DNA of 64,000 bases from Gammaproteobacteria bacterium (lineage in GTDB: Bacteria > Pseudomonadota > Gammaproteobacteria > Steroidobacterales > Rariloculaceae): NCBI GenBank assembly GCA_036555065.1, contig DATBLZ010000166.1, positions 9,043 through 73,042 of the forward strand. The letters are read 5' to 3'. The position numbers and the translations under genes are program-made. Below are positions 1-64,000 of this stretch, piece after piece. The notes under the pieces were generated by a model. That model was not told where the DNA came from and ran no database searches. It saw only the letters and a program-made list of their open reading frames with translations. Every line of letters begins with the position of its first letter. Within the stretch, counting starts at the first letter, position 1.

Positions 1-444
1 GTGAAAGCAACCACGGTCAACGGCGACGAGATCCGACTCGAAGGATTGACCGGCGATCACGAGCTCGCTAACCACAATGGCGACATCATCGGCATCGACC
101 TGAACGGCTCCGCGGTCGTAACGAGTCAAAATGGCGACATCGATATGTCGTTCTTGCAGCCCGCGGCCGGTAAGACGATGTCGTTCAGCTCATTCAACGG
201 CGACATCGAGGTCGGGTTTCCGCCGACGCTCGCAGCGGACTTGCGCGTCAACGCCGGCCGCGGCGACGTCTATACGGACTTCGACGTGCAGCTCCAACCG
301 CAATCGTCGGTCGTCGAGGAAGGCGGCGAGCGCGGGCGGAAGCAGATTCGCTTCGAGCGCGAGATGCGTCTCTTGGTCGGCGGCGGCGGGCCGGAGATAC
401 AGTTCAAGACGTTCAACGGCGACATCGTGATCCGGAAACGCTGA
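1..444 (+). CDS. DUF4097-like repeat protein (putative adhesin/beta-helix), C-terminal fragment; gene continues upstream of window
   Basis: Frame is open from base 1 to TGA 442-444. Periodic NGD(I/E/V) motifs (NGDEI, NGDII, NGDID, NGDIE, GRGDV, NGDIV) are typical of DUF4097 repeats. Confidence 0.6.
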   Translation: MKATTVNGDEIRLEGLTGDHELANHNGDIIGIDLNGSAVVTSQNGDIDMSFLQPAAGKTMSFSSFNGDIEVGFPPTLAADLRVNAGRGDVYTDFDVQLQPQSSVVEEGGERGRKQIRFEREMRLLVGGGGPEIQFKTFNGDIVIRKR

Positions 445-665
445 GGGTCGGGCGGGCGCTAAGGGGTCAGCGCCGACGCTCACATTTCGCTGTCGAGCAG
501 CACCTCGGCCGATTCGCCGGACCTCGCCGAGGTCCTTGAGGCCGACGTTTCCGGCCGCGACCTGGTAGCCCTCTGGCGTCCTTTCCAACCGCAGCCTACG
601 ATCTTTGGCGACGGAAAAGCCTTTTCCGGCCGTCTAACCGAGGAAAGGAGACGCGTCATCGACCC

Positions 666-1304
666 GTGGCAGAGACGACACTCAATTTGGATGACTGGCG
701 CCTCGTAAAGCGCCTGCTCGCGCACGAGCGCGAGGCATTCAACGAATTCTTCGACGGGTACTTCCCGCGGCTCTATCGCTTCGCGCATGCCCGACTAAAC
801 GACGATCCGGAGACAGTGAAAGAAATCGTGCACGTCACGCTGAGCAAAGCCATCCGCAACCTAAGCCGCTATCGCGGCGAAGCGGCGTTGTTCACATGGC
901 TCTGCTCGATCTGCCGTAACGCCATCAGCGATCACCTCGAGCACCGGGCCAAAGAGCGTCAAGTTATCGTGTTAGTCGAAGACTTTCCGGACGTGAGGGC
1001 CGCAGTCGACTCCGTGACGGCGCCCGCGATCGACGAGCCGGAAGCGAACTTCGGCCGAACGCAAGCGGCACGCCTCATTCAAGTGGCGCTCGATCGGCTG
1101 CCGACTCGCTACGGCGATGCCTTGGAATGGAAATACATCTACGGCTTCACTACCGAGGAAGTCGCCGCGAAACTCGGTGTCGGCGCCGAAGCGGCGCAGT
1201 CTTTGCTCGCACGGGCCAAACGCGCGTTCCAGGAAGTCTATACGGCTCTGACAGACGGTATGGCTGCGCATGAGGCCGACATGGCCAACGGGGAGCGTGC
1301 ATGA
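666..1304 (+). CDS. ECF-type RNA polymerase sigma-70 family factor
   Basis: 212 aa with a GTG start. Sigma region 2 (FNEFFDGYFPRLYRFAHARL) and region 4 HTH (YGFTTEEVAAKLGVGAEAAQSLLARAKRAF) are present. The stop overlaps the next start (ATGA at 1301-1304). Confidence 0.9.
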   Translation: MAETTLNLDDWRLVKRLLAHEREAFNEFFDGYFPRLYRFAHARLNDDPETVKEIVHVTLSKAIRNLSRYRGEAALFTWLCSICRNAISDHLEHRAKERQVIVLVEDFPDVRAAVDSVTAPAIDEPEANFGRTQAARLIQVALDRLPTRYGDALEWKYIYGFTTEEVAAKLGVGAEAAQSLLARAKRAFQEVYTALTDGMAAHEADMANGERA

Positions 1305-2275
1305 GCCAAGAGCAGGACCGAGCCTTCGAACAGCTGTTCCGGCACGCGGCGCCGCGGCCGCATCCTCCCCTCGAAATCGAGCGGGAAGTTAAGGCGGCGC
1401 TGCTCGAAGAATGGGATGCCGTCGCCGGGCGCCGGGTGAGGTGGCGCCGCACGGGGTTCGTTGCCGCCGCAGTCGCATTGATCGCCGTCACGGTAGGAGT
1501 TCTTCTCAACGTCGGCGTCGCGCCTGATGCGGTCGTCGTCGCGCGCGTCGAGCGCGTTTCCGGGGAAGTGACCAGCGGGGACGAGCGCTCGCCGAATCGC
1601 CTCGTTCTCGGCGGGGTCGTGACATCCGGCGCAATCGTGTCGACCGGACAAGGGCAAATAGCGCTCCGGCTCAGCGACGGAGGCTCGCTGCGGCTCGCTC
1701 CCGGCACGCGGCTTACGATGGTGTCGGCGCGCGAGACCGATGTCGCTACTGGCATGTTGTACTTCGATTCCGAGCGCGGGACGGCTGCGCCTGCCGCGAC
1801 GCAAGTCGTCGTGCGCACGCCGGCCGGCATCGTGCGCGACGTCGGCACGCAATTCTTAGTGCGGCTCGACGGCGATCGGCTCGACGTCGGCGTCCGCGAC
1901 GGCCAGGTGGCGCTGACGCACAGCGATGGAATCGCGAACGCCGGCGCAGGTGAGCGCTTGATCGTCGATGTTCGATCGGACCGCCTCCAGCGCGGCTCCA
2001 TCGATTCGGTCGGCGCGGAATGGGAGTGGGCGGAAGCCCTCGCGCCGCCGTACGAAATCGAGGGTAGTCGCCTTTCCGACTTCTTGGATTGGGTCGCGGC
2101 GCAAACCGGCCGAAACGTCGCCTATGTCGACGCCAACGCGGAAGCCATCGCGCGCCAGACGACGCTGCGCGGCTCGATAGACCTCGACCCCATGTCGAAG
2201 CTCGCCGCCGTGCTCGCAACGACCGACCTCACGTACACGCTCGAGGGCGCGACCATCCTAATCGGCGTGAAGTAG
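1301..2275 (+). CDS. FecR-family transmembrane anti-sigma factor
   Basis: 324 aa with a single TM segment (GFVAAAVALIAVTVGVLL) and a FecR-like periplasmic region. The C-terminal module (DFLDWVAAQTGRNVAYVD...ATILIGVK) is STN-like. Translationally coupled to the ECF sigma gene. Confidence 0.8.
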   Translation: MSQEQDRAFEQLFRHAAPRPHPPLEIEREVKAALLEEWDAVAGRRVRWRRTGFVAAAVALIAVTVGVLLNVGVAPDAVVVARVERVSGEVTSGDERSPNRLVLGGVVTSGAIVSTGQGQIALRLSDGGSLRLAPGTRLTMVSARETDVATGMLYFDSERGTAAPAATQVVVRTPAGIVRDVGTQFLVRLDGDRLDVGVRDGQVALTHSDGIANAGAGERLIVDVRSDRLQRGSIDSVGAEWEWAEALAPPYEIEGSRLSDFLDWVAAQTGRNVAYVDANAEAIARQTTLRGSIDLDPMSKLAAVLATTDLTYTLEGATILIGVK

Positions 2276-2380
2276 AAGGGCGCGTCCGAGGCCGGCCCCG
2301 CAAGCTAGCACGCCTGCGGCGCGGACCTCGCTCGTCGCGTACAATCCTCGGTCAACGCGGGTCCTGTCGATCGATGCTAC

Positions 2381-4930
2381 GTGACGCCCTGGCGCCGTCT
2401 GCTGATTCCGATGCTAATGGCGTGCGCAGCGAATCTTGCGGCGCCGGGAGCGGCGGCCCAGCCTGCCTCGAGCTATCGCGGCCGGACAGTCCAGGAGGTC
2501 ATCGACGAGCTGCGCGCGCACGGCGCGCCCATCATTTACAGCACGAACCTGCTGTCCGCGGACCTACGTGTTCTCGACGCGCCGACGACCACTGAGCCCC
2601 TGGCGTTAGCGCGTGAGATCCTCGCGCCGCACGGGCTCACGATCGATGCCCGCGACGGCCTTTGGCTCGTTGTGCGCGACCCGAATGCCCCGGCGCAACG
2701 GACGAGCCGCGTGACGGTCGCTGTGGTCGATGCAGGCGGGACGCCGCTCGCCGACTCGACCGTGTGGCTCGATTCTATTGACGGGGAGCGCCGAATTGCG
2801 GTCGAAGGCAAAGCGCAGTTCGACGCCGTGCCGGCTGGCCGGCACGTCTTCCGCGCCCAGGCGCCGGGTTACGCACGCGGGCAAGCCGTGCTCGAGGTCC
2901 GCGCCGGGGCTTCGCAAACCGTCACGGTCGCGCTACTCGAAGCGGTTGAGCCGCCTGCGCTCGATGAGCTCCTCGTGACTGCGAGCCGCTACGACGTCGC
3001 GAACCAAGTCCCGCCGTCAGGCGCCTTCTTTACGCGTGAAGAAATCGAGAACCTGTCCGATCTCGGCGACGATCCGTTGCGCGTCACGCACCGGCTTCCG
3101 GGCATCGCCGCGGGTGACTGGTCGGCACGTTCGTACGTACGCGGCGGGGATCGAAACGAAATGGCCATCTTCTTCGACGGCATGGAGCTCATCGAGCCGT
3201 TCCATTTTCGCGACTATCAAGGCCTCTTTAGCACCATCGACCCGCGCGTCGTGTCCGGGATGCAGATCTATTCGGGCGGGTTCCCCGTCGCCTATGGCGG
3301 CGCCCTCAGCGGTCTTTCGATCATCGACGCGCGCATGCCGACGGAGCCGTTGCAGCACGAGATCGGTCTGAGCTTCTTGCTCACGTCGCTGTTGTCGAGC
3401 GGCACGTTTGCCGATGGACGCGCGGAGTGGGTGGCATCGGCGCGTCGCGGCAATATCGATCGATGGCTCAAGGACGAGCGGGGTGAGCCGAGCTACCGCG
3501 ATCTCTATGTGCACGTTGCGGGCACAGTCGGCAAACACCGGCTTGCATTCAACGCCCTCAACTACGACGACGATATCCTGCTGATTCCCGAGGATGATCC
3601 CGCCGACCTCGAGAGCTCCGTGAGCGAAAGCGACGCGACGCAGCTGTGGCTGCGTATCGACAGCGACTGGACGGATGACCTGTCGGGCACGACGGTCGTG
3701 TCGTCGACGCAATTCAGCAACGAGCGTACCGGCCTCGTGAGCAACCAGGGGCAAATCGCCGGCGCCGCCACGGACCACCGCCGCCTCGAGGGGATCGGCC
3801 TGCGCCAGGATTGGCAGCTCGATCTTACGGACCGCCAGCTTCTGACGTGGGGCTTCGAGATCCGCGAGCTCGATGCCGAATACGACTATGCCAGCCGCGT
3901 CGACGTCCTCGATTCGCTTGCCGCGCTCAACCCGGGCACCGGCACGAGCCAAGCCGCATATCGATTGCGGCCAGGCGGCCATAGCCGTAGCGTTTATTTC
4001 TCCGACCGTATTCGGTTCACGGACCGGCTCGTTGCGGACCTCGGCGTACGCTGGGATAAGCAGACTTACTTGCCTCCAGACGCAGATGAGCAAATTAGCG
4101 GTCGGTCGAGCCTCTTGTACCAACTCGCGCCGGCGACGGACCTGAGGTTGAGCTACGGCCGGTTCTTTCAAGCCGAAGGCTTGATCGAGCTGCAAGTGGA
4201 GGACGGCGTAGTCGATTTTTCGCCGGCCCAGGACGCCTCGCACGCAATCGTGAGCGTCGAGCATCGCTTTGCCAGTGACGTGATGCTGCGCGGGGAAGTA
4301 TTCGAGAAGATCACGCGCAGCCCGCGGCCTCGCTACGAAAATCTGTTTGATCCGTTCGTCGTGCTGCCCGAGCTGCGGCCCGGGCGCGTCCGCATTGCGC
4401 CGGAGCGCGGTGAGTCGCAGGGCGTGGAGATACTCGCGATCGGGCAAGAGCCGCTGAGCTGGTGGGCGGCTTACACTTGGTCGGAGGCTAACGACATCAT
4501 CGACGGCCGGCCTGTGCCGCGCAGTTGGGATCAACGCCATTCGTTGAGCGGCGGCGTGACATGGAACATGCGGCAGTGGACCATGTCCGCGAGCGCGACC
4601 TATCACACCGGCTGGCCGACGACGGACCTTTCGCTCGAGACCGTTGAGCTGCCGAACGGTAGTGCCGCCACGGTCCTCGCGTTGGGCGAGCGCAATGCGC
4701 AGTCGTTTGCGCCGTTCAGCCGCGTCGATTTCGCGACGAGCCGAGTCGTCAGCGCTGGCCACGGCACGGTCAAGTTCTTCGTCGAGGTCACGAACTTGCT
4801 CGATCGCGCCAATCCATGCTGCGTCGAGTTCGAGGTGGTTTCGACGCCCGGCGGCGCACCGGCGCTCAAGCGCAGCGAGGACTATTGGCTGCCCGCCACG
4901 CTCAACGCCGGCGTCCTCTGGGAGTTCTGA
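2381..4930 (+). CDS. TonB-dependent receptor/transducer with N-terminal STN signalling domain and CarboxypepD_reg-like domain
   Basis: 849 aa with signal peptide (LMACAANLAAPGAAAQ). An STN-like segment (YRGRTVQEVIDELRAHGAPIIYS) is followed by an Ig-like segment (VTVAVVDAGGTPLADSTVWL...VTVALLE). Plug region (LVTASRYDV...DLGDDPLRV) and a long beta-barrel ending in the aromatic terminus LNAGVLWEF. Confidence 0.85.
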   Translation: MTPWRRLLIPMLMACAANLAAPGAAAQPASSYRGRTVQEVIDELRAHGAPIIYSTNLLSADLRVLDAPTTTEPLALAREILAPHGLTIDARDGLWLVVRDPNAPAQRTSRVTVAVVDAGGTPLADSTVWLDSIDGERRIAVEGKAQFDAVPAGRHVFRAQAPGYARGQAVLEVRAGASQTVTVALLEAVEPPALDELLVTASRYDVANQVPPSGAFFTREEIENLSDLGDDPLRVTHRLPGIAAGDWSARSYVRGGDRNEMAIFFDGMELIEPFHFRDYQGLFSTIDPRVVSGMQIYSGGFPVAYGGALSGLSIIDARMPTEPLQHEIGLSFLLTSLLSSGTFADGRAEWVASARRGNIDRWLKDERGEPSYRDLYVHVAGTVGKHRLAFNALNYDDDILLIPEDDPADLESSVSESDATQLWLRIDSDWTDDLSGTTVVSSTQFSNERTGLVSNQGQIAGAATDHRRLEGIGLRQDWQLDLTDRQLLTWGFEIRELDAEYDYASRVDVLDSLAALNPGTGTSQAAYRLRPGGHSRSVYFSDRIRFTDRLVADLGVRWDKQTYLPPDADEQISGRSSLLYQLAPATDLRLSYGRFFQAEGLIELQVEDGVVDFSPAQDASHAIVSVEHRFASDVMLRGEVFEKITRSPRPRYENLFDPFVVLPELRPGRVRIAPERGESQGVEILAIGQEPLSWWAAYTWSEANDIIDGRPVPRSWDQRHSLSGGVTWNMRQWTMSASATYHTGWPTTDLSLETVELPNGSAATVLALGERNAQSFAPFSRVDFATSRVVSAGHGTVKFFVEVTNLLDRANPCCVEFEVVSTPGGAPALKRSEDYWLPATLNAGVLWEF

Positions 4931-5033
4931 GCCCCCGCCGAGTAGCCCCCCGGCCGAGACCTCATCAGCATTGCGACCTTTTTTTGGCTCGCCGCCGTCT
5001 AACGCGGTAAGCTATCGACCCTGGGGGCGACGT

Positions 5034-5771
5034 ATGGCAACCGGCCGCACTGAAGACCGGGTATTTCGTCATCAACTCGAGCAGGTCAGCGACTTCGCGT
5101 TCAACGACGCCGTGGCGGCCGTGTTCGACGACATGGTTTCCCGGAGCGTGCCTTTCTATGCGGAGATTCAGCGCATGCTCGCGGAGCTCGCAAGCGCCTT
5201 CGCGACCGAGGGCTCGAACATTTATGACCTCGGTTGCTCGACGGGTACGACACTAACGCTGCTGCACGAGTCGCTTCCCGTGCGGGCGCACCTTTGCGGC
5301 GTCGACTATTCGGCCGACATGCTCGCGCAGTGTCGCGAAAAGTTGGCAGCGCGGGGCTTGGAAGGCGCGATCGAGCTGCGTCAAGCCGATCTCGATGAAG
5401 GCGTGCAGGTCGAAAACGCATCGGTCGTCATGCTCATTTTGACGCTCATGTTCGTTCGGCCGCTGAACCGGGAAAAACTCATCCGCAGCATTCACGCGGG
5501 CCTCAACGAGAACGGCTGCCTGCTGGTGGTCGAGAAAGTGCTCGGCGACGGGTCTCTCTTCAACCGGTTGTTTATCGAGCGCTACTATGAGTTCAAGCGG
5601 CGCATGGGTTACAGCGAGCTCGAGATCACTCAGAAACGTGAGGCTCTCGAGAACATCCTCGTCCCTTATCGACTCCAAGAGAACCGTGATTTGCTGTTGG
5701 GCGCCGGCTTTCGCGAAGTCGAGGTGTTTTTCAAGTGGTACAACTTTGCCGCGTTCGTGGCCGTCAAGTGA
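5034..5771 (+). CDS. cmoA: carboxy-S-adenosyl-L-methionine synthase (CmoA family)
   Basis: 245 aa from ATG 5034; the ORF-track start at 4644 is an Arg/Ser-rich upstream extension. CmoA-type motifs: FNDAVAAVFDDMVSRSVPFY, YDLGCSTG (SAM motif I) and GYSELEITQKREALENIL. Confidence 0.85.
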   Translation: MATGRTEDRVFRHQLEQVSDFAFNDAVAAVFDDMVSRSVPFYAEIQRMLAELASAFATEGSNIYDLGCSTGTTLTLLHESLPVRAHLCGVDYSADMLAQCREKLAARGLEGAIELRQADLDEGVQVENASVVMLILTLMFVRPLNREKLIRSIHAGLNENGCLLVVEKVLGDGSLFNRLFIERYYEFKRRMGYSELEITQKREALENILVPYRLQENRDLLLGAGFREVEVFFKWYNFAAFVAVK

Positions 5772-6490
5772 TGGTCGCGCTCGGCAATTTCTTCTTTCGG
5801 TTTCGCACGACGCTCTCGCCGTTTCTGCTCCTGTTTCTGTTGCTGCCCGGGCCCGCGATCTTCTCGGACCCGTTCCTTGCAGCCGTCGCCGGCTTGGTGC
5901 TTGCGTTCCTCGGGCAGGTCATCCGCGCGTCCACGATCGGGCTCGAGTACATCGTGCGCGGCGGCAGAAACCACCGGGTCTACGCGGATTCGCTCGTGAC
6001 CGAGGGGCTCTTTCGCCATACGCGAAACCCCATGTATGTCGGCAAGTTCTTCATGGTGCTTGGCGCCGGTGTCGCTGCGAATCGCTGGCCGGCAATGCTC
6101 GGCATCTCTGCGGCCTATACATTCATGTATAGCGCCGTCATCCGTGCGGAAGAGGCATACCTGCGGGAGAAATTCGGGCCGGTGTTCGACGAGTACGTTC
6201 GGCACGTGCCGCGTTGGCTGCCGCGTCTTCGCGGGCTTACACAAACGTTGTCGGAATCGCGATTCAATTGGCCGCGAGTGCTTCTCAAGGAGTACAGCGC
6301 GCCACTCGGATGGGCTCTGCCCATCGTGTTGATCGGTATATACAACCTGCGTCAAGCGCCCGGCGCCGACGGGCACCCCTATGCGACCGCGTCGTTGCTG
6401 AGCGTGCTCAGCCTGGTTCTCCTGTTCTGGGTCGTCGTGGGCTGGCTCAAAAAGTCGGGCTCTCCCGCCCTGCGGCTCACCGATAAATAG
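5771..6490 (+). CDS. polytopic membrane methyltransferase, ICMT/PEMT (Ste14p/LmtA-like) family
   Basis: 239 aa with several hydrophobic helices. Family signature LVTEGLFRHTRNPMYVGKFFMVLG followed by RAEEAYLREKFGPVFDEYVRHVPRWLP. ATG 5771 overlaps the cmoA stop (TGATG at 5769-5773). Confidence 0.75.
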   Translation: MVALGNFFFRFRTTLSPFLLLFLLLPGPAIFSDPFLAAVAGLVLAFLGQVIRASTIGLEYIVRGGRNHRVYADSLVTEGLFRHTRNPMYVGKFFMVLGAGVAANRWPAMLGISAAYTFMYSAVIRAEEAYLREKFGPVFDEYVRHVPRWLPRLRGLTQTLSESRFNWPRVLLKEYSAPLGWALPIVLIGIYNLRQAPGADGHPYATASLLSVLSLVLLFWVVVGWLKKSGSPALRLTDK

Positions 6491-6538
6491 GTCGTCATCG
6501 CGCGACCGGTTTCCTGCGCGTTTCCGTCCAACTTAATA

Positions 6539-7522
6539 ATGGGTATAGCCGATGTCCGCGCAGAGTCCACCGGGCGGTTGCTACGCACCTACTGGATGCC
6601 TCGTTACTGGTCGGCCTGGTGTTTGTGGCTTTGGCTGCGCGCCAGCGCCCTCGTATCGATCGACACGGCGCTGTGGGTTCATCGGCGGATCGGTCGAGGG
6701 CTCTACCGGGTTGCCCGCAAGCAGCGTCGCGTAGTGCTGCGCAACCTCGAGCTGTGCTTTCCCGAGCTTTCGTCGGTGGCGGTCAGAGCGCTCGCTAAAC
6801 GACACTTCGAAGCATTAGCAGCGTCGTTCGCGGAATGCGCCATCGCGTGGTTCGCGCCTGACGAGCGTCTCGACGGCCGCTTTGAGATCGTTGGGCTCGA
6901 GCATCTCGAGGCAGCGCTCGAGCGCCGTAAGGGAGTCATTCTTTATACGGGTCATTTCACGACACTCGAGATATGCGGGCGTCCGCTGAAGCACATCACG
7001 CCTCAGTTTGCTTGCCTGTTCAGTAGACGTAGCAATGCACTGCTCGAGGAAATTCAACGGCAAGGTCGAATGCGCATCGCCCATGAAAGCATCCGGAGCG
7101 ACGACGTGCGCGCGATGCTCCGTAGTCTCAAACGCAATGCGGTCGTTTGGTACGCGCCGGACCAGGTGTATCGCCGCGGGCAGCTCGTTCCGTTCTTTCA
7201 TGAGCTCGCGATGACGAACGTTGCGACCAGCAGACTGGCGCGGCTCAGCGGTGCGGCGGTAATCCCGTTCCGCTATCGTCGCCTTGACGGCCAGGGCCGG
7301 TACGAGCTGCAGTTCCATGCTCCCCTAGAAGACTTCCCGACCGACGACGCAATCCGCGACACACGCCGGCTCGTGGAGTGCCTGGAAGAGTTCATCCGCG
7401 CGTGCCCGGAGCAGTATCAATGGGCGCACAGGCGCTTCAGAGCCCGACCGCCTGAGCTCCCGGATCTCTACCGGACCGATCCGGCCCGGCGACGACCGGT
7501 TTCCACTGCTTCGGCGGTCTAA
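6539..7522 (+). CDS. lpxL: lipid A biosynthesis late (lauroyl/myristoyl) acyltransferase, LpxL/HtrB family
   Basis: 327 aa, collinear with E. coli LpxL by eye. Matching segments: PRYW N-terminal TM, NLELCFPE, HFTTLE (HX4E-type acyltransferase motif), VWYAPDQ and CPEQYQWAHRRFR. Confidence 0.85.
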   Translation: MGIADVRAESTGRLLRTYWMPRYWSAWCLWLWLRASALVSIDTALWVHRRIGRGLYRVARKQRRVVLRNLELCFPELSSVAVRALAKRHFEALAASFAECAIAWFAPDERLDGRFEIVGLEHLEAALERRKGVILYTGHFTTLEICGRPLKHITPQFACLFSRRSNALLEEIQRQGRMRIAHESIRSDDVRAMLRSLKRNAVVWYAPDQVYRRGQLVPFFHELAMTNVATSRLARLSGAAVIPFRYRRLDGQGRYELQFHAPLEDFPTDDAIRDTRRLVECLEEFIRACPEQYQWAHRRFRARPPELPDLYRTDPARRRPVSTASAV

Positions 7523-7579
7523 CGGTGATGATGGTCTTTGGGCTTCGCCATGGCCGTGCGGCGTAACTCGTTGGGCGAG

Positions 7580-8752
7580 ATGACGGTGAAGGTCCGCGCG
7601 AACGCGGAGTTTCTGCCTTTCTCGCGACCGTCGATTACTGCTGCAGACATCGCGGCCGTCACAGCCGTGCTCGAGTCCGGCTGGATCACTACGGGCAAGA
7701 TATGCCGCGAGCTCGAACAGCAGTTCGCGCATCTGACCGGGTGCAAGCACGCGGTCGCCATGACTTCCGCGACGGCCGGCATGCACCTTCTACTGCACGC
7801 GCTCGCGATCGGGCCGGGAGATGAGGTCATCACGCCGTCGATGACGTGGGTCTCGACGGTGAATCTGATCACTCTCGCCGGCGCGACTCCGGTCTTTGTC
7901 GACGTCGACCGGGAGACCCTCATGACGACGGCTGACCACGTCAAGGCCGCGCTCAGCGCGAGAACCAAACTGATCATTCCAGTCCATTTCGCCGGCGCGC
8001 CGCTCGATCTCGACTCGCTGCGTGCGGTTGCAGCCGAGCACGGCATTCCTTTGATCGAGGACGCGGCGCACGCGGCAGGTGCGCGATATCGCGAGCAGTC
8101 CGTAGGGCAGACCGGGACAGCGGTATTTTCGCTCCATCCGATCAAGAACCTCACGACCGGCGAAGGCGGAATCGTCTGCACGGACTCGGAGGCGCTCGCA
8201 TCCCGGGTGCGCATGCTCCGATTCCATGGGCTCAGGGCCGACTCGTTCCAACGCGAGACCCAAGGCCGTGCGCCGCAAGCAGAAGTCGTCGAGCCGGGGT
8301 TCAAGTACAACCTGCCCGATATGAACGCCGCGCTCGGCGTGAGCCAGCTCAAGCGTCTGTCGGCAATGAACCGCAGGCGTAAAGAGCTTGCCGATCACTA
8401 CCGGACGTTGCTCGCCGACGTGGACGGCATCGTCCCGCTCGGGCTCCCGTCCTACGAGCACGTGCACGCTTGGCATCTGTTCGTCGTGCGAGTCGTTGCC
8501 GAGGAAACGGGACTGAGCCGCGACGACTTCATGCTGCGCTTGAAGGAGCGGGGCATCGGCACGGGCTTGCATTTTCGCGCGGTACACACACACGCGTTCT
8601 ACCGCAAGCAAGGCCGAGCCCGCCACCCGTTGCCAAATACCGAGTGGAACTCGGACCGGATCTGCTCTCTACCGCTCTTTCCAGACATGGAAATCGCGGA
8701 TGTCGAGCGAGTTGTCGATGCAGTTCGCTCGATTCTGAAGGACCACGAGTAG
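7580..8752 (+). CDS. arnB: UDP-4-amino-4-deoxy-L-arabinose--oxoglutarate aminotransferase
   Basis: About 390 aa, DegT/DnrJ/EryC1 family. Near-collinear with E. coli ArnB ([41 protein letters not shown]). The start is uncertain between 7538, 7550 and 7580. Confidence 0.9.
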
Positions 8753-9745
8753 ATGAATACCCGTTGCGTTTCCATCGTTGTGCCGGTATTGAATGAATCG
8801 GCGAACCTTGCGGAGCTCATTCGTCGCTGCGTCGCCATGGGTGAAACGTTGCGGTGCGCCTTCGAGCTCATTCTCGTCGATGACGGCAGTACCGACAGCA
8901 CGCCCGCGATCGCTAGAGCAGCTTCCGACCGCGACCCCGCGCGCATCCTCGCCGTCATGTTGAACCGCAACTACGGCCAACACGCCGCCGTGATGGCCGG
9001 GTTTGCGCAAGCACGCGGGGACATCGTCGTGACGCTGGATGGCGATCTCCAGAATCCGCCCGAAGAGATTCCGCGGTTGATTGCCGGAATAGAGCAAGGC
9101 GCCGATATCGTGAGCGCCGTTCGACGCCAACGCGAGGATTCGTGGTTCCGCGTGGCTGCATCGCGTTTGATGAACGAGCTCATGTCCAAAGCGACCGGCG
9201 TCTACACGCGCGACTACGGATGCATGCTGCGCGCCTATCGACGCGATATTGTCGATGCGATGCTCGCGTGCAAGGAGCGGAGCCCCTATGTTCCAGCTCT
9301 CGCGAACAGTTTTGCCGGCCGCATCAGCGAGATCGTCGTCGACCACGCCGAGCGCCACGCAGGCGAATCGAAATACCGCACGTGGTCGCTCATCAATCTG
9401 TACTTCGACCTTCTCGTGAGCACGACGACGGCGCCACTACGCCTGCTCAGCATGATCGGCGGCGCGCTCGCGATCATTGGACTCCTGTTCGGAGCGTTGC
9501 TCTTCATCTTGCGGATCGTCTATGGGCCGGATTGGGCGGCGCAAGGCGTATTCACCATATTCGCTGTCCTCTTTTTCTTTCTCGGCGTCCAGCTCTTCGG
9601 CATGGGGCTGCTCGGCGAATACGTGGGACGCATCTCGAGAGACGTGCAGTCACGCCCGCGTTTCCTCGTCCGAGAGATCGTCGGAACGGGATGGCGAGAC
9701 CGTGGCGAATCCAGAGATGCGATCTTAAGAAAATGCGTGCCGTAG
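8753..9745 (+). CDS. arnC: undecaprenyl-phosphate 4-deoxy-4-formamido-L-arabinose transferase (GT2)
   Basis: 330 aa with GT2 motifs [18 protein letters not shown] and [12 protein letters not shown], plus two C-terminal TM helices. Sits in arn gene order. Confidence 0.9.
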
Positions 9746-11790
9746 TTCTCGCTTACCACCAGATGGGCTGCGTTGGGATCAGCGCGCTGCTCCGAAACGG
9801 GTTCGACGTTTGCGCGGTGTTCACGCACGTCGATCGCCCCGGGGAAAACACCTGGTTTCAGTCCGTCGCCGAGCTCGCCGCGGGCGCCAACCTACCGGTG
9901 TTCGCTCCCGACGCCGTGGATCACCCGTTGTGGCTCGAGAAGATCCGCGCGCTGCAGCCGGACGTGCTGTTCTCGTTCTACTACCGGAACGTCGTGTCCG
10001 ACCAATTGCTGGCGATTCCCCGCGCCGGCAGCTTCAATCTGCACGGCTCGTTGTTGCCGAAGTATCGCGGCCGCGCGCCGGCAAACTGGGCGATCCTCAA
10101 CGGGGAAACGGAAACCGGCATCACGCTTCACCACATGGTCGCGCGGCCGGATGCGGGGGACATCGTCGCGCAGCGGCGCGTATCGATAGACCCGACCGAC
10201 GATGCCCGGTCGCTCAATCTCAAGCTCGCCGCGGCGGCAGGGCCTCTACTCGACGAGTGCCTGCCGCTGATTCGGGCAGGAACGGCGCCGCGGCATCCGC
10301 AGGACGAGACCGCCGCTACGTACTACGGCCGGCGGTCGCCTGAAGACGGTGCAATCGATTGGCGCAGGCCGGCGCGCGAGATCAGCAATCTCGTGAGAGC
10401 GGTCGCGCTGCCGTACCCCGGTGCTTTCACGCATGCGCGCTCGACGAAGGTCTTCGTGTGGCAGGCGACGGCGGTCGCGGCTCGAACCACAGCGGCGCCC
10501 GGCACGATCGTGAGCGCCGATCCGTTGGAGGTGGCGTGCGGAGACGGTGTATTGCGCGTGCACCACGCCCAGGCAGACGCCGGCATCTACTGCACGGGTG
10601 CCCAGCTCGCTTCCGAGCTTCATCTCGTCGTAGGTAGCCGACTCGAGGATGCGAAAGAGCGGCGCTCAATGCGCAAGCGCAAGACGCGCGTCCTCATCCT
10701 CGGCGTCAACGGCTTTATCGGCAACTTTTTGAGCGAGCGTCTGCTTGCCGAGGGGCGCTATGAAGTGCACGGAATGGATTTGAACGACTCTGCGATCAAA
10801 CGCCTCGAGGCGCATGCCGACTTCCATTTTCACGAGGGCGACATATCGATCCACCGCGAGTGGATCGAGTATCACATCAAGAAGTGTGACGTCATTGTTC
10901 CGTTGGTCGCTATCGCCACGCCCATCGAGTACACACGCAACCCGCTGCGTGTTTTCGAGCTCGACTTCGAGGAGAACCTGAGGATCGTTCGGTACTGCGT
11001 CAAGTACAAGAAACGCCTCGTGTTCCCTTCGACGTCCGAAGTGTATGGCATGTGCCAGGACGACGAGTTCGACGAGGACACGTCCCGGTTGATCCTCGGC
11101 CCGATCCGGAAGCAACGATGGATCTACTCGGCATCGAAGCAATTGCTCGATCGCGTAATCTGGGCTTACGGACAACAGGACGGCCTCAAGTTCACGCTGT
11201 TCCGCCCGTTCAATTGGATCGGCCCGCGCCTCGATTCCCTCGAAGCTGCGCGCATCGGCAGCTCGCGCGCGATTACGCAGCTCATTTTGAACTTGGTCGA
11301 GGGCACGCCGTTGCTCCTCATCGACGGGGGCCGCCAGAAGCGGTGTTTCACGGATGTCAGCGAAGGCATCGAGTGCCTCTTCAGGATCATCGCCAACGAG
11401 CAAGGCCGTTGCGATGGGCGCATTTTCAACATCGGCAATCCGCGCAACGAGGCCAGCATCAAAGAGCTCGCGGAGCTCCTCGTCCGGGAGTTCCGCCGTC
11501 ATCCCCTCCGCGATCACTTTCCGCCGCTCGCCGGCCTCAAAGAAATCGAGAGTGCCGCGTACTATGGACGCGGCTATGAAGACGTCACTCATCGGCGCCC
11601 CAGCATCGAGAACGCGGCTCGACTTCTGAAGTGGGTTCCAACGATTCCACTCGAAGAGTCGGTGAAGGGAACTCTCGACTATTTTCTGCGCGATCATCTC
11701 GAATCGATCCTGGGCGCGACGGCTTCAACCGCGACGCCATTGCGACAACAGGCCGCTCGGGCCGAAGCGAGACTCACAGGGCGGCCGTAG
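9733..11790 (+). CDS. arnA: bifunctional UDP-Ara4N formyltransferase / UDP-glucuronate C-4'' oxidative decarboxylase
   Basis: 685 aa from ATG 9733; ORF-track start 9142 is an out-of-context extension overlapping arnC. The N-terminal formyltransferase has [15 protein letters not shown]. The C-terminal SDR has [14 protein letters not shown] and YSASKQLLD. Confidence 0.92.
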
Positions 11791-12690
11791 ATGGAGACGA
11801 CGCTCGCGCTACGCGTCGATGTCGATACCTTTCGTGGAACGCGCGACGGCGTCCCCAAGCTGTTGCGCATACTGGCCGCCCACAACGCCAAAGCGACGTT
11901 CTTTTTCACGGTGGGTCCCGACAACATGGGACGCCACGTCCGGAGGCTCCTGCGGCCGCGCTTCGCCGCGAAAATGCTGCGTTCGGGCGCCGCGAGCTTG
12001 TACGGTTGGGACATCCTGCTCGCCGGGACGTTTTGGCCCGGCCGCCACATTGGTAAGGCGCTCCACGAGGTATTACGGGCTACGGAAGCCGCCGGACACG
12101 AAGTGGGCCTCCACGCATGGGACCACCACAAGTGGCAGGTGGCCGCGTTACGCATGTCGGCAGCTGAGCTGCGATCGGAGATCGCTCGTGGCGTTGCGGC
12201 GTTCCAAGAAGCACTGGGTCGCGCCCCGGATTGCTCGGCGGCGGCCGGTTGGATCTGCAACGAACGCGTGCTGGCGGCAAAGGAGGAGTTTGGCTTTCGG
12301 TACAACAGCGATTGCCGGGGGCGAACGATCTTCGTGCCGGTCGTCGGCGGCCGGCGTCTGGCGCCCCAAATCCCGACGACTCTTCCGACCTACGACGAGG
12401 TCGTCGGTCGAGCAGGCGTGACCGACGAAACCTACAACGCGTGGCTACTCGAGCAGATCCTCCCGAACCAACTCAACGTGCTCACCATCCATGCCGAAGT
12501 CGAGGGGATCTCGCGCGCGGCGCTGTTCGACTCGTTCCTCGCAACGTGCGCGCAGAGAGGTGTTCGAATCTCGCCCGTAAGGAGCGCATTAGACGGGGAA
12601 ACGCCTCTTCCGCTCGATGGGATCGATCAAGGCCCGATCCCCGGTCGAGACGGCAGCGTGTGTTGGCAGCGCTCTGCCACTGCGTCCTGA
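11791..12690 (+). CDS. arnD: 4-deoxy-4-formamido-L-arabinose-phosphoundecaprenol deformylase
   Basis: 299 aa, polysaccharide-deacetylase-like (LRVDVDTFRGT, GLHAWDHHKW). The start directly abuts the arnA stop. Confidence 0.85.
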   Translation: METTLALRVDVDTFRGTRDGVPKLLRILAAHNAKATFFFTVGPDNMGRHVRRLLRPRFAAKMLRSGAASLYGWDILLAGTFWPGRHIGKALHEVLRATEAAGHEVGLHAWDHHKWQVAALRMSAAELRSEIARGVAAFQEALGRAPDCSAAAGWICNERVLAAKEEFGFRYNSDCRGRTIFVPVVGGRRLAPQIPTTLPTYDEVVGRAGVTDETYNAWLLEQILPNQLNVLTIHAEVEGISRAALFDSFLATCAQRGVRISPVRSALDGETPLPLDGIDQGPIPGRDGSVCWQRSATAS

Positions 12691-12692
12691 CC

Positions 12693-14360
12693 GTGAGCGT
12701 CGCAGCGACAAAAAGGAGCGAATACTTCGCGCCGCTCGTCCTCATCACACTCTTCGCGATCGTCTATGTGGCGCCGATCGGCTTTCGACCGTTAGTAAGT
12801 CCCGACGAAGTTCGTTACGGCGAGGTCGCCCGCGAAATGCTCGTGTCGGGCGATTGGGTCTCGCCGCGGTTCAACGGTGTCCGCTATTTCGAGAAGCCGA
12901 TTCTCGGACACTGGATCAACGCGCTCTCCCTGGCGGCGTTTGGCGAGAACGAGTTCGCGGTGCGGTTCCCGGCCGCGCTAGCGACGGGCTTGACTGCATT
13001 GATCATCTTTGCGCTCACGCGGCGCTTTGTCTCCGGCTCGAGCGCAACATGGGCTGCCGCGATTTTCTTGACGACGGCTCTGGTCGGCGCCGTTGGGACG
13101 TTCGCCGTGCTCGACCCTTTCCTGAGCTTGTGCACGACGGCCGCCGTCGCGGCCTGGTATCTCGCGCTACACGAACCGGCCGTAGCAAAGCGAGCTCGCT
13201 ATCTCGTGGCATGCGGTGTGGCGTGTGGTGCGGCGTTCCTCGTCAAGGGCTTTATCGGCTGGGCTGTTCCGGCATTGGCCGCGGGAGGATACCTCGTCGT
13301 CCGGCGGCAGTGGCGCTCGTTAGCCACTCTTTCCTGGGTACCGATCCTCGTCGCGATCCTCGTGGCAGCTCCTTGGGCGATTCTCATTCACGAGCGCGAG
13401 CCGGATTTCTGGAACTACTTCTTCTGGGTCGAGCACGTGAAGCGCTTTGCCGGCGACAACGCGCAGCATTCGCGCCCATTCTGGTTCTACATAGCGACAC
13501 TGCCCGGCCTCGCCTGGCCTTGGACGTTGGCGTGGCCCGCTGGTTTCTTGGGTCTGCGCTCCGTGTTGCGACGTGATTCCTTTCTCGTGTTTGTTCTAAT
13601 GTGGGCGCTGCTGCCGTTGGCATTTTTCTCGCTCGCCCACGGGAAGCTGCTGACTTACATTCTTCCGTGCTTTCCCGCGTTCGCCATCCTCCTTGCTGCG
13701 GGGCTCGAGCAGCACGTCAGCCGGTCTCCTCAGCGAGTCATGCGCGGTGCGACTCTCGCGCTTGCCGGCATATTGGCGCTCGAGCTTGCGGCCATTCTCG
13801 TGGCGCAGGCGGGTGGGGTCGGCCGCCCGCTTTACGGCGCGTCCGAGTCCCTGAAGGCAACCGCACTGTGCGTTCTCCTCGGCGTGGGTGTTTGCAGCTC
13901 CGTTGTCGCCTTTCGGAGTGCGCGTTCGGTCACTCGCCTCATGGCGCTCGCGATCGGAGGAGTCGCATTCATCTTGCCGCTCCAGGTCCTTCTGCCCGAA
14001 CGTGTGCTCGACGTAACGGCGCCGACTGTCGCCGTCGCGCGGCACGCGCCTTCGGCGGAGACTGTGGTCGTCGCCGACGCATCGCGATTCGGAACGGTCG
14101 CGTGGACTCTGAAACGAGACGACATCTACGTCGTGAGCTCGGGCGAGATCGGGTATGGCCTCTCGTATCCCGAGGCCCGTTTCCGCGAGCTCACGGGGCG
14201 GATGCTCGCCGCCCTCATCGAGACTGCCGGCGCGCGCGCGGATATTCTCATCGTTTGTAAGCCCGCGACGGTCGCGGCGATCGGCGCGATGCTCCCCGCA
14301 AGGGCCATGCGCTTCCAGGATGGCTCGACCGTGTTCGTCGAGATCCCGAGGGCGAAGTGA
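12693..14360 (+). CDS. arnT: undecaprenyl phosphate-alpha-Ara4N:lipid A arabinosyltransferase (GT83)
   Basis: 555 aa from GTG 12693. N-terminal signature SPDEVRYGEVAREMLVSGDWVSPRFNGVRYFEKPILGHW matches the ArnT/PMT_2 family; many TM helices. The ORF-track start at 12231 overlaps arnD. Confidence 0.85.
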   Translation: MSVAATKRSEYFAPLVLITLFAIVYVAPIGFRPLVSPDEVRYGEVAREMLVSGDWVSPRFNGVRYFEKPILGHWINALSLAAFGENEFAVRFPAALATGLTALIIFALTRRFVSGSSATWAAAIFLTTALVGAVGTFAVLDPFLSLCTTAAVAAWYLALHEPAVAKRARYLVACGVACGAAFLVKGFIGWAVPALAAGGYLVVRRQWRSLATLSWVPILVAILVAAPWAILIHEREPDFWNYFFWVEHVKRFAGDNAQHSRPFWFYIATLPGLAWPWTLAWPAGFLGLRSVLRRDSFLVFVLMWALLPLAFFSLAHGKLLTYILPCFPAFAILLAAGLEQHVSRSPQRVMRGATLALAGILALELAAILVAQAGGVGRPLYGASESLKATALCVLLGVGVCSSVVAFRSARSVTRLMALAIGGVAFILPLQVLLPERVLDVTAPTVAVARHAPSAETVVVADASRFGTVAWTLKRDDIYVVSSGEIGYGLSYPEARFRELTGRMLAALIETAGARADILIVCKPATVAAIGAMLPARAMRFQDGSTVFVEIPRAK

Positions 14361-14713
14361 TCTCGACCACCGCATTTCTCATTGCCGCGGTGGCCCTCTT
14401 GGCTGCGGGCCAGGTGCTACAAAAGCTCGGCGCCGCGCGCCACCTCGCCGATGCAAAGCAGGCGGCAGATTGGGGCCGCGCGCTTCTGTCGCCCGAGCTC
14501 TTGGGGGCGGCGCTGTGCTTGGCATTGGGAATGGTCGCATGGCTCTTCGTCCTCTACAGTACGGATGTCAGCCGCGCGTTTCCGATCCTGAGCTTTGGCT
14601 CGATCGTCGTTCTGGCTGCGTCGCGTTGGTATCTGAAAGAGCACGTGCCGGCGCATCGGTGGGCCGGCGCGCTTCTGATCGTCGTCGGTATTGTGCTCGT
14701 GTCCGCGTCATGA
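14357..14713 (+). CDS. arnE: undecaprenyl-phosphate-Ara4N flippase subunit ArnE (SMR/EamA-like)
   Basis: 118 aa, four predicted TM helices. GTGA overlap with the arnT stop. Position in the arn operon supports the call. Confidence 0.65.
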   Translation: MISTTAFLIAAVALLAAGQVLQKLGAARHLADAKQAADWGRALLSPELLGAALCLALGMVAWLFVLYSTDVSRAFPILSFGSIVVLAASRWYLKEHVPAHRWAGALLIVVGIVLVSAS

Positions 14714-15114
14714 TCGTCCGCTCGCGCTCGGTCGGACTCATGGCCCTAACGACATCCGTCGTTCTGTCCGCCGTCGGCCAACTCGGCATGAAAGTCGGCA
14801 TGCAAAGAATGCACGTCCTTGCAGCCGACGCTGTTCAAATGACGTGGCCCCCGCTCGAGCCCGTCGCTTTCTGGATCGTCGTCGGTATCGCGTCGTATGT
14901 GCTTTCGCTGGCCGCCTGGCTCGTGGTGCTCATTCGCTATCCATTGAGCTATGCGTATCCGTTTTTGGGGCTGAGCTACGTGCTCGTCTACATCGGCGCG
15001 ACTCAATGGGAGGAGCTCGCGGAGCCCGTCACGCCGCTAAGGACGATCGGCACGATCTGCGTAATCGCGGGCGTCGCGCTTGTATCGGCGCGTGCGAAGC
15101 ACGACAGCTTTTGA
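14710..15114 (+). CDS. arnF: undecaprenyl-phosphate-Ara4N flippase subunit ArnF (SMR/EamA-like)
   Basis: 134 aa from ATG 14710, with an ATGA overlap on arnE. Four hydrophobic helices. Position after arnE supports the call. Confidence 0.6.
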   Translation: MIVRSRSVGLMALTTSVVLSAVGQLGMKVGMQRMHVLAADAVQMTWPPLEPVAFWIVVGIASYVLSLAAWLVVLIRYPLSYAYPFLGLSYVLVYIGATQWEELAEPVTPLRTIGTICVIAGVALVSARAKHDSF

Positions 15115-15136
15115 CGGTTCCGACCGTCCAACGCGT

Positions 15137-16837
15137 ATGGAGTCCCCACGCACTTCGAGCCGCGTCCGCTCGCGCACGTGCCGGGCGCGCGGGCATCGCG
15201 CCGTGGGTTCCGCCTCCGCGGTCGCCTCGGCACTACTAGCGGCCGCGGTTCAAGCGCAAACGCCCACGACCCCCGATGCGGCCATCGTCGATGCCGAGCT
15301 CGAGCAGGCCGGCGCCACGATCCGCGCGATCAACGTGACGGTCGACAACGTGTTCGACCCGAGCAATCCGAAGGAAGACAAGGCGCTCTATCGGTGGGCC
15401 AACAACGTGCACGTGCGCACTCGGGTCCCGGTCATCGAGAACGCGCTACTATTCCAAGGCGGCGACCGCTACGAGGCCCGCGTGCTCGACGAATCGGCTC
15501 GCGCGCTGCGCGGACGAGGCTATCTCGCCGACGTGAAAATCGGTCCCGAGAGCTACGATCCCGTCGCCAACACGGTCGCCGTCGATGTCCGCGTCCGCGA
15601 CTCATGGACGCTCGCGCCCGAGCTCAAGTTCTCGCACCGCGGCGGCCAGAGTGAATGGGGCGTCGGCATCGACGACCGCAACCTACTCGGCACGGGCAAA
15701 CAGCTCACGCTCATCGAAAAAAACCTGTACGACCGCAGCGAAACGTTGCTGAGCTACGGCGACCCAAATCTGCTCGGTAGCCGCGTGCATCTCAACGCCG
15801 TGCTTGCGGACGCGAGCGATGGTCACCGGCATGCAATTGTCGCGGAGCGCCCGTTCTACTCGCTCGACACGCGTTGGATGCTCGGTGGAAACGCGTTCGA
15901 CGAGCAGCGCGTCGATCCGATCTACGATCGCGGTGAGGAGATCGACGAGTTCGGGCACGACGTCAACGGATTCACGCTCCAAGGCGGCTGGTCGCGCGGC
16001 TTCGTCGACGGTCGCGCTAAGCGGTTGTTGCTCGGCATTTCCTCGACGGAGGACGTGTTCTACGCGACGCTCGATACGCCCGAGCCGATGCTGCTTCCCG
16101 AGAACCGCAAGCTCGTTTACCCTTGGGTTGGATGGCAGGTGCTCGCCGACGACTATCGCGAAATGAGCGAGCTCAACGACATCGGCCGCACCGAGGACAT
16201 CTCGCTCGGCACGAGCCTTTTCATGAGCGTCGGGTTCGCCGATACGCGCTTCGGCTCCGACCGCGATGCGACGCTGCTGCGCGCGTCGTTCCAAAAAGGT
16301 TGGGAGCCCGGCGGGCCGGGCCGGTTGCTTACGCTGAGTGCGGAAGGCTCGACGCGGGACGAGGATCAGGGGCTGCAGAATTCGATCGTCGAGGCCGCGG
16401 CCCGTTACTACCTCCGCAACTCCGAGAGTCGTTTGCTCGCGGTCACGGCGGCCTTTACCGCGGCGAACAACCTCGACAGCGAGTCGCAGATTTTGCTCGG
16501 CGGCGACAACGGCTTGCGCGGCTACCCGCTGCGTTATCAGGCCGGGGAGCGACGCTCGTTACTGTCGGTCGAAGAACGGTTCTTCACCGATGTCTATCCG
16601 TGGCGACTGTTCCGCATCGGCTATGCGGCGTTTCTAGACGTGGGCCGCGTGTCAGGAACGGATCCGCGTGCGGCGCCGAGCCTCGGAACCTTGTATGACA
16701 TTGGCTTCGGACTGCGCCTGAGCTCGCCGCGCGCAAGCGGCAAATCCGTGATGCACATCGACCTGGCGTTCCCGCTGAACGGCGACCCGACGATCGACAC
16801 GATGCAGCTCATCGTCGAGGCGAAAAGCTCGTTTTAG
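15137..16837 (+). CDS. Omp85/BamA-TamA superfamily outer-membrane protein (single POTRA-like N-terminus plus beta-barrel)
   Basis: 566 aa from ATG 15137. Signal peptide (SAVASALLAAAVQAQT) and NLLGTGKQLTL motif. Alternating beta-strand pattern ends in the aromatic terminus IVEAKSSF. Starts 22 bp after arnF. Confidence 0.65.
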   Translation: MESPRTSSRVRSRTCRARGHRAVGSASAVASALLAAAVQAQTPTTPDAAIVDAELEQAGATIRAINVTVDNVFDPSNPKEDKALYRWANNVHVRTRVPVIENALLFQGGDRYEARVLDESARALRGRGYLADVKIGPESYDPVANTVAVDVRVRDSWTLAPELKFSHRGGQSEWGVGIDDRNLLGTGKQLTLIEKNLYDRSETLLSYGDPNLLGSRVHLNAVLADASDGHRHAIVAERPFYSLDTRWMLGGNAFDEQRVDPIYDRGEEIDEFGHDVNGFTLQGGWSRGFVDGRAKRLLLGISSTEDVFYATLDTPEPMLLPENRKLVYPWVGWQVLADDYREMSELNDIGRTEDISLGTSLFMSVGFADTRFGSDRDATLLRASFQKGWEPGGPGRLLTLSAEGSTRDEDQGLQNSIVEAAARYYLRNSESRLLAVTAAFTAANNLDSESQILLGGDNGLRGYPLRYQAGERRSLLSVEERFFTDVYPWRLFRIGYAAFLDVGRVSGTDPRAAPSLGTLYDIGFGLRLSSPRASGKSVMHIDLAFPLNGDPTIDTMQLIVEAKSSF

Positions 16838-16839
16838 GG

Positions 16840-16930
<91 letters not shown>

Positions 16931-16979
16931 GCCGGCCAATCTAGCAGCGCGGCGGACGACGGGCAAATCGAGTTGCGGC

Positions 16980-17321
16980 CTAAGCCTTGCTCGGCAGACC
17001 GTATTGGTGGACGCGGACCTTCTCGAGCGTAACGAGACCGCTCGCCATCATGCCTTCGAGCACGGGTAGGAAGCGCTCAATTTTTTCTTCGCTGTCGACG
17101 ATCTCGATGACCATCGGCAGGTCGTCGGAGAGCTCGAGGATCTTTGCGGTATGCAGCACGCTGCTTGCGCCAAAGCCCTGCAGGCCGCGAAGCACAGTCG
17201 CACCGGCGAGGCCCTGGGCGCGGGCTTTCTGCACGATGGCTTCGTAGAGCGGCCGGTGCTCGTAGCGATCACGCTCACCGACGAAGAGCCGCAGCAGCGT
17301 CGATTGTTCCGGGATTTTCAT
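16980..17321 (-). CDS. DUF190 (PII-like fold) protein, crcB-associated
   Basis: 113 aa from ATG 17321, preceded by an AGGAGA RBS. Sequence LRLFVGERDRYEHRPLYEAIVQKARAQGLAGATVLRGLQGFG is typical of DUF190. Lies immediately downstream of crcB. Confidence 0.8.
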   Translation of the reverse strand: MKIPEQSTLLRLFVGERDRYEHRPLYEAIVQKARAQGLAGATVLRGLQGFGASSVLHTAKILELSDDLPMVIEIVDSEEKIERFLPVLEGMMASGLVTLEKVRVHQYGLPSKA

Positions 17322-17331
17322 AACGCTTCTC

Positions 17332-17718
17332 CTACGGACGCGCCAGCACCGTCGCGGCCGCGTATCCGAGCCAGACGGCAATGAGGCAGAGGACTATCGA
17401 CAGCAGAACGTTGGCGACGGCGAAGAGCCAGTCGCCGTCACGCACGAGGTTCAGCGTTTCCAAGCTGAACGATGAAAACGTCGTGTACCCCCCGAGAACG
17501 CCGATCAAGAGAAATGCCCGCACGTCGGGCGCCGCCAGTACACGGCCATCCGGCGCCATGAGCGCCGCAAGGAAGCCGATCAGCAGCGACCCCAAGACGT
17601 TGACGATGAGCGTTCCCCACGGAAACGATGCGCCGAGCCAACGCGCAGCAAGACCGCTGCAACCATAACGCGCGACGCCGCCGATGGCGCTGCCGAGCGC
17701 AATCCACAAATACGTCAT
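17332..17718 (-). CDS. crcB: fluoride ion channel CrcB/Fluc
   Basis: 128 aa from ATG 17718, four TM helices. Contains GGVARY and the GGYTTFSSFSLE signature. Confidence 0.9.
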   Translation of the reverse strand: MTYLWIALGSAIGGVARYGCSGLAARWLGASFPWGTLIVNVLGSLLIGFLAALMAPDGRVLAAPDVRAFLLIGVLGGYTTFSSFSLETLNLVRDGDWLFAVANVLLSIVLCLIAVWLGYAAATVLARP

Positions 17719-17722
17719 GCCC

Positions 17723-18676
17723 TCAGGAGTCCTGGCAAGCAGCTTGTTTCGCCGCGTGCGCCTCTTCGTCCGCGTGCCGGTTCTCGTGATCGTCGCCGCA
17801 GGCGCCATACTCGATCTCGACGGTCGCGTGCGCGATCGCGAAGTGCTCGGCGAGCAGTTGCTTGATCTTGCGGACCGCCATCTCCGAATTGGTGCCGGCC
17901 TCGACGCTCGCATGCATCGTCACCATCGGCCGTTCTTCGCTGATCGACCACGCGTGGACATGGTGGATGTCTTGCACGAATGGCAGCGCCTTGCAGATGT
18001 CTTCCTTGACGGCGCGGACGTCGAAGCCCGACGGCGACCCTTCGAGCAGGATGTGGCCGCTGTCGGCGAGGACCTTCCACCCCGAGCGCAAGATGATCAC
18101 GGCGACGAGCATCGAGAGTAGGGGATCGATCGGCATCCACCGAGTCCAGAGAATCACGACGGATGCGGTCACTGCCGCAATCGAGCCGAGCATGTCGCCG
18201 GCGACATGGAGTGTTGCGGCGCGAATGTTGAGATTGCTCTTGTCCCCGCTGCGCAGGATCAGAAATGCGATGACATTGACGACGAGGCCCGCGAGCGCGA
18301 TCCAGAGCATCACGCCGCCCTGCACCTGAATCGGCGAGCGCAGCCGCTGAATGGCCTCGCCGACGATCCACGCAGCGATCGCGAAGAGCGCGATGCCGTT
18401 GACGAAGGCGACGAGCACGGAGAATCGGTCGAACCCGTATGTGCGGCGCCAATCCGCGGGCCGGCGCGCCATCCTGAAGCCGAGCCACGCCAACGCCAGC
18501 GACGCGAAATCCGTGAGCATGTGGCCCGCGTCGGCGAGGAGCGCGAGCGATCCGGCGACGACGCCGCCGACGACCTCGGCCACCATGAAGGCGCCGGTAA
18601 GCACGGCCGCTAGACCGACGCTGCGCTCGTTGACGGCGTGTCCGTGCCTTGCCTCGTGATCGGGGTGGTCGTGCAT
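17723..18676 (-). CDS. cation diffusion facilitator family divalent-metal efflux transporter (CzcD/ZitB-like)
   Basis: 317 aa with a His-rich N-terminus (HDHPDHEARHGH). HxxxD motifs in TM2 (AGHMLTD) and TM5 (HVAGDMLGS). His-rich C-terminal cytoplasmic domain. Confidence 0.9.
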   Translation of the reverse strand: MHDHPDHEARHGHAVNERSVGLAAVLTGAFMVAEVVGGVVAGSLALLADAGHMLTDFASLALAWLGFRMARRPADWRRTYGFDRFSVLVAFVNGIALFAIAAWIVGEAIQRLRSPIQVQGGVMLWIALAGLVVNVIAFLILRSGDKSNLNIRAATLHVAGDMLGSIAAVTASVVILWTRWMPIDPLLSMLVAVIILRSGWKVLADSGHILLEGSPSGFDVRAVKEDICKALPFVQDIHHVHAWSISEERPMVTMHASVEAGTNSEMAVRKIKQLLAEHFAIAHATVEIEYGACGDDHENRHADEEAHAAKQAACQDS

Positions 18677-18717
18677 TGTCGCGCCTACCGCGGCGCTCGA
18701 ATTCTACAGTGAGAAGA

Positions 18718-18741
18718 GTCGCGGCTGAAGCCGCTCCCACA
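18718..18741 (-). repeat. REP-like hairpin element, copy 1 (reverse orientation)
   Basis: GTCGCGGCTGAAGCCGCTCCCACA is the reverse complement of TGTGGGAGCGGCTTCAGCCGCGAC. Identical to the copy at 24523. Internal stem is GCGGC/GCCGC. Confidence 0.85.
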
Positions 18742-18746
18742 GGGGA

Positions 18747-20141
18747 TCAGGCGACGCTCGCTTTGACCTTCTGCTCGGCGCGCATGCCCGTGACGCGCGT
18801 TGCCTCGGCGTCGTACGTTCGCGCGATCTCCTCGAGGAATGCCGCGGGAAACTCACCGGGGTTCCGCTGCGAGAGGACTTGGTAGAGGTCCTTGAAGAGG
18901 TCCCAATACTTGAGTTTGTTCGTCGCGGCCATGATGCCCGTGCGGCCGTTCGAGAACTTCTGCTCGAGATGCTCGGGATCGACTCGCTCGATATAGGCAA
19001 CGACTGCCTCGAGCATTGCCTTCATGAGGATCTGCTGATGCCTGCGGATGTCGTCGAATGCGTCGCGGACTGCCTGCACGGCGTCTAGGTACTGCTCGGA
19101 GTCGCGGAACAACAAGTTGTTGAGCGCCTCATCGACGCCGGCCGAGAACTTGAGCGAGTTGTTGTTGCCACCCGGCTGTATCGTCGTATTCGATTGTCGC
19201 AGCAGGCTCTTCTGCGCCGCGCGCAGGTGCAAATTCTCAGTGAGGCCGGCAATCGTCTCGCGCATGAGCTGGCCAAGACGCAGCAATAGCGCCTCGGACT
19301 GTTGCTCGTCGAGCGCCATCACGGGCATGCCGGCGCCGCGGAAGAACGCATCGAGCGTGAGCGCCGGGGTCACCGGCGTTGGTTCTACAGCAGGAGCGGC
19401 GATCGGCGCGACGGAAGCGACGGGTGCCGCCGCAGCACCGGCGCGGGCACTGATCTTCCGCTTGCGCTTGACCTTGATGGGTGGGGGCTGCGCGGCGTTC
19501 GTGCGGACGCGCGCCGTATCCGACTCGCGCGGCTTGGCAGCCGCACTTGGCGCCGCGGGCGACGGCGCTGCCGCCGGCGCGCTCGTATGGGACGGCGCCT
19601 GGTCGGGCACGAGCGCAAGCTCCCCGCTCGTGAAGCCGTAATCGAGCGGCGACAACGTCGTTGCTTGGTCCTGGTCGAGCAGCGTTTCGATGCCGACGCC
19701 CGTGATCTCGAATGGGTCGACGAGATCGCGCTTCACGGGCTCGGGTGCGTCGACGCGCTGCATGAGGTCGACGGGGTCGACGTGCGGCTGAATCGGAATT
19801 CGCTCTTTCGTGCTATCGCTCTCATCGATCTCGACGACCATTTCGTAATCGCCCATGCGAATGCGATCGCCGGGGAAGAGCCGCTGCGGATTGCCGCGTC
19901 CGACGGGCGTGTTCGAGCCGTTTATGTAGAGGCCGTTCGAAGACGTATCGATGATGTAGTAGCTGCCCGAGCGAAAATCGATGCTCGCGTGGCGGCTCGA
20001 GACAAATCGCTGTGCGTCGGGTAACACCCAATCGCTTTCGAGCGAGCGGCCGATCGTGCCGCCGTTTTGACCGAACTCCTTCGTGCTGCGCTCGCGTAGA
20101 CCTTGTCTGTGCTTGCTGACGACTTGCAGGCGCAGTGCCAT
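18747..20141 (-). CDS. tagH: type VI secretion system-associated FHA-domain protein TagH/Fha-like
   Basis: 464 aa from ATG 20141. N-terminal FHA domain (GTIGRSLESDWVLPDAQRFVSSRHASIDFRSGSYYIIDTSSNGLYING...FPGDRIRMGDYEM), then an Ala/Pro-rich linker. The C-terminal domain carries LLRQSNTTIQPGGNNNSLKFS, as in TagH. Confidence 0.75.
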   Translation of the reverse strand: MALRLQVVSKHRQGLRERSTKEFGQNGGTIGRSLESDWVLPDAQRFVSSRHASIDFRSGSYYIIDTSSNGLYINGSNTPVGRGNPQRLFPGDRIRMGDYEMVVEIDESDSTKERIPIQPHVDPVDLMQRVDAPEPVKRDLVDPFEITGVGIETLLDQDQATTLSPLDYGFTSGELALVPDQAPSHTSAPAAAPSPAAPSAAAKPRESDTARVRTNAAQPPPIKVKRKRKISARAGAAAAPVASVAPIAAPAVEPTPVTPALTLDAFFRGAGMPVMALDEQQSEALLLRLGQLMRETIAGLTENLHLRAAQKSLLRQSNTTIQPGGNNNSLKFSAGVDEALNNLLFRDSEQYLDAVQAVRDAFDDIRRHQQILMKAMLEAVVAYIERVDPEHLEQKFSNGRTGIMAATNKLKYWDLFKDLYQVLSQRNPGEFPAAFLEEIARTYDAEATRVTGMRAEQKVKASVA

Positions 20142-20297
20142 TTGCAACCCTCGTGATACGGAGCTGGCGGGGATATTGGCGCAGTATAGCGACGAGGATT
20201 GCCGAAGCAGCGACGCGAAATCCTGGACTGTGACCTGAGTCTCAGTTATGACGCGCCTATGTTAAGCTGCGGCGGCATTCAGAGCAGCAGCCGAGCG

Positions 20298-20642
20298 ATG
20301 GCGTCCCAACCGATCTACAAAATCCTCTTCTTGAATCAAGGCAAGGTCTACGAAATTTACGCGCGCCGCGTGAGCCATGGCTCGCTGTTCGGATTCATCG
20401 AGGTCGAGAAGCTCGTGTTCGGAACGCGAACATCGGTCGTAGTGGATCCGACCGAGGAGAAGATCCAAACGGAGTTCGCCGGCGTCAAGCGCACGTATTT
20501 GCCCATGCACTCGATTTTGCGCATCGACGAGGTCGACAAGCAGGGCGTGAGCAAGGTCGTGAATGCCGAAGGCGGCAACATCGCGCAGTTTCCGATGCCC
20601 ATGTACACGCCGCCGGGGCAGGGCGGTAAGGGCGTAAAATAA
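20298..20642 (+). CDS. DUF1820 family protein
   Basis: 114 aa from ATG 20298. IYKILFLNQGKVYEIYARRVSHGSLFGFIEVEKLVFG is recognised as DUF1820-like. Sits directly upstream of purL. Confidence 0.65.
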   Translation: MASQPIYKILFLNQGKVYEIYARRVSHGSLFGFIEVEKLVFGTRTSVVVDPTEEKIQTEFAGVKRTYLPMHSILRIDEVDKQGVSKVVNAEGGNIAQFPMPMYTPPGQGGKGVK

Positions 20643-20646
20643 CTTC

Positions 20647-23600
20647 ATGACGATGCTGCAGCTGGCCGGGCCAGCGGCCGAGACTGCTTTCCGCCTCGCC
20701 AGGCGGCGCGAAGAGATGCGGGCGCGCTCGCCGGCATTCGTTGATCTTGGCCTCTCCTTCGAGCACTACGTTCACGTGAACCGCGCCCTCGCGCCCCGCG
20801 AGCGCGCGATCTTGGATGCGCTCGTTGCTTACGGCGCTCCCGCGACCGCGGTTGGAGGAGCGCAAAAGCTTTACATCGTGCCGCGCCTCGGCACGATTTC
20901 GCCGTGGGCTTCGAAGGCGACCGATATCGCGCGAATTTGCGGGCTCGATTTGCACCGTATCGAGCGCGGCCGCGTGCTCGAGATCAAGGCGTCGAAGCGC
21001 CTCGGCCAGGAGGAGCTGCTCAGCCTCGCTTCGCTCGTGCACGACCGCATGACCGAAAGCGTGCTGCTCGAGCCGCCCACCGAGAAGATACTGTTCGCAT
21101 CGCCGCAGCCCCGGCCCGCGCGCTGGATCGAGCTCGGCAAGAATCCGGTCGCGACGCTCGAGCGCGCGAATCGCGAGCTCGGGCTCGCGCTCTCGGCCGA
21201 TGAGATCGAATACCTCGCCGCGCAGTTTCGCGCGCTGCGCCGCGACCCCTCGGATGTCGAGCTCATGATGTTCGCGCAGGCGAACTCGGAGCACTGCCGG
21301 CACAAAGTTTTCAACGCGAGTTGGATCATCGACGGCAAGCCGGCGCCGAAGAGTCTCTTTCAGATGATTCGCAACACGCATGCGCATGCGCCCGACGGCG
21401 TGCTCTCGGCGTACTCGGACAACGCCGCGGTCGTCGCGGGGCCCGATGCCGCGTGGTTCTTTCCCGATCCGCGCTCGGGCCTCTACGAATACGTGACCGA
21501 GCCCGCGCACATGCTCATGAAGGTCGAGACGCACAACCACCCGACGGCGATCTCGCCGTTTCCGGGCGCGGCGACGGGTCCGGGCGGCGAGATCCGCGAC
21601 GAGGGCGCGACGGGCCGCGGCGCGAAACCGAAAGCGGGGCTCACGGGATTTACGGTCTCGCATCTCGAGATCGCGGATTGGAAGCAGCCATGGGAAGAGA
21701 AGCTTCCCGGCAAGCCCGATCGTATCGCCTCGCCCTTGCAAATCATGCTCGAAGGACCGATCGGCGCGGCTTCATTCAACAACGAGTTCGGCCGGCCCGC
21801 GTTGAACGGCTACTTCCGCACGTGCTTGCTCGAGGACGACGGCGTTTGGCGCGGCTACCACAAGCCGATCATGCTCGCGGGCGGCATCGGCCAAGTTCGT
21901 GAGATGCACGTGACGAAGGCGCGTCCCGCCGCGGGCGCGAAACTCATCGTGCTCGGCGGCCCGGCGATGCTGATCGGCTTGGGCGGCGGCGCTGCGTCGT
22001 CGCAAGGCAGCGGCGCGGGCGAGGAAGCGCTCGACTTCGCGTCGGTGCAACGCGGTAATCCCGAGATGCAGCGCCGCGCGCAAGAAGTCATCGACGCGTG
22101 CTGGGCGCTCGGCGCCGACAACCCGATCGGCGCGATTCACGACGTCGGCGCGGGCGGGCTGTCGAACGCCGTGCCCGAGATCGTCGAGCACAGCCGCTGC
22201 GGTGCAAAGCTCGAGCTCCGCAACGTGCCGAGCGACGAGCCCGGCATGAGCCCGATGGAATTGTGGTGCAACGAGTCGCAAGAGCGGTATGTCATGAGCA
22301 TCGAGCCCGGGCGGCTCGAAGCCTTCGCCGCGATCTGCGCGCGCGAGCGGTGTCCCTACGCCGTGCTCGGCGAGCTCACGGCCGAGCGCGTGCTTGCGGT
22401 CAACGATCGCGAGCTCGGCAACGAGCCCGTCGCGATGCCGATGGAAGTCTTGTTCGGCAAGCCGCCGAAGATGACGCGCAAGATCACGAGCGCGGCGCAA
22501 GAGACTCCCGCCTGGGACCATCGCCGCATCGAGCTCGGCGCTGCCATCGACCGTGTGCTCGCGTTTCCGGCCGTCGCCGACAAGTCGTTCCTGATTCATA
22601 TCGGCGATCGCACCGTCGGCGGTCTCGTGGCGCGCGATCAGCTCGTCGGCCCTTGGCAGGTGCCCGTCAGCGACGTTGCGGTCACGGCCGCGAGCTACTC
22701 GGGCTACACGGGCGAGGCCATGGCCATAGGTGAGCGTACGCCGGTCGCGATTGAGAATGGCCCCGCCGCGGCAAGGCTCGCGGTCGCCGAGGCCGTCATG
22801 AACATCGTGGCGGCCGACGTCGCCACGCTCGGCGACATACGACTCTCGGCGAACTGGATGGCGGCGGCCGCGTACGGCAACGACGACGCGGCGCTCTTCG
22901 CGATGGTCGAAGCCGTCGGCGAGGAGCTCTGCCCGGAGCTCGGTATCGCGATCCCCGTCGGCAAGGACTCGTTGTCGATGCGCACGAGCTGGACCGACGC
23001 CGGCGCCGAGCGCGAGGTCGTCGCGCCCGTTTCGCTCGTCGTCTCGGCATTCGCACCCGTGAAAGACATTCGCGCGACGCTCACGCCGGAGCTCGTGCGC
23101 GACCGCGATACGGTGTTGATATTCGTCGACCTCGCGAATGGGGAGGCCAGGCTCGGCGGCTCGTGTCTTGCGCAAGCGCACGGCGCCTATGGCGGCGAGC
23201 CGCCCGACGTCGACGCCGAAGCTCTGCAACACTTTTTCAACGCGCAGCGCATGCTTCGCGAAGCCGGCCTCGTGCTCGCGTATCACGACCGCTCGGACGG
23301 CGGTCTCTTCGTCACGCTCGCCGAAATGGCGTTTGCCGCGCACGTCGGCTTGACGGTAACGTTACCCGAGGACGCGACCGACGCCGTCGGTTATCTATTC
23401 AATGAGGAGCTCGGGGCCGTCATTCAAGTGGAGCGCTCGCGGCTCGCCGAAGCCGAATCGGTGCTCGAGCTCTTGGATTGTCTCGACTACCGCGTGATCG
23501 CGGAGCTCCGACAAGACGGCGCGTTCGTCGTTCGTCGCGGTGCTGCCGAGCTCTACCGCTCGACGCGCGTCGCGCTCCACGAGCGCTGGTCGGAGCTCAC

Positions 23601-24519
23601 GTATCGCATGCAGGCGCTGCGCGATGATCCCGAATGTGCGCGCGAGGCGCGCGCGGCGACGCTCGATGAGGGCGATCCCGGGTTGAACGCTGCCCTCACG
23701 TTCCCGTTGCCGTCGCTCGAAGGCCGCACGCGGGCGTCGAAGATTAAGCGCCCCGAGGTCGCGATCTTGCGCGAGCAGGGCGTCAACGGGCAGCGCGAGA
23801 TGGCCGCAGCGCTCGATCGGGCCGGCTTCGCCGCCTTCGACGTGCATATGACCGATCTCATCGCCGGCCGCGTCGAGCTCGAGCGTTTTCGGGGTCTCGT
23901 CGCGTGCGGCGGGTTCTCGTATGGCGACGTGCTCGGCGCCGGCGGCGGCTGGGCGAAGTCGATTCTGTTCATCGACCGCCTGCGCGCGGCGTTCATGAAG
24001 TTCTTCGCGCGCAAGGACACGTTCGCGCTCGGCATCTGCAACGGTTGCCAGATGCTCGCCGCGCTCAAGGAGCTGATTCCGGGCACGGACGCGTGGCCCA
24101 AGTTCGTGCGCAACCGTTCCGATCAGTTCGAAGGGCGCCTGTGCCTCGTGCGAATCGAAGAGAGCCCGTCGATTCTGCTCGCCGGCATGGCCGGGTCGCG
24201 GCTGCCGATCGTGACCGCGCACGGCGAAGGGCGCGCGGAGTTTGCGAATGACGCGGCGCTCGCGCGCTGCGAGGCGGGCCTCACGGCCGTGCGCTTCGTC
24301 GACAACTACGGCGCGACCGCGGCGCGTTATCCCGCGAACCCGAACGGCTCGCCGCACGGCATCGCCGGGTTAACGAGCGCCGACGGCCGCGTCACGATCA
24401 TCATGCCGCACCCGGAGCGCGTGTTCCGCACGACGCAGCTCTCATACCATCCGCGCGAATGGGGCGAGTGCTCGCCGTGGCAGCAGCTCTTCGACAACGC
24501 CCGTGCATGGGTCGACTGA
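20647..24519 (+). CDS. purL: phosphoribosylformylglycinamidine synthase, single-chain large form
   Basis: 1290 aa with motifs FAQANSEHCRHKVFN and ETHNHPTAISPFPGAATGPGGEIRD. C-terminal glutaminase has LGICNGCQML and MPHPER. Confidence 0.97.
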   Translation: MTMLQLAGPAAETAFRLARRREEMRARSPAFVDLGLSFEHYVHVNRALAPRERAILDALVAYGAPATAVGGAQKLYIVPRLGTISPWASKATDIARICGLDLHRIERGRVLEIKASKRLGQEELLSLASLVHDRMTESVLLEPPTEKILFASPQPRPARWIELGKNPVATLERANRELGLALSADEIEYLAAQFRALRRDPSDVELMMFAQANSEHCRHKVFNASWIIDGKPAPKSLFQMIRNTHAHAPDGVLSAYSDNAAVVAGPDAAWFFPDPRSGLYEYVTEPAHMLMKVETHNHPTAISPFPGAATGPGGEIRDEGATGRGAKPKAGLTGFTVSHLEIADWKQPWEEKLPGKPDRIASPLQIMLEGPIGAASFNNEFGRPALNGYFRTCLLEDDGVWRGYHKPIMLAGGIGQVREMHVTKARPAAGAKLIVLGGPAMLIGLGGGAASSQGSGAGEEALDFASVQRGNPEMQRRAQEVIDACWALGADNPIGAIHDVGAGGLSNAVPEIVEHSRCGAKLELRNVPSDEPGMSPMELWCNESQERYVMSIEPGRLEAFAAICARERCPYAVLGELTAERVLAVNDRELGNEPVAMPMEVLFGKPPKMTRKITSAAQETPAWDHRRIELGAAIDRVLAFPAVADKSFLIHIGDRTVGGLVARDQLVGPWQVPVSDVAVTAASYSGYTGEAMAIGERTPVAIENGPAAARLAVAEAVMNIVAADVATLGDIRLSANWMAAAAYGNDDAALFAMVEAVGEELCPELGIAIPVGKDSLSMRTSWTDAGAEREVVAPVSLVVSAFAPVKDIRATLTPELVRDRDTVLIFVDLANGEARLGGSCLAQAHGAYGGEPPDVDAEALQHFFNAQRMLREAGLVLAYHDRSDGGLFVTLAEMAFAAHVGLTVTLPEDATDAVGYLFNEELGAVIQVERSRLAEAESVLELLDCLDYRVIAELRQDGAFVVRRGAAELYRSTRVALHERWSELTYRMQALRDDPECAREARAATLDEGDPGLNAALTFPLPSLEGRTRASKIKRPEVAILREQGVNGQREMAAALDRAGFAAFDVHMTDLIAGRVELERFRGLVACGGFSYGDVLGAGGGWAKSILFIDRLRAAFMKFFARKDTFALGICNGCQMLAALKELIPGTDAWPKFVRNRSDQFEGRLCLVRIEESPSILLAGMAGSRLPIVTAHGEGRAEFANDAALARCEAGLTAVRFVDNYGATAARYPANPNGSPHGIAGLTSADGRVTIIMPHPERVFRTTQLSYHPREWGECSPWQQLFDNARAWVD

Positions 24520-24522
24520 AGG

Positions 24523-24546
24523 TGTGGGAGCGGCTTCAGCCGCGAC
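24523..24546 (+). repeat. REP-like hairpin element, copy 2
   Basis: TGTGGGAGCGGCTTCAGCCGCGAC lies between the convergent stops of purL and the PQQ dehydrogenase gene. Confidence 0.85.
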
Positions 24547-24549
24547 TCC

Positions 24550-26076
24550 TCAGCTCTCCGGAACCAACCGCACGATCTGCGCGCCCGACTCGTGCTCAAG
24601 CAAGAGATAGATCGCTCCCTCCGGGCCGTTCTCGACGTCGCGGATACGGGCGAAGCCCTTGAGCAGCGTTTCGCGGTGAACCACGCGATCGCCGTCGAGG
24701 ACGATGCGATAGAGCTCCGTTGCCTTGAGCGTGCCGACGATCAAGTTATGGCGCCACTCGGGAAATGCGTCGCCGTCATAGAACACGAAGGCCGACACGG
24801 CGGGCGAGGGCGTGAGATCGACGATCGGCTGCTCGATGTCGGCTAAATCGAACTCGATGCCGAGGTCTCTGCCGTAGTCGACGGGCGTGCTGTCGTACTT
24901 GAGGCCCTTCGAATAGAGCGGCCAGCCGTAATTCCTTCCGCGCTGCAAGTGATTGACCTCGTCGCCGCCGCGCTGGCCCATCTCCGTTTCCCAGAGCTGC
25001 CCGGTTTGCCGGTCGAACTCGAGACCCTGCGGGCTTCTGTGCCCGTAAGTCCAAATACTCGGCAAGGCACCGGCGCGATCGACGAACGGATTGTCCGCGG
25101 GGATCGAGCCGTCGTCGTTGACGCGATGGATCTTCCCGTAGGGCATCCCGAGATCCTGAACGCCGACTTGCTCGCCGGCGCCTTTGATGCCGACGCTGAT
25201 GAAGACATGGCCGGCATCGTCGAACGCGATGCGCCCGCCCGCGCCCATGTCGGGCATCCCCGTGTAGGTCTCGGGGTCGGCGCTCCAAATGGTCTCCTGG
25301 TCCACCCACTCGCCGTTCACGATGCGCCCGCGCACGAGCTTGTTCATCGAGACCGCCATGTGCGAGGCGCGGCTCGCCGTGTTGCAGTCGGTGCAACGAT
25401 CGCCGTAGTGAAGGTAGATCCAGCCGTTCTCCGCGTAGTCGGGATGGACCGCGACATCCAAGATCCAGCCGAGCCCGAACGTCAGCAGGATGCCGGGCAC
25501 CTTGAACCCATCGGCGTACGCCTGCGGTGCGCCGCGAATGAGCTCCGACTGCACGCCGTCGGCGGAGATGATGCTCAGGCCCCGCGTCTTCTCCGTGAGC
25601 AGGATGCGCCCGTCCGGCAGCGGCGCGATCGAGAACGGCAGCGGATCGAGGCCCGTGGCCACGGTCTCGATCCGAAAGTCATGGAGCTCGCTCTCGATGA
25701 CGCCCTCAGGAATAACGAGCGGCGCGGCGATCTTGAAGTCCGTATACGTGAGATTCGCGCGGCGCTCGGAGATATAGATCGCGAGCCTTTGGATGCGGGC
25801 GGCATCGAGCGTCGCCGACCACGCCGGCATCGCCGTCTCCGCGATGCCGTCCGCGATGCTCTTGCTGATGTCGGCGATCGAGTCACCGTGGCGCAGCTCG
25901 CCGACGAGCGGCGTGCCTTGCGCGGCGCCTTCGAGGTTCACGCCGTGACAGACGCTGCAGTTGTCTTGGTAGTCCGTGACGAACGGATCCTGCAGTTGTG
26001 CGTTGGCCGTCGCCGCCGCGAGGCCGGCGAGGGCAATTCCGATCGACCGCTGCATCCATATCCAATTGATTTTCAT
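24550..26076 (-). CDS. PQQ-dependent sugar (glucose/sorbosone) dehydrogenase with N-terminal cytochrome c domain
   Basis: 508 aa from ATG 26076 with signal peptide (IALAGLAAATANAQ). Haem-c motif CSVCHG. GSDH beta-propeller motifs are present (YGHRSPQGLEFD, GGDEVNHLQRGRNYGWP). The ORF-track start at 26403 is an extension. Confidence 0.8.
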   Translation of the reverse strand: MKINWIWMQRSIGIALAGLAAATANAQLQDPFVTDYQDNCSVCHGVNLEGAAQGTPLVGELRHGDSIADISKSIADGIAETAMPAWSATLDAARIQRLAIYISERRANLTYTDFKIAAPLVIPEGVIESELHDFRIETVATGLDPLPFSIAPLPDGRILLTEKTRGLSIISADGVQSELIRGAPQAYADGFKVPGILLTFGLGWILDVAVHPDYAENGWIYLHYGDRCTDCNTASRASHMAVSMNKLVRGRIVNGEWVDQETIWSADPETYTGMPDMGAGGRIAFDDAGHVFISVGIKGAGEQVGVQDLGMPYGKIHRVNDDGSIPADNPFVDRAGALPSIWTYGHRSPQGLEFDRQTGQLWETEMGQRGGDEVNHLQRGRNYGWPLYSKGLKYDSTPVDYGRDLGIEFDLADIEQPIVDLTPSPAVSAFVFYDGDAFPEWRHNLIVGTLKATELYRIVLDGDRVVHRETLLKGFARIRDVENGPEGAIYLLLEHESGAQIVRLVPES

Positions 26077-26096
26077 GGTTATTCCTGAGACCGAGC

Positions 26097-26495
26097 CTAG
26101 CCGCCGTTCTTGTTGCGCACGCCGTTGTAGGGGATTTTGAAGCCGCCCATTTCCGCCGTTCCCGTGAACGTGTCCCCGGACACGACCCCGACGTAAGTGA
26201 GCACGACCTCGCCGCCCGGGAACGACACCGTCCGCTTGTAGGAGAAGTTGTCTCCGTCGAGCGCGATTTCTTGGCCCGGCCCGCCTTCGGGGTTGCCGGT
26301 CGGCACGACGAGCTTCGCAGAGATCGTGTAGCCATCGTCGGTCTTCACGACCGAGATCGTCTCGGCGACGTCGCCGCCGGGCGTCGTGGCCGTCGCCGTC
26401 CATTCGCCGACGAAGGACTGGCCGAACGCCGGCGCCGCAAGTGCGGCGAGGGAAAGGAAACCTAGAGCCGCCGTGATGCGTATTTTTCCAAACAT
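26097..26495 (-). CDS. small secreted beta-rich protein, function unknown
   Basis: 132 aa from ATG 26495 with a clear signal peptide (ITAALGFLSLAALAAPAFGQ). Good third-position GC. No family recognised. Confidence 0.5.
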   Translation of the reverse strand: MFGKIRITAALGFLSLAALAAPAFGQSFVGEWTATATTPGGDVAETISVVKTDDGYTISAKLVVPTGNPEGGPGQEIALDGDNFSYKRTVSFPGGEVVLTYVGVVSGDTFTGTAEMGGFKIPYNGVRNKNGG

Positions 26496-26574
26496 GTCGA
26501 ATACCTCGTAGTTTTTCGTGAACGTTTGACTAGACACAGAACTCATTGATTCGGATGCGCGCGCCCGACGTCGT

Positions 26575-27438
26575 TCAACCGACGCGCGCCAAGCGCCGCA
26601 GCGCCAAGCCGCCAAAAATCACCGTGACGCCGACGAGCACACCGCCCGCAATCGCCGGCGAGACGAAGCTGAATTCCTCGACACCGGCGAGACCGAGCGC
26701 AAGCTGGTCCAAATGGAACGAAGGCCAGATCACGACCCACTTCCGCATGACCTCGGGCAGCGGGATGAAGATGCCCGAGAGCCACATCATCGGCAGGAAC
26801 ACGAGGTTGCCGTAGGCGGGCGCCGCCGAGCCCGAGGAAACCGTGCCGAGGAAGAGCCCGATCGCGCAGAACGGAATCACGCCGATGATGAGCGTCGCCC
26901 AGATGATGAGCACTTGGGGCACCGAGATCGTGAGCTGGCCGGCGACGAGCCCGGCGATCGCGACGAGCGTCACGGCGATCGCCGCAACGCCCATCGACAT
27001 CAGCACTTTGGCGATGATCGTCGCGCCCGGAGGCAGCGGCAGCGCGCGCTTGAGCTTGTGCAGATTGCCGTCGCGCTCGGTCGCGAGAATACAGCCCATG
27101 AATATCCCGGGCATGATCGCGCCGATGACGGCGAAGCCGGAGAAGAGGTAGTTCGCGACCCCCGGTCCGAATCCGCCGTCTGCGCCGGGCTCGGCTCCGC
27201 CGCCCCCGCCGCCCCCGGCCGGAATAATCAGAACCCCGAAGATCACGTAGATCAGAATCGGGATCGCGATGAACGGCACCGCGAAGCCGACGGAGCGCAG
27301 CGCGCCCAACGTCTCGAACTTCGCTTCCATCATGTAGGCCCGTAGCGTTCGCCCGAGCGGCAGCGGGCGAGCGGAAGAATCGCGGGCCGAGCTCGTTCCC
27401 TGTAAACCGTTCGCTCCGACTTGTGTTGCAGCGTTCAT
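26575..27438 (-). CDS. ABC-2 type transporter permease
   Basis: 287 aa, six hydrophobic helices in the ABC-2 pattern, plus an external Gly7 loop (PAGGGGGGGAEPG). The start ATG overlaps the stop of the upstream AT3::ABC gene (TAATG). Confidence 0.75.
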   Translation of the reverse strand: MNAATQVGANGLQGTSSARDSSARPLPLGRTLRAYMMEAKFETLGALRSVGFAVPFIAIPILIYVIFGVLIIPAGGGGGGGAEPGADGGFGPGVANYLFSGFAVIGAIMPGIFMGCILATERDGNLHKLKRALPLPPGATIIAKVLMSMGVAAIAVTLVAIAGLVAGQLTISVPQVLIIWATLIIGVIPFCAIGLFLGTVSSGSAAPAYGNLVFLPMMWLSGIFIPLPEVMRKWVVIWPSFHLDQLALGLAGVEEFSFVSPAIAGGVLVGVTVIFGGLALRRLARVG

Positions 27439-29546
27439 TAGGCCGCCTCCTTCGTGAGCTCGGTGAAAGCTTCAGCGAGCGTCGCTTGTTTGACTTCTAG
27501 ATTCTTGAGCGCTGCGTCGGCGGCGAGGAGCTTACGCACGACGCTTTCTGCATCGAAAGCCGTCACGTGCACGACGTCGCTCTCGCGGACCGCGTCGACG
27601 ACGCCGGGCCACTGCTTGATGGCGTCGACTGCGAGCGCGGAGGCGCAGCTGATGCGCTTGCGCGAGACGAGCGAGCGCATCTCGGCGACCGTGCCTTCGG
27701 CGACGAGCTTGCCCTTCGCGAGCACGGCCACGCGATCGGCGAGGGCCTCGGCCTCCTCGAGATAGTGAGTGGTCAGCACGATCGAGCAGCCGTCGGCGAG
27801 GAGACGGCGAATGTTGCGCCACATCGCGGCGCGGGCCTCGACGTCGAGCCCGACGGTCGGCTCGTCGAGGAAGAGCAGCTGCGGGCGGCCCGCGATCGCG
27901 GTCGCGAACTGCACCTGGCGCTTTTGTCCGGCCGAGAGCTTGCTATAGCGCTTGTTCGCGAGCGGTGCGATGCCCGCGAGCGCGATCGTCTCTTCGACCG
28001 CGAGCGGATCGCGGTAATAGCTCGCCGCGAGCTCGACGTGCTCGCGCGCGCGGAGCTCCGGCGCCAAGTTGACCTCCTGGAGCATGACGCCGACGCCGAG
28101 CCGGCTCTGCACGTCGAACGGCGAGCCGCCCATGACCGTGACGATGCCCTCGTCGGGCTCGAGCAGGCCGAGCCAGAGCGCGATCGCCGTCGTCTTGCCC
28201 GCGCCGTTCGGGCCGAGCACGGCGAGGAGCTCACCGGGACGAAGCGTGAGGCTCAAGTCGTCGAGCGCGACCGTCTTACCGTAGCGCTTGGTGACGTTCG
28301 CGAGCAGCGCGACGGGCTCGTGCGCCGGGCGTGCGGCAGGACCGGGGTCGCGCGGCGTTTGCGGGCGAGGGCCGCGCGGATATTTTCGCCCGTTCAAGAT
28401 CGCGCCGATGAACGTCGGCCGCACGAGGTAGTGATAGCTCACGAAGAGGACTGCGAGCGTGATCGCAATAATCGCCGGGAATTTGATCGTCCAGTGCAGC
28501 GGCACTTTCATGAGCGCCGCCTGGAGGCCGAACACGATCGGCAAGTGGCCGAGATAGAGCCAGTACGATGAATCCGCGATGTAGCGGCGCACGGGGCTCA
28601 AGCCCGAGCAAAACCGTACGGCCGCGCCGACGATGCCGAAGGTCCAATACCAAATCGACGCCGCGTAGCAGGCCGTATAGACGAGGCGCATCTCGGTAGG
28701 CCCGGCGATGACGAAGGGCGCATCCGTATTCGGCGTCACGCCGACGATCGCGAGGCACGCGGTCGTCAAACCGATCGCGAGGACCAGGTTCACGCGCCAC
28801 TGCGCCTCGAGCCGGCTCAAGAGCGCTGGCTGCCGGTGCAACACCCAGCCGAACGCAAACGCCGTGCCGAACGCGACCGTTCCAGGAATTTTCGGCAACA
28901 AGCCCGTGTCGGGCGTCGGGACGCCGAACCAGACGGGCCAGTCAGCCTTGAAATAGAGCGCAACGAGGATCGGCGCCGCGAGCGCGATTGGGGCGAGATA
29001 GCTGCCGAGCCAGGCGCCGACCAGCGCGTCGATGCGTGCGCGCAGCCAGCCGCTCCGATCGAGCAACGCGATGAAGCCGGCACGGAGCGCCAGCGTAAGC
29101 ACGTAGAAAAGGGTCAAGTAGTAGAGGAACCACAGGTGCAGCAACGGAAAGCCCTGCGGCTGCAACGCTTGGACGTCGGTCCCCGGAGGCGGCCCGTCGG
29201 GGAACGTGCGCATGAGGCCCCAGACCACGGCCCCGATCGTCGGCGGCGCGAGCACGAGCCAACCGGCCGTCATCGGCACGAGAATCCGCTTCGCGCGATC
29301 CTTGACGAATGCCCGCATGCCGCGGCGGTGGAACACCATGTGCGCGAAGAACCCAGCGATGAAGTAGAACAAGCTCATGCGGAAGATGTGGATCACATAG
29401 AACGCGACGCCGAGAGTCGTGCTCTGCGAAACGTCTTGCGCCGGCAGCGGGATGAAGAACGACATCGTCGCGTGGAGCACGATGCCGAGCAGCAGCGCGA
29501 ACGCGCGCGCGGCGTCTAGAGAATGGAAGCGGTCTTGCGCAGTCAT
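27438..29546 (-). CDS. fusion protein: N-terminal acyltransferase-3 (AT3/OafA-OpgC-like) membrane domain plus C-terminal ABC transporter ATP-binding domain
   Basis: 702 aa. Residues ~1-385 are polytopic with the AT3 N-terminal signature FHSLDAARAFALLLGIVLHA. A Pro/Arg linker (PRGPRPQTPRDPGPAARP) follows. The NBD has Walker A GPNGAGKTT, signature LSAGQKRQ and Walker B LLFLDEPTVGLD. No stop or frameshift separates the halves. Confidence 0.8.
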   Translation of the reverse strand: MTAQDRFHSLDAARAFALLLGIVLHATMSFFIPLPAQDVSQSTTLGVAFYVIHIFRMSLFYFIAGFFAHMVFHRRGMRAFVKDRAKRILVPMTAGWLVLAPPTIGAVVWGLMRTFPDGPPPGTDVQALQPQGFPLLHLWFLYYLTLFYVLTLALRAGFIALLDRSGWLRARIDALVGAWLGSYLAPIALAAPILVALYFKADWPVWFGVPTPDTGLLPKIPGTVAFGTAFAFGWVLHRQPALLSRLEAQWRVNLVLAIGLTTACLAIVGVTPNTDAPFVIAGPTEMRLVYTACYAASIWYWTFGIVGAAVRFCSGLSPVRRYIADSSYWLYLGHLPIVFGLQAALMKVPLHWTIKFPAIIAITLAVLFVSYHYLVRPTFIGAILNGRKYPRGPRPQTPRDPGPAARPAHEPVALLANVTKRYGKTVALDDLSLTLRPGELLAVLGPNGAGKTTAIALWLGLLEPDEGIVTVMGGSPFDVQSRLGVGVMLQEVNLAPELRAREHVELAASYYRDPLAVEETIALAGIAPLANKRYSKLSAGQKRQVQFATAIAGRPQLLFLDEPTVGLDVEARAAMWRNIRRLLADGCSIVLTTHYLEEAEALADRVAVLAKGKLVAEGTVAEMRSLVSRKRISCASALAVDAIKQWPGVVDAVRESDVVHVTAFDAESVVRKLLAADAALKNLEVKQATLAEAFTELTKEAA

Positions 29547-29555
29547 GACGAAACC

Positions 29556-30227
29556 TCAGACGAAGTCTTTTCTTTTCGCTTGAACGAAGAACGCAATCGC
29601 GAGCGACAGCACGATGACGGCGATCTCGATGCCGATCGTCGTCAAAGCCGTCGCACTCCAAACCGGCACGGGGCCGTCGTTGTTCGCGGCGAAACCCGGC
29701 AGTCGCGGCACGACGTTCAGGTACACGGCAACGCTGAGATTCGTCAGCATGATTCCGGCGATCGGCCACGCATCCGACCTCGTGGCAATGAGCAGCGCAA
29801 GTAGCGCGCAGAAGCTCGCGAGGAAGAAAAACATCATCGCGACGGTGAACGGGAGGGTGCCGTCGGGCGGCGGATCGAACGCAATCGTGAGCCCAACAAG
29901 GGTTACCCCGATCGCGCCCCAAGGAATCAGAAATCCGATTAGCGATGCCGCGACCTTGGCGACCGCATACTGCATCGGCGAGAGCGGCAGGCTCAGCACG
30001 AACAGCAGGGTCTTCGTTTGCCGCTCGATAGAAACACCGAACATCGCGATGAAGATGCCGGCTGCGACCACGGCCGTGACGAGCAAGAGGATGCCGACGA
30101 AGTCGGGCACGCCCTCGCGGCTGTTCAAGAACATAGCCGCGAATCCGCCGGCTATCGTGATCGCGAAGAGCCAGCGATGCAGGTACAAATCCTTGGCGAT
30201 GAGTCGCCAGACGATCGAGCGGTTCAT
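29556..30227 (-). CDS. ABC-2-like integral membrane protein (YtrC/D-type partner of the upstream ATPase)
   Basis: 223 aa, six hydrophobic helices. ATGA overlap with the upstream ATPase gene. Ends 9 bp before the AT3::ABC start. Confidence 0.6.
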   Translation of the reverse strand: MNRSIVWRLIAKDLYLHRWLFAITIAGGFAAMFLNSREGVPDFVGILLLVTAVVAAGIFIAMFGVSIERQTKTLLFVLSLPLSPMQYAVAKVAASLIGFLIPWGAIGVTLVGLTIAFDPPPDGTLPFTVAMMFFFLASFCALLALLIATRSDAWPIAGIMLTNLSVAVYLNVVPRLPGFAANNDGPVPVWSATALTTIGIEIAVIVLSLAIAFFVQAKRKDFV

Positions 30228-31120
30228 TCGCCGCGCTCCTTTCGGTTGTGCATGACGGTCGCGACGAAGATCTCCTCGAGCGTGAGCCGGCGCACGTCGC
30301 GGACCGTCGCGCCGGCCTGCGTGTAAATCGCCTCGAGCTCGCGCGTGTATGCGTTCGTCGTCACGACCGCCGTGTGGCCGCTGCGCGTGATCTCCGTGAC
30401 TCCGGGCGGGGCATGCAGCTCCTTGTTCTCGGGCACGTCGAGCGAGAGCCGGCGCCAGCGGTCGAGAAACACCTCTTTATCGTTCGAGTCGACGATCCGG
30501 CCCCGATCGATGAACGTGATCTGGTCGGAGATCTGCTCGACGTCCACGGTGTTGTGCGAGGAAAAGAGGATCGAACGATCCTCGTCCTTGAGCACGTCCA
30601 TGAGCTCGGCGAGCGCTTCATGACGCGCGACGGGATCGAGGCCCGACGTCGGCTCGTCGAGCACGAGGAGCCTCGGCCGGCGCGCGAGCACGAGTAGCAG
30701 CGAGACCTTCGTCGTTTCACCGTGCGAGAGGCCCTTGATCCGCTGCTCGGGACGCAAATTGAAGCGCTTGAGCAGGGCTTTGGCGTAGGCCTCGTCCCAG
30801 CCTGAGTAGATCGACTTCACGAAATCCATGTGCCACGCGATCGTCGCGCTGCTGAAGAGCCGCATGTCGTCGGAGACGAAGCCGACGTCCCACTTCGCGC
30901 GCGCCTGCTCCTTCGGGATCGAGTGGCCGAGCACGCGGATCTCGCCGGCGTCAGGCCCGAGCATGCCCATGATGAGGCGGATCGTCGTCGTTTTGCCGGC
31001 GCCGTTCGGGCCGACGAAGCCCATGATTTGGCCTTGCTCCAAGCGCAGCGACACGTCGTCGAGCGCGAAGAACCGGTAGCTCTTGCGGACGGCCTGCAAC
31101 TCGATTGCTGGTACGTTCAT
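30224..31120 (-). CDS. ABC transporter ATP-binding protein (YtrB-like)
   Basis: 298 aa with Walker A GPNGAGKTT, signature LSHGETTK and Walker B LLVLDEPTSGLD. ATGA overlap with the GntR gene. Confidence 0.9.
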   Translation of the reverse strand: MNVPAIELQAVRKSYRFFALDDVSLRLEQGQIMGFVGPNGAGKTTTIRLIMGMLGPDAGEIRVLGHSIPKEQARAKWDVGFVSDDMRLFSSATIAWHMDFVKSIYSGWDEAYAKALLKRFNLRPEQRIKGLSHGETTKVSLLLVLARRPRLLVLDEPTSGLDPVARHEALAELMDVLKDEDRSILFSSHNTVDVEQISDQITFIDRGRIVDSNDKEVFLDRWRRLSLDVPENKELHAPPGVTEITRSGHTAVVTTNAYTRELEAIYTQAGATVRDVRRLTLEEIFVATVMHNRKERGE

Positions 31121-31509
31121 GCGTTCCTTTTCGCGCGCTGGCGGTGGGCTTTGCGCAGCCGTGCTTCGAGCTCGGCGGGCTCGAGGCCGAGAAGCTGGGC
31201 GATCTCGGTCGCGGCCTCGAGGTGCTCGTCGAGCTCCTCTTCCTTGAGGCTCGTGCCGATATCCACGTTCTCGGCGACGAACGTGCCCCGGCCCTGACGC
31301 GTGACGATCACACCCGCGTGCTCGAGCTCGAGATAGGCGCGTTTGACGGTGATGACGCTGACGCGCAAGTCGATCGCCATCGTCCGAATCGACGGTATTT
31401 CTGCGCCGGGGAGCCAGTCCCCGACGGCGACGCGATGCCTGATCTGTTCCATGATTTGGAGGTACATGGGGCGGCGGTCTGCTTGCGATATTGTGAGCAC
31501 ATTGTGCAT
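31117..31509 (-). CDS. GntR-family transcriptional regulator, YtrA subfamily
   Basis: 130 aa from ATG 31509. Winged HTH (PMYLQIMEQIRHRVAVGDWLPGAEIPSIRTMAIDLRVSVITVKRAYLELEHAGVIVTRQGRGTFV). The short helical C-terminus is typical of YtrA. Confidence 0.85.
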   Translation of the reverse strand: MHNVLTISQADRRPMYLQIMEQIRHRVAVGDWLPGAEIPSIRTMAIDLRVSVITVKRAYLELEHAGVIVTRQGRGTFVAENVDIGTSLKEEELDEHLEAATEIAQLLGLEPAELEARLRKAHRQRAKRNA

Positions 31510-31530
31510 ATCAATATACACAGTATGCAC
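31504..31530. promoter_or_regulatory. candidate YtrA-type operator: 7-bp inverted repeat GTGCATA-N13-TATGCAC overlapping the regulator start codon
   Basis: GTGCATA at 31504-31510 and TATGCAC at 31524-31530, in the only AT-rich patch of the region. A second palindrome GCACATTGTGC lies at 31497-31507. Confidence 0.35.
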
Positions 31531-31769
31531 GACGGGGCAGCGGCATGCAAGTCCCGCGATCGCGCGGCAGAACCCGCGCCCCCCAAGCGTTTCTCGGGCA
31601 TGCCCAACGCCGTCCACGGAGTCGCCGTTCGGCGACAGGGTGAATCAGCCCGCGATCAAGGATTTAGCGATACGCAAGCCCGCCCGTTGTAGGCGTGTGC
31701 CGACAAACGACCTCGACTCGGCGCGGTTGTGTCGTGACCATCGGCCGGCTCCGATGGGGTTGTTTGGGT

Positions 31770-31785
31770 TGGCACGAATCATGCT
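31770..31785 (+). promoter_or_regulatory. candidate sigma-54 (-24/-12) promoter upstream of the TlpA/TPR/ExbBD cluster
   Basis: TGGCACGAATCATGCT compares with consensus TGGCAC-N5-TTGCW, with correct GG-N10-GC spacing. Lies 124 nt upstream of ATG 31909 on the correct strand. Confidence 0.4.
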
Positions 31786-31908
31786 CGAACGGGCTGAGGC
31801 CGGCCCATTCCAAGGAGTTGAGACCTGGCTCATAGACCCGCAAGCGCCGCAGCCCATAAGGTTGCGGGGCTGGCGTTATGTCTTTTTGCCGGTGTCGGGA
31901 AGTCAGCG

Positions 31909-32409
31909 ATGAAACGTCACGGAGCTCGGTATGCGCTCGTGCTCGCCCTCGCGCTCGTTGGGGCGCAAGACTCTTTCGGCGAGCTCCCGGGATCGCCCGC
32001 GCCCGACTTCGTGCTCAAGAGCATGACCGGCGAGAACCTGCGCCTGTCGGAGTATCGCGGCCGCGTCGTGTTGCTGGCGTTCTGGGCAAGCTGGTGCGGC
32101 GAGTGCCGGTCGCAGCTCGAAGGGCTCGGCTCGCTCTACGAGCGCTATTCGAGCGCGGGTTTGGAGCTTTTAGCCGTGAGCCTCGATTCGCGCCGCAGCC
32201 AAGTCGAAGACGCGATGCAGGCTGCACATGTTGCATACCCCGTCGTGCATGACGCCGGCGGCGAGGTCGGGCAAATGTACGAAGTGAGCTCGATGCCGCT
32301 CGTCGTGCTCATCGACCGCGAGGGCGTGGTGCGCGACGTGTTCGAAGGGTACAAGCGCGGCAACGAGGAGCAGTATCTGGACCGCGTGCGGGCGTTGATG
32401 AATGAATAG
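31909..32409 (+). CDS. TlpA/ResA-like periplasmic thiol:disulfide oxidoreductase (redoxin)
   Basis: 166 aa with a signal peptide. Thioredoxin-fold active site FWASWCGECRSQ. AhpC/TSA-redoxin layout. Confidence 0.85.
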   Translation: MKRHGARYALVLALALVGAQDSFGELPGSPAPDFVLKSMTGENLRLSEYRGRVVLLAFWASWCGECRSQLEGLGSLYERYSSAGLELLAVSLDSRRSQVEDAMQAAHVAYPVVHDAGGEVGQMYEVSSMPLVVLIDREGVVRDVFEGYKRGNEEQYLDRVRALMNE

Positions 32410-32452
32410 GCGGAATCGCGGCTAGAACCGCGCCCCACAAATGGAGCACACA

Positions 32453-33037
32453 ATGAAGAAATTCGGCCTCTCGGTAATGGTTGCGCTCGCGCTCGCGGGC
32501 GGTTTTGCGGCGGCCCAGGACGCAGCCGTGCCGGAGTTCTCGCCCGACGGCGGCGCGCGCTCGCAAGCCGCTCGGCAGAGCACCGAGGAATCGAGGACGC
32601 TCGACGAGGAGGTTCAGGATCTCAAGAAGCTCGCCATAGATCTGAACCGCGATTTGTTCCTGCTCGAAGAGGAGCTCTTGTTTCCGTCGAGCACACAGGT
32701 GGCGGTCTTCGTATCGATGGACGTCGGTGAGTTCTTCGGGCTCGATTCCGTCGAGATCAAGCTCGACAACAAGGACGTCACGAACTACCTGTATACCGAG
32801 CGCGAGGTCGACGCGCTCATTCGCGGCGGCGTGCAACGTCTCTACGTCGGCAACCTCAAGACCGGCGAGCATGAGCTCGTCGCCGTGTTCACGGGCGAAG
32901 GTCCGCACGTGCGCGACTATCGACGCGGCGCGGCGCTGACGTTCGAGAAGGGCATTGGGCCGAAGTACATCGAGCTTACGGTCTCGGATCGCGAGAACAA
33001 GCTCCAACCGGAATTCGTGGTGAGGGAGTGGGAATAG
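32453..33037 (+). CDS. secreted protein of unknown function (first cluster-specific gene)
   Basis: 194 aa from ATG 32453, with GGAG 7 nt upstream. Signal peptide (VALALAGGFAAAQD), a short coiled-coil segment, then a beta-rich domain. Confidence 0.5.
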   Translation: MKKFGLSVMVALALAGGFAAAQDAAVPEFSPDGGARSQAARQSTEESRTLDEEVQDLKKLAIDLNRDLFLLEEELLFPSSTQVAVFVSMDVGEFFGLDSVEIKLDNKDVTNYLYTEREVDALIRGGVQRLYVGNLKTGEHELVAVFTGEGPHVRDYRRGAALTFEKGIGPKYIELTVSDRENKLQPEFVVREWE

Positions 33038-33040
33038 CCC

Positions 33041-34942
33041 GTGCGCAAGTCCCACGCCCATTGGACGTCGGCACTGGTCGGCGCCGCGCTCGCGGCGGCA
33101 ACTCTGCACGTCCGGGCCGACGACGAAGAACCTAAAGTCGTAAGAGACCTTGCCTACGGCGAAGTCCTGTTCCACTACTTCAAGGACGATCACTTCACCG
33201 CGCTCACGCGGCTCTTGGCCGGGCTCGAGCGCGACGAGCTGCCCTCGCACGCGCATGACGCGGATCTTCTGCTCGGCGCTCTTTATCTCTCGTACGGCCA
33301 ACATCGCCTCGCGGGGCAGGTGTTCGAGCAAGTGCTCGCGAGCTCAGTCGACCCGGAGCTTCACGATCGCGCGTGGTTCTTCCTCGCGAAGATCTGGAGG
33401 CAGCGCGGCTATCTCGCCGAGGCCGAGGCCGCGCTCGCGCGGATCGGCGAAGAGCTTCCCGAGGAGCTCGAGGGCGAGCGGCAAATGCTCCAGGCCGAAG
33501 TGCTCATGGACCAGCAGAAATTCGATGAGGCGCTCATGGTGCTCGAATCGTGGCGCAAGCCGAGCGACCGGTGGGTCGGATTCGCGAAGTACAACATCGG
33601 CGTCTCGCTCGTGCGGATCGGACGCGTCGAGGAGGGCGCAGCCGTGCTCGCCGAGGTCGGGCAGCTCGATCTCGAGAACCCGGAGCTTGCGGCGCTGCGC
33701 GACAAGGCCAACGTCGCGCTCGGGTATGCGTGGCTCCAGGCGAGCCGACCGGCCGATGCGAAACCGTCGCTGCAGCGCGTGCGGCTCGACGGACCGTACT
33801 CGAACAAGGCGCTGCTCGGCGTAGGCTGGGCGGACGCCGAGCTCGGCGACTACGAGGCGGCCTTGCGGCCGTGGGTCGAGCTCGGCCGGCGCGATCTGCT
33901 CGACTCGGCCGTGCAGGAATCGCTGCTCGCAGTGCCGTACGCGTTCGCGCAACTCGGCGCGGACAAGCAGGCCGCCGATTACTACGTGGCGGCGATCAAT
34001 GCGTTCAACGACGAGCTCCTGCGGCTCGACACGTCGATCATCGCGATCGAGTCGGGCCAGCTCATCGACGAGCTTCTGGCGCGCGAGCCCGCGGACGGCT
34101 CGGGCTGGTTCTGGCACCTCGAGCAGCTGCCGCAGACGGCCGAGACGCGCCATCTCTACGAGGTCATGGCGACGAACCGCTTTCAGGAAGGACTCAAGAC
34201 GTATCGCGATCTCAAGTATTTGTACGATAACCTCGATCAATGGGTGGGCAGCCTCGACACCTTCGACAGCATCCTGCAGACCAGGCAACGCGCTTACGAG
34301 GAGCGTTTGCCGACGATCGACGCGAGCCTGGAACGCATCGATCTCGACGCGATGGCAGAGCGACGCCTCGAGCTCGAGTCGCGGCTGCTCGAGATCGAGC
34401 GCACGCAGGATGCCGTGGCCCTCGGGACTCCGGCCCAGCAAGAGGCGTGGCGCACGCTCACCGAGATGGAGCCCGATCTTGCGCGGCTCGGCAACGACGA
34501 GCGCGCGGAGGAGCTGCGTCGCAAGCAGCGCTTCTTCAAAGGGTTGCTGCTTTGGGAGCTGCGCCGGGATTATCCCGCGCGCCTGTGGGCCGAGCAAAAG
34601 AGCTTGCGCGAGCTCGATCGCGAGCTCAAAGAAGCGCGCCGCAGCCATCATGAAGTCGCGACGGCGCGCGACACCTGGCCCGAGCAGTTCGGGTCTTTGA
34701 CGGCGCGCATTGCGGCGCTCGCGCCGCGCGTCGAAGCGCTGCGCGCGATTACGCGAGACACTCTCGAGCAGCAGCGTGCGTTCGTGCAAGGAATCGCCGT
34801 CGAGGAGCTCCAAGCACAGCGCGAGCGCGTCGATACGTATCTCGTTCAAGCGCGCTTCGCGCTTGCTTCCGTGTATGACCGCGCGGCCGCGAGCACGGGC
34901 GCACCGCCCGCAGAATCGACCGTCGCGGAGGAACGCCCGTGA
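33041..34942 (+). CDS. secreted TPR plus long coiled-coil protein
   Basis: 633 aa with signal peptide (LVGAALAAATLHVRA). The N-terminal half has TPR-like helical repeats. The C-terminal half is heptad-rich (ERLPTIDASLERIDLDAMAERRLELESRLLEIERTQ...). The stop overlaps the next start (GTGA). Confidence 0.6.
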   Translation: MRKSHAHWTSALVGAALAAATLHVRADDEEPKVVRDLAYGEVLFHYFKDDHFTALTRLLAGLERDELPSHAHDADLLLGALYLSYGQHRLAGQVFEQVLASSVDPELHDRAWFFLAKIWRQRGYLAEAEAALARIGEELPEELEGERQMLQAEVLMDQQKFDEALMVLESWRKPSDRWVGFAKYNIGVSLVRIGRVEEGAAVLAEVGQLDLENPELAALRDKANVALGYAWLQASRPADAKPSLQRVRLDGPYSNKALLGVGWADAELGDYEAALRPWVELGRRDLLDSAVQESLLAVPYAFAQLGADKQAADYYVAAINAFNDELLRLDTSIIAIESGQLIDELLAREPADGSGWFWHLEQLPQTAETRHLYEVMATNRFQEGLKTYRDLKYLYDNLDQWVGSLDTFDSILQTRQRAYEERLPTIDASLERIDLDAMAERRLELESRLLEIERTQDAVALGTPAQQEAWRTLTEMEPDLARLGNDERAEELRRKQRFFKGLLLWELRRDYPARLWAEQKSLRELDRELKEARRSHHEVATARDTWPEQFGSLTARIAALAPRVEALRAITRDTLEQQRAFVQGIAVEELQAQRERVDTYLVQARFALASVYDRAAASTGAPPAESTVAEERP

Positions 34943-37761
34943 GCGGCGGAGCATTGCTCACGTTCATCGTGTTAGCGGGTCTCTGGCCGCCGTGGCCGTT
35001 CGGCCGCGATCGCGACAAAGAGGACATCGAAGGCACGATTAGGGAGCTCGACTCCGTCGCCGTCGAAGTCGACCGCAACGCCACGATCGAGAGCAGCGAA
35101 GCCAAGGCCATGGAAAGCTATCGGCTCTTTCTCGACCTCGCGTCCGAAGACCCGCTGCTCCAAGCCGAGGCCATGCGCCGTCTTGCCGACCTCCAGCTCG
35201 AGACCGGCGAGACCGAGCAGCTGCAGCGGAATCTGCAGGCGCTCGGCGGCAACCTCGGCGGCACGATCGATCTATACACCAAGTTGCTCGAGACCTACCC
35301 CGACTACGCCAAGAACGACCTCGTCCTGTATCAGCTCGCGCGCGCCTACGAGGCGGGCGGTGACAACGAGCACGCGCTCGCCACCCTCGATCGGCTCGTG
35401 ACGGAGTTTCCGCGCACGCCGCATGCCGCCGAGGCCCATTTCCGGCGCGGCGAGATGCTCTTCGTCGATCAGCGGTACGGCGAGGCAGAGGACGCATACG
35501 CACACGTGCTCGCCGGTGGCCCCGATGCGCCGTTCGCGGAGCAGTCGATGTACAAGCTCGGCTGGTCGCTCTTCAAGCAGCTGCGCCACGAGGAAGCCAT
35601 CGATCCGTTCTTCGATCTTCTCGACCGCAAGCTCGCCGCGGACGGTCCGAGTACGGATCCCGCGGCCGTCTATCTCGAGATGGGCCGTGCCGAGCAGGAG
35701 CTCGTCGACGACACGTTGCGCGTCGCGGCGATCAGCTTCTCCTATTTGGACGGTCCGGAGTCGGTCTCCGAGCACTTCCGGGACACAGGCTCGAGACCGT
35801 ATGCGTACATCGTGTACACGAAGCTCGGCGACTTGTATCTCGAGCAAGAGCGATATCAAGACGCGGCCGACGCCTATCACGCGTTCGTCGAGCTCGATCC
35901 GGAGCATGCCAAAGCGCCGCTGCTCCAGGCAGAGGTCATCGAGGCTTACGAGAAAGGCGGTTTTGCCGACCTCGTGCTCGAGGCGAAGCGCGATTTCGTC
36001 GTGGTTTACGGCCCGGGTAGCGCGTATTGGCAGGAGTTCACGTTCGAGCAGCAGCCCGAGGTCGCGGCGGCGCTCAAGACCAATGTCACCGATCTTGCGG
36101 CCTACCACCATGCGCGCGCGCAAGAGTCCGGCGACCCAACCGAATACGCAGAGGCCGCGCGCTGGTATCGCAGCTATCTGCAGTCGTTCCCGGACGATGC
36201 GAATGCGCCGCGCACGAACTTCTTGCTCGGCGAGGTGCTGTACGAGAGCGGCGACTTCCACGGCGCGGCGCTCGAATACGAGCGCACCGCGTACGCGTAT
36301 CCATTCCATGAGAACAGCAGCGAGGCAGGCTACGCCGCGTTGCTCGCCTATTCCGAGCACGAAAAGAAGTTGACCGACGCGGTCGCGCGGGCCGAATGGC
36401 ATCGCGCAGGTATCGAGAGCGCACTGCGCTTTGCCGGCGCCTACCCGGAGCACGAGCAGGCCGCGGCAGTGCAGACCGACGCCGCCGAGAAGCTCTTCGC
36501 GCTCGGCGATTTCGTGCGCGCGCGCGACGTCGCGACGGGCGTGACGCAGCGCGCCGTCCCGCCGAGCAGGGACCTCTTGAGGACTGCCTGGACGGTCGTT
36601 GCGCACTCCGAATTCGATCTCGGCAACTTCGCGAGTGCCGAAACCGCGTACACGACCTTGATTCCGTTCGTGCCGGTCGACGATCCCGAGCGCGGCCAAG
36701 TTACCGAGCGCATCGCTTCGTCGATCTACAAGCAGGGCGAGCAGGCGCGGGCCGCGGGCGATACCTATGGAGCCGTCGGGCACTTTTTACGCGTTGGTGC
36801 CGCAGTGCCGAGCTCGCCGATTCGCCCGACGGCGGAATACGACGCGGCCGCGGCACTGATCCAAGCCGGCGACTGGGGCCGCGCGGCGCAGGTTCTCGAA
36901 GAGTTTCGTGCGCGTTATCCGAACCATGAGCTCGCGGCCGAAGCGACCGCGAGCCTGGCGGTCGCCTACGTGGAGACCGGCGACGGCGTGCGCGCGGCGT
37001 CGGAGTTCGAGCGCATCGCCGAAGGCACGGGCACCGACGACGTGAAGAAGGAAGCGCTGTGGCGCGCGGCCGAGCTCTATGAGAAGGCCGGGCAAGGGCC
37101 CGCTGCGACGGCGACGTTGACGCGGTACGTCGAGCGCTATCCACGCCCGACGGCGCCCGCAATCGAGGCGCAGGAACGGCTCGTGCAACTAGCCGAAGCG
37201 AGCGGCGATTACGGCGCGCGCACACGTTGGATGTTGGCGATCGTCGCGACCGATGCGGCCGCGGGCGAGGAACGTACGGACCGCACGCGTTACCTCGCGG
37301 CCAAGTCGCAGCTCGCGCTCGCCGAGCCCACACGGGAAGCGTTTCGCGGCGCGCGGCTCGTGATCCCGCTCGAGGACAGCCTCAAGATCAAGCGTGAGCG
37401 CATGGAGCTTGCGCTGGCCGCTTATGGGAAGGCGGCCGATTACGGCGTTGCCGAGGTGACGACTGCGGCGACTTATGAGATCGCCGAGATCTATCACCAA
37501 CTGAGCCGCGATCTTTTCGATTCAGAGCGGCCGGCGGAGCTGTCCCAGGAAGAGCTCGAGCAATACGACATCCTGCTCGAGGAGCAGGCATTCCCGTTCG
37601 AGGAGCAAGCGATCGAGGTTCACGAGGTCAACGCGGCACGCACGACCGAAGGCATTTACGACGAGTGGGTCGTCAAGAGCCTTGCGGCGCTCGGCGAGCT
37701 CGTGCCGGTCAGATATGCGAAAGAAGAGATCGGAGAACAATTTGTCAGCGCGATCAGATAA
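34939..37761 (+). CDS. large multi-TPR repeat protein
   Basis: 940 aa with an N-terminal hydrophobic anchor (LLTFIVLAGLWPPW). More than 10 TPR-like units are visible (e.g. YQLARAYEAGGDNEHALATLDRLVTEFP, AHFRRGEMLF, AAEATASLAVAYVETGD). Confidence 0.7.
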   Translation: MSGGALLTFIVLAGLWPPWPFGRDRDKEDIEGTIRELDSVAVEVDRNATIESSEAKAMESYRLFLDLASEDPLLQAEAMRRLADLQLETGETEQLQRNLQALGGNLGGTIDLYTKLLETYPDYAKNDLVLYQLARAYEAGGDNEHALATLDRLVTEFPRTPHAAEAHFRRGEMLFVDQRYGEAEDAYAHVLAGGPDAPFAEQSMYKLGWSLFKQLRHEEAIDPFFDLLDRKLAADGPSTDPAAVYLEMGRAEQELVDDTLRVAAISFSYLDGPESVSEHFRDTGSRPYAYIVYTKLGDLYLEQERYQDAADAYHAFVELDPEHAKAPLLQAEVIEAYEKGGFADLVLEAKRDFVVVYGPGSAYWQEFTFEQQPEVAAALKTNVTDLAAYHHARAQESGDPTEYAEAARWYRSYLQSFPDDANAPRTNFLLGEVLYESGDFHGAALEYERTAYAYPFHENSSEAGYAALLAYSEHEKKLTDAVARAEWHRAGIESALRFAGAYPEHEQAAAVQTDAAEKLFALGDFVRARDVATGVTQRAVPPSRDLLRTAWTVVAHSEFDLGNFASAETAYTTLIPFVPVDDPERGQVTERIASSIYKQGEQARAAGDTYGAVGHFLRVGAAVPSSPIRPTAEYDAAAALIQAGDWGRAAQVLEEFRARYPNHELAAEATASLAVAYVETGDGVRAASEFERIAEGTGTDDVKKEALWRAAELYEKAGQGPAATATLTRYVERYPRPTAPAIEAQERLVQLAEASGDYGARTRWMLAIVATDAAAGEERTDRTRYLAAKSQLALAEPTREAFRGARLVIPLEDSLKIKRERMELALAAYGKAADYGVAEVTTAATYEIAEIYHQLSRDLFDSERPAELSQEELEQYDILLEEQAFPFEEQAIEVHEVNAARTTEGIYDEWVVKSLAALGELVPVRYAKEEIGEQFVSAIR

Positions 37762-37762
37762 C

Positions 37763-38569
37763 GTGCTTTTCGCGACACGCGGCCTGGCGTATGCAGCGCT
37801 CGGCGCGTGCACGCTCCTGCTCGGCGCGTGCGGCGGCAGCACGCCCGTGCAGCCGAGCTCGTCGGCGCGCACGGTCGTAACCCCGGCGCCGACCGAAACC
37901 GCGCCGGCGCAATCGGCCCCGACACGCACCGTGCCGCCGCCGGCGAGCGCGCCGCAAGCGAAGCGCGACGAACCCTCGCGACGCGACGAGCGCCGCGCGC
38001 GTGAGGCTGCGGAAGCTGCGGCCGCGGCCGCCGCAGCGGGCGAGGAGGTGCCGATTCCTGCGGACGTCGCGGCCGCGCACGAGCGCGCCGTGGCCGCAAT
38101 GGCGAGAGGCAATTGGCTCGAAGCAGCAGTCGAGCTCGAGCAGCTCGTGGCCGTGCACACCGAATATCCGGGTCCGTACGTGAACCTCGCGATCATCCAT
38201 ATGCGCGACGGGCGCAACGCCGAAGCGCGTGCGGCTCTGGACAATGCGCTCGCGATCGACGCGACGCACGCGGTGGCGAACAATCAGCTCGGCATGCTGT
38301 TACGCCGCGAGGGCGCATTCGCAGAAGCCGAGGCCGCCTATCGGCGCGCCATCGCGAGGGATCCGCAGTATGCACTCGCTTATTACAACCTCGGTGTGCT
38401 GCTCGATCTTTATTTGCACCGGCCCGAAGAGGCGCTCGAATGCTACGAGGTGTATCAGAGTATGCTGGCCGAGCCGAATCAGACCGTGGGGCGCTGGATC
38501 GTCGATCTGCGCCGGCGGCTCGGCATGACCGAAACCGCGACGCGAGTCGCGAGGGAGACGGGCGGATGA
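37763..38569 (+). CDS. TPR lipoprotein
   Basis: 268 aa from GTG 37763 with lipobox LLLGAC. An Ala/Pro/Arg-rich linker precedes three or four TPR units (AIIHMRDGRNAEARAALDNALAIDATH, AYRRAIARDPQYALAYYNLGVL). Confidence 0.7.
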   Translation: MLFATRGLAYAALGACTLLLGACGGSTPVQPSSSARTVVTPAPTETAPAQSAPTRTVPPPASAPQAKRDEPSRRDERRAREAAEAAAAAAAAGEEVPIPADVAAAHERAVAAMARGNWLEAAVELEQLVAVHTEYPGPYVNLAIIHMRDGRNAEARAALDNALAIDATHAVANNQLGMLLRREGAFAEAEAAYRRAIARDPQYALAYYNLGVLLDLYLHRPEEALECYEVYQSMLAEPNQTVGRWIVDLRRRLGMTETATRVARETGG

Positions 38570-38997
38570 GAGCGATGCTGATATTCGCATGCGCGGTGCT
38601 TGCGGCGAGCTCCGTCGTTGCTCAGGAAAACGAAGCGCCGCAAACGGGCCGTCGACCGCTTGCCGACGTCGCGGACCTCGAGCCGGCCGTCGACGTGAGC
38701 CGAACCCCGGCGACTCCGCCGCCAGCGGCTGCAGCGGCCGCCGAGGCGCCGGCCGTCGTCGCGCGGGCCGGCCGCGGCACCGATACGCTCGATCTGGGAA
38801 CTACGTCAATTACGGGAAATCAGGAATTGCCTAAGGTTCTCTATATCGTGCCCTGGAAGCGGTCCGATTTGGGGGATCACGTGGGACGCCCGGTCAACAC
38901 CTTGCTCGATGAGGTGCTCGAACCGATCGACCCCGAGGTCTTCGAGCGCCATTTGGAGTATTACGAGACCCTTCACGGGGTAAGCGGAGAGGAGTGA
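38566..38997 (+). CDS. small secreted protein of unknown function
   Basis: 143 aa from ATG 38566, with an ATGA overlap on the previous stop. Signal peptide (IFACAVLAASSVVAQ), Ala/Pro linker and a conserved-looking C-terminus (ELPKVLYIVPWKR). Confidence 0.5.
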   Translation: MRAMLIFACAVLAASSVVAQENEAPQTGRRPLADVADLEPAVDVSRTPATPPPAAAAAAEAPAVVARAGRGTDTLDLGTTSITGNQELPKVLYIVPWKRSDLGDHVGRPVNTLLDEVLEPIDPEVFERHLEYYETLHGVSGEE

Positions 38998-39002
38998 TTC
39001 TT

Positions 39003-39692
39003 ATGGATGCCTATGCGACGGTCGTGAGGTTTTTCCAAGAAGGCGGCCTGTTCATGTGGCCGATCGTGATCGTGCTCGCGCTCGGTCTCGGCGTCGCCTT
39101 CGAGCGCTGGGTCTACCTCACGATGACGAGGGCGAACAACAAGCTCCTGTGGAACAAAGTGACGCCGTTCTTGAAGAGCGGCAACTTTGCCGGGGCGATG
39201 CAAGTCACCACGAAATCGAAAGCCGCGATCGCGCAGATCATGACTTACGGCTTGAATCGAGTCCGTTCGGCACGGCGGCGCGAAGACATCGAGCAGGCGA
39301 TGGAAGAGAGCCTCATGGAGGTATTGCCGCGGCTCGAGAAGCGGACCCACTACCTCTCGACGTTCGCGAACTTGGCGACTCTGCTCGGCCTGCTCGGCAC
39401 GATCATCGGCCTCATCAGCGCATTCACGGCCGTCTCGAGCGCGAACCCGGCCGAAAAAGCCGACTTGCTGTCGGCGAGTATCTCGGTCGCGATGAACACG
39501 ACGGCGTTCGGCCTGATCGTCGCCATTCCGCTTCTGCTCATGCACATGCTCCTGCAAGCGAAGACGACCGAGATCATCGACAGCCTCGAGATGGCATCCG
39601 TGAAGTTCTTGAACGCGATTACCGAGCGTGCTCAAGAGTCTCACACGGAGGGTCATGCGCCTCGTTCGAGCGCCAAGGGCGCCGCCGCTTGA
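39003..39692 (+). CDS. exbB: MotA/TolQ/ExbB family proton channel
   Basis: 229 aa with three TM helices. Family signature ATLLGLLGTIIGLISAF...MNTTAFGLIVAIPLLLMH. A GGAGAGGAG RBS lies upstream. Confidence 0.88.
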   Translation: MDAYATVVRFFQEGGLFMWPIVIVLALGLGVAFERWVYLTMTRANNKLLWNKVTPFLKSGNFAGAMQVTTKSKAAIAQIMTYGLNRVRSARRREDIEQAMEESLMEVLPRLEKRTHYLSTFANLATLLGLLGTIIGLISAFTAVSSANPAEKADLLSASISVAMNTTAFGLIVAIPLLLMHMLLQAKTTEIIDSLEMASVKFLNAITERAQESHTEGHAPRSSAKGAAA

Positions 39693-39717
39693 GCAGCGCA
39701 ACCAGACGGGCTGTTCT

Positions 39718-40218
39718 ATGAACGCCTTTCGTAAGCATCGCAAGCGGCACACCGAGGGCGACGAGCTCAACATCACGGCGTTCATGAATCTCATGGTCGC
39801 GCTCGTGCCGTTTCTGCTGATTACGGCCGTGTTCTCGCGACTCACGGTGCTCGAGCTCAATCTGCCGGGCTCCGAGTCCGCGAATCCCGACCAACCGCCC
39901 GAGTTCCAGCTCGAGATCACGGTGCGCGAGAAGCGCATCGAGGTCGCCGACCGCAACGCCGGGCGTCTGAGCCGCATCGAGAACATCGCTTCGGGCTACG
40001 ACCTCGAGAAGCTTAGGGCCTTCCTGCAGCGCGTAAAGCAACAGTTTCCCGATAAGGTCGATGCGACATTGCTCCTCGAGCCCGATATCGAGTACCAGGC
40101 AATCGTCGAGGTCATGGACACGGTCCGTGTCGTCGAGCGCAGAAGCGAAGCGACCAACGCGCTCGTCCAATACGAGCTCTTTCCGGAAATCTCGATCGGC
40201 GACGCGGTGGTGAACTGA
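39718..40218 (+). CDS. exbD: ExbD/TolR family biopolymer transport protein
   Basis: 166 aa from ATG 39718. N-terminal motif LNITAFMNLMVALVPFLLI, one TM helix and a periplasmic domain. Confidence 0.85.
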   Translation: MNAFRKHRKRHTEGDELNITAFMNLMVALVPFLLITAVFSRLTVLELNLPGSESANPDQPPEFQLEITVREKRIEVADRNAGRLSRIENIASGYDLEKLRAFLQRVKQQFPDKVDATLLLEPDIEYQAIVEVMDTVRVVERRSEATNALVQYELFPEISIGDAVVN

Positions 40219-40219
40219 C

Positions 40220-40747
40220 ATGAAGTACAGCGGTCGTGCTGCGCGCATGGAACGTCACCATGCTCGCCACAAGGCGGGCGGCGGTCTTAACCTCGTGTCG
40301 CTCATGGACATTTTCACGATCCTCGTGTTCTTCCTGCTCGTTCATTCGGGCGATGCCGAGGTTCTGCAGAGCTCGACGGACGTGGTGTTGCCCGAATCGA
40401 TCTCGCAGACGAAGCCGCGCGAGACGGTCGTCGTTCTCGTCACGCCCGACGAGGTGCTCGTGCAAGGCGAAGTCGTCGGCCGAGTCGCCGAGATCATGGC
40501 GAGAAACACGCTCATCATTCCGGAGCTGAAAGTCGCGCTTCTGAAACAGAACGATCGCGTCTTGAGTCAAGACGCGCGCGACGACATCGCAAACCGAGAA
40601 GTAACGATTCTCGGCGACAGGGATTTGCCCTATAGCCTGCTCAAGAAAATCATGGCGACCTGCACGGACGCCGACTACGGGCAGCTGTCGCTCGCGGTGA
40701 TGCAGAAGGATCCCGAAGGCGCGCAGTCTGCGGCGGTCGGAGGCTAA
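40220..40747 (+). CDS. exbD: ExbD/TolR family biopolymer transport protein (second paralogue)
   Basis: 175 aa with LNLVSLMDIFTILVFFLLV and a periplasmic domain. Starts 1 nt after the previous stop. Confidence 0.85.
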   Translation: MKYSGRAARMERHHARHKAGGGLNLVSLMDIFTILVFFLLVHSGDAEVLQSSTDVVLPESISQTKPRETVVVLVTPDEVLVQGEVVGRVAEIMARNTLIIPELKVALLKQNDRVLSQDARDDIANREVTILGDRDLPYSLLKKIMATCTDADYGQLSLAVMQKDPEGAQSAAVGG

Positions 40748-40756
40748 CCCACGGCC

Positions 40757-41764
40757 ATGACGACCGCGGTCGCAATGTACCGAGTCTACGATCTCCCGTG
40801 GTCGACCGGCGAGGAGCAGGAGCGCGACTTCAGGCGCAAGCTCACGATCACCGTGGGCACGGTGGCTTTGATCGCGCTGATTCTGTGGTTCTTGCCCGTG
40901 CCGGAGCAGCAAGCGGCCGACGAGGAAATTCCGCAGCGTCTGGCGCGCCTCGTCATGGAGCAGCAGCGGCTGCCGCCGCCGCCACCGCCGCCGGTAGTGA
41001 CTGAGGAGCCCGTGCCCGACGAAATCGTGGAGCCCGAGCCGGTGCCCGTCGTCGAAGAGCGCGCCGAGCCCGAGCCCGAGCCGATCGTCGAGCCTCCGCC
41101 CGTGCCCGTCGATACCGTTCAGCAGGCGCGCGAGCGCGCGAGCGTCGCGGGCCTATTGCCGTTCGCGCAAGAGCTCGCGGCGTTGCGCGACAATGACAGC
41201 CTCGAGCGTCTCGGCCAAGCGGACTTGGTCGACGATCCCGGCGCAGGCGGCTCGGGCGCACCGGGCCCAGGAGCAAGTCCGGTAGCCGAGCGGTCATTGA
41301 TCACGTCGCGCGTCGGCACGTCGAGTGGCGGCATCAACACGGCCGCGCTGAGCCGCAATACCGGCGGCAGCGGTCTTGCAGGCCGGTCGACGACACAAGT
41401 CGAGAGCCCCGTTGCCGAGATCGGCGATGGCGGCGGAGTAGTCGGCGGGTCCGGCGCGGGCGCCGATGCAAGCCCGTCGCGCAGCCGCGAGGAGATCGAG
41501 CGCGTATTCGACCGCAACAAGGGCGCAATCTACGCGTTATACAACCGCGCGTTGCGCGAAAACCCGGCGCTCGAGGGAAAAGTCGTGCTGCGTCTGACGA
41601 TCAGCCCTGCAGGCGTCGTAACGGCATGCGAGATCGTTTCATCCGAGCTAGGCGATCCGGATCTCGAGCAAAAGCTCGTCCAACGCGTGATGCTGTTCCA
41701 ATTCGAAGCCAAAGACGTCGCTACGATCACGACGACGAAGCCGATCGATTTCTTCCCGGCCTAA
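40757..41764 (+). CDS. TonB-like energy transducer with AgmX/PglI-type C-terminal domain
   Basis: 335 aa with N-terminal TM (VGTVALIALILWFL). Pro/Glu-rich spacer (PPPPPPPVVTEEPVPDEIVEPEPVPVVEE...). C-terminal domain IERVFDRNKGAIYALYNRALRENPALEGKVVLRLTISPAGVV. Confidence 0.75.
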   Translation: MTTAVAMYRVYDLPWSTGEEQERDFRRKLTITVGTVALIALILWFLPVPEQQAADEEIPQRLARLVMEQQRLPPPPPPPVVTEEPVPDEIVEPEPVPVVEERAEPEPEPIVEPPPVPVDTVQQARERASVAGLLPFAQELAALRDNDSLERLGQADLVDDPGAGGSGAPGPGASPVAERSLITSRVGTSSGGINTAALSRNTGGSGLAGRSTTQVESPVAEIGDGGGVVGGSGAGADASPSRSREEIERVFDRNKGAIYALYNRALRENPALEGKVVLRLTISPAGVVTACEIVSSELGDPDLEQKLVQRVMLFQFEAKDVATITTTKPIDFFPA

Positions 41765-41790
41765 CTGCGCTGAAGGCATAATTGCGCGCC

Positions 41791-42591
41791 ATGCCGGCGC
41801 GCGACAAATTCCACTTGGAGCTCGAAGATTTCGCGCTCGAGCTCGGCCATACGGCCGGCGGCATTGCGCGCGCATACTTTCGGAACGCTTTCTCCGTTCA
41901 GAATAAAGACGCCGGCGGTTTCGATCCCGTCACGACCGCCGACCGCGCGATCGAGACGGTGCTACGCAAGATGATCAACGAACGTTACCCCGAGCACGGC
42001 ATCGTCGCCGAAGAGGAGGGCAGCGACCGACCGGAATCGCGGTTCACGTGGTTCATCGACCCGATCGACGGCACGCGCTCGTTCATGATGGGCTCGCCGC
42101 TGTGGGGGACGCTCGTAGGACTCACGGAAGCAGGCAAACCGATTTTCGGCTTGCTGAGTCAGCCGTTCCTCGAGGAAGTTTTTTTCGGTGCGCCTTCCGG
42201 GAGCTGGCTCATCACGGGAGCCGGCCGACAGCGCTTGCGCTCGCGGCCTACGCCTACGCTCGCGCAAGCCGCGCTCGCGAGCACGACACCGGATATGTTT
42301 CAGGGCGTCACTGCCGACCGGTTTCACGCGCTCGCGAAGCGGTGCCTCATGTGCCGCTATGGCGGGGACTGCTACAACTACGCGATGCTCGCCGCGGGCT
42401 TCATCGATCTCGTCGTCGAAACCGGCTTGAAGCCATTCGATATCGTCCCCCTTGTTCCGATCCTCGAAGGCGCCGGTTGCGTTGTCACCGATTGGGAGGG
42501 GCACGCGCCGCTCTCGGGCGGTGCCGTCGTAGCCGCAGGCACGCGCGAGCTCCACGCGCAGGCGCTCAGCGTGCTGCAGAGCTCTTCGTAG
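41791..42591 (+). CDS. inositol monophosphatase family protein (possible histidinol-phosphatase HisN)
   Basis: 266 aa. Metal-binding motifs EEEG and WFIDPIDGTRSF, plus WD...G late motif. The start is uncertain (TTG 41782 or ATG 41791). Confidence 0.8.
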   Translation: MPARDKFHLELEDFALELGHTAGGIARAYFRNAFSVQNKDAGGFDPVTTADRAIETVLRKMINERYPEHGIVAEEEGSDRPESRFTWFIDPIDGTRSFMMGSPLWGTLVGLTEAGKPIFGLLSQPFLEEVFFGAPSGSWLITGAGRQRLRSRPTPTLAQAALASTTPDMFQGVTADRFHALAKRCLMCRYGGDCYNYAMLAAGFIDLVVETGLKPFDIVPLVPILEGAGCVVTDWEGHAPLSGGAVVAAGTRELHAQALSVLQSSS

Positions 42592-42620
42592 AAGCGGCGT
42601 CAGCCAGCGACCCCTGCGCC

Positions 42621-43280
42621 GTGCGCCATCAGCTCCTACCAACGGTGGTGTTCGACCTCGACGGCACGTTGGTCGACTCGGATGCGTTTGACGGCGACTT
42701 ATACATTGCAGCCGTCCGTAAGGTGCTCGGCGACGTCGAGCTCGATAGCTCCTGGCAGACATATCGGCACGTCACCGATGCCGGAGTCCTCGCGCAGGTC
42801 GTCGAAGAGGTCGGCGTGGCCGATGCGGACCGGGTTATGGCGGAAGTTCGCAATCTCTTCGGCTCGCTCGTGCAACGCTATCTCACAAGCGGCGGCGCGT
42901 GCGTTGCTATCGCCGGCGCAATAGACGCGCTCGAGCGTTTACAGTCGAGTGGCTACAAAGTCGGCGTGGCGACCGGCGGTTGGGGGCACACGGCCCGAAT
43001 GAAGCTCGAGCGCGCGGGCTTCCCGGCCGAGAGCCTCGTGATCGCGTCGAGTGACGACAGCGCCGATCGCGTCGAGATCATGACGACGTGCCTCCGTCGA
43101 CTCGGCGGGGATTCGAAGCACGCGATCTATGTCGGCGATGGCCTCTGGGATCTGGAAGCGAGCCGCAAGGCCGCCTGGGGTTTTATCGGTGTCGGCGCGA
43201 AACTCCGAGGCCATTGCGAAAACTGGATCGCCGACTTTACCGACGATGCATGGCAGTTGCCGCTGGGCTCGATCAGATAA
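42621..43280 (+). CDS. HAD-superfamily hydrolase
   Basis: About 219 aa from GTG 42621. Motif I VVFDLDGTLVDS, motif III K and motif IV VGDGLWD. The ORF-track start at 42048 overlaps the previous gene. Confidence 0.7.
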   Translation: MRHQLLPTVVFDLDGTLVDSDAFDGDLYIAAVRKVLGDVELDSSWQTYRHVTDAGVLAQVVEEVGVADADRVMAEVRNLFGSLVQRYLTSGGACVAIAGAIDALERLQSSGYKVGVATGGWGHTARMKLERAGFPAESLVIASSDDSADRVEIMTTCLRRLGGDSKHAIYVGDGLWDLEASRKAAWGFIGVGAKLRGHCENWIADFTDDAWQLPLGSIR

Positions 43281-43303
43281 CTGCAGCGGCGAGCCCTCAA
43301 TTG

Positions 43304-44386
43304 CTATAGCAACGAAAGCTGGGGGCTTGCCCCGGCCGGCGGCACGAACCGACTCGTGTCGAGCTCGCGGCGTTCCTTATTGAGCCCGTAGCGGCGACAC
43401 GCCACCTCGAAACGCTTGCGGAAGAGATCCGCATAGATACCCTCACCGCGCATCCGCGAGCCGAAGCGCGGGTCGTTGTCGCGTCCGCCGCGCAGCTCAC
43501 GTACGCGCGCCATCACATGCTCGGCCTTGAGCGGCGCATGCGTTCGCAGCCACTCCTGGAAGAGCGCGTTGACCTCAAAAGGCAGACGCAGCATCACGTA
43601 GCCGGCCGTTTTCGCACCTGCGCCGGCGGCGGCTTCGAGAATGCTCTCGAGCTCGTGATCCGTGAGCACCGGTATCACGGGCGCGACCATGACGCCGACG
43701 GGCACGCCCGCTTCGGTGAGCTTGCGCACGGCGGCGAGCCGGGAGGCCGGGCCAGCCGCGCGCGGCTCGAGCGTGCGTTTGAGCTCGCTGTCGAGCGTCG
43801 TGATGCTGATCGAGACTGCGATCAAATTGCGCTCGGCCATGCTCGCAAGCAGATCGATGTCGCGTGCGATGAGCGCAGCGCCCTTCGTGACGATCGTCGT
43901 CGGATGATTGAGCGCCGACAGCATTTCGAGGATCGCGCGCGTGACGCCGTACTCGCGCTCGATGGGTTGATAAGGATCCGTATTCGTGCCGAGCGCGATC
44001 GGCGAGCATTCGTAACCGGGCGCACCGAGCTCCTTCTTGAGCAATTGTGCCGCGTCCGGCTTGTAGAAGAGCCGCGTCTCGAAGTCGAGGCCCGGCGACA
44101 AGTCGAGATACGCGTGCGTTGGCCGAGAGTAGCAATAAGGGCATCCATGCTCGCAGCCCCTATACGGGTTGATCGACTGCGTGAACGGAATGTCGGGCGA
44201 TTGGTTGCGGGCGATGATGGTGCGCGACGCGTCGGGTTGGACCGTGGTCGCGAGCGGCGGCAAGGGTTCCTCGAGGATCCCCCAGCCGTCATCGTCGGCC
44301 TCGGCGTGGGTGGACGCGAAGCGTCCAGCCGGCTTCGACGCGGCGCCGCGGCCTTTTTGGACGGACTTGCGATCTACGCTGCCCAC
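43304..44386 (-). CDS. radical SAM protein, PA0069 family
   Basis: 360 aa. Cluster motif CEHGCPYCY (CxxxCxxC). N-terminal KGRGAASKPAGRF is typical of this family. Confidence 0.85.
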   Translation of the reverse strand: MGSVDRKSVQKGRGAASKPAGRFASTHAEADDDGWGILEEPLPPLATTVQPDASRTIIARNQSPDIPFTQSINPYRGCEHGCPYCYSRPTHAYLDLSPGLDFETRLFYKPDAAQLLKKELGAPGYECSPIALGTNTDPYQPIEREYGVTRAILEMLSALNHPTTIVTKGAALIARDIDLLASMAERNLIAVSISITTLDSELKRTLEPRAAGPASRLAAVRKLTEAGVPVGVMVAPVIPVLTDHELESILEAAAGAGAKTAGYVMLRLPFEVNALFQEWLRTHAPLKAEHVMARVRELRGGRDNDPRFGSRMRGEGIYADLFRKRFEVACRRYGLNKERRELDTSRFVPPAGASPQLSLL

Positions 44387-44398
44387 GCGCGCAGTGTA

Positions 44399-44418
44399 TA
44401 CTGATTCTATATACAGTA
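44399..44418. promoter_or_regulatory. LexA (SOS) box
   Basis: TACTGATTCTATATACAGTA compares with the gammaproteobacterial consensus TACTG(TA)5CAGTA, with an exact CTG-N10-CAG core. Lies 13 nt upstream of the radical SAM start and in the divergent region towards ORF 44572. Confidence 0.7.
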
Positions 44419-44571
44419 AAACCGTCGGGGAGCGGCCGCTTGCGCGGACCTGCGGGTGGCTCGGCCCGGCTTCCGGCGGCTCACGGACGTGAAGTGGTTA
44501 GCTGCACTTCGGGGCAACCCAGGCTAACATCGCGCGACGTAAGGTCCGTGCATGATCGGGTTTGACAGATC

Positions 44572-44898
44572 ATGACCCATGATCCGACGCAGAAGCTCTT
44601 GATTCCTGTCCGGCAGTCGGAAGCCGGCGGCGTTGTCGTGGATTCCAATGGCCGCAACGTCTGGCAGTGGAAGGACGAGCAGCTCGACAGCACGTCGGTC
44701 GTGCTCCAGCGTCTCGACAACGCCTCGCTCGAGCTCGAGTCGACGCGGAAAGTACCGGTCGCGAAGGGCGAAAAAGACGCGAAGTCCCAAAAAGACTCCA
44801 AGCAACAGGACCCCAAGCGCCGCGGCACTCGCGAAACGCTGTCCGCGAGCTTCGAAGTCGATGAGGGCGGCGGCTTTGATCCGTACAACCACCGTTAA
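44572..44898 (+). CDS. hypothetical small hydrophilic protein
   Basis: 108 aa with ATG start. Codon usage is coding-like, the middle is Lys/Asp/Gln-rich and no family is recognised. Divergent from the LexA-box gene. Confidence 0.4.
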   Translation: MTHDPTQKLLIPVRQSEAGGVVVDSNGRNVWQWKDEQLDSTSVVLQRLDNASLELESTRKVPVAKGEKDAKSQKDSKQQDPKRRGTRETLSASFEVDEGGGFDPYNHR

Positions 44899-44941
44899 GG
44901 GCTTCCGCTAGGGCCTCTCCGCCCTCCGTTCAATCCGTTCG

Positions 44942-45014
44942 CGCGCCAAGTGGGTGCAATACACGCACCAACGTAGTGCGCTGACGCTTCGTTCACCCGC
45001 ACCCATTTAGCGCA
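44942..45014 (+). promoter_or_regulatory. candidate NtrC upstream activating sites (three GCAC-N7-GTGC-type dyads)
   Basis: CGCGCCAAGTGGGTGCA (44942-58), CGCACCAACGTAGTGCG (44964-80) and CGCACCCATTTAGCGCA (44998-45014). Each resembles TGCACCAnnnTGGTGCA. They lie 30-100 bp upstream of the sigma-54 promoter. Confidence 0.4.
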
Positions 45015-45041
45015 AGCCTTGATCTCGCGGGCTCCTTGGCT

Positions 45042-45057
45042 TGGCACGGAAGCTGCA
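45042..45057 (+). promoter_or_regulatory. sigma-54 (-24/-12) promoter of the porin-glnK-amtB operon
   Basis: TGGCACGGAAGCTGCA compares with TGGCAC-N5-TTGCA. Lies 52 nt upstream of ATG 45109. Confidence 0.6.
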
Positions 45058-45108
45058 GTGGCCGGCCTTGTCTACACACAACGCGCAACTTCAAGGAGAC
45101 CACGCGCC

Positions 45109-45798
45109 ATGTACAAGAAGATTCTAGCCACTTCGGCGTTGCTCACAACCGCAGCCATTCCCGCCGTTACGTTGGCCGATGCCAGTGCCAACGCCGGCTG
45201 GTCGAGTGAGTACATTTTCCGCGGCATCTTTCAGGAAGATTCCTCGGCCTATGCCGGTATCGACTATGCCACCGACAGCGGCCTCTATGTTGGCACGTGG
45301 GGCGCTGACGTTGGTCTCGGTCTGGAAACGGACCTGTATTTCGGTTTTGCAGGCGGTGAGGACTTTACCTACAAGATCGGCTTCACGGGGTACTACTACA
45401 CCGACGATTTCGACGATACCTACCAGGAGGTCAATCTCGGCGTCGGCTACGGCATTTTCGCCCTAGACGTTGCGATCGGCGAGTGGGACGGGTTCGGCAC
45501 GCCGTACGACTACACGTTCACGTCAATCACGATTTCGCCGGAGAAGGGCCCCTATTACAAGTTCGCCACTTGGGGCGATGACTTCGGAGATTTCCTCACC
45601 ACCGGCGACCCCGAATATTTCGAGATCGGCTACGTGCACAGTCTCGAAGATCTCGGCGTCGATTTGTCGATTGCGGTCACGTTCAGCGACGATCTCGTCG
45701 TCGCGAACCCGGATGACTTCGTCGGTACAGTCGAGGCACTAGCCGACTATGCCCTCGTTTTTGGCGTCAAGAAGACCTTCGGAATCGGCGGAGAGTGA
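45109..45798 (+). CDS. TorF-family putative outer-membrane porin
   Basis: 229 aa from ATG 45109, preceded by an AAGGAGA RBS. Signal peptide (LLTTAAIPAVTLADA). Aromatic/Gly-rich beta-strand repeats (YIFRGI, GLYVGTWGAD, YFGFAGG, GFTGYYYTD). Confidence 0.65.
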   Translation: MYKKILATSALLTTAAIPAVTLADASANAGWSSEYIFRGIFQEDSSAYAGIDYATDSGLYVGTWGADVGLGLETDLYFGFAGGEDFTYKIGFTGYYYTDDFDDTYQEVNLGVGYGIFALDVAIGEWDGFGTPYDYTFTSITISPEKGPYYKFATWGDDFGDFLTTGDPEYFEIGYVHSLEDLGVDLSIAVTFSDDLVVANPDDFVGTVEALADYALVFGVKKTFGIGGE

Positions 45799-46170
<372 letters not shown>

Positions 46171-46193
46171 GCCACTCTAAGAGGAAAACAAAG

Positions 46194-47636
46194 ATGAAAG
46201 CTTTGCAAAAACTAGCCGCCGCGGCGCCAGCCCTGCGGCCGATGCATTGGCTCACCGCGATAGTCGCGGCCTTAGGACCGGCCCTCGCGTTCGCGCAGGA
46301 TGTGCCCGTTCCCGATAAGGGCGATACGGCGTGGATGCTGACGTCGACGGCGCTGGTGCTGGCGATGTCCGTGCCGGCGCTCGCATTGTTTTATGGCGGA
46401 CTCGTCCGCAGCAAGAACATGCTGTCGGTGCTCATGCAGGTGTTCGTAACGTTCTCGCTGATCACGGTGCTCTGGTGCGTGTACGGCTATTCGCTCGCGT
46501 TCACGGCCGGCAACCCGTTCTTCGGCGGACTCGATCGGCTGTTCTTGAAGGGTACCTTCGATTCGGCCACGGGTATCTTTTCGATGGCGGCTACGTTCAG
46601 CAAGGGCGTCTATATACCCGAGCTCGTCTTCGTGGGGTTCCAAGCGACGTTTGCTGCGATCACGTGCTGCCTGATCCTTGGGTCCATCGTCGAGCGCATC
46701 AAGTTCTCCGCGGTGTTGCTCTTCATGGTGCTCTGGTTCACGTTTAGCTACGCGCCAGTCGCGCACATGGTGTGGTTCTGGATGGGGCCGGACGCATACA
46801 CGGCGGAGCCCGGCGTCGCACAAGCGATGGACGCGCTCGCTGGCAAGATCTGGCTGTGGGGTGCCCTCGACTTCGCGGGCGGCACGGTCGTCCACATCAA
46901 CGCCGGTGTCGCAGGCCTCGTCGGCGCGTTCGTGCTCGGCAAGCGCGTGGGGCTAGGCCGAGAGGCGATGGCGCCGCACAACTTGACGATGACGATGATC
47001 GGCGCGTCGTTGCTGTGGTTCGGCTGGTTCGGATTCAACGCGGGATCGGCGCTCGAGGCAGGCAATTTCGCAGCTCTCGCGTTCATGAACACATTCCTCG
47101 CGACGGCATGCGCGGTGCTGAGCTGGATGTTCGCCGAGTGGCTCTTCAAGGGTAAGCCTTCGATGCTCGGTGCCGCCTCAGGCGCAGTCGCGGGTCTGGT
47201 CGCCATTACCCCGGCCGCAGGCAACGTCGGGATTCCCGGCGCGTTCGTGATCGGTCTTGCGGCTGGCGTCGTGTGTCTGTGGGGCTGCACGGGCCTGAAG
47301 AAGATGATCGGCGCAGACGACGCGCTCGACGTTTTCGGCGTCCACGCGATTGGCGGTATCTTGGGCGCGCTCCTAACCGGGGTGTTCAATCACCCGAGTC
47401 TCGGCGGTCCTGGTCTCGTGGCGGACTGGGTCACGGCTGCAGCGACCTCGCGCGGCATCGGCGCGCAGCTCTGGATTCAGGCTAAAGCCGTTGGTCTCGT
47501 GACGTTCTGGACGGCGATCGTCGCGTTTATCTCCTTCTACATCGTGAAGCTCGTCATCGGGCTGCGCGTGAGCGAGGAGCACGAGCGCGAAGGGCTCGAC
47601 ATCACGGCGCATGGCGAGCGTGCGTATACGGGTTGA
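46194..47636 (+). CDS. amtB: ammonium transporter
   Basis: 480 aa from ATG 46194 with a signal peptide and 11 TM helices. Amt signatures DFAGGTVVHINAG and LDVFGVHAIGGILGALLTG. Confidence 0.95.
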   Translation: MKALQKLAAAAPALRPMHWLTAIVAALGPALAFAQDVPVPDKGDTAWMLTSTALVLAMSVPALALFYGGLVRSKNMLSVLMQVFVTFSLITVLWCVYGYSLAFTAGNPFFGGLDRLFLKGTFDSATGIFSMAATFSKGVYIPELVFVGFQATFAAITCCLILGSIVERIKFSAVLLFMVLWFTFSYAPVAHMVWFWMGPDAYTAEPGVAQAMDALAGKIWLWGALDFAGGTVVHINAGVAGLVGAFVLGKRVGLGREAMAPHNLTMTMIGASLLWFGWFGFNAGSALEAGNFAALAFMNTFLATACAVLSWMFAEWLFKGKPSMLGAASGAVAGLVAITPAAGNVGIPGAFVIGLAAGVVCLWGCTGLKKMIGADDALDVFGVHAIGGILGALLTGVFNHPSLGGPGLVADWVTAAATSRGIGAQLWIQAKAVGLVTFWTAIVAFISFYIVKLVIGLRVSEEHEREGLDITAHGERAYTG

Positions 47637-47664
47637 CGGGCTAAATTTCTAGTCGCGCAAAAGC

Positions 47665-47694
47665 AAACGCCGCTCCCGAGAGGGAGCGGCGTTT
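47665..47694. terminator. bidirectional rho-independent terminator
   Basis: AAACGCCGCTCCC-GAGA-GGGAGCGGCGTTT forms a 13-bp stem with T-rich tracts on both strands. Lies between the convergent amtB and OMP genes. Confidence 0.75.
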
Positions 47695-47735
47695 CTCATT
47701 CAAGATCGCGGCTAGAGCCGCTCGTGCAGAGTCGA

Positions 47736-48368
47736 TTAGCGACGCTGGCGCAGTTGGTTCGTCTCTTTGGTCGGATAGAAGCGAATGCCCACGCTCCACG
47801 AGGTCACGTTCTCCTCGTTCTCCTTGATCTCCATCGTGATCGCCGCGACGTCGGTCATGTGGAGATCGAACCCCGCGATGACCGAAGCTTCGCCGATGAT
47901 GCCCGACATGGCCGTGCTGACGACGTCGGCATACTCGGCGCCGACGCGGACTTCGAACGTGTCGGCGAAGCGGAGGCGCGCGCCGCCGATGACCACTGCG
48001 CCTTCCTCCTGCATGTTTCCCGTGCCGACGTCGAGATCCAGGGACCGGAATCCGACGCCGCCGTAGAGGCTCCAGCGTTGGCCGAATTTGCCGGCCTTGC
48101 CGAGGCCGATGGTCTTTGCGACGGAGCCCGGGTCACCGACGACGGGATCATCCATCTCCCAGGCGTGGTAGTCGCCGAACATGAAGTAACGGCTGCTGAA
48201 GTCGATTGAGAACTTGGCGCCGAAACCACTCGAATCGTCCCCCGGACCGGCCAAGTCCCACGTCGAGGCGAGGTAGTCGAAATCGAAGTAGTCGTAGCTG
48301 ACCTCGTTGTCCTGGGCGAGCGCGACACCCGGGACAAACAGCGCAAGCGCGAGTATTCGCTTCATCAT
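47736..48368 (-). CDS. outer-membrane beta-barrel (OmpA-like/Opacity-type 8-strand) protein
   Basis: 210 aa from ATG 48368 with signal peptide (LALALFVPGVALAQ). Alternating aromatic beta-strands and a terminal region ...SVGIRFYPT. Confidence 0.6.
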   Translation of the reverse strand: MMKRILALALFVPGVALAQDNEVSYDYFDFDYLASTWDLAGPGDDSSGFGAKFSIDFSSRYFMFGDYHAWEMDDPVVGDPGSVAKTIGLGKAGKFGQRWSLYGGVGFRSLDLDVGTGNMQEEGAVVIGGARLRFADTFEVRVGAEYADVVSTAMSGIIGEASVIAGFDLHMTDVAAITMEIKENEENVTSWSVGIRFYPTKETNQLRQRR

Positions 48369-48444
48369 GGCGGGCAAACTCCTTGAGAATTCAAGCAATA
48401 TCCTGGCACAGGCCCCCAGGGGGCAATGCGACATAAGTCACATT

Positions 48445-49203
48445 CTACAGCCTAAGCCCGCCGTCGACCTCGATGACCCGGCCGTTCAGATAGTCGTTCT
48501 CGAGGATATATAGGAGCGTATGGGCGATTTCGTGCGGCTCGCCGAGCCGGCCGGCCGGGACCAGTGCCGCGGTCTTCGCCAGCGCTTCGGGCTTCATTGC
48601 GGCCAGGATCTCCGTGCGCACGAAGCCCGGGGCGATCGCGTTGACCCGAATCCCGTGGCGCGCGAGCTCCTTCGCCCAAACGACCGTGAGCGCGGCGACG
48701 CCGGCTTTGGCCGCCGAGTAGTTGCTCTGCCCGAAGTTGCCGTGCCGCGAGATACTCGAAATGTTGACGATGCATCCGCCGCGGCCGAGCCGCACCATGC
48801 GCTCGGCGGCCTCGCGTCCGCACAGAAACACGCCCGTGAGGTTGACGTCGATGACGGCTTGCCAATTCTGCAGCGACAGCTTGTCCTGAACGACGCCGTC
48901 TTTGGCCTTGACGAGCAAGCCGTCGCGGAGGATGCCGGCGTTGGCAACGGACACGTCGAGCGCGCCGAAATCGGCGGTGACGCGTTCGTACAGAGCGATC
49001 ACCTCGCTTTCGGCGGCGACGTCGACTGTGTAGGCACGTGCCGTCGTAGTCGCGGCGAGCTCCGCGCGCACGCCGGCGAGCGCCGCGGCGTCGCGATCGA
49101 CGAGCGCGAGAGCGCAGCGCCGTGCGGCGAGCGCACGCGCCATCGCGGCACCGAGCCCGCGCGCGGCGCCCGTGATCAGCGCAACTTTGTCGTTGAGGTC
49201 CAC
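48445..49203 (-). CDS. SDR-family oxidoreductase (FabG-like)
   Basis: About 252 aa with TGAARGLG cofactor motif, NISS and the YSAAK catalytic motif. The start is uncertain (GTG 49203 or TTG 49230). Confidence 0.85.
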
Positions 49204-49271
49204 GAGTGTGTGTGTCCAATCATGCCACAAACTGCGGTATGCTCCCCGGCCGTATCGCCGCCTGCCGCCGC

Positions 49272-49664
49272 ATGATTTTTTCGCGCCACCTCTTCGACCA
49301 AATCGCGATCGCGCTGTCCGGCGTGTGCCTCGTTCATTGCCTCGCGGTCCCCTTGCTCGTCGCGTTCCTGCCGCTCGCCGCGATCTCGTTCGGCTCGGAG
49401 ACGCATTTTCACAGCCTCATGCTGTGGTTCGTCGTGCCGACGAGCATCGTCGGCCTCGGGCTCGGTCTGCACGCCCATCGTCACATCTGGATCGTATTGC
49501 TCGGCGCATTGGGTGTTTCCGTGCTCGCCGCAGCGGCGCTCTGGGGACATACGGCCTGGGCCACGAGCGTCGAGGTCGGCGTCAGCGTGCTCGGCAGTCT
49601 CGTTCTCGCGGCCGCCCACTGGCTGAACTTCCGCGAGGTTCGCCGGCCCCACCGGCACACCTGA
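49272..49664 (+). CDS. MerC-domain membrane protein
   Basis: 130 aa from ATG 49272 with four TM helices. Contains an N-terminal CLVHC metal-binding-type motif. Confidence 0.7.
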
Positions 49665-51141
49665 GGCGGCGTGTTTCGATGCGGCCGTCGGCAATCTCGG
49701 CAACGTTCGTGTAGTCGATATCGAGAGCCCCCGTGTGCGAGACGCACACGAGCTGGAGCCCGCTCGCCATCGCTGCTGTGAGAACGCGGCAGACGAGCGA
49801 GCGCGTGGCCGCGTCGAGGCCTTGCCAGGGCTCGTCGAGCAGCAGTAAACGCGGCCGGTTGATGAGCGAGCGCGCAAGGAGCACACAATGCATCTGACCG
49901 TAGGAGAGCGTCGTTAGCGGCCGAGCTGCGAAATTCTCGAGCGCGAACCGCTCGAGCAGCTCGCGCGTCGCGTCTTCTTCGTCGGCCGCGAGCCTGCGCG
50001 TGAGGCCGATACTCGAGTCGAGGCCCGACGCAATGCACTCGCGAACCGTTGCCGCGTATCGGTACTCCGCCTGCAGCTCCGCCGAGACGTAGCCGATCTG
50101 CCGACGCAACCGCCAGACGTTGGGCCAACCGTCGCGGCTGGCGCCGCTCCGACGAGAATCCCGGCTGCTCCCACGCGGGTCTTCGAGGGCCGGCCACCGC
50201 AACGTCCCGCCGCGCGCGGGGCGCAATTGGCCGTGAAGAAGTCTGAGAAAAGTGGTCTTGCCCGCTCCGTTCCTGCCGGTGATGAGCCAGTGCTCGCCGG
50301 ATTCGAGCCGCCAGCACACGTCTGCGAGAATGCGGCGGCCGCCGAGCCAAACGTCCGCGTGCTCCATCTCGACGAGCGCCGGCTCCGAGCTAGACGCGCG
50401 CGCATTGAAAGCATGCGTTCCGTGCTCGGTCGTTGCGGCGCCTGCGCCCACGAATTGCGCACGTGAGCCGCGCGCCGCGATGGCGCCGGCGGCGAGCATG
50501 AGCACGTCGCTCACGGCTCCCGGCAGATCGCCGGCTGCGTGCGCGGAAATCACGACCGCCGTCGTCGCCGCGGCGCGCGCGATGAGCTCGTTCAAGTCGG
50601 CGCGAGCGCTGGCGTCGAGCCCGCTCGCAGGCTCGTCGAGCAGCAAAATGCGCGGCGCGAACGCGAGCGCACGCGCGATGAGCACGCGCCGCTGCTCGCC
50701 GCGCGAGAGCTCGAGGAAGCGCCGCGCGGCGAGGTGGCCGAGCTTGAGCTCCTGCAAGAGCGCGCCGACGCGATTGCGGTCGGTTGCCGCGGCGTTCCGG
50801 CGTGGAATGTCGGTGCGCGTCGTCCCCGAAAGCACGACGTCCTCGACCCTGAAGTTCCAGCCGCGGCCGACGTAGCGATCCTGGAGCTCGTGCCCGACGA
50901 GCGTGATGGCGCGGCGCGCTTCGACGGCGTCGCTCTGTGGGCCCCGACCGAAATCGTAGGTGCGCGAGCCTCGGTGCGGCGCCGGCCAGAGCTCGCCGGC
51001 GACGAGGGCGAGAAACGTGGATTTGCCGCTGCCATTCGCGCCGATGACGCCCCAGCACGTGCCGGGCTCGAGCCGCCAATCGATGCCGCGCAGGATCGTC
51101 GTACCGGCGATTTTCACATCGACATTGTCGAGTTGGACCAT
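49582..51141 (-). CDS. modF: ModF-like tandem ABC ATPase (two NBDs, no TMD)
   Basis: 519 aa from ATG 51141. Walker A appears twice (GANGSGKST, GRNGAGKTT) and Walker B twice (LLLLDEPASGLD, LLLLDEPWQGLD). Collinear with E. coli ModF by eye. Confidence 0.8.
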   Translation of the reverse strand: MVQLDNVDVKIAGTTILRGIDWRLEPGTCWGVIGANGSGKSTFLALVAGELWPAPHRGSRTYDFGRGPQSDAVEARRAITLVGHELQDRYVGRGWNFRVEDVVLSGTTRTDIPRRNAAATDRNRVGALLQELKLGHLAARRFLELSRGEQRRVLIARALAFAPRILLLDEPASGLDASARADLNELIARAAATTAVVISAHAAGDLPGAVSDVLMLAAGAIAARGSRAQFVGAGAATTEHGTHAFNARASSSEPALVEMEHADVWLGGRRILADVCWRLESGEHWLITGRNGAGKTTFLRLLHGQLRPARGGTLRWPALEDPRGSSRDSRRSGASRDGWPNVWRLRRQIGYVSAELQAEYRYAATVRECIASGLDSSIGLTRRLAADEEDATRELLERFALENFAARPLTTLSYGQMHCVLLARSLINRPRLLLLDEPWQGLDAATRSLVCRVLTAAMASGLQLVCVSHTGALDIDYTNVAEIADGRIETRRLRCAGGAGEPRGSSASGRPRERDCRAR

Positions 51142-51195
51142 GGCTCGTTGCTTGTGCCGCGGCACGCTGCGCGCGAGTACATTAACATCCCTCCC

Positions 51196-52185
51196 ATGCA
51201 GAACGTCGTGCCGACGATCGATGACGTTGTGGCGGCGAGTCAGCGGCTCGGCGGCTGGCTTCTCGATACACCCGTGCTCGAGTCGGAGCAGCTCAACGAG
51301 CTTTGCGGCGTGCGCGTTCTCGTCAAGGCCGAATCCCTGCAGCTCGGCGGCAGTTTCAAGATCCGCGGTGCATTGAATCGCATGCTTTCCTTGAGCTACG
51401 ACGAGCGGCGGAACGGCGTCGTTGCCTATTCATCGGGGAATCACGCTCAGGCCGTCGCGCTCGCCGCGAAGTGGTTGGGCGTGCGCGCCACGGTCGTCAT
51501 GCCAAAAGATGCGCCCGAGACGAAGACGCAGCGCGCGCGGGAGCTCGGCGCGGAAATCGTCTCCTACGATCGCTACCGCGACGATCGGGAGAAGATGGCC
51601 GGCGACATCGTCGCGGCGCGCGGGGCCGTGCTCGTGCCGCCGTTCGACCACGCCGACGTGGTCGCGGGCCAGGGGACCGTGGGTCTCGAGCTTGCGGCTG
51701 CCGCGCGCGCGCGCAACATCGAGCTCAAGGACGTCTACGTGCCGTGCAGCGGCGGCGGACTCGTCGCCGGGTGCGCACTTGCGCTCCGCGCCGCGTATCG
51801 CGACTGCGCCGTCCATGCCGTCGAGCCCGAAGGCTATGACGACATGGCGAAGTCGCTCGCCGCGGGCACGCGGCAGTTCGTCGGCCCGTCACGGCGAACG
51901 GTTTGCGATGCCCTGCAGGCCGCAGCACCCGGCGCCATTCCGTTTGCGATCGCGAAGGACCTGCTTGCCGGGGGCGTCAGCGTCGACGACGGCGAGGTCA
52001 TGCGCGCGGTCGCCTTTGCAGCGACTCACCTCAAGCTCGTTGCCGAGCCTTCGGGCGCCGTCGGACTTGCCGCCGTGCTCAAGCAACCGCGGCGCTCCTC
52101 CGGGGCGATCGCGATCGTCGTCAGCGGCGGCAACGTCGACGCCAGCCTGCTGCGTCGCGCGCTCGATGCGCACCCGAACGTCTAA
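51196..52185 (+). CDS. PLP-dependent threonine/serine dehydratase (serine racemase-like fold type II)
   Basis: 329 aa from ATG 51196. PLP-lysine motif LQLGGSFKIRGA, plus SSGNHAQAVA and a GGGL loop. Confidence 0.85.
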   Translation: MQNVVPTIDDVVAASQRLGGWLLDTPVLESEQLNELCGVRVLVKAESLQLGGSFKIRGALNRMLSLSYDERRNGVVAYSSGNHAQAVALAAKWLGVRATVVMPKDAPETKTQRARELGAEIVSYDRYRDDREKMAGDIVAARGAVLVPPFDHADVVAGQGTVGLELAAAARARNIELKDVYVPCSGGGLVAGCALALRAAYRDCAVHAVEPEGYDDMAKSLAAGTRQFVGPSRRTVCDALQAAAPGAIPFAIAKDLLAGGVSVDDGEVMRAVAFAATHLKLVAEPSGAVGLAAVLKQPRRSSGAIAIVVSGGNVDASLLRRALDAHPNV

Positions 52186-52247
52186 ATGGACCATAATAGC
52201 GACGCGCTGTCGGTCCGCGGGGTGGGGCACTGGGCTTAGGCGTTCGA

Positions 52248-55200
52248 ATGCAGCTACGTAACATCAGCAGCCTAGACGAGTGCTACCGGTTCGAATCGGA
52301 CACGCTTTATCTCACGGGACTGCAGGCACTCGTACGCTTGCTGTTGATGCAGCGACGCCGCGATGCGGCCGCAGGCCTCGACACTGCGGGCTTCGTCTCC
52401 GGCTACCGCGGGTCGCCGCTCGGCGGCCTCGATCGCGAGCTCTGGCGCGCTCGCCAGTTTCTCGAGCCCGCGAGCATTCGCTTCCAGCCCGGGCTCAACG
52501 AGGACCTCGCCGCAACGTCGATTTGGGGCACGCAGCAAGTCGGCCTATTCCCGGGCAGCCGCCACGACGGCGTCTTTGCGCTCTGGTACGGCAAAGGCCC
52601 GGGCGTGGATCGCTCGGGCGACGCATTCAAGCACGGTAACGCGGCCGGCACGGCCAAGTACGGCGGTGTGCTCGTCGCTGCAGGCGACGACCACACGTGC
52701 AAGTCTTCGACTCTGCCGCATCAGAGCGAGTACGCGTTCATCGACGCGATGATGCCGGTTTTGAACCCGGCCGACGTCCAGGAGCTCGTCGATCTCGGCA
52801 TACTCGGGTTCGCGCTCTCGCGCTTCAGCGGCTGCTGGGTCGGATTCAAGGTCATCCAAGAGACAGCCGACGCAACGCAGACCGTTGCGCTCGCGCGCGC
52901 CGAGGTCCGCATTCTGACGCCCGAGCTCGAGATGCCTCCGGGCGGGCTCAACATTCGCTGGCCGGACCCGCCGAACGATCAGGAATTCCGCCTGCAACGC
53001 TACAAGCTCAATGCGGCGCTCGCCTTCGCACGCGCGAACCAAATGAATCGCACCGTCATCGACTCGCGAGCGCCAGAGCTCGGTATCGTGACGACGGGCA
53101 AGGCGCACCTCGACGTGCTCCAGGCGCTCGAGGATCTCGGGATCTCGCGGCGCCGGGCCGGGGAGATCGGCATCAAGCTCTTCAAGGTCGGCATGAGCTG
53201 GCCGCTCGAGCCCGACGGCATTCGCGCGTTCGCCGAGGGGCTTCCCGAGATCATCGTCGTCGAGGAGAAACGCGGCGTCGTCGAGAGCCAGCTCAAGGAG
53301 CAGCTCTACAACTGGCAGGCGCGGCTGCGCCCGCTGATCATCGGCAAGCAAGACGAGCAGGGCGAATGGATCCTGCCGCCGAGCGGCGAGCTCACGCCGG
53401 CGCGCATTGCGCGCGTGCTCGCACGGCGCATGGAAAGGTTCTATTCGAGCCCCGACGTCGCCGAGCGCGTGCGTTTTCTGGAGCTCCAGGAGAAACACCT
53501 GGCCGCCATTCCCAGGGATACGCGCCGGCTCCCGCACTTCTGCTCCGGTTGCCCGCACAACACCTCGACGCGCGTGCCCGAAGGCAGCCGCGCGATCGCC
53601 GGAATCGGCTGCCATTACATGGCTGCCTGGATGGACCGCGACACGATCACGTTCACGCAGATGGGCGGCGAAGGCGTCACGTGGATCGGTCAAGCGCCTT
53701 TCACGACGACGCCGCACGTGTTTCAGAACTTGGGCGACGGCACGTACGCGCATTCGGGGCTGCTCGCGATTCGTGCCGCCGTCGCTGCGGGCGTCAACAT
53801 CACTTACAAGATTCTCTTCAACGATGCGGTCGCGATGACGGGTGGGCAGCCTGTCGAAGGGGGCTTCACGGTCGCGAATGTCGCGCAGCAGCTCGTTGCC
53901 GAAGGCGTAGCACCCATCATGATCGTCAGCGACGATCCCGAGAAGCACGCCGGCAACCGCGAGCTGCCGGGCAGCGTGTCGGTGCACGACCGCCGCGAGC
54001 TCGATCGGCTCCAGCGCGAGCTCCGCGAGAAGCCGGGCGTCTCGGCGATCATTTACGACCAGACGTGCGCCGCGGAGCTGAGGCGCAAGCGCAAGCGCGG
54101 CATCGTGGCTGCGCCGAATCGGCGCGTCGTCATCAACGATCTCGTCTGCGAAGGCTGCGGTGATTGCAACGTCCAGTCGAACTGCCTTTCCGTGATGGCG
54201 CACGAGACCGAGTTCGGGCGCAAGCGGCACATCAACCAATCCGCGTGCAACCAGGACTTCAGCTGCTTGGAAGGGTTCTGCCCGAGCTTCGTGACGCTCG
54301 AAGGCGCGACGCGCAACCCGCCACGGCCGCTCGCGGGCGAAATGCTGCCGAACCTGCCGGCGCCGACGCCCGCCGACTTAGGCTCCGCCTACAACATTTT
54401 GATCGCCGGCATCGGTGGCACGGGAGTCGTCACGGCGAGCGGGCTCATCGGTCTTGCCGCGCACCTCGAAGGCAGGGTCGTGCTGCAGCTCGATCAGACG
54501 GGTCTTGCGCAGCGTTTCGGCGCGGTGCTTTCGCACGTGCGCATCGCCGCCGACCGCGAGCGCGTCCACGGCATGCGCACGCCGGCGGGGCACGTCGATC
54601 TTCTGCTCGGCGCCGACCTCATGGTGGCCGCCGACACCGACTCGCTCTCCATGCTCGCGCCGGACCGTTCGACGGTCATCGTCAACACGCACGAGGAGAT
54701 GCCGCCGAACTTTATTCGCGATCGCGATTTTCAGTTTCCGAGCGCGCTGCTGCTGGATGAGCTCCGCAGCCGTTGCCGCGCGGATCGGCTTTACAAAATC
54801 GAAGCCACGCGGCTCGCGTCGGCGCTGCTCGGCGACAGCATAGGCGCCAACGTTTTCATGCTCGGGTTCGCGTTTCAACGAGGTCTGTTGCCGCTGACTG
54901 GCGCATCGCTCTATCGCGCACTCGAGCTCTATGGGGTCAACGTCACCGAGAATAAGCTCGCGTTCGATTGGGGGCGCTACGCAGCCGAGAATCCGCGCGA
55001 AGTCGAGGATCTTGCGAGCGGAACAACCGACGAGAGCGTGCCGCGATCGCGTTCGCTCGCAGAGACCGTGGCGCGCCGTGCCGCGTTTCTCGAAGACTAC
55101 CAAGACAAGGCGTACGCGGATCGGTATCGGGAACGAGTCGCGCAGATTACGGCGCTCGAGACGCGAGCTGTACCGGGGAGTCAGCGTCTTGCGGAGGCCG

Positions 55201-55733
55201 TCGCGCGCAACTATTTCAAGCTTCTCGCTTACAAAGACGAGTACGAAGTCGCGCGTCTGTATACGCGCACGGACTTTCTCGCGACGCTGCGCCGCAATTT
55301 CGGCAGCAACTTCAAGATCAAGTTTCACCTTTCGCCGCCCGTGATCGCGCGCCGCGACCCCAATACGGGCCGACCGGGGAAGTACGAGCTCGGCGGCTGG
55401 GTGCTCGGGCTCTTGCGCGTGCTCGCGCCGCTGAAACGCCTGCGCGGGACGCCCTGGGACCCGTTCGGGTGGACGGCAGAGAGACGCATGGAGCGGCGCC
55501 TAGTCGCCGAGTACGAACACGTGCTCGACCGGCTCGTCGCCGAGCTCGACGCGCGCCGGCTCGACCTGGCGGTCGCGATCGCGGCGCTGCCGGACGGCGT
55601 GCGCGGGTTCGGACCGGTCAAAGCAGCAGCCGTTGCCGCCTACGACTCGGAGCGCGCGTCTCTCCTAGAGCAGTGGCGCGTTGCGGCCGTTGCGCCTGCG
55701 GTGACGCGGGCGGCGCGCGCGAGCGCAGCCTAA
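52248..55733 (+). CDS. indolepyruvate ferredoxin oxidoreductase family protein (fused alpha/beta)
   Basis: 1161 aa. TPP-binding region (GCHYM...GDGTYAHSG) and 4Fe-4S motifs CEGCGDCNVQSNC...C. C-terminal IorB-like domain. Confidence 0.9.
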   Translation: MQLRNISSLDECYRFESDTLYLTGLQALVRLLLMQRRRDAAAGLDTAGFVSGYRGSPLGGLDRELWRARQFLEPASIRFQPGLNEDLAATSIWGTQQVGLFPGSRHDGVFALWYGKGPGVDRSGDAFKHGNAAGTAKYGGVLVAAGDDHTCKSSTLPHQSEYAFIDAMMPVLNPADVQELVDLGILGFALSRFSGCWVGFKVIQETADATQTVALARAEVRILTPELEMPPGGLNIRWPDPPNDQEFRLQRYKLNAALAFARANQMNRTVIDSRAPELGIVTTGKAHLDVLQALEDLGISRRRAGEIGIKLFKVGMSWPLEPDGIRAFAEGLPEIIVVEEKRGVVESQLKEQLYNWQARLRPLIIGKQDEQGEWILPPSGELTPARIARVLARRMERFYSSPDVAERVRFLELQEKHLAAIPRDTRRLPHFCSGCPHNTSTRVPEGSRAIAGIGCHYMAAWMDRDTITFTQMGGEGVTWIGQAPFTTTPHVFQNLGDGTYAHSGLLAIRAAVAAGVNITYKILFNDAVAMTGGQPVEGGFTVANVAQQLVAEGVAPIMIVSDDPEKHAGNRELPGSVSVHDRRELDRLQRELREKPGVSAIIYDQTCAAELRRKRKRGIVAAPNRRVVINDLVCEGCGDCNVQSNCLSVMAHETEFGRKRHINQSACNQDFSCLEGFCPSFVTLEGATRNPPRPLAGEMLPNLPAPTPADLGSAYNILIAGIGGTGVVTASGLIGLAAHLEGRVVLQLDQTGLAQRFGAVLSHVRIAADRERVHGMRTPAGHVDLLLGADLMVAADTDSLSMLAPDRSTVIVNTHEEMPPNFIRDRDFQFPSALLLDELRSRCRADRLYKIEATRLASALLGDSIGANVFMLGFAFQRGLLPLTGASLYRALELYGVNVTENKLAFDWGRYAAENPREVEDLASGTTDESVPRSRSLAETVARRAAFLEDYQDKAYADRYRERVAQITALETRAVPGSQRLAEAVARNYFKLLAYKDEYEVARLYTRTDFLATLRRNFGSNFKIKFHLSPPVIARRDPNTGRPGKYELGGWVLGLLRVLAPLKRLRGTPWDPFGWTAERRMERRLVAEYEHVLDRLVAELDARRLDLAVAIAALPDGVRGFGPVKAAAVAAYDSERASLLEQWRVAAVAPAVTRAARASAA

Positions 55734-55740
55734 AGAACCG

Positions 55741-56085
55741 CTAAGGGCGGCGCGTGCGGTCCTCTTCGGCGGTGGCGCAGCGGATGCAGCGGGCGGCGAA
55801 GGGATAAGCTTTGAGGCGGGCCATCGGAATCGTCTCCCCGCAATCGACGCAATTGCCGTAGACGCCGTTCTTGATTTGGTCGAGCGCTTTTGCGATCCGC
55901 GATAACTCCAGACGCGCCTCGTTGCCGAGCGCGTCGACGACCTCGGCATTCTCGAGCTCCTGCGCTTGCTCCTGCGAATCCGCGCTGCGTCCGCCCGTGA
56001 GATTCCTCTTGATGTTATCGAGCCGCGCGACGAGCTCGTCGCGCTTGACGATCAAGGCTTCACGAATCTCGACATACTGGTCCAT
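55741..56085 (-). CDS. DksA/TraR-family C4 zinc-finger protein
   Basis: 114 aa with a coiled-coil N-terminus. Zinc finger CVDCGETIPMARLKAYPFAARCIRC. Confidence 0.8.
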   Translation of the reverse strand: MDQYVEIREALIVKRDELVARLDNIKRNLTGGRSADSQEQAQELENAEVVDALGNEARLELSRIAKALDQIKNGVYGNCVDCGETIPMARLKAYPFAARCIRCATAEEDRTRRP

Positions 56086-56175
56086 AAGCGTCCTTTTCCC
56101 GCTTGTTGGCCGGCCTCGCGGATGAGGATATGCTGCAACGAATTCGCATTCGGCGAAAGGCCTTGGAGTCGAACT

Positions 56176-57963
56176 ATGCGCCCCGGAACGACGCTAATAC
56201 CGTTGTCGACCTTGATATTGCTCAACGCCTGCTCGGAGCGAGTCTCCGTCGACGATGCGCAAAGCTTCATCGCGGCGACCGAAACCGAGCTCGACGATCG
56301 GTTGGAGTACTCGAGCCGGATCGCCTGGGTCCAGGCCAATTTCATCACGGACGACACGGATTGGCTCGCCGCCCGCACCGACGCCGAAGACACGACGCGC
56401 GCGGTTGCGCTCGCCAATGAAACCAAACGCTTCGAGAATCTGACGCTCCCAGAGGATCTCGAGCGAAAGATGAACATATTGCGCACGGGAATCACGTTGC
56501 CGGCGCCCTCGCGCCCGGGCGCAGCCGAGGAGCTCGCGGAAATCTCGACGTGGCTCGCGTCGACCTACGCGCGCGGCGAGTTCGAGGTCGACGGAAAGAC
56601 CTTCGATTTGCAATCGGCGGAGACCGTCATCGACTCGTCGCGCGATCCGGCGGAGCTCGAGGCCGTTTGGGAAGGGTGGCAGACGATTGCAGTGCCGATG
56701 CGCGACCGTTATGCGCGCATGGTGGAGATCGCCAACGAAGGCGCGCGCGAGCTCGGCTTCACGGACCTCTCGGAGATGTGGCTTTCGCGGTATGGCATGA
56801 GCCCCGTGGCCATGGAAGAGGAGGTCGATCGTCTTTGGACGCAGGTGGAGCCGCTCTACAAGGCACTGCATTGTCACGTGAGAGCGCGTCTCAATGAACA
56901 TTACGGCGACGAAGTCCAGCCGGCGACCGGCCTCATTCGCGCGGATCTCCTCGGCAACATGTGGGGGCAGCAGTGGGGCAATATCTATGACCTCGTCGCG
57001 CCCGAGGGCGAGGCCTCGAGGATCGATCTAACGGCGGTTCTCAATGCGCGCGGCTTCACGCCCGAGGACATGATTCGCACGGGCGAGGGATTCTTCACGT
57101 CGCTCGGGTTCGAGCCGTTGCCCGCGACGTTTTGGCAGCGATCCCTGATTACGAAGCCGCGTGACCGCGACGTTCAATGTCACGCATCGGCGTGGGACCT
57201 CGACGGGCGTGACGACGTGCGCATCAAGATGTGCACGGAGATCAACGCCGAAGACTTCAATACCGTGCATCACGAGCTCGGGCACAACTTCTATCAACGC
57301 GCCTACGCAGACCAGGATCCGCTGTTTCGCGGGGGCGCGCACGATGGGTTCCACGAGGCGGTCGGCGACTTCATTGCGCTATCGGTCACGCCCGAGTACC
57401 TCGTCAAAATCGGGCTCATCGACGAAGCCCCCGACGCGTCCGCCGACGTCGGCCTTCTCATGCGCCAAGCGCTCGACAAGATCGCGTTCTTGCCGTTCGG
57501 CTTGCTCGTCGATCAGTGGCGGTGGCGCGTTCTGCGCGGGACGGTCGAGCCCGAGCGATACAATGACCTTTGGTGGGAGCTGCGAGCGCGCTATCAGGGT
57601 CTGCGCCCGCCGAGCGATCGGCCGGCCGATGCGTTCGACCCCGGCGCCAAGTACCACATCCCCGCAAGCACGCCGTATCTACGGTATTTCCTTTCCTACG
57701 TCATGCAGTTCCAGCTCCACGAAGCGGCGTGCCGGATGATGGGCTCCGAGGTCCCGCTGCATCGCTGCTCGATCTACGGCAGCCACGAGGTCGGCGCGCG
57801 ATTGAATGCGATGCTCGAGCTCGGCGCGTCGCGGCCGTGGCCCGAGGCGCTCGAGGCCTTCACGGGGACGCGCACGATGGACGGCTCGGCGATCATCGAA
57901 TACTTCGCGCCGCTGATGGCGTACCTCGCGGAGCAGAACGAAGGCCGTACCTGCGGCTGGTAG
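56176..57963 (+). CDS. M2-family (angiotensin-converting-enzyme-like) peptidyl-dipeptidase, lipoprotein
   Basis: 595 aa from ATG 56176 with lipobox LLNAC. Zincin motif HHELGHNFY with downstream EAVGD. ACE-like segments RYFLSYVMQFQLHEAAC. Confidence 0.88.
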   Translation: MRPGTTLIPLSTLILLNACSERVSVDDAQSFIAATETELDDRLEYSSRIAWVQANFITDDTDWLAARTDAEDTTRAVALANETKRFENLTLPEDLERKMNILRTGITLPAPSRPGAAEELAEISTWLASTYARGEFEVDGKTFDLQSAETVIDSSRDPAELEAVWEGWQTIAVPMRDRYARMVEIANEGARELGFTDLSEMWLSRYGMSPVAMEEEVDRLWTQVEPLYKALHCHVRARLNEHYGDEVQPATGLIRADLLGNMWGQQWGNIYDLVAPEGEASRIDLTAVLNARGFTPEDMIRTGEGFFTSLGFEPLPATFWQRSLITKPRDRDVQCHASAWDLDGRDDVRIKMCTEINAEDFNTVHHELGHNFYQRAYADQDPLFRGGAHDGFHEAVGDFIALSVTPEYLVKIGLIDEAPDASADVGLLMRQALDKIAFLPFGLLVDQWRWRVLRGTVEPERYNDLWWELRARYQGLRPPSDRPADAFDPGAKYHIPASTPYLRYFLSYVMQFQLHEAACRMMGSEVPLHRCSIYGSHEVGARLNAMLELGASRPWPEALEAFTGTRTMDGSAIIEYFAPLMAYLAEQNEGRTCGW

Positions 57964-57977
57964 GCGCGTTTGGGTCT

Positions 57978-58001
57978 TGTGGGAGCGGCTTTAGCCGCGA
58001 C
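57978..58001 (+). repeat. REP-like hairpin element, copy 3
   Basis: TGTGGGAGCGGCTTTAGCCGCGAC lies between the convergent stops of the M2 peptidase and sulfotransferase genes. Confidence 0.85.
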
Positions 58002-58005
58002 CGCG

Positions 58006-59247
58006 TCAGCCGTCAGCGTTGACGGCGATGTTGAAGCGCGCGCAGTAGTCGCCGAAGCGGCGCAGCTCGGCGTCGCGGTCGAGGCCGTATTCCGCGAGCG
58101 AGTAACGATGCACGCCGTGCTTGTTTTTAGGATTCGCATCGACGAACCGCGTCATCGCGGCGCGCGCGCCAGCGGATAGCCGCCAGCCGAGAAACGTATA
58201 GACGCGTTCGACGGTCTTGAGCGGCGAATTCTCGATGGCGTCATAGTCGAGATCGAGGAACCGCTCCGCAGCACTGCGGTCGCGGACCGCGAGGAATTTT
58301 CGCAGGGCTTGCGCCCAGCGCTCCGTCCAATCCGCCGCGATCCGCTCGGGCACGGCTGAATCACTGAAGGCGCGGCGCAGCACCGTCGCGTGGCTCGCCA
58401 TCGAGGCCATGACGCGCAGCGGATCGCGATGCGTCTGAATGATCTTCGCATCGGGATAGCGCGCGAGCAGGTCGTCGAGCGCAAACAAGTGCCCCGGTGC
58501 CTTGAGAACCCACCGCCGCCCGGGACGGCGCTCCTCGAGATGTTGTAGCAACCGAAAATGAAACTCGTATCCGAGTCGCTGCGAATTTTGCTCGAACCAA
58601 GTCTCGTAGGACGGCACGTCGTGAGTCGTGTGGAACTGAATGCTCATGAAGACTTGGGCAGTGATTGCAATGCACTCTTGCGGGAGATCCGGAGCGATCG
58701 GATGGATAGTTTTGAATTGCGGCGCGAGTCGGTTCGCCCACGCGAGCCGCGACGCGGTGAGCTTGCGCGCGGAATCGATTCCCTGCTCGGTGTTCGGGAA
58801 CGTCGCCGGGAACATGACCTCCCATGTCCGCGGCACACGATTATCGGGGTCCTCGCTCATGAGCCCGTGTAGGAGCGTCGTGCCCGTGCGTGGTAGGCCG
58901 ATGATGAACACGGGTGCCTCGATTCTCCGATCCGCGATGCGCGGCGCGCGCGCGCGCTCGGCTTCGAGGTGCAGCAGGTTCTCCAAGAGACTCACGATGA
59001 GCTCGCGGACGGTGACGCGCCCGAGCGTCGTCAACGCGGCCTCGTTCTGGTACGCACGCATGAGCCGCTCGAGGGGCTCGTCGATCGGCCAAGCGCCGAA
59101 GTCCGCCAAGCCTGCGCGACGGCGCGCCGCCGCGCGCAACGGCTCGACATCGAGCGACGGCGCCGATATGCCGAGACGAGCGAGCGTTTTTCCGCCGACG
59201 TTGAGAGCATTCACCGCGGCGCCGACGGCAGCTTCCGACAGACTCAT
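58006..59247 (-). CDS. sulfotransferase family protein
   Basis: 413 aa from ATG 59247. The 5'-PSB loop GLPRTGTTLLH is typical of PAPS-dependent sulfotransferases. Also has the later RDP...S motif region (THRDPLRVMAS). Confidence 0.75.
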   Translation of the reverse strand: MSLSEAAVGAAVNALNVGGKTLARLGISAPSLDVEPLRAAARRRAGLADFGAWPIDEPLERLMRAYQNEAALTTLGRVTVRELIVSLLENLLHLEAERARAPRIADRRIEAPVFIIGLPRTGTTLLHGLMSEDPDNRVPRTWEVMFPATFPNTEQGIDSARKLTASRLAWANRLAPQFKTIHPIAPDLPQECIAITAQVFMSIQFHTTHDVPSYETWFEQNSQRLGYEFHFRLLQHLEERRPGRRWVLKAPGHLFALDDLLARYPDAKIIQTHRDPLRVMASMASHATVLRRAFSDSAVPERIAADWTERWAQALRKFLAVRDRSAAERFLDLDYDAIENSPLKTVERVYTFLGWRLSAGARAAMTRFVDANPKNKHGVHRYSLAEYGLDRDAELRRFGDYCARFNIAVNADG

Positions 59248-59330
59248 GGGTGAGATCAGGTCTTTTGCTACTATGTTTCGCGCGGCATTGTGGCCCAGCC
59301 ATCGTCCGCCAGGCAATCGCAAACCCGCGT

Positions 59331-59852
59331 ATGACGCTCGAAGAGATTCGCTCGCTGATCAGGGACGTTCCCGATTTCCCTAAACCGGGCATCGTGTTCA
59401 AGGACATCACGCCGCTGCTTGCGAGCCCGCGCGGCTTCGGCGCGACGATCGAGCACCTCGCGAGTCACGCGCGCGACCTGCGCGCCCACGGCGTCCTCGC
59501 GATCGAGTCGCGCGGGTTCCTCTTCGGCGGCGCGCTCGCGCGCGAGCTCGGTTTGCCGCTGCAATTGGTGCGTAAGAAGGGCAAGTTGCCGCGCGCCGTC
59601 GTCAGCGTGCCTTACGAGCTCGAGTACGGAGTCGATCACGTCGAGATGCACGCCGACGCGATCGAGCCGAAGCGTCGCTATCTCATTGTCGACGACGTCA
59701 TCGCGACGGGCGGGACGGCGGCCGCGACCGCACGGCTCGTGCGCCAGCAGGGCGGCGAGGTTGCGGCGTGCCTCTTCTGTATCGAGCTCGCGTTCCTGCG
59801 CGGCCGCTCGGCGCTCGCGGACATTCCCGTCCACAGTCTCATCACCTACTAA
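59331..59852 (+). CDS. apt: adenine phosphoribosyltransferase
   Basis: 173 aa from ATG 59331. Contains DFPKPGIVFKDITPLL and the PRPP motif YLIVDDVIATGGTA. Confidence 0.93.
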   Translation: MTLEEIRSLIRDVPDFPKPGIVFKDITPLLASPRGFGATIEHLASHARDLRAHGVLAIESRGFLFGGALARELGLPLQLVRKKGKLPRAVVSVPYELEYGVDHVEMHADAIEPKRRYLIVDDVIATGGTAAATARLVRQQGGEVAACLFCIELAFLRGRSALADIPVHSLITY

Positions 59853-60094
59853 TCCTTGGCTGTGGGAGCGGCTTTAGCCGCGACTCTTGCGCGTTGCTGG
59901 GTCGAGCGCGTGAGGGATGGGGGCGCTCCGGCTCAGACATCCCCGCCGCGCCGACGAAGGGCTTTCGCCTATGTAAGTTCGCGGTGTCGGCGCGCGGGGA
60001 ACTCGCCGTCGGCCCCCATTCCCCCACGCACCCGCCCCAGCTCCGCGAGCACTCGCGTCGCGGCTAAAGCCGCTCCCACAGCCAAGGATTAGTA
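59847..60094. repeat. 248-bp composite palindrome: two inverted REP-containing units with perfect 38-nt termini
   Basis: TACTAATCCTTGGCTGTGGGAGCGGCTTTAGCCGCGAC at 59847-59884 has its exact reverse complement at 60057-60094. The REP cores are at 59861-84 and 60057-80. The inner 172 bp are recognisably related inverted halves but diverged. Confidence 0.85.
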
Positions 60095-60997
60095 CGAACG
60101 CTTCAGGATGAAGTCCGCGACCGCGAGGAGCCCGTCGTGGTTCGCGCCGGCCGCGCGCAGCGCCGCGAGCGCACGCGCGTAGATCTCGTCGGCGCGCTTG
60201 CGAGCGCCGTCGGCGCCGAGGACCGACGGATACGTCGATTTTTGGTTTGCCGCGTCGCTGCCCGCGTTCTTGCCGAGCGTCGCCGTGTCTTGCTCGATCT
60301 CGAGCAGGTCGTCGCGAATTTGGAATACGAGGCCGATCTCGCGCGCGAAGACGTCGAGCGATCGTCTGGATTCCGCGGTTAGGTCGCCGAGCTCGCTCGG
60401 CATCATGATCGCCGCCCGAATCAGCTGCCCGGTTTTGCGCCGATGGATATCCTCGAGCGCGCGCTCATCGACGCGGTGCCCCTCGGCCTCGAGATCGAGC
60501 GCTTGTCCGCCGACCATGCCTTCGGGGCCGATCGCGCGCGCAAGCCAGGCGATCACGCGCATCTGCTTCGCGGGCGCGGCCGACAACACCGGATCGTCGC
60601 AGAGTATCTCGAACGCCAGCGCTTGGAGCGCATCGCCTGCGAGGATCGCGGTTGCCTCGTCGAACGCGCGGTGCGTCGTCGGGCGGCCGCGGCGCAGATC
60701 ATCGTCGTCCATCGCCGGCAGGTCGTCGTGAACGAGCGAATAGGCGTGCACGAGCTCGACGGCCGCGGCGATCGGATCGAGCGCGCCGACCTCGACGTTG
60801 CCGAACTCGCCCGACGCGTAAACGAGCAACGGCCGTATGCGCTTGCCGGCGCCGAGCACGGAGTACTCCATCGCTGTGCGCAACCGCGTGGGCATCCCCG
60901 TGCCGCGCGCGAGCACGTGCGTGAGGTGCCCATTAACCCTGTCTCGATAGGAATCGATCCGGGTCGCGACCGCGTCTCGCAGGGCTCGTGCTATCAT
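60089..60997 (-). CDS. ispA: (2E,6E)-farnesyl diphosphate synthase
   Basis: 302 aa with FARM LVHDDLPAMDDDDLRRG and SARM FQIRDDLLE. Confidence 0.9.
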   Translation of the reverse strand: MIARALRDAVATRIDSYRDRVNGHLTHVLARGTGMPTRLRTAMEYSVLGAGKRIRPLLVYASGEFGNVEVGALDPIAAAVELVHAYSLVHDDLPAMDDDDLRRGRPTTHRAFDEATAILAGDALQALAFEILCDDPVLSAAPAKQMRVIAWLARAIGPEGMVGGQALDLEAEGHRVDERALEDIHRRKTGQLIRAAIMMPSELGDLTAESRRSLDVFAREIGLVFQIRDDLLEIEQDTATLGKNAGSDAANQKSTYPSVLGADGARKRADEIYARALAALRAAGANHDGLLAVADFILKRSY

Positions 60998-61031
60998 TAT
61001 TTGTCATCCTAACACCGGCGCAGCGCCGCGC

Positions 61032-62135
61032 ATGCACTCGAACGCCGAAGCTAGCCCACTCGACGGTGCCAGACGAGCAGATCTCGAGTATCAGGCGGCG
61101 ATCCTCCCCGGCGTATCCAGAACGTTCGCATTGACGATTCCGGCGCTTCCCGCGCGCCTCGCCGATGTCGTCACGAATGCCTATCTGCTGTGCCGTCTCG
61201 CCGACACCATCGAGGACGACGTGGCCTTGAGCAATGGCGAGAAATCGCTGTTTCACAACCGTTTCGTTCGCGTCGTCGAAGGGGCGGAATCCGCAGAAGC
61301 GTTCGCGGCGGAGCTCGCGCCGTTGCTTTCGACGCGCGTGCTGGACGATGAGCGCGATCTCGTGCGCAACACCGCGAAGGTCGTCCGAGTCACACAAGGA
61401 TTCTCGCAGGAGCAGCAGGCCGCGCTGATTCGCTGTGTGCGGATCATGTGCTCGGGAATGCCCGAGTTCCAGCGCAAGAAGAGCCTGAAAGGGCTCCGCG
61501 ACCTCGAGGAAATGGGCGCGTACTGCTATTTCGTCGCCGGCGTCGTCGGCGAGATGTTGACCCAACTCTTTTGCCTGCATTGCGCTGAGATCAACCAAAA
61601 CCGCGATCGCCTCATGGCGCTCGCCGTGTCGTTCGGTCAAGGCCTGCAGATGACGAACATACTCAAGGACATCTGGGACGATCGCGAGGCCCAGGCCTGT
61701 TGGCTCCCGCGGTCCGTCTTCGGCGACGGCAAGTTTCGCCTCGAGGCGCTCGACGAGGAGCATCGATCCGAGGCGTTCGTCACGGGGCTCAACAAGCTCG
61801 TGGGCGTCGCCCATGCGCATTTGCGCGACGCCATGGAATACACGTGTCTCATACCGAAACGCGAAGCGGGCATTCGCAAGTTCTGTTTTTGGGCCATTGG
61901 GCTTGCGGTGATGACGCTGCGCAAGATTCATCGCAATCCCGCCTTCACTTCCGGCGCAGAAGTCAAAGTGTCGCGCCGCACCGTCACGGCGACGGTCGTA
62001 ACGACGAATCTCACTCTCATGAGCAATCGTGCATTGCGCATGATCTTTGCGCGCGCGGCCGACGGTTTGCCGCTCGCGAATCCAAACTCGTGGCGGGAGC
62101 GCGCAAGCTACGGAGCGGCGACCGAGGTTTCGTGA
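61032..62135 (+). CDS. sqs: squalene synthase-type farnesyl-diphosphate farnesyltransferase (squalene/phytoene synthase family)
   Basis: 367 aa. Asp-rich motifs LADTIEDD and NILKDIWDD, plus YCYFVAGVVGEML. The length fits single-enzyme Sqs rather than ~290-aa HpnC/HpnD. Confidence 0.75.
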   Translation: MHSNAEASPLDGARRADLEYQAAILPGVSRTFALTIPALPARLADVVTNAYLLCRLADTIEDDVALSNGEKSLFHNRFVRVVEGAESAEAFAAELAPLLSTRVLDDERDLVRNTAKVVRVTQGFSQEQQAALIRCVRIMCSGMPEFQRKKSLKGLRDLEEMGAYCYFVAGVVGEMLTQLFCLHCAEINQNRDRLMALAVSFGQGLQMTNILKDIWDDREAQACWLPRSVFGDGKFRLEALDEEHRSEAFVTGLNKLVGVAHAHLRDAMEYTCLIPKREAGIRKFCFWAIGLAVMTLRKIHRNPAFTSGAEVKVSRRTVTATVVTTNLTLMSNRALRMIFARAADGLPLANPNSWRERASYGAATEVS

Positions 62136-62887
62136 TGGCGGCCGAGCTCGGGCGCGCCGCAGGAGAAGGTCTGCCACGCGCCGCACGCGTCGCCGTGATT
62201 GCAGCGCTCGCCTCGGAGCGCGTCGGGCTCGATACGATGCCGCGCGGCGCCGTCTACATCGACGTTCTGCAGAGCGGTCCCGGCCCGGCACGGGCGCGCG
62301 CTGCAGCACGCGCGGCAGTCGCCGCGGGGGCGAATGCGCTCGTCGCGTGGGGTCTCGCCGGCGGGCTCGTCCCACGCCTCCGTCCCGGGGATGTCGTGCT
62401 GCCCGAACGCGGATTCAGCATTGGGGGCCCAGAATGGCGCGCCGCACCGCGCTGGCATGCGGCGCTCGAACGCGCGCTCGGCGGCGCGTTTCGCGTTCAC
62501 ACGGGCACGCTCGTGAGCGTCGCCGAAGTTCTCGCATCGCCGGTTGCGAAACGCACGGCCGCGGAGTCGTGCGGCGCGACCGCAGTCGATATGGAATCGG
62601 CGGCCATCGCCGCCGTGGCCGCGGGTGCAGGTATTCCGTGCGTCGCGGTACGTATCGTCGCCGACACGAGCGTCGATTCGCTGCCCGATGACATCGGCAA
62701 ATGGATCGACGCCTCCGGCCGCCGCCGTCTCCTGCCGCTGCTCGGCACCGTCGTTGCGCCCGCGCAGTGGCCGATGCTGATGCGCTTGGCGTCGCGCCAC
62801 CGCGCTGCGCGCCGGACGCTCGCTGCCCTCGCCGAACGCCTCGTGCCGAGCGGATTCCAGTTTGCACCGGCCGCCGCGCAAAGCTGA
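62135..62887 (+). CDS. hpnG: hopanoid-associated phosphorylase HpnG (PNP/MTAN-fold)
   Basis: 250 aa. ATG 62135 overlaps the sqs stop (TGATG). Nucleoside-phosphorylase-like ATAVDMESAAIA motif. Context lies between sqs and hpnN. Confidence 0.7.
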   Translation: MAAELGRAAGEGLPRAARVAVIAALASERVGLDTMPRGAVYIDVLQSGPGPARARAAARAAVAAGANALVAWGLAGGLVPRLRPGDVVLPERGFSIGGPEWRAAPRWHAALERALGGAFRVHTGTLVSVAEVLASPVAKRTAAESCGATAVDMESAAIAAVAAGAGIPCVAVRIVADTSVDSLPDDIGKWIDASGRRRLLPLLGTVVAPAQWPMLMRLASRHRAARRTLAALAERLVPSGFQFAPAAAQS

Positions 62888-62896
62888 CGATCGTCG

Positions 62897-64000
62897 ATGA
62901 TCCCCGGAGCCCACCGGATCGACAGCGCCGTTGCATCGTGGGTGCGTCTCGTTATTCGCTTTCCAAAGACGATGATCGTCGTGGTTGCAGCGTTGACGGT
63001 CGTCAATGTTTGGTACGCGCGCGGCCACCTCGGCATCAATACAGACACGGCCGACATGATTTCGCCGGAGTTGCCGTGGCGGCGCGACTTCATTGCGTAT
63101 CGCGAAGGCTTCCCGGCGCGTGATCGCAACATCGTGATCGTCGTCGACGCCGCTACGCCCGACGCCGCGACTGCATTCGCTGCGGACCTCGCCGCGACGC
63201 TGCGCCGCGAACCCGAGCGTTTTCACTCGGTGTTCGCCGCGGGCGAAGGCGAGTTCTTCGAGCGCAACGGCCTGCTCTATCTGCCGACGGCGGATCTCGA
63301 GGATCTCGGCGACCGGCTCGCGGCGGCGCAACCGTTGGTCGGGCTCTTGAGCGATCGTTTCAACGGTGCAGGCGTCGTATCCGTTGTCGAAACCACGCTC
63401 GAGGCCGGAGACGCGGCGCCGCGCGACGCGGCAGAGCTCGGGTCCCTCTACACCGAGCTCGCGCGTACGCTCGCTGCCGCTGCCAAGGGCGAGCGTCGCG
63501 CGCTCGCGTGGCGCGAGCTCGTCATGGGCCCACAGAGCGGCTCGCCACGCGCACTCGTGCTCGTGCAGCCCGCGCTCGCTTTCGACCGTGTTCGACCGGC
63601 ACGCGATGCGATCGAGCGGATTCGTGCGGTCGCTGCGGAGCTCGAGACGACTCAGGACGCGGCCGTTCGCGTCCGCCTCACGGGCACGATCGCGCTCGAG
63701 GACGAGGAGCTTGCGAGCGTCGCGAGCGGCGCGACGTGGACGGGGATTTCGTCGCTGGCGCTCGTGATCCTCGTGCTGTGGTGGGCGCTGCGCTCGCCGA
63801 TCGAGATCGGGGTTTCGCTCATCACGTTGCTGGCCGGGCTCGTCGGCACGACCGCGTTCGCGGCGCTTGCCGTCGGTCATCTGAACCTGCTCTCCGTCGC
63901 ATTCGCGGTGCTCTATCTCGGCCTCGGTGCCGACTTCGTCCTGCACTTGTTTCTGCGTTTCCGCGAGCTCCGCGCGCTCGGCCACGGCATCGACGCGGCG
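62897..64000 (+). CDS. hpnN: hopanoid-associated RND/MMPL transporter HpnN, N-terminal 368 codons (runs off window end)
   Basis: Not in the supplied ORF track. I translated it manually from ATG 62897 and the frame has no stop up to base 64000. N-terminal TM (MIVVVAALTVVNVWYA), a periplasmic loop, then the MMPL-type TM bundle (LALVILVLWWALRS...LLSVAFAVLYLGLGADFVLHL). Codon bias is coding-like. Confidence 0.75.
   Translation, partial: MIPGAHRIDSAVASWVRLVIRFPKTMIVVVAALTVVNVWYARGHLGINTDTADMISPELPWRRDFIAYREGFPARDRNIVIVVDAATPDAATAFAADLAATLRREPERFHSVFAAGEGEFFERNGLLYLPTADLEDLGDRLAAAQPLVGLLSDRFNGAGVVSVVETTLEAGDAAPRDAAELGSLYTELARTLAAAAKGERRALAWRELVMGPQSGSPRALVLVQPALAFDRVRPARDAIERIRAVAAELETTQDAAVRVRLTGTIALEDEELASVASGATWTGISSLALVILVLWWALRSPIEIGVSLITLLAGLVGTTAFAALAVGHLNLLSVAFAVLYLGLGADFVLHLFLRFRELRALGHGIDAA

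Follow-up and report, generated by a model that had tools for sequence, protein, structure and literature searches.

What is the role of a carboxy-SAM (Cx-SAM) synthase gene that has no cmoB behind it? The question is raised by a locus of a Gammaproteobacteria bacterium (Rariloculaceae; assembly GCA_036555065.1), of which we analyzed 64,000 nt, positions 9,043-73,042 of the forward strand of contig DATBLZ010000166.1. This whole stretch is called the window; coordinates below are those of the window, and all features described lie on its + strand. Here a cmoA-like gene for a predicted Cx-SAM synthase of 245 aa (5034..5771) is joined to a gene for a polytopic membrane transferase of 239 aa (5771..6490), a pair of which we found no published account in the literature. 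A preliminary description of this DNA had suggested that the two could form a module that methylates, or with Cx-SAM carboxymethylates, lipid A or another envelope lipid.

The two genes and their products

The cmoA-like protein scored 231.5 bits with the NCBIfam model TIGR00740 'carboxy-SAM synthase CmoA', thus passing its cut-off of 193.3; the stricter enterobacterial model PRK15451 was missed (159 versus 285). Over its full length it could be aligned with the CmoA structures 1IM8 and 4GEK. In Escherichia coli CmoA, Arg199 makes a salt bridge to the Cx-SAM carboxylate (PMC3663124). The equivalent residue, R202 (codon 5637..5639), is Arg in the window protein and in all 36 pair-linked CmoA-like proteins aligned with it; Y39, D62, G64, D89 and F137 are invariant in the same set, and the QKREALEN motif around the Arg is nearly so. 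Key Cx-SAM-binding residues, to which the preliminary description had directed attention, are thus conserved. Two other positions, Asn132 and Asn90 of E. coli CmoA, vary in the clade, with Ile and Tyr, respectively, in the protein encoded here. Identity of the pair-linked clade to E. coli and H. influenzae CmoA is ~40%, and within the clade it is 50-86% across phyla. From family membership and these conserved residues we infer that the protein is a Cx-SAM synthase using SAM and prephenate.

As the preliminary description had it, cmoB does not follow: the gene 3′ of the cmoA-like gene has the ICMT/PEMT fold, and no match to PF08003, the CmoB family, was found among ~50 window ORFs scanned. A canonical cmoA-cmoB operon was thus ruled out. 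The stop codon TGA (5769-5771) and the next ATG (5771-5773) share one base in the overlap TGATG (5769..5773), again as described earlier, and the start at 5771 is supported by conservation of the N-terminus MVALGNFFF in homologues. No second ICMT-like or CmoA-like copy was found within the 64-kb window.

The membrane enzyme scored 45.3 bits with Pfam PEMT (PF04191, cut-off 25) and 23.1 bits with PF04140 (cut-off 24). Its AF2 model (pLDDT 80.7) had as top Foldseek matches the ICMT structures 5V7P, 4A2N and 5VG9 (probability 1.00), of which 4A2N and 5VG9 were matched by sequence as well. The enzyme has in common with the ICMT/Ste14 and PEMT families (PF04140/PF04191) the fold and the motifs R-x-P-x-Y-x-G and E-E-x2-L-x3-F-G, present as RNPMYVG (residues 85-91) and EEAYLREKFG; of the two motifs reported earlier the first was read correctly, while EE..L...FG..Y..Y is actually EE..L...FG..F..Y, with Phe for one Tyr. 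Unlike these families it is bacterial, has two extra C-terminal helices (as LmtA has) and no prenyl-protein context, and its donor is probably different. R52, which from the alignment would correspond to the Arg binding the anionic substrate in beetle ICMT, is conserved, with the transferase motifs intact.

The best NCBIfam match was LmtA_Leptospira (TIGR04571), with 71.8 bits over residues 5-182 against a cut-off of 325. LmtA of Leptospira interrogans, an O-methyltransferase, methylates the 1-phosphate of lipid A (PMC4402001) and represents the best-scoring characterised family for the window enzyme, whose gene also has a lipid A context; the two have in common the fold, a length of ~240 aa, topology, cofactor motifs and an Arg in TM2. 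LmtA uses SAM and adds a methyl group, whereas the window protein is part of a sister group (the 'RGG' clade) almost always coupled to CmoA. Other members of the RGG clade scored 67-102 bits with TIGR04571, as compared with 200-260 bits for the LmtA-like sister clade (outlier L053, 91.5).

The clades differ in a loop. Upstream of LNTxG, LmtA-like proteins carry P-K-G-T-S-G-R-N-T, a motif defined in this analysis from the clade alignment; the window protein has Y-I-V-R-G-G-R-N-H instead (codons for residues 60-66, Y-I-V-R-G-G-R, at 5948..5968), just before LVTEG...RNPMYVG. With its score below the cut-off and this loop motif absent, the enzyme was rejected as a member of LmtA. Position 63 is Arg in 46/46 RGG-clade proteins and Thr in 32/32 LmtA-like proteins; G64 versus Ser is likewise a fixed difference, and others are Y60 versus Pro and, at position 142, Tyr versus Trp. 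The family is large, with >1000 homologues; clustering at 50% identity gives no fewer than 125 clusters for the top 150 matches, and [YHF][IV]xRGG is present in 125 of the 150 best-ranked cluster representatives.

Linkage of the pair and the likely donor

Of 48 genome loci with an ICMT-like relative (identity of at least ~35%), 40 have a CmoA-like gene (50-86% identity) immediately upstream in the same orientation, and four more have a divergent CmoA relative (TIGR00740 124-142 bits, two scanned); beside genes of the LmtA-like sister clade, used as comparison, there was none at 32 loci. Conversely, the membrane enzyme was encoded directly downstream in 69 of the 73 metagenome contigs carrying the pair-type CmoA clade. 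The two proteins diverge in step with each other (r = 0.92 for their pairwise identities). Gaps within the pair are mostly -4 to ~150 nt (380 nt in L043; the pair of L017 is frameshifted), and the GTGATGGTC junction likewise occurs in L001, L004-L009, L011, L012, L017, L020 and L022. Partners elsewhere also passed TIGR00740 (261.6 bits in L169, 225.8 in L167 and 258.2 in L092). The pair was found in Gamma-, Beta-, Alpha- and Deltaproteobacteria, Gemmatimonadota, Verrucomicrobiota, Thermoanaerobaculia, Binatia, Spirochaetales and Planctomycetales. Among its carriers are Planctomycetales bacterium ZRK34 (CP050848.1; membrane enzyme homologue at 8001-8726 of L169) and the MAGs CAWEOP01, CAVUKQ01 and CAWGVW01; the divergent subtype is represented by Ramlibacter paludis XY19. 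In L126 and L144 the CmoA-family partner is a soluble methyltransferase of 260 aa. An adjacency that holds both ways and in many phyla far exceeds what chance would give; the two genes constitute a dedicated, conserved two-enzyme module and not a local accident, so that the earlier idea of a module came out strengthened. Two-gene Cx-SAM modules are marked by the conserved pairing of a CmoA homologue with a single family of transferases, and this mark is present here.

Neighbours within ±7 kb were clustered, and same-strand immediate neighbours were clustered separately; no universal third gene appeared. The top clusters (SDR, histidine kinase, response regulator-SpoIIE, ABC, YceG, RuvX) were all lineage-specific; efflux genes were also among the immediate neighbours.

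Chorismate mutase and DAHP synthase supply prephenate, the co-substrate of CmoA. Fusions of the ICMT-like enzyme with chorismate mutase (PF01817) were present in five cluster representatives at 50% identity, in 27 clusters at 90% identity and in L103, with a CmoA-like gene also at the fusion loci; a stand-alone CM_2 gene adjoins the pair in L014, L015, L042 and L101, and a DAHP synthase gene, with or without CM_2, lies directly 5′ of it in L018, L021, L032, L129 and L133 (Pfam-confirmed in L021 and L032). The recurrence of the pair across many phyla, often with precursor-supply genes, suggests that an envelope lipid is carboxymethylated, a modification not described so far. A carboxymethylation cascade of the same kind, chorismate mutase with CmoA and a methyltransferase, has been run in vitro (PMC7496830).

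The clade-specific R63 is situated in a predicted cytoplasmic loop ~10 residues before the cofactor motif (loop 62-70 has pLDDT <50 in the AF2 model) and is a candidate binder of the Cx-SAM carboxylate. Basic residues bind this carboxylate in CmoA, CmoB and CmoX, and selectivity for cxSAM has been increased by engineering in Arg/Lys or smaller residues (PMC3663124, PMC10491745, PMC12783734, PMC7496830). Given the adjacency conserved in both directions, the prephenate-supplying fusions and neighbours and the clade-specific Arg, Cx-SAM rather than plain SAM is likely to be the donor of the membrane enzyme.

One could argue that the adjacency has no bearing on the donor; the membrane protein would then be an ordinary SAM-dependent methyltransferase of LmtA/ICMT type, with the CmoA-like protein feeding a CmoB encoded elsewhere (tRNA cmo5U). 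The CmoA equivalog model passed by the window protein does cover CmoA of the tRNA pathway, and the membrane enzyme has cofactor motifs of the canonical SAM-binding kind. However, ~95% adjacency in both directions over at least nine phyla, with start/stop overlaps, speaks against this explanation, as do the SAM-using LmtA-like sister clade, which has a CmoA gene adjacent at none of 32 loci, and the invariant Arg; a chorismate mutase fused to the membrane enzyme would be senseless for a plain SAM user. We regard this explanation as very improbable.

About as improbable is that prephenate and SAM are used in some other chemistry, the product being a different SAM derivative or the membrane protein binding, exporting or hydrolysing Cx-SAM. 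The modest identity to E. coli and H. influenzae CmoA and the two varying Asn positions would leave room for it, and some RGG-clade genes are adjoined by a divergent CmoA-related subfamily with a shifted Arg. On the other hand, the Arg199 equivalent and its surrounding motif hardly vary, the ICMT-type transferase motifs are intact together with the substrate Arg, and every characterised CmoA homologue (CmoA, TglE, MccS and phage CmoA) makes Cx-SAM (PMC10491745, PMC12783734).

The pair, then, quite probably consists of a Cx-SAM synthase and a membrane carboxymethyltransferase. The soluble CmoA-like enzyme would turn SAM and prephenate into Cx-SAM, as its family membership and conserved residues indicate. 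The co-translated polytopic enzyme of ICMT/LmtA fold would take Cx-SAM instead of SAM, as linkage, fusions and the clade-specific Arg suggest, and attach its carboxymethyl group (+58 Da) to an anionic oxygen on a molecule embedded in the inner membrane, on the cytoplasmic side.

Lipid A genes and the possible acceptor

In the window the pair is followed, after 48 nt, by an lpxL-like gene for a late lipid A acyltransferase (6539..7522; Pfam Lip_A_acyltrans, 218.7 bits) and, contiguous with both, by the Ara4N pathway genes arnB-arnC-arnA-arnD-arnT-arnE-arnF (7538..15114). NCBIfam scores are above cut-off for ArnA (1082 bits, cut-off 777) and ArnD (391, cut-off 382); ArnB (605, cut-off 631), ArnC (430, cut-off 529), ArnT (462, cut-off 567), ArnE and ArnF are below it, yet these are the top matches. 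In the same-strand string described earlier lpxL and arnBCADTEF could be retained; the assignment of its last gene (15080..16837) as an Omp85/POTRA-like outer-membrane protein is weak (Pfam Omp85 and POTRA E ~1e-3; NCBIfam BamA 40.6 bits).

The block directly upstream of the pair encodes an ECF sigma factor (666-1304), a FecR-like anti-sigma factor (1301-2275) and a TonB-dependent receptor (2381-4930); this trio is also 5′ of the pair in L001/L007, L005, L008 and L011. A scan of 4700-7700 gave no promoter-like site, and terminator-like sites were not clearly above shuffles, which is uninformative on operon boundaries. We also considered a horizontal-transfer island; GC/GC3 of the pair and the arn genes is 0.59-0.65 versus 0.68 for housekeeping genes, only slightly lower and not convincing.

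The linkage to lpx and arn genes held in part. In close gammaproteobacterial relatives only lpxL is conserved beside the pair, and the arn linkage of the window is not general; loci with lpxL directly 3′ of the pair are L004, L005, L006, L008, L012, L017, L085, L091 and L104. Genes of lipid A type (LpxL, ArnT-like, ArnC-like, LAB_N, EptA) are within 6 kb of the pair at 16 of 65 loci and of other RGG-clade genes at 4 of 9 (together 20/74 RGG-clade loci). An arn-like cluster surrounds the pair in L092, L096 and L097 (aminotransferase, GT2, LAB_N, pair and GT-C, the last in two copies in L092), and in Betaproteobacteria EptA and arn clusters recur near RGG-clade genes. We know of no substrate of LpxL other than Kdo2-lipid IVA/lipid A.

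Homology to LmtA and the recurrent LpxL, ArnT and EptA neighbours make a lipid A phosphate the best guess for the acceptor, a tentative assignment in which our confidence is somewhat below even. As the weakest step of the scheme, the carboxymethyl group would be placed on lipid A or a Kdo2-lipid A precursor, probably on a phosphate as with LmtA, to give a phosphoglycolate-type diester; in this organism the product would be made alongside LpxL acylation and Ara4N addition. The complete explanation, a carboxymethylation module acting on lipid A or its Kdo2-lipid A precursor, seems to us possible, falling just short of an even chance. Of the earlier proposal, then, the Cx-SAM donor stands as likely; a lipid A acceptor is a more tentative candidate, supported by distant homology to LmtA and by the enrichment of lipid A-type neighbours.

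The same module, with the same donor, may instead act on something else in the membrane or close to it. Candidates are the head group of a glycerophospholipid (N- or O-alkylation as by PEMT), on the cytoplasmic side undecaprenyl phosphate or an amino sugar linked to Und-P, an ornithine lipid or another aminolipid, and the carboxylate of a lipidated peptide. At 49 of 65 pair loci there is no lipid A gene within 6 kb, and the immediate neighbours are heterogeneous. According to family descriptions, alkylation by the ICMT/PEMT superfamily extends to O, N and S acceptors. Enzymes of Und-P-sugar type (GT2, LAB_N, GT-C) adjoin in L092, L096, L097, L042 and L167 and fit an Und-P-linked substrate equally well as lipid A. 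That LmtA is the nearest characterised relative, that lpxL is the conserved immediate neighbour in the clade of the window and that EptA/arn clusters recur in Betaproteobacteria nevertheless make such an acceptor rather unlikely.

The LmtA-like clade itself is also present in one archaeal MAG and one Firmicutes MAG (L057, L080); therefore, even this clade may not be restricted to lipid A. A paper on Coxiella lipid A that had come up as a possible link between cmoA and lipid A was discarded, the text matches being to the name of a culture medium, 'cMoAb'.

Known carboxy-SAM systems and the meaning of the proposed module

To our knowledge, Cx-SAM is a rare cofactor known from four systems (tRNA, peptide, peptidyl-nucleotide and phage DNA), in all of which the transferase is soluble. 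In CmoA/CmoB of E. coli (tRNA cmo5U34), as here, a CmoA-family synthase with the critical Arg stands beside a dedicated co-expressed transferase, and prephenate is the carboxyl source; the partner there is CmoB, a soluble Rossmann-fold protein (PF08003) acting on tRNA, whereas here it is a polytopic ICMT/PEMT-fold membrane enzyme, with a membrane lipid presumably as acceptor. The statement of the preliminary description that CmoB is the only known consumer of Cx-SAM is outdated, since TglF, the MccB C-terminal domain and phage CmoX use it as well (PMC10491745, PMC12783734).

These three belong to systems in which a CmoA homologue is likewise found beside a non-CmoB transferase with a new class of acceptor: TglE/TglF (3-thiaglutamate), MccS/MccB C-terminal domain (microcin C-like) and phage CmoA/CmoX (5-carboxymethylcytosine); in these systems the carboxylate of the cofactor is recognised through a basic residue (PMC10491745, PMC12783734), a role for which R63 is a candidate here. 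Their transferases are soluble class I (Rossmann) enzymes acting on a peptide, a nucleotide-peptide or DNA, in contrast to the integral-membrane, class VI-type (ICMT-fold) consumer predicted here. A further difference is that chorismate mutase or DAHP synthase is often encoded as part of the present module.

E. coli has Cx-SAM of its own, and expression in this host with and without cmoA has been applied to CmoX (PMC12783734). For engineered carboxymethylation cascades in vivo, the naturally occurring fusions with chorismate mutase offer a blueprint.

If lipid A is the acceptor, the product would be a new LPS modification, with possible consequences for resistance to cationic peptides and polymyxin, for outer-membrane charge and for innate immune recognition. 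The carboxymethyl group on lipid A could modulate charge or steric properties, or could offer a carboxylate to which amide groups are added later; a carboxymethyl phosphate would retain its negative charge, and synergy with Ara4N is not obvious. One could speculate further that the RGG clade comprises the first integral-membrane Cx-SAM-dependent carboxymethyltransferases, which with a dedicated CmoA, often with chorismate mutase or DAHP synthase, put carboxymethyl groups on lipid A as a new and widespread LPS modification in soil and aquatic diderms; in this broad form the claim is conceivable and somewhat doubtful.

If the module works as proposed, a membrane-embedded consumer of Cx-SAM would bring the cell envelope within the reach of carboxymethyl transfer. 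A large number of 'orphan' cmoA genes, now automatically annotated as tRNA modification genes, would find an explanation, and a big uncharacterised family of membrane enzymes would gain a function.

The gene pair and its surroundings

The product of the cmoA-like gene (window 5034–5771, + strand; 245 aa) scored 231.5 bits against the NCBIfam model of carboxy-SAM synthase CmoA (TIGR00740), exceeding its cut-off of 193.3 bits; the solved CmoA structures 1IM8 (E = 6e-50) and 4GEK aligned with it across the full length. We saw that this gene, as the preliminary description stated, has no cmoB next to it; its TGA and the ATG of the following gene, encoding a polytopic ICMT/PEMT-type membrane enzyme (5771–6490, +; 239 aa), have one base in common (TGATG, 5769–5773, +). 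A canonical cmoAB operon was ruled out because the downstream partner is not CmoB, and no CmoB-type protein (PF08003) was matched among the ∼50 window ORFs scanned. It is possible that cmoB is located elsewhere in the genome, with the CmoA-like enzyme doing double duty.

CmoA makes carboxy-SAM (Cx-SAM) from SAM and prephenate, the latter being the carboxyl donor (PMC10491745, PMC12783734). Residues with functions described for CmoA (PMC3663124), namely the equivalent of Arg199 (R202; codon 5637–5639, +), Y39, D62, G64, D89 and F137, were conserved in the window protein and in all 36 pair-linked sequences aligned, R202 being embedded in a nearly invariant QKREALENVL motif; Asn132 and Asn90 were variable, the window enzyme having Ile and Tyr there. 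An alignment check of the Cx-SAM-binding residues, suggested earlier, found the Arg199 equivalent and the SAM-contact residues kept, and the enzyme looks competent, on alignment evidence, for the predicted synthesis of Cx-SAM.

Downstream, on the same strand, follow lpxL, arnB, arnC, arnA, arnD, arnT, arnE and arnF, identified by profile matches in agreement with the preliminary description, and a last gene that does share the strand, its assignment as Omp85-like being weak. The 5′ side is occupied by genes for an ECF sigma factor, a FecR-like anti-sigma protein and a TonB-dependent receptor, the last carrying a CarboxypepD_reg domain (666–4930, +); the same trio is directly 5′ of the pair in four relatives (L001/L007, L005, L008 and L011). 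Cell-surface signalling might control the module.

The window (GC 64.8%) resembles chromosomal DNA of an uncultured gammaproteobacterium of soil type, with housekeeping genes such as purL; its closest relatives are ‘Gammaproteobacteria bacterium’ MAGs. The GC of the pair, lpxL and arn genes (5034–15114) is 0.59–0.65, versus 0.68 in purL and a window mean of 0.648; this slight reduction is too weak a signal for a genomic island to be called. Elsewhere in the window we observed an ABC-2 transporter cluster (26575–31120, −) that may O-acylate and export a polysaccharide or LPS and includes a 702-aa protein in which Acyl_transf_3 (membrane acyltransferase) and ABC ATPase domains are fused; a bacterial angiotensin-converting enzyme homologue (Peptidase_M2, 689 bits; 55966–57963, +); a type VI secretion FHA-domain protein (FHA + T6SS_FHA_C; 18747–20147, −), with no further T6SS genes recognised among its scanned neighbours; and, close together within 58006–62135, a sulfotransferase (58006–59322, −), a polyprenyl synthetase (60089–60997, −) and a squalene/phytoene synthase (61032–62135, +), which may form an isoprenoid or hopanoid-type lipid locus.

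Linkage of the two genes

Scanning one genome per species (GTDB) with the membrane enzyme alignment produced 80 loci; in 48 of them, identity to the window membrane enzyme was about 35% or more. A CmoA-like gene (50–86% identity to the window protein) was situated directly upstream on the same strand in 40 of these 48 close loci. The gap was mostly −4 to about 150 nt, distances being approximate because start codons were picked automatically, and the junction GTGATGGTC was retained in many of the 40. Four more (L019, L035, L038 and L039, all Betaproteobacteria) had a divergent CmoA-related gene, and four had no CmoA-like gene; two of the latter are second copies, with the linked copy on another contig of the MAG (L013/L007; L010/L011). 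None of the 32 more distant, LmtA-like loci had a CmoA-like gene.

In the reverse survey, metagenome contigs were scanned with the alignment of the pair-linked CmoA clade; of the 73 contigs that extend 300 nt or more past the CmoA-like gene, 69 had the membrane enzyme directly downstream. Among the exceptions, L101 has a chorismate mutase gene followed by the contig end, and L126 and L144 have a soluble 260-aa class I methyltransferase in the membrane enzyme's place. The identities of the two proteins co-varied pairwise (37 loci; r = 0.92 overall, 0.61 for inter-clade pairs). Co-occurrence of the genes, proposed earlier as a check, was therefore borne out in both directions, and the pair is a conserved module. 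Carriers, many of them MAGs or short contigs, belong to Gamma-, Beta-, Alpha- and Deltaproteobacteria, Gemmatimonadaceae, Pedosphaera (Verrucomicrobiota), Thermoanaerobaculia, Binatia and Spirochaetales; a cultured carrier is planctomycete strain ZRK34 (CP050848.1).

The divergent CmoA genes (L019 10728–11453, −; L035 3596–4321, −; L038 5783–6496, +; L039 9066–9935, +) adjoin RGG-type membrane enzymes and have EptA or a complete arn cluster in the vicinity. All four proteins are 30–34% identical to the window CmoA-like protein and have Ala or Ser at the Arg199 position, with an Arg one residue further on; those of L035 and L038, the two scanned, scored 124 and 142 bits on TIGR00740, under the cut-off. 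This subfamily may make Cx-SAM or another SAM derivative. The class I methyltransferase (L126 4768–5550, +; L144 2427–3209, +) had no NCBIfam match and is possibly an additional, undescribed Cx-SAM consumer. The unlinked second copy of the membrane enzyme in MAG MFD02242.bin.1.297 (L002 9061–9876, +; the same locus as L013) has an FkbM-type methyltransferase (PF05050), not a CmoA-like gene, 125 nt upstream.

Membrane enzyme family and predicted donor

The membrane enzyme matched Pfam PEMT with 45.3 bits (cut-off 25), ICMT being slightly below cut-off; its AlphaFold2 model (pLDDT 80.7) had the ICMT structures 5V7P, 4A2N and 5VG9 as best matches. The RNPMYVG motif reported earlier is present; the second motif reads EE..L...FG..F..Y, rather than ending in Y..Y. 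The top NCBIfam match was LmtA_Leptospira; LmtA uses SAM to methylate the 1-phosphate of Kdo2-lipid A (PMC4402001). The match (71.8 bits) falls far below the TIGR04571 cut-off of 325, and the loop motif differs; on these two sequence grounds the enzyme was rejected as an LmtA member and is placed as a sister of LmtA. On the LmtA model, the never-linked distant loci scored 200–260 bits over the full length, versus 67–102 bits for the linked clade.

In a group-wise alignment (window membrane enzyme numbering), the two clades have in common LxxxG...RxPxYxG, EExYLRxKFG and an invariant Arg in TM2 (R52). Position 63, however, is Arg in the linked clade (46/46) and Thr in the LmtA-like clade (32/32); other fixed differences are G64/Ser, Y60/Pro, V76/Asn, Y142/Trp and V146/Thr. 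From the fixed positions R63, G64 and Y60, the loop of the linked clade reads Y-I-x-R-G-G-[RK], versus P-K-G-T-S-G-R-N-T in LmtA-like proteins. This RGG loop was modelled with pLDDT <50; predicted helices and the positive-inside rule would place it on the cytoplasmic side, ∼10 residues ahead of the cofactor motif.

Searching 1.84 billion cluster representatives gave 10 825 hits with E ≤ 1e-3, of which 105 reached E ≤ 1e-30; among the best 150 of the 10 825, the RGG motif was present in 125 and the TSG motif of the LmtA-like clade in none. The family is large and uncharacterised. In its other architectures (P0168, 507 aa; P0240, 604 aa; P0260, 442 aa; P0228, 366 aa), two ICMT/PEMT domains stand in tandem (RGG-type first and canonical ICMT-type second in P0168), or the C-terminus carries an OmpA or a DUF2141 domain. 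LmtA-like (TSG) genes were also seen in L057 (Methanocellales archaeon MAG) and L080 (Firmicutes bacterium UBA5324), MAGs of organisms from which lipid A is not expected; bin contamination, or substrates of the clade beyond lipid A, could be the reason.

Chorismate mutase produces prephenate, and DAHP synthase is the entry of the pathway leading to it. Five RGG-clade enzymes (P0163, P0165, P0177, P0196 and P0223) carry a ∼100-aa C-terminal extension, in all five a type II chorismate mutase (PF01817, 56–66 bits, cut-off 27). With P0163 as the query, 27 clusters of such fusions (90% identity) were recovered, and JGI names some of them ‘Ste14/chorismate mutase’. A CmoA-like protein (motif RKREALENVLVPYR; TIGR00740 225.8 bits) is likewise encoded at the fusion loci, its gene being downstream of the fusion; in L103 the order is CmoA-like, then fusion. 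A stand-alone chorismate mutase directly adjoins the pair in L014, L015 and L042 and follows the CmoA-like gene in L101; DAHP synthase is directly 5′ of the CmoA-like gene in L018, L021, L032 (there fused to CM_2), L129 and L133. The fusion points to a Cx-SAM consumer, since a plain SAM methyltransferase would have no reason for it. A cascade of chorismate mutase, CmoA and methyltransferase has been published in vitro (PMC7496830).

The cofactor carboxylate is bound by Arg199 in CmoA, Lys91/Arg315 in CmoB and an Arg in CmoX (PMC3663124, PMC10491745, PMC12783734); Cx-SAM selectivity was raised by introducing Arg or Lys and also by placing a smaller residue close to the methyl group (PMC7496830). 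The gain of R63 with the Ser-to-Gly and Trp-to-Tyr changes would fit these three precedents as a donor switch from SAM to Cx-SAM.

Candidate acceptor and proposed pathway

No third gene was linked to the pair across all loci in the neighbour survey. The linkage to lpx/arn genes, put forward earlier, held in part: lpxL is immediately 3′ of the pair in nine further loci of the window's clade (L004, L005, L006, L008, L012, L017, L085, L091 and L104), and most loci have no such neighbour. In three other loci of this clade an LpxL–EptA fusion gene is 5 kb from the pair; the 905-aa protein of L001 (1716–4433, −; same contig as L007; Lip_A_acyltrans + EptA_B_N + Sulfatase; similar in L011), beside an ECF sigma gene, is by its domains an apparent LpxL–phosphoethanolamine transferase fusion. 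In an unrelated lineage (L092, L096 and L097; 45% GC), the pair is inside an arn-like cluster; with all genes scanned, the order in L092 is GFO/IDH/MocA oxidoreductase, DegT aminotransferase, GT2, LAB_N (‘lipid A biosynthesis N-terminal domain’), the pair and two ArnT-like GT-C. ArnT-like, ArnC-like, LAB_N, a full arn cluster or EptA were near the gene in L023, L035, L042, L051, L122, L167, L019, L038 and L039. Lipid A-type genes were within 6 kb in 16/65 pair loci, 4/9 other RGG-clade loci and 3/28 LmtA-like loci, versus a chance level of a few per cent, which is a rough estimate rather than a formal genome-wide background.

Lipid A or a close precursor is favoured because LmtA is the nearest characterised relative and because of the lpxL, arn and EptA neighbours; we regard lipid A as a tentative assignment, somewhat short of an even chance. 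That the acceptor is another membrane molecule seems somewhat less likely: LmtA's own substrate and the neighbours in several lineages speak against it, whereas the many loci lacking lipid A-type neighbours, the Und-P-sugar enzymes, which would suit an Und-P-linked substrate equally well, and the LmtA-like genes in archaeal and Firmicutes MAGs are in its favour.

In the proposed mechanism, chorismate would be converted to prephenate by a housekeeping enzyme in this organism, whereas other lineages would use a dedicated chorismate mutase; the CmoA-like enzyme would make Cx-SAM in the cytoplasm; the translationally coupled membrane enzyme would bind it, with R63 on the carboxylate, and would move CH2COO− (+58.005 Da) onto an anionic oxygen of a lipid in its membrane-facing cavity. 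The product would here be made alongside LpxL acylation, ahead of periplasmic Ara4N addition. The analysis shows the family assignments, the fold, the conserved residues, the linkage, the fusions and the statistics of the neighbourhoods; the two catalytic activities, the switch of donor, the acceptor and the co-transcription of the genes are what we infer.

The earlier statement that CmoB is the only Cx-SAM consumer is outdated, because TglF, the MccB C-terminal domain and phage CmoX are also known users, all of them, like CmoB, soluble Rossmann enzymes (PMC10491745, PMC12783734). Publicly, the two genes are annotated as ‘CmoA’ and ‘isoprenylcysteine carboxylmethyltransferase family protein’, and a full-text literature search found no link of CmoA or Cx-SAM to an ICMT/PEMT/LmtA-type enzyme, lipids or LPS. 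Known Cx-SAM modules likewise combine a CmoA homologue with a transferase, but their consumers are soluble whereas the one predicted here is an integral membrane protein. As read from sequence, what would be new in this module is an integral-membrane consumer fold, a new acceptor class and its own precursor-supply genes.

Follow-up and report, generated by a model that had tools for sequence, protein, structure and literature searches.

Head-to-head dimers of GT(A/G)G-tagged REPs, and the REPIN architecture that they constitute, have been described (PMC3733652; PMC3337134; PMC3116915; PMC2817692). At convergent gene junctions REPs lie within 20 bp of both open reading frames, and their termini can supply stop codons (PMC3733652). 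The case considered here is in a stretch of DNA of 64,000 nt, analysed as a whole and called the window below, in which the convergent genes apt and ispA both end within a 248-bp palindrome. The preferred reading, to which a probability of about 0.75 is given, is that the palindrome was created by insertion of a 238-bp non-autonomous palindromic mosaic repeat, with two GT(A/G)G REPs placed head-to-head on the outside and a different repeat, X, inside. The element belongs to known kinds, as it is a REP doublet or REPIN, a BIME-like mosaic and a TA-flanked palindromic MITE.

With REPINs (Bertels & Rainey 2011; Di Nocera et al. 2013; Nunvar et al. 2010) it shares inverted REPs with their heads outward, a spacer that forms a hairpin and a position between convergent genes a few nucleotides from both stops, where repeat termini can supply the stop codons. 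Its core, TGTGGGAGCGGCTTTAGCCGCGAC, closely resembles the REPs of Pseudomonas putida and P. entomophila (PMC2817692). It differs from REPINs in the length of the spacer, 172 nt as against 20–110 nt in the dimers described, and in that a copy of another repeat family makes up the spacer. Further differences are the ten extra symmetric bases outside the heads, an apparent TA duplication and the lack of a cognate RAYT in the window and of a second copy of this architecture in the searches described below.

The resemblance to BIMEs (E. coli BIME-1/RIP, and those of Stenotrophomonas) is in the combination of REPs in alternating orientation with conserved non-REP modules. However, the inner module in the window, a palindrome of ~140 nt, is unrelated to the L, S, A and B motifs of E. 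coli, and there is a single doublet rather than an array. The TA-duplicating MITEs (Correia of Neisseria, and the enterobacterial ERIC/IRU; PMC3184786) provide the other counterpart. Like them, the element is within the range of 100–250 bp, has terminal inverted repeats and is flanked by 5′-TA-3′; the likeness extends to a long hairpin formed by the whole element, to co-transcription with flanking genes and to presence that varies among close strains (PMC3184786). There is, however, no sequence similarity to those MITEs, the terminal inverted repeats in the window contain REP, one insertion has been seen, and no matching IS or transposase was identified.

The apt/ispA junction, occupied and empty

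The apt gene (59331–59852, + strand) encodes an adenine phosphoribosyltransferase of 173 aa ending ..LITY (NCBIfam NF002636, 7.6e-66; homologues are also of 173 aa, at 100% coverage). Its last codon, TAC, is at 59847–59849 and its stop, TAA, at 59850–59852. Facing it is ispA (60089–60997, − strand), for a farnesyl diphosphate (FPP) synthase of 302 aa ending ..KRSY, which matches the NCBIfam profile NF045485 (2.2e-104) through its last position and has a 100% identical counterpart in an NCBI MAG. The ispA stop, TAA, is at 60089–60091 (TTA on the + strand) and its last codon, TAC, at 60092–60094 (GTA on the + strand). ispA adjoins squalene-synthase-like (SQS_PSY), PNP_UDP_1 and MMPL genes (window 60089–64000) in a hopanoid-type cluster; in one relative (L067, 1–10000) the same cluster is followed by mevalonate-pathway genes, those for HMG-CoA reductase, GHMP kinases and diphosphomevalonate decarboxylase. 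The mevalonate pathway is uncommon in Gammaproteobacteria.

A repeat search gives perfect inverted arms at 59847–59884 and 60057–60094, each of 38 nt, 100% complementary and 172 nt apart, and the span from 59847 to 60094 is the only long hairpin-type inverted repeat within the 64-kb window. The outer TACTAA of each arm is the Tyr codon and stop of apt on the + strand and of ispA on the − strand. Arm coordinates and both gene ends are thus as given in the preliminary description of this DNA. That description also had the structure as inserted rather than native intergenic DNA, to be expected in some strains and not in others, and held that, on its arrival, both genes had their native 3′ ends replaced. 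The first two of these points are borne out by what follows; the last is not.

Metagenomic contigs of close relatives with the same gene order permit comparison site by site (the organism is an uncultured gammaproteobacterium, and its nearest named relative, Candidatus Rariloculus, has 73% Apt identity). In six samples with Apt identity of 95% (L001–L006) the site is empty, TACTAGTG, with a 4-nt overlap of the two genes and the junction sequence ..ACT TAC TAG TGC... The empty site of L010 and L011 (Apt 90%) is a perfect 8-bp palindrome, TACTAGTA, in which both genes end in Tyr-stop. A compact junction is also present in more distant relatives (L071–73), with a spacer of 4 nt. In L067 (IspA 85%) 10 nt are missing at the junction (10860–10960), and the two genes share 17 nt, their products ending ..EYA* and ..KRTQ*. 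The apt of this contig is called as two ORFs, which suggests a frameshift or an assembly error.

Removal in silico of 59852–60091 (240 nt) from the window leaves the junction TACTAGTA, gaplessly colinear with the empty sites (88/101 and 82/101 identical). From this restored colinearity it follows that an element of 238 nt (59852–60089, termini ATCCTTGGC...GCCAAGGAT) entered the central TA of TACTAGTA, with duplication of the TA. The two TA copies, at 59850–59851 and 60090–60091, are defined by comparison with the same empty sites (TACTAGTA in L010/L011 and TACTAGTG in L001–L006), in which TA is single where the window has it double, though a palindromic duplication of 2 nt is not separable from microhomology. 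L008, a sister contig with Apt identity of 99%, contains the insert as well, and in one other JGI contig the apt/ispA spacer is likewise 236 nt. Presence in L008 and absence from L001–L006 and L010/L011 is the strain difference that had been anticipated, and on this comparison the 238-nt insertion is evidently young, postdating the split from the lineage with 95% Apt identity.

In the ancestral state the convergent apt and ispA genes overlapped by 4 nt in the 8-bp palindrome TACTAGTA, which gives Tyr-stop on both strands. The element entered the central TA, which became duplicated. With an A as its first base and a T as its last, it restored both stops, TAG becoming TAA in both genes, with the terminal Tyr kept and neither protein changed. 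Entry at TA with regeneration of both stops is what the empty-site comparison shows.

Element-free relatives have TAC-TAG-TA/TG at this junction. Both terminal Tyr codons of apt and ispA in the window are native, and the third base of each stop (G to A) is all that derives from the element. The C-terminal residue of Apt is Tyr in 89/120 homologues and Phe in 22/120, nearly all of them 173 aa long; that of IspA is His in 60/120 and Tyr in 47/120, with ends ..RSY or ..RSH. Replacement of the native 3′ ends of both genes is contradicted by the element-free relatives, whose genes already have the terminal Tyr and the TA of the stops, and orthologues free of the element end with the same Tyr-stop, an outcome that the preliminary description had itself named as refuting the idea. 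The three outermost pairs of the arms (TAC/GTA) owe their palindromic character simply to the TAC Tyr codon with which each gene ends.

The REP doublet and its inner module

Units of REP type had been noticed in the structure, and the identification holds: the core, GTGGGAGCGGCTTYAGCCGCGAC / GTGGGAGCGGCTTTAGCCGCGAC, has five copies in the window where 0 are expected, all of them intergenic at gene 3′ ends. Its anatomy, GTGG-GA-GCGGC-TTTA-GCCGC-GAC, is that of RAYT-associated REPs, in which a 5′ GT(A/G)G head precedes a short, GC-rich and imperfect palindrome with an interruption of 2–4 bases. A variant with a GTAG head is present in the relative L007, and copies elsewhere in relatives and metagenomes make this a repeat with many extragenic occurrences. 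Two of the five copies form the head-to-head doublet. The left partner (59862–59884, +) has its GTGG head outward and matches in form the GT(A/G)G-headed RAYT-associated REPs of PMC2817692; the right partner (60057–60079, −) has the same core sequence. The three others are singletons. One (57979–58001, +) is between convergent M2-peptidase and sulfotransferase genes and has the TTTA loop variant of the arms, a second (24524–24546, +) fills a 30-nt spacer between convergent genes, and the third (18718–18740, −) is 6 nt downstream of a stop codon. The 14 outer bases of the doublet arms, TACTAATCCTTGGC, are absent from these singletons, and so is the inner sequence.

The left arm (59847–59884, +) is made up of the native TAC, the duplicated TA, 10 element-specific nucleotides, ATCCTTGGCT, and the REP core, and the right arm (60057–60094, −) is its exact reverse complement. 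In L008 the right arm has a single substitution (C to A at window position 60082) and the match drops to 37/38; the arms of the element are thus not invariably perfect. Inside the TA copies the termini are perfect inverted repeats of 34 nt (59852–59884 and 60057–60089), as in the TIRs of a MITE, and the single TA of the empty sites is as expected for a MITE target duplication, with the qualification about microhomology. The element has, as outer modules, two REPIN-like REPs each with 10 further symmetric bases (ATCCTTGGCT) and, as inner module, X. The doublet has the REPIN architecture, two REPs of the same group in inverted orientation with ends and spacer in one hairpin, and its enclosure of a core that recurs separately is that of a BIME-like mosaic. 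No second REP doublet is present elsewhere in the window, which thus lacks a population of REPINs.

Between the arms the palindrome is imperfect. Its halves align at ~70–74% with indels and meet near 59970, confirming the earlier account of an interior of related and diverged halves. Both RNA and DNA folding give a single long hairpin for the whole 248 nt on either strand, with RNA energies of −182.9 (+) and −195.1 (−) kcal/mol (z about −15) and a DNA energy of −106 kcal/mol (z −13). An Rfam search of the window gave no family for the element at gathering score; the sole match, and the only one by Rfam or ARAGORN in the window, was a tRNA-Ser(CGA) (16840–16930, −). Open frames of the interior were considered as possible small proteins and rejected as GC-rich artefacts with no homologues. 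A 79-aa open frame spanning the element, used in a protein search aimed at spurious ORFs on other copies, had no match.

The core of X (59900–60040, loop at ~59962–59978) is a copy of a second palindromic repeat family. It has 79.5% identity over 127 nt (E 5e-23) to L007 1591–1715, part of a REP-less palindrome of 187 nt (1552–1738) at a different convergent junction, that of the M2-peptidase and sulfotransferase genes. X is known from these two loci only, and the window copy lacks the outer ~14 nt found at both ends of the L007 copy. The arms of the L007 copy run through both flanking stops (1552–1558 and 1732–1738: TGG-TAG-CC.. and ..GG-TTA-CC). The sulfotransferase gene there ends AGG-TAA, compared with CGC-TGA in L001, with the Arg kept.

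Assembly, refilling and possible function

There is a slight leaning to the view that the mosaic moved as one unit rather than having been assembled in place. Three things point that way: the TA duplication is clean, 10 symmetric bases that do not belong to the REP lie outside the heads, and the outer ~14 nt are absent from the window X. Against the insertion of a composite stand the failure to find a second composite copy, the occurrence of X at only two loci and the lack of a transposase in the window, and also the TA duplication in so far as RAYT/IS200-IS605-type enzymes are not known to make one (PMC2817692). The terminal 21-mer ATCCTTGGCTGTGGGAGCGGC had 0 matches in 185,579 species genomes, and a 19-mer of the terminus had 0 in viral contigs. 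An X-core 20-mer gave 41 loci in the species genomes, with matches of only 20–34 nt that are taken as chance or coding; the X-core had 0 matches in viral contigs, and larger contig pieces of the relatives L066 and L067 contained no further X copies. A metagenome scan for REP-N{163,193}-REPrc returned 13 doublets, heterogeneous and none sharing the termini, interior or flanks of the element; the known sister locus L008 was not among them, the scanned collection covering the lineage poorly. No combination of the HUH...Y-x-NPV motifs of a RAYT was found in six frames of the window, a crude test, and a Pfam scan of 10 otherwise unlabelled ORFs of the window revealed no transposase domain. With no further composite found and no IS identified, the dispersed copies and autonomous IS that go with a MITE are not seen.

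The alternative that fares best, though it has appreciably less than an even chance, is stepwise assembly. A short REPIN, mobilised by a RAYT, would have come to lie between the stops first, with X arriving later in its spacer or loop, so that the 248-bp structure never moved whole. Metagenomes (L013, L016 and L017) and the M2/sulfotransferase junction of L009 provide short head-to-head doublets of the same REP, X occurs alone, without REPs, in L007, and the metagenomic doublets L012, L022 and L024 enclose other palindromic repeats. Insertion of DNA between REP partners is also documented (PMC3733652; PMC3116915), and a second composite copy was found neither in species genomes nor among metagenomic doublets or viral contigs. 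On the other hand, a doublet without X is not among the sampled relatives at this junction, an unusual REPIN would be needed, as other REP copies are without the 10 symmetric outer bases, and the window X would have to be missing the outer ~14 nt present at both L007 ends. Nor is the TA duplication explained by insertion of RAYT type; transposition of the RAYT/IS200-IS605 type is not known to duplicate its targets (PMC2817692).

Metagenomic doublets of the same REP that are otherwise unrelated to the element have nested palindromes at L012 1545–1754, L022 1719–1944 and L024 1099–1309. The nested motif in L024 is GTCATTCCCGCGAAGGCGGGAATCC with its complement, and L012 and L022 both have a related motif, GTC(G/A)TTCCGA... 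Nesting of a second palindrome between REP partners may be a recurrent pattern.

Independent fillings of the apt/ispA junction itself number at least four among related lineages. The window and L008 have the REP-X-REP composite. In L007 there is a different insert of 97 nt, with one REP, flanked by CTAA..CTAA, the duplicated 4-nt overlap. In L009 a REP is placed 7 nt downstream of a TGA stop, and in L068–70 there is a cluster of another REP family, of 171 or 208 nt and polymorphic among strains. Apt is identical in the latter strains, yet the tandem array of REP fragments (CACGAGACG(G)CCGCTCCCA) varies in length by 37 nt between L068/L070 (3023–3230) and L069 (3023–3193), a difference which implies that REP clusters expand and contract rapidly.

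Nearly every relative has its own palindromic element at the neighbouring M2-peptidase/sulfotransferase junction: a REP singleton, a short dimer of head-to-head REPs, X, a long palindrome designated Z, or another REP family (window 57964–58005; L009 ~1272–1334; L007 1552–1738; L001 ~1608–1730; L010 ~987–1125; L068/L069 ~1103–1185). It is empty in two relatives, with spacers of 1 nt and 5 nt (L067 12737–12739; L071 1174–1178). The arms of Z, GGTGTGCGAGTAGGTTTGGATGAGAC (L001 ~1611–1640 and its inverted partner), align loosely with the REP core (about 15/24), and may be a decayed or related REP, the resemblance being too weak for a conclusion. A terminus common to X, Z (in L001/L010) and the window element was also considered, and was set aside as the outer-arm alignment is too weak and depends on how the alignment is made. 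The fillings of both junctions agree with the published occurrence of REPs at convergent gene ends (PMC3733652).

Under the preferred reading of a mobile mosaic, compact convergent gene ends would be among the few permissive landing sites, and perhaps TA-rich sites are preferred targets. Only those insertions that regenerate both stops would survive. The arms would in consequence abut and include the stops, and the junction would be refilled repeatedly.

In the mRNA of either gene the hairpin would be ~120 bp long and begin at the last sense codon. With Rho-independent terminators it has in common a GC-rich hairpin directly after the stop codon, but neither strand of the element has a U-tract, and a stem of ~120 bp greatly exceeds those of terminators in length. 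A scan for terminators and promoters gave no terminator-like site in 59847–60094 on either strand, no U-tract and no promoter in the element. The element is not a canonical intrinsic terminator, and the bidirectional terminator that had been envisaged for it does not fit these results. Most likely the hairpin would act as a barrier to 3′ exonucleases and as a spacer between the convergent transcripts; it may also slow termination or the release of ribosomes. RNA stabilisation and service as a RAYT substrate, both put forward in the preliminary description, are candidate roles. Of the two RNA hairpins, that of the ispA sense has the greater stability, by 12 kcal/mol, mismatches being G-U on the ispA-sense strand, and this is a possible hint of which transcript matters.

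Retention of the hairpin by selection, because it terminates or insulates transcription in both directions or stabilises the mRNA of two genes that used to run into one another, seems unlikely, even if there is something to be said for it. The ancestral junction had neither spacer nor terminator, the hairpin is very stable on both strands, with the G-U pairs of the ispA-sense strand giving it the extra 12 kcal/mol, and hairpin-forming repeats have been gained at the same junction at least four times. Such refilling, however, is equally expected from neutral tolerance combined with an insertion preference, several related lineages do well with an empty overlapping junction, and the element has no U-tract or terminator-like site.

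An imperfection older than the insertion

It is improbable, but can be entertained, that the element represents an undescribed class of palindromic MITE with termini (TA)A...T(TA), which would target TA in overlapping or abutting convergent stops, supply the completion of both stops and have acquired its REPs symmetrically via hairpin-templated copying. Slight hints of such a class may be seen in L007, where the X arms extend through both stops (GG-TAG-CC / GG-TAA-CC) and the outermost bases loosely resemble the window termini. If it exists, its members would be mobile 'gene-end spacers'.

The two copies of X permit the age of the asymmetry within the palindrome to be judged. Corresponding sides are more alike across copies (84% for window-left and L007-left, 83% for window-right and L007-right) than are the left and right halves within a copy (74% in the window, 72% in L007). 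Informative sites group 8 by side, 2 by copy and 0 crossed, with a shared 4-nt indel in addition. Of the 45 pairs in the consensus hairpin of the two copies, none is broken and 5 are compensated on both sides. As the left/right asymmetry is common to both copies, the imperfection of the palindrome predates the insertion and is not decay in place.

The preliminary description had proposed two REP-bearing units of ~120 bp placed tail-to-tail, or duplication of one by hairpin-templated repair, with gene 3′ ends replaced, interiors later diverging and arms kept perfect by selection or gene conversion; halves related at ~70–74% beside perfect arms did invite this, but it is now very improbable, since the TA of the stops and the terminal Tyr codons already exist in element-free relatives, the X halves cluster by side and not by copy (the differences common to the L007 copy, 8 vs 2 sites and the 4-nt indel, being older than the insertion), the insertion came after the split from the 95% relative, too recently for ~28% divergence in situ, and the L008 arms have a mismatch. 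No gene conversion or selection is needed to account for perfect arms, as these are REP modules in a young insertion and in L008 match at 37/38 already.

An apparent duplication of TA around a REP doublet is unexpected for mobilisation by a RAYT and, if confirmed at other copies, would bear on how composites move; otherwise the case fits existing knowledge of REP dimers located where convergent genes end. Perfect arms around a diverged interior, as it shows, can be built into a mosaic repeat and need not be a sign of gene conversion. The window and its relatives give a base-resolved view, before and after, of a palindromic repeat entering the junction of convergent genes with shared stops, the most compact type of gene junction, and harming neither gene, and show that a single junction can be colonised independently many times.
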